A stretch of 64,000 nt of DNA from Lytechinus pictus (lineage: Eukaryota), in the NCBI RefSeq assembly GCF_037042905.1, contig NC_087251.1, positions 44,518,001 to 44,582,000 on the forward strand, in the 5' to 3' direction. Shown here piece by piece: positions 1-64,000 of this stretch. A program made the translations under genes and the position numbers. The stretch's first letter is position 1. The number at the start of each line of letters is the position of its first letter. Below the pieces are notes generated by a model, which saw only the letters and a program-made list of their open reading frames with translations, ran no database searches and was not told the DNA's origin.

Positions 1-247
1 AAGTAATAAACTGTGATACTCCAATGGCATGATTATTCTTGTGGGGAAACCAAGTGGAGCAAGTTCTGAAATATGCCTACTTTCACTATTGACTCGTCCG
101 TTTATGCCTATTCAGTTTAAAGGGATGCCAAACCTGGGCGTCAAGTTGGTTTTATTTAAAGGAGATAAAATGAGAGAAAAATTCATCAAAGGATATATTA
201 TAAACACAGTATGATTTTTGTGGTGTTTGATGTCATTCATACGTGAA

Positions 248-702
248 GACCCTGTTCTCATCTACTTTCTTAAATCGGTTTAGTGGAAACCAGTTTAATG
301 TGTAATGGGCATACTTGAAGCAGTCTTTGAGCTATCAACATGTAGTGGTCTTCCAAACAAGTTTCGAACTCCACCTCTTATACTTTGTGAGACTGCTCTG
401 CCTCGTTAAACTGGTTTAAGAGAAGGTGAGGACACAGCTTGTCTTCGGGAAGCGATCTTCGCCCGTAACTAGCGTAGTGTGCGCATGTTCGGTTTGCATT
501 TTTTATATATCTATGTCTATGCCAACCCTACACTTTCAAATTTTGTGCGAAATGTGTGACCCCTGAGAGCGTTCCCATAGCAACAGGATCACTTGACATG
601 ATGTATTGGGGTATCCAGTTCAGGAGATGGTTATGAGAACCCTCATGAAGCTGTTTTCTAATCTGGTTTTGGAAAACCAGTTCAGCAGATGAGAACAGGG
701 TC
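248..702. mobile_element. MITE (non-autonomous TIR element)
   Basis: TIR gaccctgttctcatct (248-263) / agatgagaacagggtc (687-702). Confidence 0.75.
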
Positions 703-1192
703 ATAGTTTTGTTGCTAAGGTGACAGGCCTATTTAAGGATCATACACAAGATGTGTAATTATCAAATGCTGCACTTTTACTATAAAGTATATATGCACAT
801 TTGCTCATGGCTTGCACAAAAAGGTGCATGATCACATGACCATTGATTGACCAATGATAATCTTGTGGACAGCGCTAAAAGACTCCTTTTACATCCAATT
901 TTTTGTGAAAAATTGTTCAATTTTTTTTAATTGGCCTCATCACATTCACAATAGGCGTATGTATAATGACTCATTACGTTTGATATCTGAGATGACTGCA
1001 AAAAACCTAATATGAATATATGGTTGCCTGTAAAATCCTTCATCTGAATGCATTGTAATAATCTACAACATTATATTGCATTTATTTTTATTCCATTATT
1101 GCATCCATTGAGAAACTAGAGCCTAGCTTTTGTGTTTATCATTTTGATTAATATAGTTTTATGTTTTCATTTTATTGCAGAAGAGGAGGAAG

Positions 1193-1237
1193 ATGGCTGA
1201 TGATCAAGAAGCTAGTACGAGTAGTGCTCCTCCCAAG
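1193..1237 (+). CDS. PARP exon 1 (MADDQEASTSSAPPK)
   Basis: Acceptor ttgcag ends at 1180, ATG at 1193, donor gtacag at 1238; phase 0 fits exon 2. Confidence 0.7.
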
Positions 1238-4200
1238 GTACAGTATTAAATAACGATGTTTTAAGAAAGTTGTCAGTTCTGACTCGTCGACAAATAATGA
1301 TGGGACACTTTTTTAACATGATGATTTGTACTGATATTGTTGAACTATCATGACTACAGGAGAAGATATGTAAATTAAAGTGAAAATGAAAAAAAAATCT
1401 GTTGAAATCAGTAGGTCAGCTGTCATTTTACAGACTGTCTTTAAAAAACAGGGTCCCGTCGTACAAAGAGTTACGATTGATCCAATTAATCGTAACTATG
1501 GAAATCCATCAGTGTCAGAATTTTTTCTACAGGAAATGTGCAAAATGTCCTTTGTAAACAAAGGAGAACACACCAAACTGTCAAGAAATCAATGAATTTA
1601 TGGATGTACATTCATATCTAGAAATTTTTTAGCAAACATGCATTGTATATGTTGACTTTGCTGGCTGACCATAGTTGCGATTGATCGGATCAATCGCAAC
1701 TCTTTGTAAGATGGGCCCCAGATCTACATACATGTAAAAAAAGTACATGTTTCAGGAGAGAAGATAAGTGCAGTATAAGAGCCAATTAGAGAGACCTTTT
1801 CTTCTCCCATCATGAGTCTCTGATGTTCATCTACATGGAGGGAGCATTTCATGAAGAGTTGTGTCAGTGATTTTTCACTGACCAAGTTGCTCTCAGCCAA
1901 TCGGATGCAAGGGTTTCCAGTAGCTTATAACAATTGTCAGTGAATTTTGCTTCATGAAACTCTCCCCTGGTTTGATGTGAACTCCAATTAGTCTGCCTGG
2001 AGCATTGAACGTGTCTAGAGCCCGACAGGAGGCTTCTGCATTGTATATGATCATGTTTGTATTATCATTGCAGGGATCAGTAATGTATGACTTGCTCCAA
2101 ACGTTAATTGTCAAGGCGGAATTACAATGTACATGTATAATATAATGCCTGTGATGAAATTAAATTATGTTTTGTGTATAGAGTGAGCATCGAATAATAT
2201 GAATACTGAAACTAGATAAAATTAATGACAATATTCCATGACGTGTACATGTAGATGTACATGTACGTATTAAACATTTCAAAACCTATATTTCTAGTTA
2301 TGTACATCAATGTTGAATTCTGATTTCATTTATTGTTCAATTTGGGAATGTATGTATGTAAGAATTCAAACTAATTCTCTTTAAATCTACCTGTAGTGTG
2401 ACCTCTCTTGATTTTATTCATTCTTATTTCCCCCACAAAAATACTTGATAAATATGAGTACAGGTGTACACGTTTGTATGTTTGAATAGAGGCTCTTCAA
2501 AATGTAAGCAACACACAAAAGAATATGAAAATCAATTGTGATTTGTGGAATTTCTGAAGGATGAGTTGATGATTTTACACATACTTTCATAATGTATTTT
2601 AATTAATGTAATTTCATCTATTTAAATCTGATGTAAAACATTATTACGTTCCTTATGTACTTCTGAAAGTCAATATTACTGCAATCTGTAAAGACAAAAT
2701 TTTAGAGCTTCTTTTTGAGATTTATGACTATTGAAACATGAAATTTCATACAGTAATACATATATCAATGAATATGTGACATTGTCTCCATCATTTGAAT
2801 ATTGCCAATATTATCCATCACTGTTTTTTACATAAAATATAAACAGATGTAGAAATTTCAAAATATCATACAAATTTCTAATTGTTCATGCAATTTTGAT
2901 GAAATGTAGTAAAAAAAAATGACTGTTTTTATTCAAATGAACTTGGTAGCAGTGTAAGTCTGATAAACTTACAAATGTCATGGTCTTGAAATACTTGAAA
3001 ATTCAAAGTTTATTTATTCTTTGTAATGAATGTATTCTTTTGTTTCTTATATTCCTTTTTTATTAAAAAAATCTTGTTAATGCATCTTTTAAATCTGATC
3101 AGAAGCGCTCCTCCCCTGCCAAGTCGGACAGCTCACAGCGTAGCCCCAACGTGAAGCGGAAGCGCACCCAAGCCGACCGCTACCAGTCCGATGTGGTGGA
3201 GGCATTCTCCAAGCCTTCCAAGACCAGGACGCCTGCCTCGGCCAAGAAAGAAGTCTACTTCGGGAAGGGGGCCTATCTGGCAGTCAGAAGCGATGGTATG
3301 TTGAAAGGGCGCAACGGGGGGGAATATTTAATGAAATAAATAATCAGTGATTCTCACTGACTAACTTGTTCTGAGCCAATCAGATGCAAGGATTTCGGTA
3401 GCTTACAACAATTGTCAGTGAAAAAAACTACTTTGTTTCATTAATCCCTCCCAGTTATCACCAGGGATCTTCACGTTGGTGTTCTTTTAAAATTAATAAG
3501 TACTGAACATTGCCTGGTGATACAGTATTAACCCTAAATAGACTGGGCTATTTCGACGCCTATTAAGAAGACCTTATGATCTTGGCTGCCGGTCGGTCAC
3601 GCGATCACAATAAGAATCGGCACGCGCATTACCTGTGGCATAATCTACAAATTGGTATTAAATCAAATTAAAAAAAAATCTCATTGCTAATTAATTATGC
3701 TAATTTATGCGTAAAATAAAAATTTTGTTCGAATGAACTAAATAAGGGCCCTAAAATACTATTTTTTTATTCACAAACTCTTTATAAGATTCTGATCAAA
3801 TGCACTTAAAAAGGATTAAATATGACAATTATTTTCTTAGTATTTTATTGTTTTGTAAATTCTTAAGTATTTTTTGTTTTTCGACTTTTTGTTTTTTCCC
3901 CATCGTTGGGACTTTATTCTGACCATAAACAACATGAAATTAATTGAGTTTGATTAGTAAAAGGAGAAATAATAGTACATTCATAAAATTGTGCAAAAGC
4001 ACCATTTGCATTGGATTTGTACACAAATTCACGGTTTTTAGCAATTTTGGGTCTGCATGCACTCGCCTGATTTTGGAACCGCGTACCCAGGGGTTGCAAA
4101 TTTGGTCTCAAAAGTTGCGCGAGACTTGAAAATAAAAAGTCAGCAAGTGGCGTGGTCAAAAAAATTTGCATGGCGGATTTATTGCAAAAAATGTTGAGGT

Positions 4201-7200
4201 GGGCTGAATCAGCCCCCCCCCCAGTCTGATTAGGGTTAAGGGTAGTGACTTAATTCTTTCAATCATGAAATTTGAATACTTCTCATTGGTTTTAATCTCC
4301 TTCATCAAGATATGCGTAGATATTGTGATGCATATCATGGATTATCAGGAACCCAGGGCCGTTTCATAAAGCTGTTCATAAGTGAAGAGTGACTTTCAGA
4401 ATGACTGGTGATCCTTTCTTGTGGTAAATGATATTCACCATTAAAAAGGTTCATTGGTGATTACTTAGCACATGAGAAAGGTTCACCAGTCGTTCATAAA
4501 GTCACTCTAAACTTACGAATAGCTTTATTAAATACCTGATGCAGAAAGAGTGGCATTCAAATGCAATCCCCAAATTAACAATCTAATTTAATTGTTAAAG
4601 CATTAGAAACATGCTATACCAAGTGATGTACATTCCATTTATATTCCTCCCTGAGGGTACCAGTAAATCAAAGAACTTACAATCTATGATGCATAACCAA
4701 GGGAGCTATAAACTTTCAAGGACATAAAGATCTTTAATGTTTTGTATCCCTAGATGGAGAGCAGCAAATGTGAATTTATTCCCTTTAAATATACAGTGGT
4801 GCTAAAGAGATGGTGAACCCCACCTGGAAATGAACATATTTAAAAGTGTTCAAGTTCTGCCATGTTTTATATATATTTGATAGTGAAATCAGTTGAAAAA
4901 ATATTACATTCAATAAAGTTTGTTTCTCTGGGCTTGCAGAAAATTGTAATGTTGTTGTCTACATGCCTCACTCAGCATGAAGGAGTGCATTTTTTGGTTG
5001 GGTTCACTAACTTGTGAGCACAACTGTACATAATCATGTGTCATATACAGATGCTTAGTGTGCGATAAACTTTGTGAATGCATTCTCCCTACCTGATTAT
5101 GATATATCTTTTGTGGAGAAGATTCGCCTTATTGCAAGCATTCCATACGAATACCAAGGTTTCCTTCCCCTCAATGTTTGATTTTTCTTCTCCGCAGCTG
5201 GTTTCTTCCTTTGCCAATCCTTGAAGATCGTGTACGACGTCAGCCGCAAACTTGCCATCCAATGGCTTGAGGAGACCAAGCCAGGCATCTACAAGATGTC
5301 TTTCCTGGACTTTGTGGACCGAGACAGTGTCCTCACCCAGGTCCAGCTCAGGCCCGCCGGGGAGAAAGGACTCAAGAAGCTGCCAGAGACGGAGATCTCC
5401 AGGATCGATAAGATCATCAATATCTCAGTCAAGAAAGAGAAAGGGCAACTCAGTGAAGCCGATGGTAGGGTATATTTTGTTTTTCCCCCCAGGTCCCAGC
5501 TAAAAACTCTAATTATTTATCTGGGCACCACGATGTAAAGGTTTTCAATCAATTGCTTAATGGCAGTGACCAATCAAGATCATCGTTGCATGCATACTTT
5601 TTTTCAAAATACTGACCAGGAACTGACCACATTGTTGATGCTTGTTTTGTCACTTGACAAAATCCTTATGATTGTCTTGAAAGGTCTTAATGGTCAGGCC
5701 CCAAGTTATATCTCGGATCTCTTGAAATTAAAATCCCGATTTCATGACCATCACCTACGTAGCTCACAAGATACACTCACACTGCAAGTACCTCCACTCA
5801 AGACTAAAGCAACGCTAGGAGATAGGTCATTTCTTATATCAGCCCCACAACTATGGAACAAACATCCCTTCGACTTTAGGAATTCAACAACTTTACATAA
5901 TATCAAATTAAAATTAAAAACCGATCTATTCCAATAGTATGTACAGCATCAGGGAAGCTCTTTTGCAGCGCAATAGTATATATAGAAATAGTTTTTGTGC
6001 TATATAAATGCATATTATTATATATTATTTCTTTATGGTAGAATAGTTTTATTTTGATAACATAGTATGAATATAAATCACTGCTTGTAATATAGGGTTT
6101 TCATTATTTTTTCAAGCACCTTTTATTGTCGAACTGCCATACTGAGTGAATTATACCCTTACTTTAATATCACACCATCGCTCCTATCAGGTCGTGCCTC
6201 TCTAGATCAACTCTCAGAGCAAATTGCTAACTCTAAAGGGAGGAAGGGGAAAGAGCCCGCCACCCCCTCCACCCCTGCAAGACCCAAACAGACTCCTAAC
6301 CGCAGGAGGAAAGTCCCTACCAAGACCAGAACAGTCGCTTCTAAGATCCTCAAGAGTGCCAAGGATAGGTCGTCTGGGAGGAAGAAGGCTGCAGCGAAAG
6401 GTAACAATTTTGTGTTTAACCTGTAATTAGACTGGCTGATTTTGCTATAACACACGTTTTCCATGGACCCCAGCCGCATATGTGTGAGCTCTGTCTCCGC
6501 TGCGTTACAATGATACTGTTTGGCTGTGTAGATATTCAATGGTTTGTTTTTGATCGGGCATTAATCATCTGCCCACTAGTTGTTCACTGCCAGGCAAATG
6601 CATTATTTTTCAGGAGTATTAAAAGTAACGTGTTTGTCCTAAATGGAAAGAAATTGGATGCTCTAGTTATTTTGGTAAGGAATTAATCCTCATTACCATG
6701 CAATGCCCCCTGTCAACAATTATGGTAATCATAGAAAGGACTACAAGAAAAACTTTCATCAAATCAGTACACCATTAACAGCTTTATTCAAAGTCACCTT
6801 TGCAGGATTTCTGAGGTTCTACAATCCCATCTCTTATTTCGATGTTGACAAGCCTTTACAAAGTTTGATCAAATTTCCGAATTCTAAAAAAAAAATGTAC
6901 ACTTTTCCCATTTTGAACTTTGAAATCTTGGTTAACATTTCCTTCACAGCAAAGAAAAAGGCTATCCCAAAGGGCAGAGCAGGAAAGAAAAAGGATGAAA
7001 AGGCCGCCAAAGGACGAGGCAAGTTAGACCCCAACCGTAAACTTGTCCCCAACAACAAGATCGAACTGGTCAGCAAAGATCCCATGTTTGAAGTCAAGTA
7101 AGTATGAAAGAATACCGTAGATCGAGATAAGGAATTAATATAGAAGGTAAAACGGTGTCACTTATAATGAAAAAAAAAATCATATGTGGTTTTCAGCACA

Positions 7201-10200
7201 AAATCATGACTCTGATTTAGAAGTCTCAGAAATTTTTTTGTCAGAGCCTATGGTGATGTACTCTCTTTAATCAATTTTGACCATTACAGTTGGAGGGAAA
7301 ATGTACTTAAAATAAAAAGGTGAAGATATGGTATTAATTACAGGATGAATGACAGAGTTGCCTACAGCTTTGTCTCAGTCAATATGAGATTTGAAATAAA
7401 AGGGATTTCACACTATTATCAAGGTTGGACTGAACTTTAAGGTTGTAAATTGGTATTCCGTATGGGATTTGTATTGTGTACTGCATACATGTATATAACC
7501 TTCATCAGTTTTTGCTTATCTATTTGGAAGAATATAACAACAATGATATTTATGCTGTGTACAAAACCATAACTTTAGGCTAAAAATCATTGACCTAAAG
7601 TCATTGACCTTTATTTTTTATTTACAGAAATGAGAACAGCATGCCCGAAGTGTCCAAGGTAGTCCAGTGTAAGAGAGCGATCCGGGCTGTCCTCACCAAC
7701 GACATGCCTCTCCTCAAACAACTCTTGACGGACACTAAACGAGTGCCTTCAGTCTTTCTTCAGAGAAGCGTTGCCGTGCCAGAGACCGCTCTGGGGTATG
7801 CCATCAAGGTAAAGGACAATAGATAGTGCGAGCATTGTGGTCTAATGGTTATTACTCTCGTCTTTCTATCTGAGGGACGTGGGTTTGATTCCCACCCATG
7901 GCATGTTTTCCTTCAGCAAGAAATTTAACCCACATTGTGCTACACTCAACCCAGGTGGTGTGAATGGGTACCCGGTAGGAAGAAATTCCTTGAATGCCAG
8001 GGCGAGTGTAGGAAGCATGGCTATAGCCAAGGTAATAATGATAATAACAACATTTTTGTAATGCGCAGTTGAGTATATACATACAGAAATTTTTAACTTA
8101 AATGCACTATTATTATTGTTGTTAATATTATAGCTGATGTAATAATATGTAACATTTATAAAGTGCTTTATACAAATGTTTTCATGCAATGCATGTTATT
8201 ACCTTGGGTGTACTAAGGTTATTTTGTTCTGGCGCTCAAGCATTCAAGGAATTTCTTCCTACCAGTTACTTATTTTCTACACCTGGGTGGAGAGTGGCAA
8301 ATGAATATAAACAGCTTGCTGAAGGATATGAGTGCTGTTGTGGGATTTGAACCCCAGACCTTTTCGTTCAAAGTCGAAAACTTAACCATTGATCTACAAC
8401 ACCTCTATGTACAGTATATCCACATACATGTAGCATGTTTTGCCTTGAGACTTTATTCCCGACGATGTGTTCTACATATCATAATAGCTGTTAAATGTTG
8501 GTTCGATATCCTATCAAAATAGAGAGTTGAACATGATTATTAAGCCGTTCAAAAGTCTTGAGATTATTTTTTCATTGCCAATGACTGTAGAGCTAACAAT
8601 GGAAAGCTTAACAAAATGAGTGTCGTCGTGTTTCAGAGTAACAGTCAACCATTCATCCGAGCATTCCTGAACGAGCTGAAGAGCAATCCAGGTCGATGTG
8701 AGATGCCCGTTCACAGTCTGCGAAAGGAAAACACTGGCAGGTGAGTGTCTACTCTGTAGAATATTGAATGATCTTGATAATAGAAAAGGTCAAATTAATC
8801 TACTGGTGATTGTCCTTTCCATTGATCTTATGACACAAGATTTATGCCGTATTCAAGCCTGGGAAACCGACTCCTGGGGCACGTTTTATCAAGGACTTGC
8901 AACTGTTGTAACTTTACCATGATGGCAACTACCATGGTAACCTTGATTCTGATAGGCTGATGAGCCCTGTTACCATGGTAGTTGCCATAATGGCAAAGTT
9001 ACAACAGTTGCAAGTATTTTATGAAACGGGGCCCCAGACAGACCAAAGCTTTCACATTATTTCCATTAATTATTGGTGTGACTAGTTTTACCGCTGCCTG
9101 CGTAGTAAAATCCAGCCGTATGATAGCAAATACCGAATCACCTCCACTTGTGTATAATTCACTTTGCATTTCAATTCATGTGAAACTTGTACATTTTAAG
9201 TTGCAGCATATGAATTGAACAAATGAATCGAATCCAATATTGTGGAATTGCATGTCTGTGAAATGTTAAGCAAAGGTGAGGCAAGATAAGGTTGTGTCAT
9301 TTTGTGTAACAAACCAAATAACCTCTGTCTCTTTCTCTGTCTTTTTCCGCTAGTTACAACTACAGGAGTCTTGGGCATGCTATACGGGCCATCAACGTAT
9401 CACGAGGAGGAAGAGAAGGACAGGATGCATTCCTCAAAGTGAGTATCCTAATTCCTGGGTCCCGTTTCATAAAGACTTGTTATAGTAACAAATGCACGAT
9501 ATCTATATACCATCAGCCAATCAGACAGAAGGATTTCAGTAGCTTTTAACTGGTCTTGCAAAGTTGTTATTATAATAAGTTTTATGAAATGAGCCCCTGA
9601 TGATTTGATCTTTATATTATATATTATCCTCTGTGGGAAATCCAACCAGTGGCAGATCCAGGTGAGAGCACATCTGGGGGGGGGGGGTGTTTCACAAAGA
9701 TTAAGTATGACTTATAGTCGCACTTAGATGCTGACACGTACACGATATGAAATGCAAAATGCTGCTGTTCGTTTTGCAGCAGTGCGCGTCCTCTTGGCGT
9801 AATCTGACCAATGTGGTCATGCCTTTTGTACCACACGCAACGAGGCATTTTATCGTGACTCTACTTAGCCCCTCCACCCCTGCAAGACCAAACAGACTCC
9901 TAACCGCAGGAGGAAAGTCCCTACAAAGACCAGGCTCTTACTCATACTTAAATCTTTGTGAGACACCCCCCTGGTCCGTTGCCCCCCCCCCCCCCCCCAT
10001 CCTTTGAGATCCATGAAATATATTTCTAGTGGAAAATGTCATGTGTACACTAGTGAAGATTTTTTTGCTTGTCAATTTTTTTTATTACATAAATCACCAT
10101 GATTAGGGAGTGAAGACTATTTTTCCTGAACAAAAATGTCCCCCCCCCCTCATTTTGGAAAATCCTGGTTCTGCTCTTGAATCCAACCGTAAAGGACAAG

Positions 10201-13200
10201 TCCACCCCAACAAAAAGTTGATTTGAATAAAAAGAGAAAAACCCAACAAACATAACACTGAAAATTTCATCAAAATCGGATGTAAAATAAGAAAGTTATG
10301 ACATTTTAAAATTTTGCTTAATTTCACAAAACAGTAATGCACATCCTGTTGGGTATGCAAATGGGGAGACTGATGACGTCATCCACTCACTATTTCATTT
10401 GTATTTTATCATATAAAATAGGGAATATCCCATTTGTTTAATACTATCTGATTCAGTCAAGTTGGTCCTTATTGTCAAATCTATAAAAAATGAAATATTG
10501 CATAATTCAAACAATAAAAAACAAAAGAAATAGTGAGTGAGGGACATCGTAGACTGTCTCATTTGAGTTGTGCATATCACTGTTTTGTGAAAATAAGCAA
10601 AACTTTAAAATGTCATAACTTTCTTATTTTACATCTGATTTTGATGAAATTTTCAGCATTTTGCTAGTTTGGTTTTTGTCTATTTATTCAAATCAACATT
10701 TTTGTGGGGTGGACTTGACCTTTAATGCTAGCAAACAGCTCCTGAAAAGGACTTAAAGCTGAGATGTATGTACAAATCTGATAAAAATGATAAATGTTTG
10801 TCTTCTCATTGTGGTACTGTACATGTATCATCCTTTCTCAGGATATCAAAGTCTGGGAATTCATTGATTTATTTAAAAGAACCGTAGAAATTTAAGTTTG
10901 CAAGTTTTTTCATGATGACTTCAAATTTTGTTTGTATAGTCAACTATCTCATGTCATGCATGGTGCTGAGATTGAGTCTATCAAATGTACATTTTCCTAC
11001 TCTGGACAGTCATTGGTAGGCACAGTCAACCTGAAAATCTGTGTTTGAATCTACATGATGGCCCGTATTCTGAAGTCAGGTTTAATTTAAACCATGGTCT
11101 AACTCTGTGCTAAAATTATGGAAAGCCAAATACGTCACATTTTTCCTTACATTGTATGTTTCTTATGTATACTGTACTCTTTCCTAGCTCATGAATGGTG
11201 AAGAAAGCTACCTATCTATGCTTAAAGTTGAAAATGATTTGAGAGAAAAATTACCTGACACATTGAAATTATACTGTGAGAGATTTATGCCACTATTGGC
11301 TATCCATAGTTAAACCACAACTTTAACCCTTATTAAACTGGGGGGGGGGTCAATTTGACCCCCCCTCAACAAATTTTGTCACTACCCCGTCGCACAAATT
11401 TTTTTGACTGTGCCGCTCACTGACTTTTTACTTTCAAGGCTTGCGCATCTTTTGAGACCAAATTTGCGACGCCCGGGTACGCGGTTCCAAAATTACGCAA
11501 CGTTTTGTAAGTGCGTGTCAGACCAGAAATTGCTCAAAAACGTGATTCCGTGTAAAAAGTTAATGCAAATTGTGTTTTTCGACCAAAAATCATAAATGTA
11601 TGATTATTTTTAGTTTTGTTGGTTTAGATGGATTTATTTTATGCTATTTATGATCGCAAAAGGGTCCTCGACAAAGTTCAACGGGAAAAAGAATAAAAAG
11701 CAAAGGTTTGAAAAAAACAAAGAAATACATAAGAATTTAAAAAACAATGAAATACATAAGAAATTAATTATATATTTGCAATTTTTTTGTAGATATTTGT
11801 TAGAAATGTAATAATTGATACTCCCACCAAAAATTAGCATTCTACTAGCTATATAAATTGAGTTAAAGGCAAACACATACACAAAAAACCTAATTTATGG
11901 CAAATTTCATATGCTTATTAATAAAAATAAAAAAATAAAATTTTATGAAAATTTTACTATACACTCTTGTAGTTCAAATCCGGCGCTACGCGCTTGCAAA
12001 TTTTCGCGGCGATTGCGCAATTAGCGGCCGAGATCTGAGGGGGGGTCAAATTGACCCCCCCCCCAGTATATACTGGTCCGAAATAGCCCAGTTAAGATAG
12101 GGTTAAACCAGGGTTTAATTTAAACCCGACTTCAGAATACCATGGGTGGTATTCTGATAGCAATGGCTTAGTTAAACCTGAGTTAACTGAAACCACACTT
12201 TTATGGAGCACCATATGTCAACTCTTTCACAAAGTAAAAATTTTAATCCTGGAAGAGAAAGTTGTCAAAAATTTAATTTTTGTCATAAAAACTAGAATAG
12301 GGAAATACAATGCATATGAATCAGTTGATTGGTACATTACCTTTGTCATGAATATAGAAAAGGTATTGTGAAACTCAGCATTCCGTAGAGGTGTGGTCTA
12401 AAATTCTAGGTTGAATTAGGGTTAGACCTAGGTTTAACTACCGGAATACGGGCCTATGTATGATACTCACTATCATGTTTAGTTTGTATTGTATTATCAT
12501 CTCTCTCTCTCTTGCATTACAGGACCGTTTTACTCAAAAGGAAGGTGATGCAAGCATTGCTCATAAATTGACCGATTCAGATGTCTCTATGACGACAATG
12601 GATCTCATATGCAAAGAAAGACAGGGAGTAAAAGTAAGTAATAAAAGACAAAATGTTGACAGGAATTTGAGATCGTAAAGTAAAAAATCGTCTGGTTTAT
12701 GCAGGGTTAACTGTTCTTATGGGAGGACGTGGGGGCGTCGTGGTCTGGTGGTTATGACTTTTGTCTTTCAATCTGAGGGACGTTGGTTCGATTCCCAGCT
12801 ATGGCGTGTTTTCCTTCGGCAATATATTTACCCACATTGTGCTGCACTCAACCCAGGTGAGGTGAATGGGTACCCGGTAGGACGAAATTCCTTGAATTGC
12901 AGCACAGCTAAAGCTGGGGTAACGATAGCAGTGCTTTGTATCCTCAGGCAAAGAAAAGCCCTTTATGAATCCGGCTGAGTGTTTCATAAAGCTGTTCGTA
13001 AGTTACGAACGACTTGAAGAATGACCGGTGGACCTTTCTAACGTGCTAAATAGTCACCAATGAACATTAATGGTGAATGATATTTAACACAAGAAAGGAT
13101 CACCAGTCACTCTTAACTTACGAGCAGCTTTATGAAACGTCCCCCAGCTATTATTATAATTAGGCATCTGGATGATAAAAACCTCAAACAAGCAAGCCCT

Positions 13201-16200
13201 GGGCCTGGTAAAATATAATGCTTTGCGATTGATCATGCAAACTGATCAATACAATCAATTGTAGAAATCAGCACAAACATCAATTCCTAAGCCTAGTTAT
13301 GTTACTGGGCCCGGGTCAACATACGGTGAATGAATTAGCTGTCTCCGTGGTATGAAAAGAGTTGATTATATTTAAGATGTGATGATGATTTTTCTCTAGA
13401 CAAAGGTATGAATCTTTTAGTCTACCGTAACTGGAATTATACTGTGCTGTGCTGTACATACTTTTCAATTTCATTAGCTAACGTCTAAAATATGTTCACT
13501 TAATCACATGTCTCGAGGTGGGGGGGGGGGGGCAGGTTTATATGAATAAACACAAACAACAACACAAGTGCATAAACAGGCTGTGTGTTTGTTTAATAAT
13601 AATGATAATAATGTTTTATTTACCCAGGGTAGCCACTTCAGTTAGGAAGCTTCACTTTCAGTGGGCGCTGCATAACATAATATGTTATTATTACCCTTCT
13701 CCAATCTAAATAATGAGTGCCTAGCAAGAAGGCAGAAGGTCCCATTTCTATAAGTCTTTGGTATGACTAGACTAGGGATCGAACCCACGACCTCCAGTTC
13801 ATGAGGCAGGCGCTCTACCACTGGGCCACCGTGCCCGGTTTGTTTGTTTGTTGATGTTGGAATTCATTGATAAAAACCCAATGCGATGTTGATATTTTAT
13901 CATCACTTTGAAATTTTCAGAATGTCGTAAGCAATGACCTTCAGAAACTGGTTAGGAGAGGAAACAGGAAGGTTGCTGGGGAACTCTTCAAGCGGCAGGA
14001 GCAGGAAGGCGGACATGGCTTCAACAGAATGCATTCAGAGGTGAATAGGATTTACACCATGCTGATGCCCCTGAGTGGAGATTGATATATACCAGTACAC
14101 TGTATGATTCATTGATTGATTTGATCGATTGTGAAAAAGTTTATCCCTAGTGAAGATAGTTATTCATCGGTAGACTGTTTTACTATGATTCATTAATTGT
14201 AGTATTGATTGATTGATTGATTGTGATAAGTTTTTTTTTTTAGATTGTTATATACCAATAGACTGTTTTATCCAGTGATTGATTGTAAAATTGATTGATT
14301 GATTGATTGATTGTGATAAGTTTATTTTTTATTTTTTTAGATTGTTATATACCAATAGACTGTTTTATTCAGTGATTGATTGTTAAATTGATTGTGAAAA
14401 AGATTATTCTATGTGAAGATTGTTACACCAATAGACTGTTTGATTTAGTGATTGATTGTAATATTGATTGATTGATTGATTGTGAAAAGTTTATTCCTTG
14501 TGAAGATTGTTACATACCAATAGACTGTTTGATTTAGTGATTGATTGTAATATTGATTGATTGATTGATTGTGAAAAAGGTTATTCTATGTGAAGATTGT
14601 TGCATACCAATAGACTGTTTGATTTAGTGATTGATTGTAATATTGATTGATTGATTGATTGTGAAAAGTTTATTCCTTGTGAAGATTGTTACATACCAAT
14701 AGACTGTTTGATTTAGTGATTGATTGTAATATTGATTGATTGATTGATTGTGAAAAGTTCATTCTATGTGAAGATTGTTACATACCAATAGACTGTTTGA
14801 TTTAGTGATTGATTGTAATATTGATTGATTGATTGTGAAAAAGGTTATTCTATGTGAAGATTGTTGCATACCAATAGACTGTTTGATTTAGTGATTGATT
14901 GTAAAATTGATTGTGAAATAGATTATCCTTCCTGAAGATGGTTATATAGCACTAGACCATGCAATTCATTTATTGATTGCTTGATTATGAAATAGATTTA
15001 TTTTTCCTCAGGGGAAAGTTAAATGTTTATTTTTCCGTAGATAAGAACATTTGTCGTTATTCATATGTATCTGCCAAGGGATTCTATCAAGTTGGTACAA
15101 TTGTATTTTGGTAAAAAGAAAATGTTGTGCCATTGCTATATTCTGCATCTCAGCTTCAACATAATTGTTTATTTATTTATTTATTTACTTATTTATTTGT
15201 TTGTTTGCTTGTTTGCTTGTTTGTTTGTTTGTTTGTCTATTTATTTATTAGTTAATTGATTAATTAATTAATTTATTTATTCATTTTTTTTTGTTTTTAT
15301 ATGCGTAGGTGTTGCTGTGTGATAAACCAGAAGAGCTCACTCCGTTCAAGGCTGTCTCGGTCAAGAAGAAACCATACTCATGCGATAGGGTAAGATGAAT
15401 TGAAAACTTCAAACATGACTCCTCGCACTCATTCATGCATTAATCAACCAAAGTCAAATATTCAGTTGGTTTGTGATGATACACTGACCCTGTGTGTAGA
15501 GACCACTTTTTAAAAAGGAAAGAAGAAAAGTGGTCTTTATTGTTGTGTGATCTTCATGGGCAAGTTTCGTTTACTATAAAGCTTCAGTTTTAAGAGACTG
15601 GTTAAAGCATGTGCCGCATAGCTGAAAGGTTGTGGATTAGTCAGGGCATGCCATAGACTTTCAGGAACATTACTCTGGGCCTCTTTGCCAGGCAGTCGGC
15701 ACTATGGAAGGAGTAGGGGAAGTCAAAGCACTGAGCTACTTGAGGACTTAACAGTCGTTAGCTGTTACTAAACAGGTGCTGCCTCATGTGCCTGATGACA
15801 TGGGAATGACTTTGAATTGTATCTGTAACTGCCTTAGCATTCGCTCAAATATAGATGAATAGGTAGTCCTGGGCCTCGTCTTACAAAGAGCTACGATTGA
15901 TCCAATCAATCACAACTGTATGGAAATCCATCCATACCATAATATGTTCTCCAGGAAATTTGCACGATCTCCTTAGTAAACAAAGAGAATCACACTGAAT
16001 CTTCAAGAGAACGATGAAAGTATGAATATACATCACAGTTAGAAAATATTTTGAACGAACATGCATAATAGATGTTGACATTGCTGGCCGTCCATAGTTG
16101 TGATTGGTTGGATCAATCGCAACTCTTTTTGTAAGACGGGGCCCTGAGATCACTACATCGTATCTGTGTGAAAATGCAAAGTTATTCAAGAAACCAATAG

Positions 16201-19200
16201 CCCATGATTTAAAATCATATGACGCCTAGATAGATCCATGTTATTTGATTAGTTGTTTGATGTCAATCTTTCAGCCCATTTTACAATGATATTAGCATCC
16301 TCGCAATTTTCGATCCATACGATCTTGTCCATTGCACGCGCATGCCAAGACAGCCGGCAGTTCACGTAAAAACACTCATGTTTACAGTGCTTGTGTTTGT
16401 ATGTATGCGACAATCAATGTGCGCACTTTTGCATTCACATGTATAAAATGCCAAATGAAAGGATCTATTTTTAGGTGTCATGTAAAACAAATAATGAATG
16501 TTCAATTTCAATGAATTTCAAATAAAGAAAATTTGGTGAAAGATGAAATGAATGATCCCTTCCACCTGGCTACGCCTTGTTGAATGTATCATTTCATTTT
16601 TCACCTCATGAAGTATTCTGTCCATTGCACTCATGAACATTCATCGTTTGTACACTATAGTATCAGCCAGGAGAGATACAGCTAGCTTCTGGTCATCTAC
16701 AATGCTGAAGCGTTTCCTTGCATGTGACTGACTGTAGTTATACCCTCATGTACGCAGAAAAAATTATTGTACAGTGAAACCTGTCTATAATGGCAACTCA
16801 AGGGAAGCACAAATTGTGGCCTTTTTAGGCAGGTGGCTGCTATATACAGGTTGTTGTACACACATCATCTGCCTCCATTTGATTCGATTTTAGTGGTCAT
16901 TATTAGCAGGTGGCTGCTATAGACAGACTCTTATACACACAATCTGCCTCCGTGGGAATCAGTTATAGTGGTCACTATAGACAGGTGGCTGCTATAGACA
17001 GGTTCTTATACATACAATCTGCCTCCGTGGGAATCAGTTATAGTGGTCGCTATAGACAGGTGGTTCCTATAGACAGAGACTTCATGTATACACACAAGTG
17101 CCTCTCTGGGAATTTGTTTTAGTGGTTACTAAAGGCAAGCGGTTGCTACAGACAGGTGCCCACTAACACATATTTGACTGTATTTCTTTGTATAGTGTAT
17201 TTCTTCATTACTCTCTTTCTCTTCTCCTACAGATCATGCCAATCCATTGTGCTGCCATCAACCCCAACCCCAAGATCCTGGAGAAGCTTCTGAACACCGT
17301 GCCGGAGCTCAACCTTGCCGATACCAAAGGAAAGAAGATCATCCACTACGCTGCTGCCTGCACGGGGTCGGGACCGCTCGAACTCCTCATTCAGAGGTTC
17401 GTATCTCTGGTTCCATGACATTTGCTCCGGCGACAAGTGCTCCGCTGTAAATTCCACACACTTAATGGAATGACCAACTTCAACCTTGGATTTAACCCCC
17501 ATACCCTATCCGACACACTAAACCTAATATAAAACCCTATTGCAACCCTAACCCTACATCTTAGACGACATAAAGCCTGGAGCGGTTGTCTCTGGAGGAA
17601 ATGACGTGTCACTGTATATCTTCTGTACTGTAGATTATTTTGTGTTGAGATGACTAGGGAAGCATTTCATGAAACGAATTGGCAGTGTAGTTCATTGACA
17701 TCTGTTATAAGCTACTGAAATCCTTGCATCTGATTGGCTAAGAATGTATGAGTGAAAATCACTTGCAAGATGCTTCATGACACACTCCCCGGGTGGATCC
17801 TATTCAAATGATTAGTTCGGACTCTACTCTTGACCAGGCATTGCCTAATGTGTAGATTCAATTGATATAAGATATAGGCCTGAATTCACAGAGGTGGTTT
17901 TGAGAACCCACGGTTGAATCCATGGTGTATGCAATTTTCCTGTATAAATAATTTAGCGTATCGGGCGCGTGTATAAAAAATGTCCAATGCTGATGCGTGC
18001 TTTTGTCACAGTGCGCCAAATGGACGCCTATTCCATGGTTAGATACACTATTTTTTCATGAGTCCACTGTTTGGAGAGTGGACTCATTAATTGAAAACAG
18101 TGGACTCATGAATAAAATAGCGTGGATGACCATGGCAACAGGCATCAATTCGGCGCACTGTGACAAAAGCGCGCATCAGCATTTGAATTTTTTAATATAC
18201 GCACTAAAATAAGCCTAATTTATACAGGAAATCTGCATAAACCATTGACTCAACCGTGGGTTTTCAAAACCACCTTTGTGAATTCGGGCCTGTAATGACT
18301 TGTTTGTGGTGACTGGTTATTATTGCCTATGATTGGGAATGGCTTTGAAGCAAATAACAGGAACCGCACTACAATCCCATAAGATAAAAGATGCACATAC
18401 TTTTGGGCAGGCTTTCACATAATAAACCCACCCTTGATAGCTTTGTAACAGTCCATATGCCTGTTACATGAAGTCACATTTGTCTTCTTTCAGTTTGATT
18501 CATGAGCAAACATGTTGAGTATTTTTTTTTTCATTCTCATCAAAGCCTTTTATAAGACAAATAGATGAATTTGCACTTTACAAAATCCTGTGCCCAGTAA
18601 CGTAAAGCTTAGCGATCAGTCTTTGGTCTGATTTCTAGGTTTGATTGTACTGGCCTCCTTTTTTTGGGGTCACAACACGGGAAGTAGTAGAAGTTGTATA
18701 GTGTCGTAGAAGGACTTGCAGGAGAAATTCCTGACATGGGACCGAGACGTGAACGCTCCTATGGTATTGATTATTGTGTGTGATCAATCATGAAAATTTA
18801 TCCCAAGGATCAATCACAACGCTGTATGTTACCGAGTTCTGGGCCCCATCTTACAAAGAGTTATGATCGATCCGATCAATCTCAAGTATATGGAAATCCA
18901 TCAATGTCATAATTTTTTCTTTAGGAAATTTGCTCGATGTCCTTTAAAAACAAAGAGAAGCATACCGTATATTGAATGTACATCATTTCTAGAAAATATT
19001 TTGAACAAACATGTATTTTTGTCTCACCTGCATAGCAGAGTGAGACTATAGGCGCCGCTTTTCCGACGGCAACGGCGGCGGCGTCAACACCAAATCTTAA
19101 CCTGAGGTTAAGTTTTTGAAATGACAGCATAACTTAGAAAGTATATGGACCTAGTTCATGAAACTTGGCCATAAGGTTAATCAAGTATTACTGAACATCC

Positions 19201-22200
19201 TGCCTGAGTTTCATGTCACATGACCAAGGTCAAAGGTCATTTAGGGTCAATGAACTTAGACCATGTTGCAGAGCTGCCAACCATTACGTTTTTGCCGTAA
19301 TCATTACGTTTTTTCATTCAAATTACGGCATTATGGTTTTTCTTTTCAAATTACGTTTTTTGACAATTTTGATAATGTGTGTACATAATTGTATGTATGT
19401 GGAGTGCGTGATGAGCCCGAGATGAGCCTGGTACTTGCGCGTGCATAGTCGCCTGCCGGCCGGTTTTCCAACGCACTTTAATAATTTGATAGCGTGCACG
19501 TACATATACGTTAGTTGAATATGCGAGCGGCATGCATGGTACGAATCGCGATGTATAGCGACTGGTAAATACGTCTGTAAGGATGATGATTATTATTCCA
19601 TTTGCAAAATTTTACAAAAATACTCATCATATATATTAAAGATTGAATCATCAAAAGATATTTTTCATATACTTTAAAATTAATTGTAGTGATAAAGAAA
19701 TGAAATTTTGAGGCTATTTTCTTGAATTGATTAATATCAATTCCCTTCGGATAACGGTACTGTCTGGTTAATTTTCATCAACTCGTATCAAACAAATACA
19801 ATGAATTCGGCTTTGAAAAGACCTGGAAAGCTCTTCATTGTCCCCTGAAGTAATAATTCTGGGTGATATTCAACATTTATTGATAGTTTCACATGATTTA
19901 TACTAGAGAGATGTCCTTCTGCCTTTTGAATTCATTAAAAAAGTCGGCACTTTAGCATTCAGTTTAGCAGGAATGGGAAGATTTCTTCCCTGGTTCTGGC
20001 GGCCTAGATGTCTGCTCTATAGTGCTGTCACTGCTGGGGATGATTGAGTGTGCGTGCAGTGTGATTGAGGCTGAGCTGTGCACATCGTGAAGTGATTTAC
20101 GATGGGACTTTTGTGGAATGATTTCAACTTCTTAATCTTATCTATAGATCTATTTGAATTTTAGATTAGATTGATTTATGAATAATTTTTCTATATTTGT
20201 GGAATGTTACATGTACACTTCCATTTTATGACACTTTAATTTTAAAGGGTACTGTTTGGCAAAAACAATGTTACTTGGGAAGAGAAGTCTGAATCGATGG
20301 CAACTTTTTTTTTTTTTTTCTCTTAGTCTACAATTTGGTAGTTTTGTCAGGAAACTCAACATAAAACAATGAATTATTTTAGAAGTGGAAAGGAAGCCCC
20401 AGAAAAATGGAGCCCTAAAAATGTTCACCAGAACTGATTTTGGTGCCCCTGAAAGATTTTTTTCTCGACAGATCTTCACTTTGATAAGTGCCGGAGTAGG
20501 TTGCACTACAAAATGAAAGGCCTAGCTACTTGTCATTTTTAGAAAAATTTGCCTAGGTGCCCATTTGACTAGAATAAAAGTGGCCTTCATGCCCTTTAGA
20601 ATGGCCTTGATACCCCTTGAAATTTTGGGGCATTCAAGGCCACTTTGCCGGTTGCCCCAAGCTGAAAGTGCCCATTTAAAAATGGCCTTGCCCCTCTCAA
20701 TTCTTAATTCAAGCCCTGCTACTGACTTAATTAAAGTTGGTAGATTATATCAAACGGCCCAAGACTAAGGGTCCAATTTGTAACACTCCGTTACTTAGCC
20801 CAGACTAGGCCTAGAGATTAACTTTTTTTAAATTGTTCACTGCATACATACTTTTTGCATTGGATGTTTGTCGCGTGTGGTTTTAAGGTTCGTTTTAACA
20901 CATTCCTTTTTTTTGTTGGAAATTCCTTTTTTTGGCCATAATGATTCCTTTTTTTGCTTGCACAAGGTTGGCAGCTCTGATGTTGGGGAATCAACATCAA
21001 AATCTTAACCTAAGGTTAAGTTTTTGAAATGTCATCATAACTTAGAAAATATATGGACCTAGTTCATGAAACTTATACATAAGGTTAATCAAGTATCACT
21101 GAACATCCTGCATGAGTTTCACGTCACATGACCAAGGTCAAAGGTCATTTAGGGTCAATGAACTTTGGCCAAATTGGGGGTATCTGTTGAATTACCATCA
21201 TAACTTTGAAAGTTTATGGATCTGATTCATGAAACTTGGACATAATAGTAATAAAGTATTACTGAACATCCTGTGCAAGTTTCAGGTCACATGATCAAGG
21301 TCAAAGGTCATTTAGGGTCAATGAACTTTGGCCAAATTGGGGTATTTGTTGAATTACAGCCATAAATTTGAAAGTGTGTTGGTCTAGTTCATAAAACTTG
21401 GACATAAGAGTAATCAGGTATCACTGAACATCCTGTGCGAGTTTCAGGTCACATGATCAAGGTCAAAGGTCATGTAAGGTCAAAGAACTTTGGCCACGTT
21501 GCTGGTACATGTATTTGTTGAATTGCCATCATATCTCTTTAAGTGTATTGGTCTAGTTCATAAAACGTGGAAATAAGAGTAACCAAGTATCACTGAACAT
21601 CTTGTGCGAGTCATAGTAGTTTTCAAAATCAGCACTGCTGCGTGATGCAGGTGAGACGGCCAGAGGCATTCCACTTGTTTAGATGTTGACGTTGCTGGCT
21701 TTCCATAGTTGCGATTGATTGGATAAATCGTAACTCTTTGTAAGACGGGGCTCAGGATTGGATTGGATTGGGTATTCATGTGTGTTCTTAACCTCCAGGT
21801 CAGCGTTTGCAGACGACACAGATAACCAAGGGAACACACCGCTCATGGTAGCCGCTTCTCTCAACAGGACACAGAACATTGAGGTCCTGGTGAAGAAACT
21901 CAAATCAGGTGAGAGTCCCTTCGAGAGATTTGGGATTGGGTTATGTAGAAGAAATCATGTTTGCATAGGCTCTGAGTGAACTCTTAGTAACCAAGTAAAT
22001 AGTAATTTTTTTTTTTTAAAGAGTAGATATTATTGTGTACAGATATATGTATAATAATAAAAATAGCTGGATTTATAAAGCGCTTCTTGTCTGAGGATTC
22101 AAAGCGCTGCTACTATTACCCCGGCTTTAGCTCGAGCTACCATCACCGGCGCTCAGTGCATGCAAGTATAGATATGGTCTGATTTTTTTCTTCTCCATTT

Positions 22201-25200
22201 TGGTTATTCAAAGTGTTTGCATCAGCGGCAGCAGCCATACATTTATGCAGTGTTGGACTACAAAGTTGCCCACAGATTAGACCACCATCAATAATACCTC
22301 CCATACATAAAACTTTCGCAACAGAATCATTTTTGATTGAATTGAATTATTATTGAATGTTATTTTGATAGTATACATGATGGTTTTTGCAATTTTGGAA
22401 GATTAAATGTGGCACTGCAGTTGTTAACTATTATCTCTCATTGATTCCATTAAAGCTGTCTTCCGAAATTGCTCATTTTTTGTAGCAACTTTCCAGTAAT
22501 TGTTTTCAGGTGATTACTTTATTTAATGACATTATTTTTTTTACCTTTTTCAGATGAAAAGGGTGGAGTATTCCGTAGAAATACATTTGGTCAGACACCC
22601 CTTCACTATGCTGCAGAGAATGGACATAATGTGAGTCTATTAATTGTGAACACAAACTTAATTAGAAATTATGTACTTGAATGACACCTCAGCAGACCTC
22701 TCAACCAATCTAAATTTAGAGGAAACAATATCAATTTCTTTCCATTCAATATGATTTTCCTATATTTCTTGATAACTTTACTGCTCAATCCAGAAGGAAA
22801 TACTTCCTTTTCCTACTTTTGAACAAAGTCATCCCTAAGTACACTTAAGGCACCTAACAAATTAAATAAAGTCATTATAAACAGAAAAGTGGAAATGCTT
22901 CCAATGGTACATGAATAACAAATTTATATTTAGAGGGAGTTAAAGGGCTGCTTCGGGCTGAAGATATTTATATCTCAATAAATAGAGTAAAATTTGCAGA
23001 GCAAAATGCAGAAAATCAGATAACAAATGACAAAGTTATTGAAATTTAAGGATTTGCATTATTTCGTGGAAACAGGTCGAGGCATGTCTTCATGAATATT
23101 CTTTAGGTGGGTTGATGATGTCATACCCCCACTTGTTCTTTTGTTTTTTATTATATAAAATTAGGTTTATAAAACATTTTCTACCGAAACCTAACACAAT
23201 TGGATTGACAAGTGCTAAAGTGATAATTTCACTTTGTTCTGATTTAAAAAATTCTCCTTTTGGTTCCTGAAAATGGGCTAAACATTAGGCTTATAGTGTA
23301 AAAATACCATCCCAAAAGTTTCAAAGTATTATATTTACAGGATCAATTTTAAAACCTTGGAGATGTAAACCAAAGTTTGAAATAATTGGGAGTTGGTTTC
23401 AATGACTATGTGTATACAGGGAATCTGTGCACCACAACACATTAATTCTAGATGAACACAGCATGACCTACATGCAGTGTGTACAAGGTATACACTGAAT
23501 GTACAGTGCAGCTAATAGTGTGTGTATATGAGATACACACAACAGAAGGCAGTCAAAATAGCCAACTGACTTTTTGAATTGGAGAAAACTGGTCATAAGC
23601 TGAACCCATCTACTAGATGGTTCTCAAAATCAGGCTAATAAATTGCTACTTGTATCTAAATTAGAGTTTTTCATCCTATATTTTGGTCTGTTTCAGGGTT
23701 TTTGAGGACAAATACAGGCACTCATACGCACGTTTCAACTCAGTTTGAGAATTTTTTAAATCAGCTGCTCACAAAGTTAAACAATCCCTTTAAGTGCATT
23801 TAGTTATTTCTTGCTGCAACTTATTTCATCATAATGGAGACACATCATTTACACATTTATGAAAAAATGAAACAATTATGATTTCATGCAAATTTTTAAG
23901 ATTCAATAACTTCGTTATTTGTTTTCTGATTTTGATCAAATTTTCAGCATTTTGCTCTGTGAATTTTACTCTATTATTTAGATATAAATATCTTCAGCTC
24001 GGATAGTAGGATATTTAGAGAAATCATGAGACATGGGATAGGTTTAGATTTTCTTACAAAGACTAAAGAACTGAAGAAAGGATTAGATTTGAAATTTGTT
24101 AGGAAGCAGTTCCAGAGATGGGTGCAGCAGCAAAGAATGCTCTTTCGCCTCATGTCCCTTTTGGTTCTCTTAATTTGGTGGAATTAGCTGAATGAAGACT
24201 GTTACAAATATATAGTAGAAGAGGGATGAATGAGAGAGGAATCATTATGAAGGGGCAATATTATGAACTGAATTGTAGGTAAGCACACCGATAAAATACA
24301 TTATAGACGATAGGAATTTGATGTAGATGGAAGATTGTCATCTTCAATGAATGGAAGATACAAGACTCCTTCCAAGTGAGGAAGATGTTGACTCTACAAG
24401 GAAGCATGGCTCACTGAAATTGACCTTGTGCTCTACTTCGATTTTCATGTTAGGATGCTGTACGAGCACTACTCAAGCATGGCGCAAACCTCCAAGCAAC
24501 TTTATCAGCCGGCAAGAACAAACTCACTCCATTCATGGTAGCATGTGAACGGGGTCACCTTCAGACGGTCAAGATCATGGCTGACCATGGGGCTATTCTT
24601 GACCAGAGAGGTAAGTTATATCCATTTAGCAATACTTCTAATCATATTTCAGTAACATCATACTTATGGGTGCAGTCATACCAACTATGCTGAAATCTGT
24701 ACCGCCCGGTGGTATATCATTGGAAATAATGTAATAGATTTTAATTGGTCTGGAGTAAGCCTGAAGAGGATTGTTATATAATGATGATTTCAGCTCTAAA
24801 GCAAGAAAATCAGGAACATTTGGGTCTGTTTTATAAATAAATGGTGGTGATTTTTTTGCCTGATTGCTCAGAAAGCATGAATGCTTGTAAGCAAGCAACC
24901 AGAGGACCGACGTCTTAAGGTCCTCTCCGAGGGACCTGGTAATGAGGATTAATGCCTTACCAAAGGGCAGTAGCGCACCAAGTGGGAATCGAACCCGGGT
25001 CAACAGGATCCGAAACCCCTGCTCTACCGACTGAGCTATCACGCCTCCTTTCTAAATAATTAGATGTCTTAACCTTATAGACAATAAGATCAACACCTGT
25101 ATCGATGAGATGTTCATCTAGCTAGACTTATAACGATTACATGACAGGTACCTATTACTGGTGGTGTATGATCTCTAATATTATTTGTATAAACATAGTG

Positions 25201-28200
25201 ATAAATGGTTATAAAACTTTCCAGCTTTTAGATTCGGGATTTTGGTTTAAAATGATATTATATTATATTATTTTGACTTTTTGCAACTCTTTGATTATTC
25301 GTACACCACAAAGACGTCACGTGTTGAAAGCACTTCTAAGATCAACTTTGCTAACTCACACATCAATAGTTTTAGTGTTAATCCTGTATCAGTAAGACTC
25401 TGATTAAGGCAAATGAGTCTACCTTATATACTGTATTTGGCCCTTCGTTATTCCCCTAGTAATCTTCAAATTCTTGCCAATTGTCCTTCAGATAAATTAA
25501 AGCGGACGCCCCTGATGCTGGCTGCTATTAACGGGCATGTCCCCGTCGCTGCATTCCTACTTCGTAAGGGATGCGATCCAAACGCCAGCGACTCATCACG
25601 GAATTCCCCTCTCCATTATTCTGCTGCATATGGCTGGTGGTTTATGCTCCGGCTTCTCCTCTCGGCTGGCGCGGACCCGAACGCACTCAACGATTGGAAG
25701 GTGAGTTTCTTCTGGGGAATGTTTTACGAACAAGTAGTTGTATTCTGCTGAAACCCTTGCATCTGATTGGCTCAGGTCAAATTAATCAATGAAAATTACT
25801 AATTCTTTCATGAAATTCCTTTCATTGAGCAGTAAGTCCATGATAAAAAAAAATCATAAGATTGGAATGGAAGTACTACATACAATTGATCAGGGTCCTG
25901 TAACACAAAGGTTAGCAATTAATCGTACGCTTGATTTCCACGATTAATTGTACACTGTTGTCAATGCAATCAATCGTAGAAAAATGTTCTACGATCATTG
26001 CTAAGCTTTGTGTTATGGGCCCCTGAAGAGAATCGGCTATTGTATTGCACTAGTTATTGTATCCCTTGAAAATTAATTGTAATAATTATAATAACGTAGT
26101 TCTTGTATAGCGCATATCACATTATGTCATAACGTCCCCATGCGCTCCCAAAGGACTTGGATATTATTACCCTGGCCTTAGCTCCGCAGCCTTTTACAGC
26201 GCGGTGGCATTTCAAGGAATAAATTCCTGCCAGGTACCCATTCACCTCACCTGGGTCGAGTGCAGCACAGTGTGGATAAATTTCTTGCTGAAGGAAAACA
26301 CGCCATGGGTAGGATTCCAACCCACGACCCTAAGTTTGAAAGGTGAGGGTCAGAACCACTAGACCACGACGCGCCCACAAGAACTGAAGAGAATTGGCTA
26401 CTGTATTGCCCTAGTTTATTGTATCCCTTGAAAATTGTGTGACCCGAATTGAACCAAACACATTGTCGTCCTGTGTTTGTAGGTACCACCCCTAGCCATT
26501 GCCTTCATGAAGGGCCACGTGGGGTGCGCCGACCTGCTCCTGGAGGACTCCAACGCCGATGTGAACTTCCGCGACGCCGACGGCTGGACGATCGTGATGC
26601 TGACCGTGAGCCAGCTGACCCCTGAGATGTGGGAGCAGCTCAAGTACCTGGTGGAGGAGAAGAACGCCAGCGTGACCCTCAAGGATGCCAACGACTGGAC
26701 CGCGGTAAGAACCCCCCCCCCCCCCTCTCTAAGGGCACAATATATTTTTTTTGCAGGGGTTGCGCCAGATCTCAGGGGTGTTTTCAGTGTCTGGTACTTT
26801 GACTGACAGTTTTATTTCCTGAACAAAAGGGAGAATTGGGGGTTATGGTAATTGAGTTAGCGTTTTCCATACCTAGGCAGGATTGTTCTACTCATTGACT
26901 TGTTTATATATGTCTTTGTTACTATGTATTCCTTATTTATTTCAAATAAATGATGATAATAATAATAAAAAAAAACTCAACTGATACCAGAGATGATGTG
27001 GTTATTGACGCAGTATATGTTGATGTCACTAAACTATGGATAAGAAGGTGGGAAAAGGCAGGGAGAGAGTGGCCTGCAACCCTGGGACCTCTTGAACCAA
27101 GCTGTTACACTCCTGGTTTACCGGCCAAAGCATCTTAACAGCTGAGCAGTTTTCATTGCTATTAAGCAATCATCAGTAGTGCTAGGATCTCTTTCTGTCG
27201 TTTCCAGTTATTTTGGCACAGATTAATGTGACCTCTTGAGTTAGGGGTGTAACTTCTAAAAAAAATAGCTTTCGGGACCTCTGCTGGTCTTGCTTTACAG
27301 AAAAAGAAAGGACAAATCTCCAAAGTGAAAGGAATTTCCTGATTTTATCCTCAGAAAATGAAATTATTGGATATATCCTCAGCGTACATTTATTGAAAAT
27401 GTATGTAGCTCACAAAGAGATATCTTCAATAGTATTTGTAGAATATTCCTGACAGGACTTCATTGCAATAAGCAAGTGTAAAAATATGGATTTTAAATAT
27501 TAAGAGTGCCTTTTAGGAAGATGTATATATCCTTGTTCCTTTTGAATCTATATTGTATTTTTCATTTTCCCCTTAGCTTCATCATCTGGCAGCTGCTAAC
27601 TTCCATCAGGTCAGTATAAGCACTTGCTAGTTTTCTTTGGTAACCTTATTTTTGTAATGATGTCTTCCATATTGTGAGTTAATGCAATACAATACAATGT
27701 AATTTGTGTCCGGTTGTATGCCCTGAAATTGAAATAAACAAATAAAATTCACTATGAAGCCATCTTTGTATTGTTTCTGAGAAACATATGAAGACTTAAT
27801 GATATCTTTCAATGATGAATTCTGATTTAAATAGTATGTGTAGTTCAAGAGCATTTGGTTCAAGTGAGAAAGAGAGGAGTAGACTTTGAAGAAGAAAATT
27901 AACTGGAGCATCAATGAACAATAATCTCTGATCTTTACCTTCCTTGTCTCAAAATTAGAATAAATAAATTCATTTTTCTACAAAGCCATCTATGTATTCA
28001 TTCTAAGAAACATCCTAGAAAAATTCTACCATGATGGATTCTGATGTAAAGAAAAGTTTAAGAGCATACCATTGAAATGAGAAGGAGATTTAATACATGA
28101 CAATTTCTTTGAGCATTCACGAGCTTCCATCTCTGGTATTTTCTTTTCTATCCATCTACCATCCAGGGTACCTTAGCAAAGAGGGACGAGAGGAAGAAGA

Positions 28201-31200
28201 TCAGTGTCGACATGGCGACCTTCCTCATCGCCAAAGGATGTGATATCCATGCCAAGACGTCGGACGGAGAAACGGCCCTTGACATTGCTATCAAGAGGGT
28301 AAGAGAAAACAAGGCATCACTTCGAAGACACTGGTTGATAACTTAATATTAATTATTATAGAGTTCTTGAGGAGTTCTTGACTTTATGCAGATGCTTAAA
28401 CGCAGCTCTTAAGACACCTGTCGCTATGTAGTTTGTTTTCATCGACGAAATTGTTTTCTATTTTATTATATTAAACCATGCAAAAGAGATGCTTGCATTT
28501 CTATCTATATTGTTATTTCCCTCAGAAAAGGTGTTTTGATACCAAATCTTTTGCAAAAATTTGCTGGAAAGATTACCAACATTACTGTTTACAAAAAATG
28601 TCAAGCTTGAATTAATTCTATTTTAAGCTATTGTTGTGTCAATTTCTTATGTATTTCTTAAAAGCAAAATTTTTAATTGTTTTTATGACAGAATATATTC
28701 AAAAATTCATCGTTTGTAATGTCAATATATTGATGTTATTGCTATTAATCCTCACTGTCTTTATCTCGCTCAGAATCAAGTCAACGCTGACATGGTCAAG
28801 TTCCTCCTGGGCAAAGGCAGTAAGCTAACCAACTTCACCAATGAGAAGAATGAGAATCTACTTCATCTGATGGCCCAACGATGCCTTGACACCGATCAGA
28901 TCGAACTCTTGAACATTGTGGCTGACAATGTATGTATCGTAATTCACTTGTTTTAATCACAATGCTCCAGTATATTTCAAGTCATTAAAAAACTTGATGA
29001 ATGACCTCTTGATTTGACTAGTGGCAAATGAGAATGAAAAGTTGCCAACATCGTACATCTAAAAAATATTACCTCAGGCACACTGCCAGCACCAGGTGAG
29101 CATTTCATGAAAAGACTTGACAGACGTTTTATCCAACAAGTCCTGTTTTATCAGACAGCTACCATAGTAAAAGCGCTTCTCAGCCAATCAAAATCAAGGA
29201 AAGCTGTCAGATCCGACAACGTGTTGGACAAAAATATTGCTGAAATATTCCCTAGATTCTTTGTCGGACTGTAATATTATGAAGTAATTTATTGTCTTCA
29301 CACTGCTTTCATCACCAAAATATATGTATCTGTTATTTTGTGTTCTCACAAATTTTGTCTATTTTTCCGGTTTTCCAGATGAAGAATGAATCTTCTGCCG
29401 ATAGCAAACTTGCTAATGACACCGCCGCCCAGACTCCATCAGCGGCCCAGCCCAATGCTTTCATCAAGCAGCTCGCCCAGGCCAGAGACTCGTCGTGCTA
29501 TACTCCGCTGCTGAGATGGGCTGTTACGTATGTTACATACTCCAGTCGCAAGGTATGATGATTGCAATCAGGGGCATTATAATAGTCTTGGTGTGAGGAG
29601 GAGGAGGAGGAAAAAATATATATGTATATTTTTGCTCATTTTATGCAATTGCTCAAGTCATTGAAACTGCCCTGGCAAGTTTTCTCTTGGAACAATAAAC
29701 TATTGAATGTACTTGAACAATTATTATTTTTGAAGTTCAGAAGGGATACATAACTAAATAAAATAAAATGATCATGTTGAAAAGTTTCCAATGAATGTAT
29801 GAAATTTCTACTTATAAAGAGTAATGAATGAGAATTGTGATAATTCGATCACGTGATATAAAGATATTATTGGATAATGAAAATACTAAAATTGGTAATA
29901 TTTTATTGGATATTTATTTTTGTGATTAGGAGAAAGTTGACATTTGAATTCTCATTTTCCTATTGCTTTATTTGCAGAATGAAGAGCAAGTTGAAAAAGG
30001 CCGATCATTTTTAAAGGTAATGATTCTCTTTTATGGTAGTTGAATACATATACCCATCATCATCAAATTTTCTCAGTAAAAGACAGTGCTTTCTAGTCAA
30101 TTTACTTGTACATTATTTTGCACATATATCATACATATATTAATGTGACTCTGCCTAAGTCGAACCTTTTAAAAATCCATACTTTATTTTATTGTTTGAA
30201 ATAAAAATCTGAGAATAGAAATATTCAGAAAATTCATTTTGCCCAAGTGATCGTGGGCCTGGCAGCCACTGTGTAGTGCCAGATCGACGTGGCTCCTTCC
30301 CTTAAATGTTGAATGCCAAAAAGGTAGCGGCAATTTCCATCTTTTTACGCCTTTTGGTCTTAACACGGACAGGCTTTGAACTCCCGACCTCACGGTTGTG
30401 AGACGGACATTCTACCAAATGAACCAACACATCGGTATCTTGGGACCACAGGATTCTGTTTGAGGCAAATTTTGATGTAAAAGATGCCATGCAAACATGT
30501 TCTGCATATTCTGGTCTGAAATAACGCTTTTGAGCAGGGCGATTATTAAGCTGATTGAAGGTTGACTATTGCCGAGTCGGCTGTATGTTGATTACAGGCA
30601 CATAGACATGCCATATTAAGAATGATAATTTTGTATTTATTCAAATTATGTGTTATTCCTTCACAATCTGTGTTATTGAATCACAATACATGCCATTTAT
30701 ACAGAATATTTGTTACTTATATGCATTATCTAAATCCCATTGTAAAAGTATAATTTGGATGCTCTTTTATCTTACAGCGTTTGCTTGAACTATCACATTC
30801 AGATATCAATGCCAAGATACCGAAGAAGGAAAACACACAGGATGCTCATGGTAATGTAGTTTAACTTACAGACCATTTGTAAATTATACTTTGTAACTCC
30901 AGTTAGGGTCTTGAATTGTAATTTAATTATAAAATACCATGTTATGATATATAATGTATTGTGATTTTGTTGAATGTGATATTGAGTAGATGCACCACAT
31001 ATGTTTGGTAAGGTACGCTACATGTAGCTTTGAGTCTGTTGTGATGGTTTCTAGTATAGTATAATGCAAGTTTAGGGAAATTAATTTCCTAAAACCTGCA
31101 TTAGTCCATGGTTTAGGCCATGACACCAAGCGCAAATGTAATAATAATAATAATAATATAGGGTATTTATATTGCGCACATATCCACCTTGTTAGGTGCT

Positions 31201-33668
31201 CAAGGCGCTCCTATATTACCCGGCTAAGCTAGGCGTTCATAGCGCACACAGCTTTTTAAGGAATTATTTCATACCGGTACCCATTTACCTCTCCTGGGTT
31301 GAGTGCAGCACATTGTGGACCAGTTTCTTGCTGAAGGAAATTACGCCATGGCTGGGATTCGAACCCACGACCCTCTGTTTCAAAGTCCGAAGACTAATCC
31401 ACTGGGCCACAACGCTCCACATGTAGCGCATTTTACCAAACACACACCTTTTTTATACAAGAATCACATGACCTTTCCAAGTGCAAATGTCAAATGAAGC
31501 ATGTCCCTATGCCACAACATCTGAAAACTTGATGGTCTAAATTCAAACTCCCTTTGTTTTCCACACACGAGTAATTACATGATCTTTATTTTCACCCACT
31601 AATTTACAGCTGAAAAGAATGTGCTCCACCTGCTCTGTGAGATGACTGAGAAATCGAAGGCGGGGCTCAGTAGTTTCCCAGCCCTGGACATCATCCTTAC
31701 GTACAAACCCGACCTCAATGCCAGAGATAAGGATGGCCGTACCCCTCTAATCAAGGCTGTGAAGACAGGCCGAATTGCACTTGTAGAGACACTTGTAAGT
31801 TTGACAGCATGTATTTACTAGAGAAAGAATTATTATGATACTCCACTTTAGGTACATGTAGCTCTGGATTAACTTAGGGGGGGGGGGTGAATATACTTCT
31901 GATATGTAATATTATGTAATAACTGTTAATGTTAATCTACACAATTTGTATGACAATGCCAATGAAAATGTTTAAACACAATACAAATGTATCTTGATTG
32001 TTGGGAGAAAGGGGTAATAAACTGAAACTGAAATTGAATTTATCCACATTTTTGTACTTTATTTCCATCGGGTTGTTTGAGCTATCCAATGAGGAAGAAA
32101 TATTGATATCTCCATCTATTTCAGTTTGAGATCCCCCCAAAAGTGAGGATTGGTTTATGAGCTCTCAAAAGTTTGCCTTGTGAATAAGGACAGATTAAGA
32201 AAAGGAGTCTATTCATAGGCCAGCTAATTGAAAATAGTGATTTTCACAGACAACGGTAATAAGCTACTGAAATCCTTGCATCTGATTGGCTCAGAACAAA
32301 TTAATTTCTGGAAATCACTGACTATTTGCTGCGTGAAACACTCCTCTGGTAATTCAAATCATGTATCTGCATGATGTCTTCGTATGATTTCTAGTAGGGG
32401 CGTCATGGTCTAGTGGTTACGACTCTCGTCTTTCAGTCAGAAGGGACGTGGGTTCGAATCCCAGCCACGGCGTGTTTTCCTTCAGCAAGAAATTTTCCCA
32501 CATTGTGCTGCACTCGACCCAGGTGAGGTGAACGGGTACCCGGTAGGATTTATTCCCTGACTCTTCAGCGCCGATATGGCGGCTCAACTACGGCAGGGGT
32601 AATAAAATGACACCACGTATCAAAGCGCAGTTGAGTATAATGCATGAAGTAACAGCTGTATTTAAATGAACGTATTATTATCATATCTTTGTTTGTATTT
32701 CAGGTGAAGGAAGGGGCAAATGTAAATCTGAAATCCCAAGAGAAAGACAGCGACAAACTGGCTACACCCCTCAATCTTGCCATAAGGTAAGAATATATCT
32801 ACAAGGCAGGTGCAGCCTTTGTTAATAGCATCAACTACATGTTATCTCATTCAAATAATTAAAAAAAAATAATAATAATGTCAAATATGGTTAGCCAGCA
32901 ATGCCTTCTTAGTGCAGTTATTCAAAAAGTTGATATTTTTTTGCTTGAATCCTCAATATGATCAATGGGCAAGCTGCATTATGCTTACAAAGGTACAGGG
33001 CATACCCTCTTACATGACGAATTATGATGTGGTTGGCTTTCCATAGTATAGATGTATTGGAATTTAATATAATTTTTAGAAGGAAGGCCCTTATCTTATG
33101 CTGCAGTCACATCAACCAAACAAACTCCAAACCGACTGATGATATGTCATTGAAAATAATGTAATAGATTTGGTTGGTGTGGAGTCGCTTACGCCAATGT
33201 GACAGCGGCTTTGTACACTATACATTAAAAAAAAAAAACGTTGTATTGTAAGCGATATATCTTGCTAATCTCGCTGTTTTTGTTGAAATCTTGTTTCTAT
33301 AGGGATGGTCATTTTGGAATGGTAGATCTCCTCATCACTGATTCGACAGTGAATGCTCCTAACGAACCAAACAGGCTGACACCATTCCACTATGTTGTCA
33401 TGTCACATCGCAGTAAGTCCCTCGTTGCTTTATTGTTTTGAAACAAATGATTAAGATTAATGATTCTGATTTACAATGGAGGAAATCACAATGATGATGA
33501 AGAAGAAAAGGGCGACTGTGATGATAGTGATGATGATGATGGTTTTGTTGGTGGTGGTTATGATGATGATGAGGACGAGGACGAGGAGGAGGAGGAGGAT
33601 GAAAGTGATGATAAATAACAATGATAAGGATAAAGAAGAAATTGGTGATGATGATGATTATGGTGATG

Positions 33669-33699
<31 letters not shown>

Positions 33700-36600
33700 G
33701 GTGGTGGTGGTGGTGATGATGATGATGATGATGATGTTGAAAGTGATGATAAAATCACATTGATGATGAAGAATTTTCAAAAAAACATTTTTGTACATTT
33801 TATTTTTCAACATTATCACCAATGTTTCCAAGCAATGTATGGTCTATGACATGTGTGACATTACATACCACATTAACGTAATCGTTGATGTCATCATGAT
33901 GTGTGTTAAACCCGTAACAAATGGTTGAACAAGTAATTCTGCAATCCCCTTTCTCCACCCACAGATGTGCTGAGTCAGGTGATCTGTCAGGTGATTAGGA
34001 AGCTCCTGGCCAAAGGAGCCAGGATCCAGGCCAGAGACTGGAAAGGGAGGATACCCTTACACTATGCATGCAAGACCTATATCAATGACAGGGATCCGAG
34101 CACGGATGCCCTGGAGCTCCTCCTAGACAACAAGGCTGACGTCTTCGCCGAGGACAACGAAGGAAGACTGCCACTCCACTACCTCTTCTTTGATATGATT
34201 AAGTATGTATTCTGTTCCAGAATATTGTTGTCTTTTTCAGCGATGGGGGTTAGGCGATGAGTCTGATGTATCGAGGTGGCGGTGCTTTCATAAAGCATGT
34301 TTGAATTTTCCCAATTATACATGGACATAAGAACACAACCTTATTTAGCAAGTCTACATTAATATTTAGATAATAAATTATAATTGTTAACAATGCAATG
34401 ACCCATTGACTTTTGATATTTGACTGATATTTATGCAATCTTTCATGTGTAAATTAGATTTTTTGTTAAAGAAGAAACCATTACTGCTTTTCTAATGTAG
34501 AACTGATTCATTTTCATTTTTGTTCTTCAATAGGGATGAGCATGTGTGTGGTTCAGTGACCTCATTCTGTAAATGGTTCATGTCTGGATTAGATAGTCAC
34601 TGAATTATATTTTCAGTTCATGTCATGATCTTTCTCCATTTTTCCGTTGCTTTATGCATATGTCTAAAGGCGACCGCACACCTTACGACTGTTCGTGATC
34701 CGATTTTGGAACAAATCGCACTTTGCTCATTTTCTGAAAATGTGAATGGAATATATCATTTTATTTGAGGTTAAAATTAATCGAAAGAATACTAATATAA
34801 CCATTTTGAAAGATTGCAAGCCTTTATTTTGGAGTAAAGGCCAAATTAGTTTCAAATCGTAGCCAATCGTACGACTGCTATGACGTCATTACGACTAGAT
34901 ATTAAATTCGCTTTTATTCTAAGAAGGATGATAGCATAGTCACAGATTTGAACATAGGTATTCGTACAATGATTTAGAACATTACACAGTAAGATATTCC
35001 AAGTCTTAATATTAGCATCAAATTCTACTACATTTTATTCTGAAATCGGGTAGCAGACCAATCGTAAGGTGTGCGGTCGCCTTAAGAGTTGAAGATTGAA
35101 AGCTATCTATAATGCCTAAATACATAACATACAATTATAATCATCAAATACTGTATGCATTTGTGGAATCCTCTATGATAATAAATACATTTTTTTTCCC
35201 AGTCCCAATGAGAAATCTTCAATCGATCCTATTGAGGCTTCAAGTCTGTTGAAAGACGCAATGAGGAAACAGAAGATAGGTCACCCAGACAAGCAAGGAC
35301 AGACCCCCATCCATGCTGCAGCGCTAAGAGGGGCTATTATCTCACTCATGGATCTTGCCGATGTAAGTCTAATTTTTATATCCCATCAGCCCCCCATGCC
35401 CCCCCCCCCCAAAAAAAAAAAGATTGCTGTAACAGGAAAATGATGGGGTCGGTCGGTCTACATTTTCCTCTTTTAAAAAAATGATGTGAAAGCCTATTTT
35501 TCCTTTGGATGGGGACTCCTCGCAAATATCATAGACCAAAAACGAAATATGGAGCTCAAGTGTTGTCCAGACTGTACCATTTCTTAGTTTTATTAACTTT
35601 TCCAATATATATTTTTGTATGTATGATGGAAATTAGGGGCAGTCAGCACATTTATTATTGTTATTTATTTTTTTGATTGAATGAAACTACAACTAGCGTA
35701 GGTTGGGTTGTGGCAAATAGAGTGATTTTTTTTCATCATCATAATCATATATCAATGACTACAATCACTATGAAGAATTCATTCATTGTATATAGATGTC
35801 AGATTATGAGCTTTTTGTCTTTGAGTACTTTCAATGAACCCTTGATATTACTACCTCCAGCTTTAATATCTGGCAGATATATAGTGCTCATTGCATCCTT
35901 GGAATGAATCTTAACCAGAATCTCTTACTATTAATTATACTGATGCACATCCAATCGAAAGGTAATTGTCTCTGTGTGAGATTCATATTCAAATTATTGG
36001 AAATACCAATAAATGCCCAGTTTGTTTTAGGCTTTGGCACCTACTATGCAAACTCTTTTAAGATCAACTTTTTTGTTGTTGACAGTGTGTTAACAGTGTG
36101 GATACGAGAGATTCTGTTGGAAACACTCCCCTATCTATGGCATGTATGGGAGAACACATCAGGTGAGATACATTTCTTCTTTAACCTTGTATTCTCTTCT
36201 AAAAGCTAAGTACCTACAGTTGCACTAAACAGTATTTTCCTCTGATGCAAAGTTTTGTTTCTTTGGATTTTTAGTTTGATTTTCATGATTCTCACTGTTT
36301 TTTTTGTAATTCTACTTTTTGGACCTGAAAATGTTTGGTTTCTATGAAATTCTATGAATTCCCTGTTCTTCTCAAATTGATAATATTGATAATAATTCAA
36401 TGTTCATATAGCGCCTATTCGAATTTCTATAAGCGCTTTACATTACAAAACCCAACTACGTAACTTAATTAACTAAACTCAATTACTTATCTAACAATAA
36501 CTACCTGTAATAGCTTGACAACCAACGTAACTTCCTTAAAGCTCTTATCTGCGGGTAAATTCTGTGATATTTGTTCATCTTCTTTGTCATGTTATGTTTT

Positions 36601-39600
36601 GTTATGTTATGTTATGTGATGTGATGATACGTTAAATTATGTTATGTTACATTACTTTATGTTACATTTAAGTTAAATTGTGTTTTATTACATTACATAT
36701 CATTGTGTCATGTTATGTCATTCTGTTATGTTTCATTGAATAGTTTTCTGTCATTTTATTCTGTGACAGCGTGGTGATCTTCCTGCTCCAGCGGGGGGCC
36801 GACATCTCGGCGACCGTCACCCGCCTCGAACGCCTCAAAGACGAAGAGGTGGAGAAAGCCAGGAAGAAGAAAGAAGAAGAGGAGAAGACGAAGGAGCTTT
36901 TCTGGGAGTGGAGGCCCCTGCGGGAGAAGACGGGCAGGAAGGCCATGCCGACCGTTGCGGAGACCCTGTTCAGGAGGGTGGTGAAGAACGGGTGGCAGGG
37001 AATCCTCTTCCTGCTCATGGACAGACTGGAGAAGTTCAAAGTACCTTACATCACACCCATCAAGGTAAACCAACAGCCATCCGTGCAAATAAATCCGTTC
37101 CACAACATTTGTTCTGGCAACAGTTGGTCCACTATAAATTCCACACACTAATCGAATGACCAACTTCAACCCTTGATTTTATACTCTACCCTACCCTAAC
37201 CATAAACCTATCATAAAACCCTATTGCAATCATTACCCGAACCCTACATCGAGGAGCAAGCCAGGAGCAATTGTTGCAGGAGTAAATGTTACCATTAAAT
37301 GTAGTAAAGCCAAAGTGATGTAGTTGCAGCAATCAATAATTCAATGAAAAAGTCTTTTAGATAAAGGTTACTTCGTGCATTTCATAATGCTTACACTCGA
37401 GTAGCCCCCTCATTATGATGTCAGTCATTTGCATTAATCTTGAGAGATTGATTAAAGTGTATGCAACGCCATGCATTAATCACAGTGCTTTTTGTTTGCA
37501 AAGTAATTACAGACCTCATTTTAAATCTTCAGTATATCTTGGATCTCACTCTCTGTTCGTTGTGAAATCAATTTTTTGTTCATTGAATGAGTTGAACGAT
37601 CTTCTCTGTTGCTTATATGATTGGAGGCAGTTGTTGAGGAGCATAGGTTTCGCATGGCTTAGATGCTAATCTCAAAATCTAGAGGTTGATGGTCTAGCTG
37701 CTAAGCAACAAATAAATTGAAATGAATCAAACAGTCTTCTCTGTGTCTTGTTTGATTGTAGGCTGCTATTGAGGAGCACAGATATCAGATGGCTCTGAAT
37801 CTAGTCTCCAAGTCCAGAGGTCACAAGGTCGATGGTGTCGCTGCGAAGCAACAGAACCTTCTACACATCCTGGCCTTACAGCCTGCTGATCAGCTTTCTA
37901 ACAAGGTAAAGAATAGTCACAAAGTCTTTTTAGTGAAAAAAATTCATTTCTGACTGCCCGAATAACATGCATAAGTAGAGTTGTAGTAGTTCAGTTAATC
38001 TGTTGAATACTGAATTCTGTCATTCCAATAGACTTTGTACAGGTATCACCTGGTTCCAACAGGCAACGGGTTAATATGTCTCCAGACATTGAACCACATG
38101 CTAATGGGTGAAAATCTCTGACCATAAATGAAAAAAAAAATCGCTCGAGACAAAAATATTCATCAGTCTCTGCTGATTTTCCCTATTGTAATCTGACCTA
38201 CTTTTATGGTGGATGTATCTGGAATTCGAAATGAAGAACAAAATGAAATTTTGAATTCTTGACAATACGCTTTATGCTGAGGATATTGAGTATGGCCCAA
38301 TTTGACAAATAGAACATTTCCCTTCTTTGAATACTCTCAATCATTGTATATCCTGCTTTTTTATTGATTGCTAAATGTAATTTAATTCAATTTTCTTTGT
38401 TACCCAGGTTGCTGAGAAATTACTTTCAAAGGGAGTAAGCCTCACTCATGACCAGTTCAAATGTACGCCGCTAACTTATGCCGTCCTTTCGGAAAACATA
38501 GGGCTTGCAAAGTTCTTGTGGGGTAAGTGGCTTCAAAAATTAATATATGCTGTACCATCCAACCTACGTACTTTAGGGAACACCTACTTAGAAGATACTT
38601 TTATTTTCGAAAGGTTAGCTGTATTTTTATGTTCACTAACATCATGACTAATGGGTAACAAACAAACTAAACAACAAAATAGCATCTTATGAGTAGCATC
38701 TTATGACAAAGTATAGACAAGGTATTTGAAAAAAGAAGACAATTTACAAGAGAGAAGTGGCTACACATTTACATGACTTGTATAGGATAGATAAACTGCA
38801 TTTTTTTGTGGAAAGAATTAACTGACTTGGTCTTAGTTACATCTTTAGGATGTGAAAGTGTAAATTTATGACATTTTTTTTTCATGTTTGCTTGTAGGTC
38901 ATATGAAGCAGCAGGGTGGCAAGCAGGCATTGACCAGTACTGACGTGAAGGGACGAAGCCTCTTGGCCACAGCTTTCTGGAGGAGGGAATACTTTGACAC
39001 AAATCTAGTCAGGTGAATTATCATTCTCGTGCAATATCATAATACAATGTGGGTGTTGCAAGAAAATAATTGCAATCAATTGCAGTTTTCTGTTGCAATT
39101 TTACAATTGATAGATCAAGTTAAGCTGCTGCAAATGCGCTTACACTCTTTTTTTGCCTGAAGCAGATCAACGACCGATTGCAAAGTGACATGATTGATAT
39201 AAAATATATTTGCCTTTGACTGCAAGTTTCTTGTTTACCACTCTATGGTGTATCTGAAAACCTATTAACCTAGTCTTACCACCATGCAATCCTTCAAAGC
39301 TAACAGTGAATAGATACTCATCACATTGTGCAAAGTGATACTCTAGTTACAAAAATCTCTTCCTTCGCCCTTCCACGGGAATGATAACTTGTCAATTATA
39401 ATCTGTGACCTTTGAACATTGTTCTTCCATGCATATAGCTGGCTGATGGAGGTTGGAGCCTCCCTCAACGTTGCATTCCCTGTTCCCCTGTGGGAGACCG
39501 AGGGGAGTGGTGCAGAGACCATCCCGGCCGACAAACTCGAGGAGTGGTTCCACCACCGTGAAGACCACCCCGTGGGCTACCTCACACCCCTCCTTGCTGC

Positions 39601-42600
39601 TCTCAGGGTCGCCAGCTTCGACCGTGTGAAGTTCCTCCTGACCAAAGGGGCGGACCCTAACTTACCGGCCAAGGACATGCTAACCCCACTCATGTGTGCT
39701 GTCAGGAAGGTGAGACAATCTTGACAAGGGTATCAAGGATATCAAGTTTCACATGTTGAATTAATCATCAGTTCTCTTTTTTTCATTCTGTTTAACATTA
39801 CATTTATGTTAAAATTAATAAATTTGTATCATTTGGTAGCTGCTGGAGAAAAATAATTTTGCTGAAGATTTATTATGTTGATAATATTGTATTTATCTAA
39901 ATCATGCATGTACATTTGTTTCATTTTTGTTCATGTTGTGTAAGGAAATATAGTATTTGATGATACTTTTTGTTATACTATGTTATACTTAATGGTCGAA
40001 AGATCTGAAATAAATATTTTTATTATTGTTGTTGTTATTATTTTCATTATTATGAATATATTTTTGTCTCTCACATTCAGAATAATCTCAAACTTGTGAA
40101 GCTTCTTCTGAACTATGACTATGACCCAGCAAAAGACAGCAATGCAGACTCATCATCTGCGAAAACTGCCAACACTACTTTTAATTCGTTGGGTTCTTTT
40201 GGAGTTAGAAAGTGGAAAGGTAAGTCTTGCTCTTAAACTTTCAGATATATTCTTTCACTTTATTGTTGTCAAATTGTGTTATGATGTTGCATGTTGATTG
40301 ACTTGTGGTAAAATGGAGAATTTTCTGCAATATTACCCATTGTGGAGTAACCTAGATGTAACAACAGAATATGAATTATTTAAATTTTAAAGTGATTGTT
40401 CGAAGTTTTTTTTTTTTTTCTTGCTTATACATTATTTAGACTGGTCCAAACTTGAAATAAAGGGGCAAAAGTTTTCCGGAGGCACTTTCCCATCAAGTTT
40501 CTGACACCCCCCCTTCCAATAAAAAAGAAAGCAAAAATGTCATCAAAATTCTATTTGGGGAGGGGCATTTCTCCCCCTGCCCCCCCCCCCCCCTCCATGT
40601 GATCTATAAGACATTCTTTATTAATGATCATTCTCTTTCAGCTTTGCATTTGTTATGCCATAGAGAACCTCAAGTAGTTAATCAATGTGGGAAATGCCTC
40701 TTTATTGATATCCTGTATGCTTTATCACATTCTTTTACACCAGCTGGAGGTACCGGTCTCTTCAACGGAGATGATGCCGAGATGGACGAGGATGAGGAGG
40801 AGGAGGATGATGAAATCGATGAAGAGAACGAAGATGAAGAAAATGAAGATGAAGAGAACGAAGATGAAGAGAACGAAGATGAAGATGCAGAGATGGATGA
40901 GAATGGCGATGGAGAGAACGAGGAGGATGAGGAGGAGATGGACCACGATGGAAGCCAAGAGAACGGAGAAGTCTCGGAGGAGGATGACAAGGAAAAAGAC
41001 AAAAAGAAACCAGAAGAGAGTAAGGATATATCTAAAGTATTACCCAAAGAATATGTATGAACCTATTATAAGGGAATTGCCATCGTCATACTGCTTAATA
41101 TAAATGCAGAAATTAAGTACAGTACCAGTATCAGTTTGGTACTTTGTAAAATTTAAAGATGTTTACGGGTTGTAATAGTTTACTCTTGATTTGCACAATA
41201 CTTCATATTCGGAAATGTGATTATTTTTACCTATAGATACTACAATATGGGGATATATCAACCCCCAATTTTTTTTTTAGGAAAGCTACAGCATAGAGAT
41301 GGGGGAATAAAATATTGGTTAGGGATGACCTTTGTATAACCAGTTTCCTGGGACCCTGGTGGCAAGTTTGATTGGAGTAATGTGAATAATGTCTATGTTG
41401 TATAGCAATTTAAGGTGGATTTCTTGTAGGAAATGCATTGAAGTCTACTTTGTTTACATTATTGTTATGCATGTCGGTAATGTATCATGAACCTGATATC
41501 GCCTGTTCAGTCGAATTTCAATGTCTCATTCAGCCCTAGTTTTCTTGTTCAAACTTTTTCAAATCAGCAAGGGTGAGTTTTTGATGCTTTCACTACTCAC
41601 CAATCAATTTTGACGATATTGTTCTTCTTATCAGAGGAAAAACCTTTCATCAAGACGAGCAACGTCGACCTATCAGCGAGAGACTCTAGAGGGCGCAATG
41701 TCATCCATCACCTTATGTGTACTTGCGACTTTGGCACGTACCAGAATGAGGCCATGCTGAAGCTGTTCCACAGTTTAGGGGTTCCCCTGGACACCAAGGA
41801 TGGCGAGGGGAAGTCCCCACTGGACTATGCCTTGGAAGCTGGCTCACACATCATGGCTGAGCTGTTACAGAGGCTGCAGGGCATTAAGAAACCTCAAATG
41901 GTATGCTTGCAGATATTTGATAAATAGCTAAGGATGCTGCTTTTCAAGCCCCTTGAAATTTGCCAAGGATCCCTGTTTAAGACTTGTACCTTCACTCTAC
42001 TTTTAATTATTGTTCATTCATTGATGACATGGATAATGTTATGTGATGTTTTGTGGAAATAAAAATAAACTTGAAACTTGATCAACTTATTTTGACAGAT
42101 TATACCGCTCCATTCTATCTATTATTCAGGCAAACGTACACATTGTTATGCCAGCCTTTTACCAAGTTGATTATATTACAAACAATCGCAATAAAATAAT
42201 CCACTGGCCTATATTTACAATTTTTCAGCTTATTTTTTCAAGTTAATATAAGATTACATGATTCTTTGACTCTGATGCTGCAATACAGTCATCTCCACTA
42301 ATCTGAGAATGCATTATGGATCTAAGATCACCTATGGTCAGGTATCACACATCAGTATTGCCACTCAGATATTTAACATTGTGTTCTAAAACAACCCTAC
42401 TGTAGTTTGTCAGCAGCAAATTTATTCATTCTCTCTGATGATCTGAGCTTGTCACACAGTTCTGAGATCACCCATAATCAAATATCACATCAATATTGTC
42501 ATTTAGATATTTAATATTTTGTTCTAAGAAACCCTACTGTATTCTATCAACAGCAACTACCAACCTTAAAGAAGAGTACATGGACAGACGGTTATTCTTG

Positions 42601-45600
42601 GGCTGGAGAACCCCGTATCGACTTCAGGGAAGATTCCAGGGCACTCCTGACCAAAGTAAAAGAGGAGAGTGAAAAGAACCTTGAGGAACTCCCCAAGTAT
42701 CCCAAACCCAAAGTGGACAAAGATGCTCAGCTCAAGGAAGCAGGGTATGGAATTTACTGAATGGGTGGTGTTGACGTATCGCACTCGTTGTGGTCAAAGA
42801 GTACTTTGGCTCCTCTTAAGATTTACTTGATAAAGAGTTCAATCTAGTTGTAACATTATCATTATTATTATGTTTTGATACACAAATATATTGCCAGTTT
42901 AGTCGGGTTATACTTTGATATCATGTCCGGTGGTCGTTTAATAAAGCTGCTCTTAAGTTAAGTTAAGAGTGACTTTAAGAATGCTAGTGATCCTTTCTTA
43001 CGCACTAAGCCATCGCCGGTGAACATTTGGGTGTATACCATTTACCACAAAAAAGGATCAACGGTCATTTTAAAAGTTGCTCTTAACTTACAAACAGCTT
43101 TATGAAACGGCCCCTAGGTAGTAATGATGGTGTGCTTGATTTGAGATGATACGGTGGTTTGAATGTGAAAATAATTTTTAAAAATACATTTTTCTGAATG
43201 CTTCCTTGAAGGAACTTTGTTTTACAATTATAAAGAGGCTTATAAGAGCTAGGGAATAACCACAAAAACTTTAATTTAGTATGTAAGTTCTCTAACAGGT
43301 TGACTGTTAATGTTTGAATGTTCATACATTTTTAATCCAATCTTGGATCACAGACAGATCGTGTGTGGTAGTCTTCGGCAGGTAGCAGGCTTATCTTATA
43401 ATAAATCAAATATTTATTGAATGTAATCCATTGCTTTTCTCCTCTTCCGATTCAAACAGTGAGGTGCTGATGGACACAGAACAAGACATTCCATATGATA
43501 TATTGATGACCAAGGTTGACATTCGATATGGCCAGTACGGCATGAACAACTTCTACAAGATGCAGGTCAGTTGACCCCTCCTTGCCCCGCTTTAGATTCC
43601 CACTACCAACTGTTGTTTTCGTTTCACTTCATTTTTCTTCTTATTGCATCAGGAGGGTTAATGATATTTACTTGTATGATGGTCAAGGGTGTATTTTTCA
43701 TAGGGTATAAGAGATTGCTTGAGTTGGTATTCCTTATAGTTGTATATAACGTATCACCGCTTTGATCTGGGCCCTGTCTTACAAAGAGTTGCGATTGATC
43801 CAATCAACCACAGCTATAGAAAATCAGCAACCCCAACATCTTAAATGAACACATCTGTGAAAAATTTGTTCTGAATATGATGCATATTTATACATGCATC
43901 ATTTTCTTGACTAATAAGTGAGGTCCTCTTTCCTTACAAAGGGACATTTTGCAAACTTTCTGTAGGAAAAATTAGGACAATGATGGATTTCTGTGGTTGA
44001 ATTCGATGGGATCAATCATAACTCTTTGTAAGACCGGATGCAGATCATGCTCTTAGGAGACGTTTCACTGCTTAATAATTGAGATTGCACACTAGATATT
44101 AGGTGCACGTCAGCACTAAGCATGACCCCCTCCCCACCCCGTAACAGTTTTTTAATACACAAATCATATAATGTAATAATAATAATAATAATAATAGGCA
44201 TTTGTATAGCACCATCTATCTAGAAACAATCTATTCCAAGGCACATTGTTAATTATTATCATGTACCCCCCCCCCCTCTAAAAAAGTGTTTCTCTTTGTT
44301 ATGTTTGTAAGCTTACCACAATTATTTCCTGTAATTGTACTTTTTTATATTATGATATATGATATAAAAATGTTGAATCAACTCTGTCTTGTTGTTCAGG
44401 TTGTCTTTGCCAAAGGGAAGGACATGTACATCCTGCTGACGAGATGGGGGCGCATCGGAGACTCGGGTCAATTCCAACGAACCCCCTTCGGCACGAAAGA
44501 GGAGGCCGTCACAGAATTCTGCAAGATCTTCAAAGCAAAGAGTGGCAATTTATGGTCCCAGATCAAAGAGTAAGTGTTTATTGAGATGTTTGGGTGCTAT
44601 GATGAGTGAATGCATACTAAAATGCTTCAACAGTTTGTCAGAATCTGGAGTAATGAAATACTTGGAACAGCAATGGGCCTGAAGCTTCACCTGGCAGTAG
44701 TAGCAGCACAGGTAACTTTGTCTCAGTCACATATTTTGGTATCACAGAAATATGTTTGACAAAGCAGTATATGACACATGTTGTGCATAATCTGGTTTTT
44801 AAAAATTGCTTTGATTGGGCAAATACTTAGTGGAAGATTGACTTATGCAAGTTTACCCAAATTATCTTGTCTAAATGATTACTTCGACATGAGCAAATTT
44901 TATAGTTACGAATTGATTGGTCTGCAAGTTTATCTGTACTTTTTGATGCTTTTGAATAAAAAACAATTTACATTTACAACTTCATGAATGGTAGTCATTG
45001 CAAAGCATCTTTCTTTCTTTGTGTAGATTCTCCAAGCATCCAGGGAAGTACAACTTGGTGAGAACAGACCCGTATTTTGATAGGAGAACAGTGAAGAACG
45101 TAGAGTTCAACCTCAAGTCAGACAAACCCTCCAAACTCCACTCAGGGACACAGAAATTACTTCAGGCACTCGTGAGTACAATCTTCTTTCGTTTCTCTGG
45201 AAAATCCCAAGGGATTATTTAAATGGTTCAAATTGCTTTTGGAAGGGCATGTATGTAGCTGACTATGACTGGTAGCAGGCTTGGTGGGATCTGTACCTAG
45301 GGACTGTTACATTAAACTTGCCAGCACCGACAAGTTTTCTTTCTCCAACAGTTACCATAGTGACAGTCAGAGGCCAGTGCGTCTGAGCCAAACGAAACCA
45401 AGGATTTCACAGATATTGTCAGTGCTGACATTTGAGTCAGTGCCAACATCTTTCATGAAATGCCCCCGGTAAACTTGACTTCATTTTCAAGGCTGACACA
45501 TAAGCGGGTGATTTCACAAATACCAACTTGAATTGCATCGCCATTTATCCATAATATATTGTTATTAGCCTTTACGGTCTACTTTTATTAATTAAATCTG

Positions 45601-48600
45601 ATTAATATGATTTTTGGATTATCATTTGAAACTGCTGTTTTAATATGATTCAACAACCAATCCTTGTCAAGGTATCCCTGGTAGATACCATTTGTAGCAA
45701 TGTTATCATGAATATTATGTAAATGAAGGAATGAATATTATGTAAATATACCATGAATGCTAAGTATATTTACCCTTGAATACTATGTATATTTACTATG
45801 AATACTATGTATATTACCATGAATAATAAGAATATTTACATGTGCAATTCTTACATTTTATTTCATAATCAGCATTACAGGAAAAAAGTATCAGTACGTG
45901 TTTATTTACCATGAGTACTAAGTATATTTACCATGGATACTAAGTGCAGTTACCATGAGATGTAAACATGAATGCCATTGGGCTCAAATGTGAGTAGACG
46001 AAATCATGCCCAATAATTATGAATTCTGTTTTTTTTTTTAAGACTTCACCAAGTATGTTGAAACATGCGATGAAGCAGTGTGGAGCATCAGAGAAGTTCC
46101 TTCCCTTTGGCCACTTACAAAGAGACGTCTTGGACTTAGCATCCAAAAAACTACAAGAAATCCAGTGAGTGGGGCTAGATACAATATTATGATAATGATT
46201 CATGTGATAAATCATGCAATAGATAAATGGTTGTATAACAGAAAAGGAAATTTTATGTTAAGGCAACCCTCCTGAATTGTGCATGGAATCATGTGAATCC
46301 TGATATTTTATTCCATAATCAGCATTGCAAAAAAAAAATGCCAGCAATGCTTCCTTTATCTGTCTGTTGTACAAAATGGTAGCCATAATCCTTTTCTTAA
46401 CAAGATGGTAAATATCATTTACATTAATGCAATTATTGCTGCAACGAAGCCATTTTAGTAATCCCAGAGAACATTTTCTGAACCAAGTTCCTGCTGTACG
46501 TGATCGTTTGGGTAAACTACCCATGCTTGTAATAGAGAATGGGCAAAAATTGGCATGAAAATTTAGATCAAGTATTAAACCTTTCCTTTGAGAAATTATG
46601 TTTCATTTTAATTTCTGTTGCAGTTCTTTTCCTTTTCGAATGGAAAGTTTCAGATTCAGATATTGTTGAACTTCTTAAAGGTTTTATTGAATGAGAGGAG
46701 AGAATTTTCTATCTTGTCTGTAATATTCAATCTTGGTGTTTAATGCATTTCTCCTGTTTTTCAAATCGTCAGGGACAACATCAAGAAGTTGGAGAAGGCT
46801 ACAACTATGAATCAAAGAATTGAAATATACGACAAGGTAAGTAACACCCTTTCCCCAGAAATAAGAATAAGTGGACTATACAGTTGTAGAATGTGAGCCG
46901 AAAGTTTCATTCCAATATGATTGTTGATGTATGAAGCATGATGCAAACAATCAGATGACATAATTGTCATTGCTGGTATTTAATGATTTGTTTTTTTAAT
47001 TGTTACCATGAAATTATCATTATCATGAAACTAACATCAATTTGTTTCATTTTAGAATTAGATGACTTAATTTATTTCAGATTTCTTTATGCTGGTAAAC
47101 AATTATTCTTTACTTCTGCTTCTTTGCTGATGTCGATTTTATCATGAAATTATCATTATGAAGACAACATCATCATGAAACTAAATCTTAATTTGTTTTA
47201 CCTTTCATTTCCTGTCAGATGGCTTCTTTGAATTCAGAGTTCTATATACTGGTTCCCATTAATTCCTTATTTTTGTTGTTATTTGTAGTCCTCTTTATAA
47301 TTAAATTGTCATGAAATTAACATCATGAAATAAAAATCATCACGTAATTAACATCACTTTCCATTCAGATGGCCTCACTGAGTCCTGATTTCTACATGCT
47401 GGTTCCCAACAATACCTGTATATACATTTGTTTTAAAATTGTCAACCATGAAATAAGCATCATGAAATAAACGTCATCAAGAAACTAACATAAATTTGGT
47501 TCATTTTCCATTCAGATGGCTTCGCTGAGTTCCTGATTTCTACATGCTGGTACCCAACAATACCTGTATATATATTTGTTTTAAAATTGTCAATCATGAA
47601 ATTAGCAAAATGAAACAAACGTAATCAAGAAACTAACCTAGATTTGGTTCATTTTTTCCATTCAGATGGCTTCGCTGAGTTCCAGATTTCTACATGCTTA
47701 TTCCCAACAATACCTGTATATACATTTGTTTTAAAATTGTCAGTCATGAAATTAGCATCATGAAATAAACGTCATCAAGAAACTAACATAAATTTGGTTC
47801 ATTGTTTCCATTCAGATGGCTTTGCCGAGTTCCGATTTCTACATGCTGGTACCCAACAATACCTGTATATATATATATTTTTTTTTTAATTGTTAATCAT
47901 GAAATAAGCATCATGAAATAAACGTCATCAAGAAACTAACATAAATTTTGTTCATTTTCCATTCAGATGGCCTCACTGAGTTCCAGATTTCTACATGCTG
48001 GTACCCAACAATACCTGTATATATATATTTTTTAAAATTGTTAATCATGAAATTAGCAAAATTAAATAAACGTCATCAAGAAACTAACATAAATTTTGTT
48101 CATTTTCCATTCAGATGGCCTCACTGAGTTCCAGATTTCTACATGCTGGTACCCAACAATACCTGTATATATATATTTTTTAAAATTGTTAATCATGAAA
48201 TTAGCAAAATTAAATAAACGTCATCAAGAAACTAACCTAGATTTGGTTCATTTTCCATTCAGATGGCCTCACTGAGTTCCAGATTTCTACATGCTGGTAC
48301 CCAACAATACCTGTATATATATATTTTTTAAAATTGTTAATCATGAAATTAGCAAAATTAAATAAACGTCATCAAGAAACTAACATAAATTTTGTTCATT
48401 TTCCATTCAGATGGCCTCACTGAGTTCCAGATTTCTACATGCTGGTACCCAACAATACCTGTATATATATATTTTTTAAAATTGTTAATCATGAAATTAG
48501 CAAAATGAAATAAACGTCATCAAGAAACTAACATAAATTTGGTTCATTTTCCATTCAGATGGCTTCACTGAGTTCTGATTTCTACATGCTGGTACCCAAC

Positions 48601-51600
48601 AATACCTGTATATACAGTATATATTTTTTTTAATTGTTAATCATGAAATTAGCAAAATGAAATAAACGTCATCAAGAAACTAACATAAATTTGGTTCATT
48701 TTCCATTCAGATGGCTTCGCTGAGTTCCAGATTTCTACATGCTGGTACCCAACAATACCTGTATATATATATATTTTTTTTAATTGTAATCATGAAATTA
48801 GCAAAATGAAATAAACGTCATCAAGAAACTAACTTAGATTTGGTTCATTTTTTCCATTCAGATGGCTGCACTGAGCTCCGAATTCTACATGTTGGTGCCC
48901 AACGATTCCTTCACTCATCAGAGCATGGAGCCCATCAATGATGCAGACACTGTAGAAACCTTGATGCAGCATCTAGCCGATATGGCTGACCTGGAGCTGA
49001 CGGGGAACCTGATGCTTGGTGCACAGCATAGGGTGGCAGGTAAGACTGAGTATTCCTGCTTGAAATTGCAGTCACAGCTAAGGATGAGAAGAGTTAGGTC
49101 TAGGAATGATCACGACTCGGTATGATGATGATGATGATAATGATACTACTACTACTACTACTATTATTATTCTTATTATCATTATTATAAATTGTTACTA
49201 CTGCTGGAATCATGAAGCACTTTTTCTAGAGGATTATAAAGCGCAACTATTGCTACCATGGCTTTAGCTCAAGCTAGCTTCCACTTTGGTATTCTTGATT
49301 ATATCCTACATAGATCAAATCATGTTTTGGTGATTGATTTTAAATAGCATCATGTGACCAAACATATTCTCACTATTTTGTGATGATGTTGAAAATGAAA
49401 TGCCCACTGAAGAAAAATTGCTATTCCGTGACAATGATGGAATAGTGCACTATTCCATCATTGTCGTCACAGATCATGACGGCGCAAGCACTAATACACG
49501 TTCCGCGCGCTGAGCGCGTGGCTTCCGGAAAAGTAGGTCAGTCAGCGCAGCAGGTTATCGTGGTTCAGATTAAAAAAGGATGAACTACGAGTACAGGAAC
49601 CTTGATTATCAAGATCTATTGCTCTAACTTATGAAAGTAGGATATAAAACAAATATACCTGGCCTTTATTTCGAAAGTATAGAGGGAATTATTCATCCTC
49701 GGTTGTACTGGCAAAATTACCATTTTCCCGCTATACTTACTCAAAGCCTGGTATATTTGTATACTATATATATCTTTCTGTCTGCCTTTCTCTCTTGCAA
49801 TATATTGTGGGATATCTTTGTTATGAAAGTGGAGGTGCCGTGGCCGAGTGGTCTAAGGCGCCTGGCTATACATAGAAAGTCCGGGGTTCGATCCCCGGCC
49901 GCCGCACCTATGCCCGTGAGCAAAGCATTTAATGTACAATGCTCTTTTATCCTGCTTTCAAATACATGGAAATGCTATATGCATTATTGGTAACTTGGTG
50001 TGCACTTGTTTAAAAAGAAAAATAATAATAATAATTTTGTTTTTGGTTGTTGCAGATATGAACCCTGTGGATTACATCTATCGATGCTTGGACTGTGAGA
50101 TCGTCCCACTGGAAGAGGACGATGTCATGGCTCAACTTATTCTTCAACAGATTCACAAGACAAGTGAGTATCCCTCATTTCGTTTCTTCTTACGGAACTG
50201 GGGGCCGTTTCATAAAGTTGTTAGTAAGTTAAGAGCGACTGGTGATCCTTTCTTACTCGCAAAACCATCGCTAATGAATATACCATTTATCAAAAGAAAG
50301 GATCACCAGTCGTTCTTAAAGTCGCTCTTAACTTACGAACAGCTTTATGAAACACCCACCAGGACTCGGTCTCTTCTTTGAATGTGATGATTATGACCTA
50401 AAATAATTCTATGTCAATAAACTTGTGTGGTGAACAGATATTCAAGAATAACAAACAAAGGATCTTAAGTCTAATCCATAGTTCAAATTCCCTCCTGGGA
50501 TCGCTGAATTTTTATATATTTTTATGTTTCAATAATGTAACATCTTAACATTTCAACATTGTAATATTTTAATATTAAATTTTTTTTTAATGTGTTTAAT
50601 ATATTGAATATGTGGAACATGTTGAATCAGGTGAATATCTAAATGCTTGAATATTTTGTGGTATTTCAGAGGATAGACAAAAGGTGAATGTACAGAGGAT
50701 CTACAGAGTGAGGAGGAAAGGAGAAGAAGATACATTAGCATCATGTAACCTTGACAACCACAAATTGCTGTGGCATGGGACTAAGCCTTTCAACATTCTC
50801 AGTATTCTCAGGCGAGGCCTAATCATGACGCCTATTGGAGTACCCGTCACAGGAATGCGATATGGATCTGTAAGCAAAACTGAGCATCTTATATTTTACA
50901 GTCTTTTTGCTCTTTAGTTTTCAGTGTAACTACGTTGATACTAAAGCAAATGATGAAAATAGCATTGCACTTACATGCCAATGGGCACATGGTTCTATGT
51001 AGAAAATCAATAGATTCCCCTTCTAAGTCTATGTCTTTATGTCTGGCTGTCTTTTCTTTTTTTCGGATCAACGTCATTTAAATTCTACTTCTTCCTTGTT
51101 GGGCGTGTTGTGGTCTAGTGGTTCTGACTCTCGCCTTTCAAACAGAGGGTTGTGGGTTCGAATCCTAGTCGTGGCGTGTTTTCCTTAAGCAAGAAATTCA
51201 TCCACACTGTGCTGCACTCAACCCAGGTGAGGTAAATGGGTACCGGCAGGAAATAATTCCTCAAAAAGCTATGTGCACCTGAATCGGTAGCCTAGCTTAG
51301 CCGGTTGATAATAGTAGCAGGGCCCGCTGGGAGAACAGTTTTTGGAACTGAAGTGGTTACCCGGGGTAAATATACCGTTATTATTATGTATCTCTTCATG
51401 TGGTATGAATGCTTTAGATTTGTGCAATTTATTTGTGGACTCTGTTTGGAAGTTGTAGCATGTGCATTTAGTGTCACATACACTTAGGAATTATAGGTAA
51501 CTTTGCTTAATTCAAATATATCTGGTGGGTGTTTCATGAAGCTGTTCGTAAGATACGAAGGACTTTACGCACGACTGGTGATCCTTTCTTGTGCTATGTG

Positions 51601-54600
51601 ATATCCCTATGCAATTGGTTTATGACCTAAGAACATGTTCCAGTCGTGCGTAACTTTACGAACAGCTTTATGAAACACCCACCTGGGCCACATATGTCTT
51701 TTTTGAGTTGGCAAGAAATTTGCCTTAGGAGAGGATAAAACACCTGTTTTCCATAATCTTGTATTAAATTACTTTGACTCAGGTGAATATCCGATTTGTG
51801 GAAGGTCCACTTATGCAAGTTTTACTTTGTAATCCATTTTGTTTTACTTTCAGGGTATATACCATGCTGACATGTTTACCAAGAGTTCTGCCTATGCCGA
51901 CAGCTATGGTGCAGACTTCAAAAGCCGTTTCCTCTTCGTCGATGAGGTAAGTCTGTTGGTTTACTTTCACTCCATGTTCAAGCGATTTGTCTACCCTAAG
52001 TAACGGACTATAAACCGCACCCGTGGATTAACCGCACCCCCAACTTTGGACTAAAAAAAAAAAAAAAAAAAATCCTCACATTATATTTGAGGTACGAAGA
52101 AACAAAAACTAAAAAAAGAGATTACCGGTATGCGGAAATCTGCTGTTCTTGATCAATTCATCTACAAATGTTTGCAAGAAAGAAAGGTCCCGACAATATT
52201 GGCCACTTACACACTCACTCACCTCACAGTCACAGTGTACACACACACAGCACTGCCGTTCTTGTACATTGCAAACTACGATACGGTACCAGTACATCTT
52301 ATCAAATAATGATCTGTGTCTTTCCCGCCGTAGGAGGAAGAAGCAATCACATTTCTTGCATCACAAACTCACAATCACTTTCAGAATTTGTCTAGCATTC
52401 GATGTCTTAGCATGAATTTTGGATACGGGATTACAGGAAGGTTCAAGAAACAAAGAAATTGGCATTTTTTACAGTTGTTTTGACGGCTTCGTGCCGTCTC
52501 TCTCGTTGCGTGGTGTACATGGTATCTTATGAAAAGCAAACGGGAAAGAAAAAATAAGCTGGTGCGAAACTGGACTTTGGAGGGGATCGAGGGTTAAAAT
52601 GAATAGCGCCAGCTTAAGTCGCACTGTAACCACAATACAACGCAAGCTAGCTCAGCTAACTCAACTCTCGCGCTCGCTCAGCTCAGCTGTGACAAAATAT
52701 TACCGAGTATGCTTGGCTTCTCTTTGAACTTAGCCAGGGAACTTCGCTGCTTTGAACCGAGAAGAAAGTCGAAATTAGTGTCATGAAGGTGGGTGCGTTT
52801 GTTATAATCGCTTCTCATTACCCGCGGCTCATACCCCTCTAAACGACATTGCCCTGGGCGGCTACGCCCGGCCACTCGATGTGTTGTGAACTGGCAGACA
52901 TGTTCGGGAGGGGTTACGACGGGCTGGCTCAGACCCGTCACCGTGGATAAACCGCACCCCCGACTTTTGCTTCTATCCCGCCGAGAAAAAGGTGCGGTTA
53001 ATAGACCGTTACGTACGGTACTTGTCATATGGGCTTAATCCATTTGGTCTATCAGTTTGGTTCAATAGCCATTTGGTTTACTAGACTCAATGATGCCACT
53101 AATTAAGATAATACCAAGACCCACTTAACAAAAAACATCATTCCAAAAATATAATTCAAGAAAGGATTTTTTTTTAGATGTTACATCCTTATTTGAGAAA
53201 GCATATTTCATCTGACAGTTACCATAGCACCTCTGCTTGTCGGGTCAATCGAAATCCAGGAAAGTAGTCGGATTCAACATCTTGTCAGACAAAAATGTTG
53301 ACGAAATGCTCCCCTGAGAAGTTTAATAATCTTTCTGTTCTCTCTGTGGTGTGCTTTCCTTCTCCATCACCACTTTCCATCCTTTGTTTTATAGGTTGCA
53401 CTGGGTAGCATGCAGACAGAGGATGCTGAACTGAAGAAAGGCTTCAACAGTCTCAAGAGCGTTGGAAGCGAAGAACCCAACCCTAATGGAGATCTTCTTC
53501 TCCCCACAGGTAGGAAAAAAAGATGTAATATCAATTCAATGCCTTTCGATGTATTTCTTTTTCTTTTTACCCATTTTCTCTCAGAAGTATGGTTTCAATA
53601 TTTTCGCTAATGAATTTTCATATACTGAAGGCCATCAAAGATTAACAAATTTCAGTGATCCATTTGTATTTTTCTACAACCCCCTTCTCCAATGCGAGAC
53701 ATTAAAGAGACATTAAAGGCCCTGTCACATCATTCAATGGAAGCCTTGCATGTGACTTGCGGGTGACTATTTTTGCTGCTCGCAGGTCGCCCGCACTGAC
53801 GGTATCTCACACGCAGTTGCCCTCGGAAACTCCTGCAAGTCTGATTTGCACGCAGAAAAGTTTTGAACTTGCTTAAAACTTTGTTGTGGGTAAGTTGCGG
53901 GCAATCACCCGCCACCCCCACCCCCAGGCTTGCACGGAACGATGTGATAGGGCCTTTAGAAATCAGCATTGGCTATTATTATCTGTGTAGGGCCGATTAG
54001 CAATGGTGCATTAGAAATATGTATTTTCGTTTGAATTATTATGCCTGTGCAATATCCGAGTGTATGGCCCAATGAACTGAAATCTGTCTAATTCTCCATA
54101 GACTTACATACATTTTTTTCTGTGCAATATTTTGCCATATTCCATGGTCTAAATGAAATGAGTTACAATCATTGAAGATAATAATTATTTTGGATGGATT
54201 TCCTTCATGGGATATCAGAAATATTTCACTCATTATGGATATTATTGTGCTCATTTTGATGTGTACATTATTTATGAATTTTCAGTTATTCTATCCATCC
54301 AGTATGATATAAATGTCAATTCAATTTTTCACAGAAGTATGATTTCATTATATTTTCACTGTTGAAATGTCATTTTCTGAGGACTATCAAAGATTTACAA
54401 ATTACAGTGATTCATACATAATGCAATACACCTTCCTCCTCCTTCATTGCTAGACATCTAAAAATAACCAGTGTTATCCAGAATCATATTTCACAAATAA
54501 AATTCATGAGAAAAGAATCTGCATACCAAGTAAAGTGTAGGTTTTTTTTTTTAAATTGAATCTTTCTTTAACAATGTTCATGTTCTATCTAGGTGCTGTT

Positions 54601-54717
54601 CTGCCTCTTGGGAACCCAACACGCGTTGCCAAGTCCTTTGGCTGGGGTCACAATGAGTTTGTAGTCTACAAGGAGAACCAGGTCTGTCTTCGCTATCTGG
54701 TCCAGGTTGAGGCCTAG
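1193..54717 (+). CDS. Ankyrin-repeat/WGR/PARP-regulatory/PARP-catalytic poly(ADP-ribose) polymerase (PME-5/TANK-1-like, 'tankyrase-like'); whole gene span, 49 coding exons, ~2393 aa
   Basis: 49 exons with AG/GT boundaries and matching phases sum to 7182 nt and end at TAG 54715-54717. Ankyrin motifs (TPLHYAAENGH, TPLMLAAINGH, SPLHYSAAYGW), WGR motif (LLTRWGRIG), regulatory-domain motifs (LPFGHL, LSSEFYMLVP) and catalytic motifs (LLWHGT, GIYHAD, EVALG, HNEFVVY). The exon with the first ATG has an upstream acceptor and an open frame (KRRK-M), so the N-terminus could extend upstream. Confidence 0.93.
1451..1718. mobile_element. MITE family A (other copies ~15870-16145, 18841-21752 split, ~43768-44035)
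   Basis: TIRs close to ggg(c/t)ccgtcttacaaagagttgcgattgatcc; multiple copies in window. Confidence 0.8.
3103..3295 (+). CDS. PARP exon 2 (KRSSPAK...AYLAVRSD)
   Basis: GC-rich ORF bounded by cag/gtatg. Confidence 0.85.
3532..4235. mobile_element. piggyBac-like MITE
   Basis: TTAA-CCCTAAATAGACTGGG ... CCCAGTCTGATTAGGG-TTAA; related copy at 11327-12102. Confidence 0.8.
4356..4535. mobile_element. Short palindromic MITE family B (copies ~12975-13146, 42928-43115, 50200-50360, 51523-51683)
   Basis: gtttcataaagctgttc(g/a)taagt ... acttacgaacagctttatgaaac inverted ends; five copies. Confidence 0.8.
4794..5026. mobile_element. Tc1/mariner-like MITE
   Basis: TA-CAGTGGTGCT...AGCACAACTG-TA. Confidence 0.7.
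5198..5464 (+). CDS. PARP exon 3 (GFFLCQSLKIVYD...QLSEAD)
   Basis: ccgcag/gtaggg, phase 1-1. Confidence 0.87.
5670..6030 (+). mobile_element. L2/CR1-group LINE 3' fragment
   Basis: KGLNGQAPSYISDLL...LGDRSFLISAPQLWNKHP...LKLKTDLF is the typical L2/CR1 ORF2 C-terminus; ends in an ATT-rich tail. Confidence 0.8.
6191..6400 (+). CDS. PARP exon 4 (K/R/P-rich)
   Basis: atcag/gtaac, open frame, phase 1-1. Confidence 0.82.
6950..7097 (+). CDS. PARP exon 5 (KKKAIPKGRAG...DPMFEV)
   Basis: cacag/gtaagt. Confidence 0.85.
7628..7808 (+). CDS. PARP exon 6 (NENSMPEV...ALGYAIK)
   Basis: tacag/gtaaag. Confidence 0.87.
7827..8120 (+). mobile_element. tRNA-derived SINE family 1
   Basis: A-box GGTCTAATGG, B-box GGTTTGATTCC, core CCCAGGTG..GAATGGGTACC, TTA tail. 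Confidence 0.8.
8195..8405 (-). mobile_element. Diverged SINE family 1 copy
   Basis: Reverse-complement similarity to 7827-8120. Confidence 0.6.
8637..8740 (+). CDS. PARP exon 7 (SNSQPFIRAFLNELK...KENTG)
   Basis: ttcag/gtgagt. Confidence 0.83.
9354..9438 (+). CDS. PARP exon 8 (YNYRSLGHAIRAINVSRGGREGQDAFLK)
   Basis: Long pyrimidine tract, ctag/gtgagt. Confidence 0.87.
10193..10721. mobile_element. Kolobok-like MITE
   Basis: Long TIR aggacaagtccaccccaacaaaaagttgatttgaat / attcaaatcaacatttttgtggggtggacttgacct with (G/T)TAA flanks. Confidence 0.75.
11060..12140. mobile_element. MITE (gtattctgaagtc TIR) interrupted by a piggyBac-like MITE
   Basis: gtattctgaagtcaggtttaatttaaacc / ggtttaatttaaacccgacttcagaatac. 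Confidence 0.7.
11327..12102. mobile_element. piggyBac-like MITE, opposite orientation to 3532-4235
   Basis: TTAA-CCC...GGG-TTAA; internal similarity to the reverse complement of 3532-4235. Confidence 0.8.
12523..12633 (+). CDS. PARP exon 9 (DRFTQKEG...RQGVK)
   Basis: tacag/gtaagt. Confidence 0.83.
12731..12965 (+). mobile_element. tRNA-derived SINE family 1
   Basis: A/B boxes plus shared core. Confidence 0.8.
13595..13838 (-). mobile_element. tRNA-derived SINE family 2
   Basis: - strand GGTGGCCCAGTGGTAGAGCG...GGTTCGATCCC head, then non-tRNA body and TTA tail. Confidence 0.75.
13921..14040 (+). CDS. PARP exon 10 (NVVSNDLQKLVRRGNRK...GFNRMHSE)
   Basis: ttcag/gtgaat. Confidence 0.86.
14100..14990. 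repeat. ~90-bp minisatellite with embedded (GATT)n, about 10 units
   Basis: Recurring tgtgaagattgttacataccaatagactgtttgatttagtgattgattgtaat. Confidence 0.9.
15309..15389 (+). CDS. PARP exon 11 (VLLCDKPEELTPFKAVSVKKKPYSCDR)
   Basis: cgtag/gtaaga. Confidence 0.85.
16772..17180. mobile_element. Tc1/mariner-like MITE with internal ~70-bp tandem repeats
   Basis: TA-CAGTGAAACCTGT...TTTGACTG-TA; repeated tagtggtc..tatagacaggtggctgctat. Confidence 0.75.
17233..17396 (+). CDS. PARP exon 12 (IMPIHCAAINPN...; ankyrin)
   Basis: tacag/gttcgt; ankyrin motif IIHYAAAC. Confidence 0.9.
17409..17612. mobile_element. Short TIR element with telomere-like CCCTAA motifs (second copy ~37095-37293)
   Basis: catgacatttgctcc / ggaggaaatgacgtg imperfect inverted ends; shared core aaattccacacact..gaatgaccaacttcaacc. 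Confidence 0.65.
17877..18290. mobile_element. Foldback MITE, nearly fully palindromic
   Basis: ggcctgaattcacagaggtggttttga ... ttcaaaaccacctttgtgaattcgggcc; arms pair over ~190 bp. Confidence 0.85.
19018..21678 (+). mobile_element. Non-autonomous Helentron/HINE (DINE-1-like) with internal ~160-bp tandem repeats
   Basis: Inserted in a T tract with no TSD; subterminal IR gtctcacctgc / gcaggtgagac; ends CTTGTT; repeated catgaaacttggacataag...ggtcaaaggtcatttagggtc. Confidence 0.75.
19269..20979. mobile_element. Non-autonomous DNA transposon with 14-bp TIR and 6-bp TSD
   Basis: ATGTTG-CAGAGCTGCCAACC...GGTTGGCAGCTCTG-ATGTTG. Confidence 0.85.
21799..21908 (+). CDS. PARP exon 13 (GNTPLMVAASLN; ankyrin)
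   Basis: tccag/gtgaga. Confidence 0.9.
22554..22630 (+). CDS. PARP exon 14 (GQTPLHYAAENGHN; ankyrin)
   Basis: ttcag/gtgagt. Confidence 0.9.
22941..24003. mobile_element. Kolobok-like MITE with a second nested element (~23215-23793)
   Basis: gctgaagatatttatatct / agatataaatatcttcagc inverted ends. Confidence 0.6.
24030..24300 (-). mobile_element. Degenerate L2/CR1-group LINE fragment
   Basis: - strand GERAFFAAAP..LWN motif, frameshifted. Confidence 0.55.
24454..24610 (+). CDS. PARP exon 15 (DAVRALLKHGA...TPFMVACERGH; ankyrin)
   Basis: gttag/gtaagt. Confidence 0.9.
24850..25048 (-). mobile_element. tRNA-derived SINE family 3
   Basis: - strand GATAGCTCAGTCGGTAGAGC...GGTTCGATTCCC followed by non-tRNA body. 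Confidence 0.7.
25492..25700 (+). CDS. PARP exon 16 (RTPLMLAAINGH...NDWK; ankyrin)
   Basis: ttcag/gtgagt. Confidence 0.92.
26085..26378 (-). mobile_element. tRNA-derived SINE family 1
   Basis: Reverse-complement A/B boxes and core. Confidence 0.8.
26483..26704 (+). CDS. PARP exon 17 (VPPLAIAFMKGH...DANDWTA; ankyrin)
   Basis: tgtag/gtaaga. Confidence 0.9.
27577..27609 (+). CDS. PARP exon 18, 33-nt microexon (LHHLAAANFHQ)
   Basis: cttag/gtcagt; completes ankyrin motif TA-LHHLA. Confidence 0.8.
28167..28298 (+). CDS. PARP exon 19 (...DGETALDIAIKR)
   Basis: tccag/gtaaga. Confidence 0.88.
28774..28929 (+). CDS. PARP exon 20 (NQVNADMVKFLLGKG...IVADN)
   Basis: ctcag/gtatgt. Confidence 0.88.
29379..29552 (+). 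CDS. PARP exon 21 (MKNESSAD...TYSSRK)
   Basis: tccag/gtatga. Confidence 0.85.
29978..30016 (+). CDS. PARP exon 22, 39-nt microexon (NEEQVEKGRSFLK)
   Basis: tgcag/gtaatg, phase 0-0. Confidence 0.75.
30185..30436 (-). mobile_element. tRNA-derived SINE (related to family 2)
   Basis: - strand TTGGTAGAATG...GAGTTCAAAGCC head; body resembles 13595-13838. Confidence 0.55.
30778..30850 (+). CDS. PARP exon 23 (RLLELSHSDINAKIPKKENTQDAH)
   Basis: tacag/gtaatg. Confidence 0.83.
31140..31420 (-). mobile_element. tRNA-derived SINE family 1
   Basis: Reverse-complement A/B boxes, core, (TTA)n tail. Confidence 0.8.
31610..31794 (+). CDS. PARP exon 24 (...DKDGRTPLIKAVKTG; ankyrin)
   Basis: tacag/gtaagt. 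Confidence 0.9.
32397..32682 (+). mobile_element. tRNA-derived SINE family 1
   Basis: GGTCTAGTGG / GGTTCGAATCC boxes and core. Confidence 0.8.
32704..32786 (+). CDS. PARP exon 25 (VKEGANVN...TPLNLAI)
   Basis: ttcag/gtaaga. Confidence 0.88.
33303..33412 (+). CDS. PARP exon 26 (DGHFGMVDLLI...TPFHYVVMSHR)
   Basis: tatag/gtaagt. Confidence 0.87.
33480..33770. repeat. Compound (GAT)n/(GGT)n/(GAG)n microsatellite
   Basis: Direct reading. Confidence 0.9.
33965..34202 (+). CDS. PARP exon 27 (...GRIPLHYAC...GRLPLHYLF; ankyrin)
   Basis: cacag/gtatgt. Confidence 0.9.
34668..35082. mobile_element. PIF/Harbinger-like MITE
   Basis: TAA-AGGCGACCGCACACCTTACGA...TCGTAAGGTGTGCGGTCGCCT-TAA. Confidence 0.85.
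35203..35362 (+). CDS. PARP exon 28 (SIDPIE...GQTPIHAAALRG)
   Basis: cccag/gtaagt. Confidence 0.9.
36086..36162 (+). CDS. PARP exon 29 (CVNSVDTRDSVGNTPLSMACMGEHI)
   Basis: gacag/gtgaga. Confidence 0.87.
36580..36735. repeat. Degenerate (TGTTA)n microsatellite
   Basis: Direct reading. Confidence 0.8.
36770..37064 (+). CDS. PARP exon 30 (VVIFLLQRGAD...YITPIK)
   Basis: gacag/gtaaac. Confidence 0.9.
37583..37712 (+). pseudogene. Degenerate partial duplicate of the acceptor and 5' part of exon 31 (pseudo-exon)
   Basis: Translates AVVEEHRFRMA*MLISKSRG versus real AAIEEHRYQMALNLVSKSRG; acceptor tag changed to gag. Confidence 0.85.
37762..37905 (+). CDS. PARP exon 31 (AAIEEHRYQMALNLVSK...QLSNK)
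   Basis: tgtag/gtaaag. Confidence 0.87.
38408..38522 (+). CDS. PARP exon 32 (VAEKLLSKG...TPLTYAVLSEN)
   Basis: cccag/gtaagt. Confidence 0.87.
38898..39012 (+). CDS. PARP exon 33 (HMKQQGG...GRSLLATAFW)
   Basis: tgtag/gtgaat. Confidence 0.85.
39439..39709 (+). CDS. PARP exon 34 (WLMEVGA...LTPLMCAVRK; ankyrin)
   Basis: tatag/gtgaga. Confidence 0.9.
40081..40219 (+). CDS. PARP exon 35 (NNLKLVKLLLNYDY...VRKWK)
   Basis: ttcag/gtaagt. Confidence 0.86.
40744..41019 (+). CDS. PARP exon 36 (D/E-rich acidic insert)
   Basis: accag/gtaagg; phase 1-1 fits neighbours. An alternative donor near 41055 (gtatga) cannot be excluded. Confidence 0.8.
41635..41900 (+). CDS. PARP exon 37 (EKPFIKTSNVD...GKSPLDYA...KPQM)
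   Basis: atcag/gtatgc. Confidence 0.88.
42554..42744 (+). CDS. PARP exon 38 (QLPTLKKSTW...AQLKEA)
   Basis: aacag/gtatgg. Confidence 0.86.
43460..43565 (+). CDS. PARP exon 39 (WGR domain start, YDILMTKVDIRYGQYGMNNFYKMQ)
   Basis: aacag/gtcagt; NNFYKMQ WGR motif. Confidence 0.92.
44400..44569 (+). CDS. PARP exon 40 (WGR domain, LLTRWGRIG...FKAKSGNLW)
   Basis: ttcag/gtaagt. Confidence 0.93.
45027..45171 (+). CDS. PARP exon 41 (FSKHPGKY...SKLHSGTQKLLQAL)
   Basis: tgtag/gtgagt; end of WGR and start of regulatory domain. Confidence 0.9.
46043..46164 (+). CDS. PARP exon 42 (regulatory domain, LPFGHL)
   Basis: ttaag/gtgagt; matches PARP1-type MPLGKL. Confidence 0.88.
46773..46836 (+). CDS. PARP exon 43 (DNIKKLEKATTMNQRIEIYDK)
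   Basis: gtcag/gtaagt; phase 2-0. Confidence 0.85.
46950..48910 (+). repeat. ~150-bp tandem array made from the 3' splice site and first ~50 nt of PARP exon 44
   Basis: CAG|ATGGC junctions at 47219, 47369, 47516, 47666, 47816, 47967, 48115, 48263, 48411, 48559, 48711 and the real exon at 48862; fainter copies near 47062 and 46955. Confidence 0.95.
48862..49039 (+). CDS. PARP exon 44 (MAALSSEFYMLVPN...AQHRVA; regulatory domain)
   Basis: ttcag/gtaaga; matches PARP1-type LSNRFYTLIPH. Confidence 0.9.
49831..50035 (+). mobile_element. tRNA-derived SINE family 4
   Basis: GTGGCCGAGTGGTCTAAGGCG...GGTTCGATCCCC then body and (AAT)n tail. Confidence 0.7.
50056..50163 (+). CDS. PARP exon 45 (MNPVDYIYRCLDC...IHKT)
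   Basis: tgcag/gtgagt; start of catalytic domain. Confidence 0.9.
50670..50869 (+). CDS. PARP exon 46 (catalytic His, LLWHGT)
   Basis: ttcag/gtaagc. Confidence 0.93.
51101..51388 (+). mobile_element. tRNA-derived SINE family 1 with an alternative tail
   Basis: A/B boxes and core; tail matches the family 2 tail. Confidence 0.8.
51854..51946 (+). CDS. PARP exon 47 (catalytic Tyr, GIYHADMFTKSSAY)
   Basis: ttcag/gtaagt. Confidence 0.93.
51994..53018. mobile_element. Tc1/mariner (pogo-like) non-autonomous element
   Basis: TA-CCCTAAGTAACGGACTATAAACCGCACC...GGTGCGGTTAATAGACCGTTACGTACGG-TA. Confidence 0.8.
53395..53509 (+). CDS. PARP exon 48 (VALGSMQ...GDLLLPT)
   Basis: tatag/gtagga; completes EVALG. 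Confidence 0.92.
53717..53955. mobile_element. PIF/Harbinger-like MITE
   Basis: AGGCCCTGTCACATC / GATGTGATAGGGCCT with TWA flanks. Confidence 0.75.
54593..54717 (+). CDS. PARP exon 49, terminal (catalytic Glu, HNEFVVY...LRYLVQVEA*)
   Basis: tctag acceptor; TAG stop. Confidence 0.93.
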
Positions 54718-57700
54718 TCTAGGCCCGGTATGGAATAGTGGATCGGGGGAGAATCGATCCCGTAGCTGAACTAGACCTGTATTCAAACTTTGTGAAAAAA
54801 TAGTGTAATGCATCCTTACCAAGGATATATCAAGTTATTAACTTGAGGCTTTATTTGCATCAGATGTAAAGGAAGTATAGGGTGGGGGAGGAAACGGGGG
54901 AGGGGGGGCATGTGAAATAAGTTTAAAACATCTAATACATGTGATTTAGTGCATTAATCAAACATTTAAATAATGATGAATAATTCTGCTACGTTGATAA
55001 GAGCTAATCGAAATACAGGGAGAACAAATAAATCTTTTTAATCTGAAATTTTCGAAAATTCTCATGGTATTCTGTTTACCTTGTAATTATCAGGTTGTGA
55101 TATATTATTGAATACATGTAATTTAGTGCATTAATCAAACATTTAAATGATCAAGATGAGAGAGAGATTCTGCTACTTTGGTAAGAGCTCGTGAAATAAA
55201 AGGAAGAAGAAAAATTGTGTCAATCTGAAATTTTCATTTGTAAAATTCTGATACTATACTGTTAATTATCAGGTTGTGATATATCATCTTACACTTGGGA
55301 GTGTGTGAAAGAATAAATGGGGGAAAAAAGACAAGATTTTTAGTACTTATAGAACAAGACAAGGGTAAAATTGTTAAATAGTTGTTAAACTTCTCGAGTG
55401 TATCGTGTTTTTCTGATCCGGCATCTCACAGATTTTGGTGATATTCTGCAAGTAGGGAATGAGTTTGTAGCTGCCAGTATTAGGTAAACATGAGAATGAA
55501 AATATTTTCTGCTTTCAACTCTTAGAATTCCTATAGGGAAAGGACAGTTACTAAACCACTGCTCAAATAATGTACAGTGCTCTGTCGTGTCCTTATTTAT
55601 AGCTTGCTATGTAGTATATGGTGCTGTAGTACTTTTTGCGGTAGTCTTTTGCAATAGAACGTTCTTGCGATTTCAATTTAGTTGGCATAATAATGTAATG
55701 GTCAATTTTTTAAAATGCTTTTATGAATCACAATTGGATTTATTGTGAATGTAAATAAGCTCTGCATGAATTTTTAGCAATTTATATTTTTTAGCCAGGC
55801 ATTGGGTTTTTTTGGTGTAGATGATTGAAGTTATTTGCAAATGAAATATCAACTCTTTGTACATGTGTAGAGAAAGAAAAAAAAAAGGGAAAAAAAATAC
55901 ATTGAAATCAGAATGAAGATTGCAAATTTTTGGGAGGTCCTCTTTTTACAAGAAAAGGTTGTACATAGTTATATTTTTCTTGGAAACATTTCTGAGAAGA
56001 CTGTGTACTCGTTACGTGCTCAACAATATTCCACATCATTTCAAGTTGTCTTGTGTGGAGAAAATACAATTCATCCCATTTTGAAATTAAACACGGTTTC
56101 TGTACCACGAAGATGTCAGTGTCAAGTTACCTAATACTGTGGAAAGCTATTTGTATGGTGTCTTGCAGTGAGCAAAGTAGACTGCAAGCATTTTATTGTT
56201 GGGAATCGGTTTTTATGACACCTGGGACAAGAATATAGATCACTTTTGAAATGGTTTTAATTCGTAAGGTATGACATAATCTAAGCCCCTTGAGTCATAC
56301 ACACAAACTTTATTCCTCTTCTGATAAAGCTACTGAAATCTTCAGACTATTTTTGTGTAACGCAGAGGAATCATGGTTCATCAATTCACTTATTGAATTT
56401 ACCAGTGCATTTTTACTCTTGTGTGAGTGGTATAATTAGCTATGACAATTCAGCTTCTCACAATTTTAAATGAATTTGATCCTTTTAAAAAATCTATTTG
56501 TATATACTTAGGTGAATGTTTTTGTAATGGATTTGTTTTTTTTAAATTAAATTCAGATGTCCTGCCATTTCATGAATTTTTAAGATTGTAAAACATGATT
56601 TTGATTTAAATTTAATGTAGGTTGCCGATGGACATGATCATGTGCTGTAATTCAAATTTCCAGTGTATTATCAATGATGAATTCAATGCAAGCTGAAGTA
56701 ACTTCAATGTGATAAAACTGTTATTTGCATGGTTTACTTTTGAGCATTGAAGTCACCCATTAAATTAAATGAATCATTGATGTAGTAAACAGTTCATAGA
56801 TGTACATTGTCTGATGTATTTGATTAAAAACGACCTTGCCTCTTTGTCGCAAAAAATGATGATGTAAAAGAAAAGAAAATCGCTTTCTGCGGGAGAAAAA
56901 AAAGGTAAAGATAACGGGATGATTGATTACTTTTTTCAGGCTTTAAGCAGACACCTTTCTTTCAAATATTATGCACATTGCTACACAACTGAAGAAGTTT
57001 GTCATGAAATCTTAAGAATGCTACCCAAATATTGCATGTCTCTGATATGCGGTTTTGTGAGATAAATCATGGTCATTTCAGTCATTTTGCTGTCCATTCT
57101 GCACGTTTTGTCGCTCTAAACCTCAATTTGACAACTAGGTGAAAATTGATATCCTTACAATTTCGAGTGAGCTTCGGAATCCTAAGATTGAAGAATTTCT
57201 GGCTTTTTAAGTACTAGCACAAGGCCAGAGTTTGTTTTGACTGTTCAACCTACTTTGTCAGAAAGTTATTGTTTGTGGATATGAATTTCAACTCATTTTT
57301 ATGTTGTTTTTTTTTGTCTGTAATAACGGCTAATACTATGTATTCTTAGATGTCTCACATTGTCTTGTATAGCCAATAGTATGAAGTCGGCATTTTCACG
57401 TTTCCTTCACTGAACCTTTTTTTATACCGATTTTGTCTTTGTTGTAATCTCAAACAATATACTATATTGCTTGAATTAATATTCAGTTTGTGTTTATGGA
57501 GTCTTTTTGTTTTGCGTTGTAGATATTATTGATAAAGTGGAATGCAGTCTTCTGAGAACTGTGCCATTATGATGATCATTACAGTCATGATGATTATCTT
57601 AGTAAAAATCTAGTAGAGGAAGAGTGCATTCACCTATATTTTCCCAACACTGCTTTGGGTTTTAATGTGCAATATAATCGTGTCAAGATTTTTGACTGAG

Positions 57701-58712
57701 TATTGAGGAACAAAACATTCAAGAATCAAAGTTTACATTTCTGGGGAGGGTTTTATGAAAGGACTTGACAGACGTTTTATCCGACAGTTACCATAGTAAT
57801 AGTGCTTCTCCTGCCAATCAAAATCAAGGAAAGTTGGCAGATCTGACAACTTGTCAGACGAAAGTGTTGATGAAACTCTCCCTAGGTCCCAGGCTTTACG
57901 TCCTTAACAAAAAAAAAATACAGAGACTACTGTTACCAAATAACCCCAAACATTAATTATGGTCCGAATAATTCTGTTATACAGAGAATCCACTGGCCTT
58001 GCCATCTTGACTGTGCTAAAAGTCCCGAGAGCTTAATCTTTAAAGAACAACGTACACAATATTTAAATTCATTTCTTTTAATTCAACAATTCAATTATTA
58101 TATGAAATATTGCATGCACTGATGTTCCATTGCTTGGAATGTTTCTTACAAATAACAAACTTTGACAAAGAATAGCAACATAATTAGACCGAACAATACC
58201 GGCAAGTCTTATGGCAACCTAGAAATATAAAAATTTCCATCTTTGGCACGAATCATGCCATCATATTTCATGTAGTATGTGATGAACACTCAAGGTTAAG
58301 CTTCCGACATCCCTTTTTTTTCAAGTGACGCTGAGATGCAGGTTAATTTAAAAAATGCCGAATAGAAAATCATCACATTGCAGTAGTTTATTATGGAATC
58401 AATATGGACAATAGTACCCTCTGACTATCTTTTTTCAAATCGTCAATTTCGACTCACATCGTAACATCCATGAGGTAAACAGCCATTATTTCATGTATAG
58501 AATGTACCCTGAATGTTGACGTTTGAAAAAGAGACTCGATATATAAGTGAAGCAAGAAAAAAATATGCTGGGGCCCGATGTTGCAAATTTAGGCGGTAGG
58601 TTGTCAAAAGTAGCAATAGAAATTATAAATAAAAAATGCCTGAAGGCTGAAGTTGAGACATAAAATCAAGAGGTCCAACTGTCACAGTTTGGAGAAAAGG
58701 AACCTTCAAGTT

Positions 58713-59239
58713 CTATGTTAGGATATTGGAGTCTTCATCAAGTAGTTGCTGCTCTGCAAATAATTCTCCTTCAGTCGGTGAGGGGGTTGTCGACTCCCCG
58801 GTTGGCTTGGAGGGTGGTGGTGATGGCAGAGAGGTTGATGGTGATGATGGCAACGACGATATCGATGGTGATGATGGGGATGACTCTGGTGATGGTAGTG
58901 ATGATGATGGCGACGACGATGATGATGAAGATGGCAAAGGTGATGTCGGTTGAGATGATAGAGTCTCTGATGACGGTAGTTGAGATGGTAGTGACGATGA
59001 TGGCGATGATGGTGATGAAGATGGTGATGGGGGCCAAGTTTCCTGGGTTGAAGAGTGCGATGATGAAGATGGATGTATCTCTGAGGATTCGGCGGATGGC
59101 TCTGATGGGGATGAAGATTCTGAGGTCGTTCCCGAGAACCACCTTGGTGTTACTGAGTATTTCACAGCCTCCCAAAAAGACTTTCCTGTCTCTTCTTTCA
59201 GGTTAGGGTCTGTGATAATATTGAAGGTCACATCCTTTC
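58713..59239 (-). CDS. Gene 2 exon 4, terminal (KDVTFNII...FWEAVKYSVTPRWF + Ser/Pro tail)
   Basis: tttcag acceptor on - strand; stop ends at 58713. Confidence 0.85.
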
Positions 59240-62200
59240 CTGAAATGAAAGCAACAAAATAGTTTGCTAGATATGATACCAACAATGTATTTAAATGTGT
59301 AAATGCAATTGCATACCATAAAAGATGCCATATTAAAGAGCTATTTTTGTACTTGCCTGTAAATTTCAAATAGAAGATGTAGAAGGGAAACAACCGCGTA
59401 GCCAGGATTTCATTTTGGAGGGGGCGGTAAATGCACGCAAAGCGTGCCAACACAGAGCGCGCGAAGCGTGCTCCCTAGGGGTTGGGTGCAGGGAGGGGGA
59501 GTTTCCCCCTCCCACGCGAAGCTATTGGTGTTTCATAAATTAAAATGAAAAGGAGCCGTCTGTCTTGTCTCTAGTACCTATATCAGCTTCAATTCAGTTG
59601 ACTATATTGTGATTTTGAACCTTGTTTTCAAAAGTGATTGTGAACGCACCAAAAAAGGAATACAATGGAGGAAATTGAAATAATAACCCCGCGTAAAGCA
59701 CGAAAGCTAAAGCGTTTTATCAATTTTTTTGCCATGAAAAGGGTCCAGAGAAAAGGGTATTCTCAAAGTTACATTGAATACTTCCCTTGGAAAGATCAGA
59801 TTTGATTACAAACAATTTAGCGACAGTTCATATCTTTATTTCGCAAAACAGAGGAGAAGAAGTGTATATGCCGGGAGGAAGATATTCCTCCCCGCGCAGA
59901 GCAATGAAACTCTGAAATTTCAAAGGGCGGGCGTTTCATCAAATGCAGATATCTCTAATACCCCATCGGCTCTAATTCAAATGATTTTCTAAGATTATTG
60001 AACTTCATTACAAGGAAAATAGTGCGCAAAAAGTTGAAACTTCTGTGATTTATTGAAATTATATAAAAAAAGGATGCCTAATTTCTTTGACCTATCCTGA
60101 AGCGCTTCAGTTTGAATGATAAAGAAACTTAAGTGTCATTCAAAATTTCAAACTGAGGGCGCAAAACAGGACAGGAGATGAATGTGCAGGGAAATGACAT
60201 GAAGTTTAATAGAATTTGATACAAAATATTGTACTTTTTATTTAATACGACACAAATTTTATACCTTCCTCTTTTTAAATTAGGAACCTGTTTGCCCCAA
60301 AATTATGGTTGTGTAGTAATGAGCTGAAAAGCGGGAAAAGTTTACTTTATGGAGGTGACGGCAGAAATTGATTTTACCAGATTTTACCCACCCGGAGCCG
60401 ACCCGACCAGAAGTTGCGCGATCAATAAAAAAAAAGATAACTTCATATACTTCGGCCTAATCTTACTCTAATTCCATGCCCTAATGTGTACATTTGAACT
60501 TTAACTGGCAAGAAACACATATAGCTGAGGTGGAAAAACAGGGTTAGAGAAAGGGTGGGGGAAACAATGGAGAACTTCAATATTGTCATTTAACCGCGGG
60601 CAGCGCGGAAGCAAAATTCATATATAAATTTAGAGCAAGAGTGAAGGAGTTTCTCTTTTGAGAAAAAAAATAAAGAATAAAAAAAACCCACAAAGCTACC
60701 TTTCTTCCCTTTCCTCCCTTCCCTTTTCCTTTTCTCCTCTCTATTTTCCCTTCTTTTTTTTCTTTTTGGGGACGTTTTGGGGGTGGGGGGCGACCGCCCC
60801 CACCGCCCAACCCCTGGCTTCGCGCCTGAAGGGAAAAGAAATGTTTCTTTCATTGCAATATCTTAAATGTATTCTTAAATGCAGTCCAGAAAAATATTTG
60901 AGTGATTCCACAATACATTAATACATTAATGGTCTACTTTTTAAGAATACAGAATGTATTGATATAATCTTCATTAGATGTAAACATATTTCATCAGAAT
61001 TTGTAACTAAATCTATAACCTTGATTCTGATTGGCTGCTGAGCCCTTACCATAATCATCACCATATTAATGCCAAAGTTGAGTTTTTATGGAACAGGATC
61101 CACGGGAAAACAGTGTGTGTGATTGGCTATGTTTACATCTAATTAAGATGGAAGTAACATTACAAACAGCCCTAAAAAATGCATACTTTTGGTAGGGCAT
61201 TGGTGTATCCCTTAGCCATCATGATGAGACGATTTCATCACACTTAACATGATGTGGTCGTGAGGACAAGTATCATTGGGGTACTATTATTGATAAGTTG
61301 TTTGCATCCTGACCAAGACTCTTTTTTTTTTACACAGACGTTGAAATAAGCAACAGTTCTCTGTATAAAAATTTGAAGATAAGCTGTTGTAAAAACACAA
61401 AATGTAGTAGTTGAGATGAAACTGTCTCATTTTTTTTCCAGGTATTCATATTCTATCACTTTGTGATAGAACATGTTCTCATCTAATGAAGATTGCATAC
61501 ACATTAACTAGTACTTCCCGAAAGACCCCCCCCCCCCCCCCCCGCACAAGGAATGAAGAAACGGTAATTTACCTAGTTTGGTTGCCTGTTTCACAACAGC
61601 CTGCGACTGGAGCACATCGGCAAAGAAAAGCGCTGCTGCGGCCTTGAGGTCATCATGCTTGAATACGGCTGTGATGAGACCCCTGGCTGCTTTCTGAGAC
61701 TCGGGATCGGACAGGATGAGAACCACCACTGCCTTGAGCGCGGCCGTGGTCTCGGGATCATGGATGGCGAGGAGCAGGACCTGTTTGATGGTCGAGGCCA
61801 GGAGCCGTCTGTTCTGTGGGTCCTCCAGAATGCTCGAGATGTAATCTGTTGTAGCTTTTCTGGTCTCAGGGCTGTTCAATACCTAAAATGGTGCATGGAT
61901 AAATTTTAACGAAATGATAGAAAGTGGCATATATAGCATGGCATCCAATAATTTTTTCCATGGCTTCCTAAAAGGAAAGTGGTGCCATGGGCAGGTGCAT
62001 ATTCAATCTGCATCACGGAAAATAAAGATGGCTATTTCTAACAAGTCTGATTCAATAAGATGAAAATCTGTAGTAATACTACAGTGAATTTTTAACCATC
62101 CATCAAAGAAACGAATTACCCTTTAGTCAAACTTTTGCAATAAGGTTGATGTCTTGTAAAGAGTAATACATCTTACATGTTTAAGAGGCTTCTCTCTCTA

Positions 62201-63578
62201 AGCCATATAGGCCTATATGTTATGGATTTCAAGCAAAAAATCTTAACTCATTATAATTATAATCTTTTATTGACATATTTATGTTAACAGCCCCTCCCTC
62301 TATCCCAGTCCTTTAACAAAATTTAATAAAATTGTGATGATTGAACTCTTGAATTATGTATAGCACAGCCAAGGCCAACAGTATACCTGCTTGATAAATT
62401 GCGCAGCTAGACGGTGCATGTTTTCATCATGTAGGAGTGTCTGAAGGAGAGACTTGGCAAACTCCTCTGCCTTCATGGCCACATGCTCATGCTCCAGAGA
62501 TCGTGAGGCTACTTGCGATACTTCCACAGCAACATTTTCTCTGATAGGATCCCGCAATAGGTACACCATCAGACCTGAAATGGAAAGAAAAAAATTACAT
62601 GGATTTCATTCAAATCACTGTCAAAGATTTTTCATGAGTCACAAGTAACATTGATTAATTCCTTCAGTATTTTCCAGCATATTTTATCATTTTCTGTTAG
62701 GGGCCTAGATCTATATGGATAATCCTGTTACATCAAAGGTGATTTTAAAAATCTAATTAATGCTCTCATTAATCTAGGCTACATCATCGAGATGAGACTG
62801 TTGAATTACGACTCAAAATTTATCAGAGTAAAACCCTATATTACTGTAAAACAAATAATGTTTGTCATGTCTCCGGACGTAGACTACATTTAACATTATC
62901 TAAACTTAGACCCCTAATCTCCATGATCTATTTACCTATGATGATGAAAACTCCTACTCCAATACGAACAGTCGAGTACCCGTGAAATCTGAGTGAGTTC
63001 TCCAGCTTCTTCAGCTTCTTCAGCTGGTGGAGGACAGATCTGTGGTCTTGGTCATGTTTCACTGGTTGGCCTGATGATGACTGCGTTGAGGCAGGATTAG
63101 ATGACAAGTATCTGGTGGAACTAAAATTCCAATGACAAACATTTGCCAATTTTACTTGAAGGAATTTCAATTGGAGATGTTGTTGCCTCCAAGTCCAAGA
63201 AGACAGTGGAATTGTTGAGAAACAGTTTTCTGACTTTAATGTTAGATGCTGTGATGAGGAATCATGAGGCCGCCTTGCCCTTGATGGTTGTTGAAAATGG
63301 GATAAAACATACGACGTTGTGAATCTAACACTAAACTCGGTCTCGGGAGTTCTCACACGGGAGCTGTGCAATGAATCAAACAGGATCCTTGGAGAGGAAT
63401 ACCCCGAACGCCAGGCGGGAGCGATGCCCAGGCCCGCGTTGCCTGACGTTAGTGATAATGAAGAGCTGACGGGAAAGCCATGGTTGCCAGAGGCTCTAAA
63501 GTTGATACTTTTTCGACAAAAAGAAATAACAAAACCATTTCTAAAATAACCAACAGATGAAAATACATTCATCTTCAT
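58713..63578 (-). CDS. Uncharacterised single-pass membrane protein (~555 aa), possibly mitochondrial; whole gene span, 4 coding exons
   Basis: Exons 63578-62936, 62574-62387, 61882-61573 and 59239-58713 have GT-AG boundaries and compatible phases (1668 nt). Hydrophobic segment IGVGVFIIIGLMVYLL spans exons 1/2, followed by amphipathic helices and a Ser/Pro tail. Confidence 0.85.
59391..60828. mobile_element. hAT-like non-autonomous element
   Basis: 8-bp TSD AAGGGAAA on both sides; imperfect TIR CAACCGCGTAGCCAGG / CCTGGCTTCGCGCCTG. Confidence 0.8.
61573..61882 (-). CDS. Gene 2 exon 3 (VLNSPETRKA...KQATKL)
   Basis: ttttag/gtaaat on - strand; GC-rich. Confidence 0.88.
62387..62574 (-). CDS. 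Gene 2 exon 2 (LMVYLLRDPIRENVA...AAQFIKQ)
   Basis: tttcag/gtatac on - strand. Confidence 0.87.
62936..63578 (-). CDS. Gene 2 exon 1 (MKMNVFSS...GVGVFIII)
   Basis: 216-aa ORF; donor G|gtaaat; start codon choice uncertain. Confidence 0.75.
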
Positions 63579-63699
63579 ATAACCAATTAACAGATCGTTT
63601 CAGCGAAAAAAGCGTCCAATACTACAATAATGGAGCAATAATCCAACAAGTTCAGTCCCCAGTCCATGAAATTCAGACTTCAGAACGAATGCATTCATT

Positions 63700-63930
63700 T
63701 TGATACCGGTACCGTACGTATGGCGTCTTTGGGTGTTTAGCAGACGACGCGCGACAACCGCGAGCCTCGGGCGCAAGGCGTTTAGCACGGCGCTGAGACG
63801 TACCCCCGCCTAGCCTACGCTACCGTCCATCCACCGGGCGCATTCGGCGACGGGCGACACACGTACACGTCACGTACACCGGCGTAGTGCACCTGCATGA
63901 CTGCACTGCAGCAGTGATTCGCGGATTCAG
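63700..63930 (-). promoter_or_regulatory. CpG-rich segment upstream of gene 2 (candidate promoter/5' UTR)
   Basis: Local GC/CpG enrichment 120-350 bp upstream of the ATG at 63578; no specific motif proven. Confidence 0.35.
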
Positions 63931-64000
63931 TTACCTACCGTACTTGAAAAAGAAAAGTGGTCAGTGTTCCTATTCCTGTCAGCTTGTGACTTCGAATAAG

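Follow-up and report, generated by a model that had tools for sequence, protein, structure and literature searches.

How an intron that repeats its own 3' splice site many times over is spliced, and whether the extra copies serve the gene, are the questions raised by a PARP locus in the window, the stretch of 64,000 nucleotides from Lytechinus pictus analyzed here. In our assessment, the array is probably an acceptor-side "mirage" minisatellite that is spliced, in the RNA examined, only to its last copy, the extra copies being likely tolerated debris.

The host gene and its exons

According to Pfam, the exons of the host gene encode ankyrin repeats, a WGR domain, a PARP regulatory domain, and a catalytic domain, arranged in the expected order, and 35 exon cores were located in the gene. 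The same order has been described for the ankyrin-type Clade 1 PARPs, such as C. elegans PME-5 and Dictyostelium ADPRT3 (PMC2964712, PMC4245714), and the domain order and database matches together suggest that the host gene belongs to this type. Homolog searches with the WGR exon gave matches; no matches were obtained with the PARP_reg exon or with an ankyrin-region exon as query. Two further proteins, repetitive and unrelated, were set aside.

The exon that follows the array, here called the true exon, matched the Pfam family PARP_reg (PF02877, E-value 1.6e-6) and aligned to approximately residues 732-781 of PARP1 in a PDB alignment to chain 9mi8_A, with a PARP1 numbering that assumes a 20-residue tag. 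This agrees with an earlier note on the sequence, which had placed the copied exon in the helical (regulatory) domain. Upstream, the joint from 46164 to 46773 was covered by 12 RNA reads and 2 contigs. The features of the region are listed below, where organism B denotes a related, more diverged organism.

46773..46836, + strand: upstream exon of 64 nt that ends in phase 0 and whose donor opens the array-bearing intron (RNA)
47008..47111, + strand: most decayed unit, acceptor 47062 (sequence comparison; organism B DNA contigs cover the region)
47158..47268, + strand: old unit, acceptor 47219, without GT at the unit end (sequence comparison; organism B contig 47070-47330)
47269..47417, + strand: old unit, acceptor 47369, a 49-nt pseudo-exon with open frame (sequence comparison, frame test)
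47418..48760, + strand: nine young units, acceptors 47516 to 48711 (TRF, unit alignment, frame test)
48761..48861, + strand: intron side of the acceptor in use, an ordinary array member as judged from its sequence (distances, private columns)
48862..49039, + strand: true exon of 178 nt, running from phase 0 to phase 1 and encoding part of the PARP regulatory/helical domain (Pfam, RNA depth, both junctions, PDB alignment)
50056..50165, + strand: downstream exon that starts in phase 1 (9 reads with loose ends behind 49039; open spliced frame)

Organization of the tandem array

The array was identified by TRF at 47354-48910 with a period of 148, 10.4 copies, 92% matches, and a score of 2450, which placed it far at the top of the 30 TRF rows in the 64-kb window. 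Unit mapping resolved 11 decoy copies of 147-152 bp each, which consist of the intron end followed by 49-50 exon bases. In the 5' to 3' direction, the first exon bases of the decoys are located at 47219, 47369, 47516, 47666, 47816, 47967, 48115, 48263, 48411, 48559, and 48711, followed by the true acceptor at 48862, with a spacing of 147-152 from acceptor to acceptor. The earlier note had given the same number, positions, and spacing of decoys. It had also described the true exon as the twelfth and last unit, and the true exon is indeed the last, although an extra decayed unit with its acceptor at 47062 (74% identity to the true unit on the intron side and 64% on the exon side) had been missed. 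Another candidate unit, at 46955, was dropped at about 50% identity.

The young units comprise, in this order, an AT-rich spacer, a branch-point-like motif, a pyrimidine tract, and AG, after which 49 or 50 bases derived from the exon and a GT follow. The AG was kept in 11 of 11 decoys. All three acceptor signals, previously ascribed to the typical unit, were present together in the nine young units, whereas the two older units have decayed. Rather than the smooth gradient of divergence toward the 5' side that had been proposed, we observed 2 age groups: three old units with 65-79% identity to the rest, and nine young units with 87-100% identity on the intron side. The young decoy acceptors differed from the true acceptor at 2-6 positions over about 80 intron bases. 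Hence, the claim that the decoys are nearly identical to the true acceptor held for the intron side, but not for the copied exon part, which had 8-10 mismatches of 49 to the true exon.

It could be argued that all or most of the copies in the array were created by mis-assembly, as the intron cores of 48115 and 48411 are identical and four units have an identical exon part. However, there were 10 distinct intron cores and 9 distinct exon parts among the 12 units, the old units were seen in independent DNA from organism B, and a decoy-type peptide in the public protein model XP_054757995.1 matched no unit of this assembly exactly, a hint of a different unit elsewhere. We consider an artefact extremely improbable. 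The repeat was found nowhere else in the same genome assembly, in a search that yields lower bounds.

Concerted evolution of the acceptor copies

The intron side of the working acceptor had a mean distance of 5.0% to the young decoys, as compared to 5.8% among the young decoys themselves. Sites private to the true unit numbered 1 of 80-81 on the intron side versus 7 of 49-50 on the exon side, an asymmetry with a Fisher p-value of 0.005, or 0.012 if the allelic site 48892 is left out. Phylogenies of the intron parts and of the exon parts contained no supported branch; only distances and private sites were used. By these measures, the intron side of the working acceptor is homogenised with the decoys and the coding side is not. 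The young units were 5-6% apart, the units at the 5' edge 21-35%, and the exon part at the 3' edge 17%, a pattern of concerted evolution inside the cluster that excludes its edges, as in mirages. The locus clearly illustrates a functional splice acceptor that evolves in concert with dead copies.

The two oldest units were present in the DNA contigs of organism B, which suggests that the duplication is older than the split from that organism. The array has persisted through this split, across which the exon divergence is about 7%. In organism B, the region of the old units was slightly less diverged, with 17 differences in 260 positions versus 40 in 358 for the neighboring intron (p = 0.066), a comparison that refers to the old units only; conservation above the surrounding intron would be expected of a poison-exon (AS-NMD) regulator. 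The contig of organism B that covers the true exon is 149 nt long and is uninformative as to the young units in this organism. Unequal crossing-over or slippage may keep the young units turning over. Such turnover would extend to the branch point, the pyrimidine tract, and the AG that are in actual use, and would halt at the coding sequence because of the array edge and purifying selection.

Acceptor choice in RNA

From the upstream donor, all 14 loose ends behind 46836 that were obtained in run X23 continued into the true exon, giving an agreement of 1.00, where a single read of the decoy type found in the window would have given about 0.98. The Logan contigs of runs X1 (depth 75) and X5 (depth 154), which drop rare forms, contained the same sole form, joined to 48862. 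On the acceptor side, all 25 loose ends listed before the true exon corresponded to the upstream exon (3 in X21, 6 in X22, and 16 in X23) and none was a decoy end, with rows listed only at 3 or more reads. The donor-side and acceptor-side reads of X23 come from one subsample and are non-independent. About 6% of each raw RNA run was read, and depth was blank at 48690-48790, including decoy 48711, where the repeat was skipped; this blank carries no evidence. Decoy junctions were not seen in the RNA runs examined, in which depth was low and NMD active.

Regular splicing is thus undisturbed for the major form, and since the examined reads joined only the genuine last copy, the array is likely a tolerated repeat of the mirage kind. 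The earlier note had named splicing to 48862 alone, even when NMD is blocked, together with a lack of copy-number effects on expression, as the outcome that would speak for a neutral repeat; all reads went to 48862 with NMD active, which provides half of that outcome. It had also proposed that copy number could tune PARP output, such that a minority of transcripts would use a decoy, acquire a premature stop, and be degraded by NMD, with more copies resulting in less PARP. The close similarity of the young decoys to the true acceptor on the intron side is in line with such leakage, as is the frame test, in which every read-on or add-on route led to a stop, and NMD would conceal the products; moreover, 0 decoy reads of 14 is compatible with decoy use of up to about 19%. 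Yet, no decoy junction appeared in the RNA examined even though the raw libraries were rRNA-depleted and not poly(A)-selected, and amphioxus mirages vary in copy number with no aberrant mRNA reported in the accessible parts of PMC3087553 and PMC3902484. Dosage control by leaky splicing is in our view unlikely.

For a tolerated mirage, the last acceptor would win through exon definition, as the earlier note had soundly inferred, because only this acceptor has a normal donor at exon distance, while the young decoys end in a GT without G at -1 and without G at +5. By contrast, 31 of 31 fully visible putative donors of the host gene carried G at -1 or +5, in a by-eye tally on which the weakness of the decoy donors rests and which is biased to the consensus, as 3 donors were RNA-confirmed and the others hand-picked. 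At least 10 near-identical upstream acceptors are passed over, and a first-AG scanning rule cannot therefore explain the choice. The locus has modest value as a natural experiment on how 3' splice sites are chosen, in a species amenable to minigene work in embryos. Masking of the decoys by RNA structure was rejected as an explanation: RNAplfold with three window sizes gave the true pyrimidine tract an accessibility of 0.07-0.11, no higher than the 0.01-0.38 of the decoys, with three of seven control acceptors set 1-2 bases off.

Reading frame of the decoy copies

In seven of the young units, a 1-nt insertion brings the exon-derived part to 50 nucleotides and shifts the frame; units 47816 and 48559 contain 49. 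Among the 10 units with a GT at the unit end, 7 were frameshifted and one had an internal stop, which argues against selection for frame. Addition of one decoy through its unit-end GT produced a premature stop in all 10, as anticipated in the earlier note, and rare decoy use would mostly give premature stops that are cleared by NMD. A 33-nt in-frame micro-exon, which had been suggested for two units, was open on paper in three. Tandem mutually exclusive exons are full-length, frame-preserved duplicates with good donors of their own, whereas the copies span 49-50 of 178 nt, are mostly frameshifted, and have a weak unit-end GT.

The earlier note missed that a 49-nt unit may replace the true exon in frame. 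Both 49 and 178 are 1 mod 3, and splicing of a 49-nt unit to the following exon in place of the true one leaves the frame open for 47369, 47816, and 48559. Such a swap would delete the NAD+-blocking helix of the PARP1 type, with a loss of 43 helical-domain residues, including positions matching E763, D766, and D770 of PARP1, and could yield a de-repressed PARP isoform. The lost part aligned to the PARP1 helix that bears these residues, and their mutation or deletion raises the DNA-independent activity of PARP1 (PMC5829251). Furthermore, the nr protein XP_054757995.1 carries a join of this type, agreeing with unit 48559 at 15 of 16 residues. However, this protein is a 257-amino acid model in which the WGR stretch is garbled and the catalytic domain is missing, an outcome to be expected when repeats mislead a gene predictor, as happened for lancelet PGBD5 (PMC3902484, PMC3087553), and it serves as an annotation warning that one public model uses a decoy. 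The poor unit-end GT and the frameshifts in 7 of 10 units also speak against the swap, zero reads supported it on the 46836 donor side in run X23 and the contigs, and autoinhibition has been demonstrated for human PARP1 rather than for the ankyrin-type family, with D766 not conserved here. We judge the swap very improbable. Equally far-fetched is a mirage co-opted as a PARP autoinhibition switch, in which a 49-nt unit would be swapped in by stage or DNA damage, the dose would follow the count of 49-nt units, and array turnover would keep rewriting the working acceptor of the gene. Importance would come only from the in-frame swap, if true.

The thin RNA depth, the persistence across the organism B split, the slightly lower divergence of the old-unit region there, and the one nr model with a decoy-type peptide in frame count against the debris view.

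Comparison with known repeats

Mirages have been described in amphioxus (lancelets), in the globin gene BflGb6 and also in Adh3, troponin C, and PGBD5 (PMC3087553, PMC3902484). The BflGb6 mirage has units of 150-160 bp with 81-100% identity and concerted evolution, and splicing was normal by RT-PCR (PMC3087553). Like BflGb6, the urchin array is a minisatellite made of an intron's 3' end together with the 5' portion of the following exon (PMC3087553): the repeat is tandem, the unit spans the intron-exon boundary with the authentic boundary, fixed by RNA, at the array edge, and the copies keep splice signals. In amphioxus mirages too, AG is kept in most units, and repeats were annotated as exons by gene predictors (PMC3087553, PMC3902484). 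The urchin array differs in its echinoderm host and its 11-12 copies, compared to 3-6 in BflGb6, and may differ in the homogenisation of the intron side, which breaks off abruptly at the exon border; for BflGb6, the identities are given per whole unit, at 81-93% relative to the authentic one (PMC3087553). The array is an ordinary example of this repeat class, outside the lancelets in which the class was named.

Two human cases are related. The 37-bp VNTR in intron 7 of F7, for which 50 constructs were tested, likewise has an edge unit that spans the exon border, and its identical pseudo-sites are functional yet silent, a choice unexplained by secondary structure (PMC1557585). It is located on the donor side, where the exon-adjoining site is the first copy, whereas the urchin array is on the acceptor side and the last copy is used. 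In CBS 844ins68, an intron/exon junction is also duplicated and the distal site used, with the upstream exon fragment removed along with the intron, but this is a lone 68-bp duplication and not an array (PMC2630376). No boundary-spanning repeat was found in the accessible part of PMC10078293, and none of the papers listed by our literature search dealt with mirages in echinoderms. Within the same PARP gene, two more single copies of acceptor edges were detected among the 70 edges scanned.

The repeat array and its host gene

A single plus-strand gene extends across positions ~3100 to 54700; its exons encode, in order, ankyrin, WGR, PARP regulatory and PARP catalytic domains. PME-5 and other ankyrin-type Clade 1 PARPs have this arrangement (PMC2964712, PMC4245714), and the gene is like them in its domain order. 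Its best protein match was XP_054757995.1 (P0012), labelled Lytechinus pictus, with 100% identity across 2 exons, and its 3' exons matched a single locus in the 812-Mb assembly. The elements around the array, all on the plus strand, were as follows.

46836: donor of the upstream exon
47062: acceptor of a decayed old unit
47219 and 47369: acceptors of 2 old units
47516 to 48711: acceptors of 9 young units
48862 to 49039: true exon, preceded by the working acceptor
50056 to 50165: next exon

The 11 decoy acceptors and the true acceptor at 48862 described in the earlier note were all recovered at their positions, and the decayed unit at 47062 was found in addition. Tandem Repeats Finder (TRF) reported a period of 148, 10.4 copies and 92% matches at 47354-48910. 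In each young unit, an AT-rich spacer leads into a branch-point-like motif and a pyrimidine tract, followed by AG and 49 to 50 bases derived from the exon start. Because a 14-bp sub-repeat lies inside the intron part of the unit (47309-47340 and 47896-47928), the minisatellite may have grown out of a shorter one. In the true unit, as in decoys 47666 and 48263, an extra AG follows the branch-point-like motif by a few bases (48830-48840) and the tract length is unlike that of most units, a common patch that suggests exchange among non-adjacent units.

Searches for homologous exon open reading frames gave 11 matches, 2 of them unrelated; in most of the 9 non-repetitive matches kept, an intron-like stretch stopped right before one shared residue. 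The position of the array-bearing intron would thus be old and not a creation of the array.

Acceptor choice in RNA

Both array flanks were examined in 3 raw rRNA-depleted runs (X21, X22 and X23) and several contig sets from organism A. Loose read ends before the true exon corresponded to the upstream exon in 3 (X21), 6 (X22) and 16 (X23) cases, with agreements of 0.99, 0.99 and 1, and the 9 loose ends listed at 49039 all corresponded to the next exon. From donor 46836, all 14 loose ends of X23 continued into the true exon (agreement 1), as did one contig each in X1 (depth 75) and X5 (depth 154). Therefore, the major transcript joins 48862. The junction check proposed in the earlier note thus came out for 48862 in every read, but at shallow depth and with NMD active in the samples.

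The counts draw on approximately 6% of each raw run, and the same X23 reads enter the donor-side and acceptor-side counts. RNA observations were listed at 3 or more reads, and contigs lose rare forms; the 0 of 14 decoy reads caps decoy use at <19%, no tighter. Decoys with true-type first codons are less distinguishable within 30 letters, but none of the changed letters or loose ends expected from their reads was listed at the true-exon flank. The one decoy that lies within this flank was passed over as repeat, and its own blank depth carries no information.

The decoy and true acceptors were nearly identical in themselves, and the difference lay in the downstream context. Downstream of the true acceptor lie 178 nt of exon and an RNA-confirmed donor, whereas the terminal GT of each decoy lacks G at -1 and at +5. 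All 31 putative host-gene donors differed from the decoy-end GT, as judged by eye in a biased selection that included 3 RNA-confirmed donors. Since the acceptors are alike while the downstream donors differ, exon definition is the likely mechanism of choice: acceptor 48862 would win as the only one whose exon ends in a normal donor. Masking of the decoys by RNA structure, compared as pyrimidine-tract accessibility in RNAplfold, failed as a reason for the choice.

Reading-frame consequences of decoy use

Outcomes were computed on the spliced sequence for the 10 units carrying the unit-end GT. As the earlier note had predicted, adding one decoy through this GT before the true exon disrupted the frame, with a stop in 10 of 10 units; read-on from a decoy into the spacer met a stop after 6 to 33 codons. 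A role of decoy use as an NMD rheostat seems unlikely. The 33-nt in-frame micro-exon suggested for 47816 and 48559 was open at both, but also at 47369, giving 3 units rather than 2.

These 3 units, of 49 nt, also kept the frame when replacing the 178-nt true exon, which would remove 43 residues aligned to a PARP1 stretch with E763/D766/D770. This numbering presumes a 20-residue tag and a given PARP1 length. The excerpted literature on human PARP1 describes these residues as blocking NAD+ (PMC5829251, PMC13022067). Use of a 49-nt unit in place of the true exon could also draw on P0012, a public model titled 'PARP3-like', in which 15 of 16 residues at a decoy-type join are as in unit 48559 and 13 as in the true exon. 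However, P0012 is short, garbled across the WGR exon and without a catalytic domain, and a frameshifting insertion was present in 7 of 10 units, an argument against selection for a coding role. We consider such a swap very unlikely, and read the join as an annotation artefact; P0012 probably represents a piece of the host gene in a different assembly, where a decoy was taken for the exon. The same kind of error is described for lancelet PGBD5 in the excerpted text of PMC3902484.

Evolution of the units

The 9 young decoys differed from one another by a mean of 5.8% (intron side) and 5.3% (exon side), whereas the true unit differed from them by 5.0% and 17.2%, respectively. Private columns of the true unit numbered 1 of 81 on the intron side and 7 of 50 on the exon side (Fisher p 0.005); by our own reading, 3 of the 7 exon sites are synonymous and 4 are not. 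As the true unit resembles the decoys in its intron part but not in its exon part, the branch point, tract and AG in use appear to turn over with the array, and the coding part does not. We infer an edge effect combined with purifying selection as the cause. One of the 7, the synonymous site 48892, had the decoy state, C, in every RNA read of the 3 runs and in organism B versus T in the assembly, this T being either an infrequent allele or a mistake of the assembly.

In organism B, a more diverged relative, 10 of 146 exon bases differed. Its DNA contigs span both oldest units (47056-47330), so the first duplications would predate the split. That the array is an artefact of assembly is extremely improbable. 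DNA of organism B (X9) also carried an insertion of ~70 nt at 47050-47056 resembling 46314-46341 of the preceding intron.

Comparison with known mirages and other repeats

The excerpted account of the amphioxus globin gene BflGb6 describes a "mirage" minisatellite of tandem copies of the intron 3' end and the 5' exon part, with units of 150 to 160 bp, 81% to 100% identity, 3 or 6 copies depending on haplotype, concerted evolution with the edges left out, and normal splicing (PMC3087553). PGBD5, Adh3 and troponin C are further mirage genes according to PMC3902484. The defining features tested here were tandem repetition, units that span the intron-exon border, retained splice signals, undisturbed splicing of the major form and concerted evolution; the array showed all of them, and we regard it as probably a tolerated mirage. 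Excerpts on human F7 (PMC1557585) and CBS 844ins68 (PMC2630376) describe analogues, donor-side in the former and single-copy in the latter.

Besides the array, 2 single acceptor-edge copies were found among the 70 host-gene exon edges scanned, and such duplications therefore look common here. One (37582-37659) is a diverged copy, at 76% over 79 nt, in which the acceptor edge of exon ~37763 recurs 180 bases upstream with ~28 exon bases; it has the form of a one-unit mirage within the host gene. The other (42357-42419; 83%, 63 nt) copies the intron end before exon ~42555, lies ~140 bases upstream and extends a few bases into the exon sequence.

Four more intronic minisatellites in the host gene (14204-14913, 16826-17157, 21033-21611 and 45703-45959; units of 89, 75, 162 and 22 to 23 bp) were checked for exon-edge copies, and none was found. 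A neighbouring minus-strand gene (58716-63600) has exons with a long Ser/Pro-rich frame and gave no Pfam matches above the cut-off in the frames scanned. Between the ankyrin blocks of the host gene, an acidic low-complexity coding stretch (40745-41030) contained repeats of 15, 30 and 45 nt.
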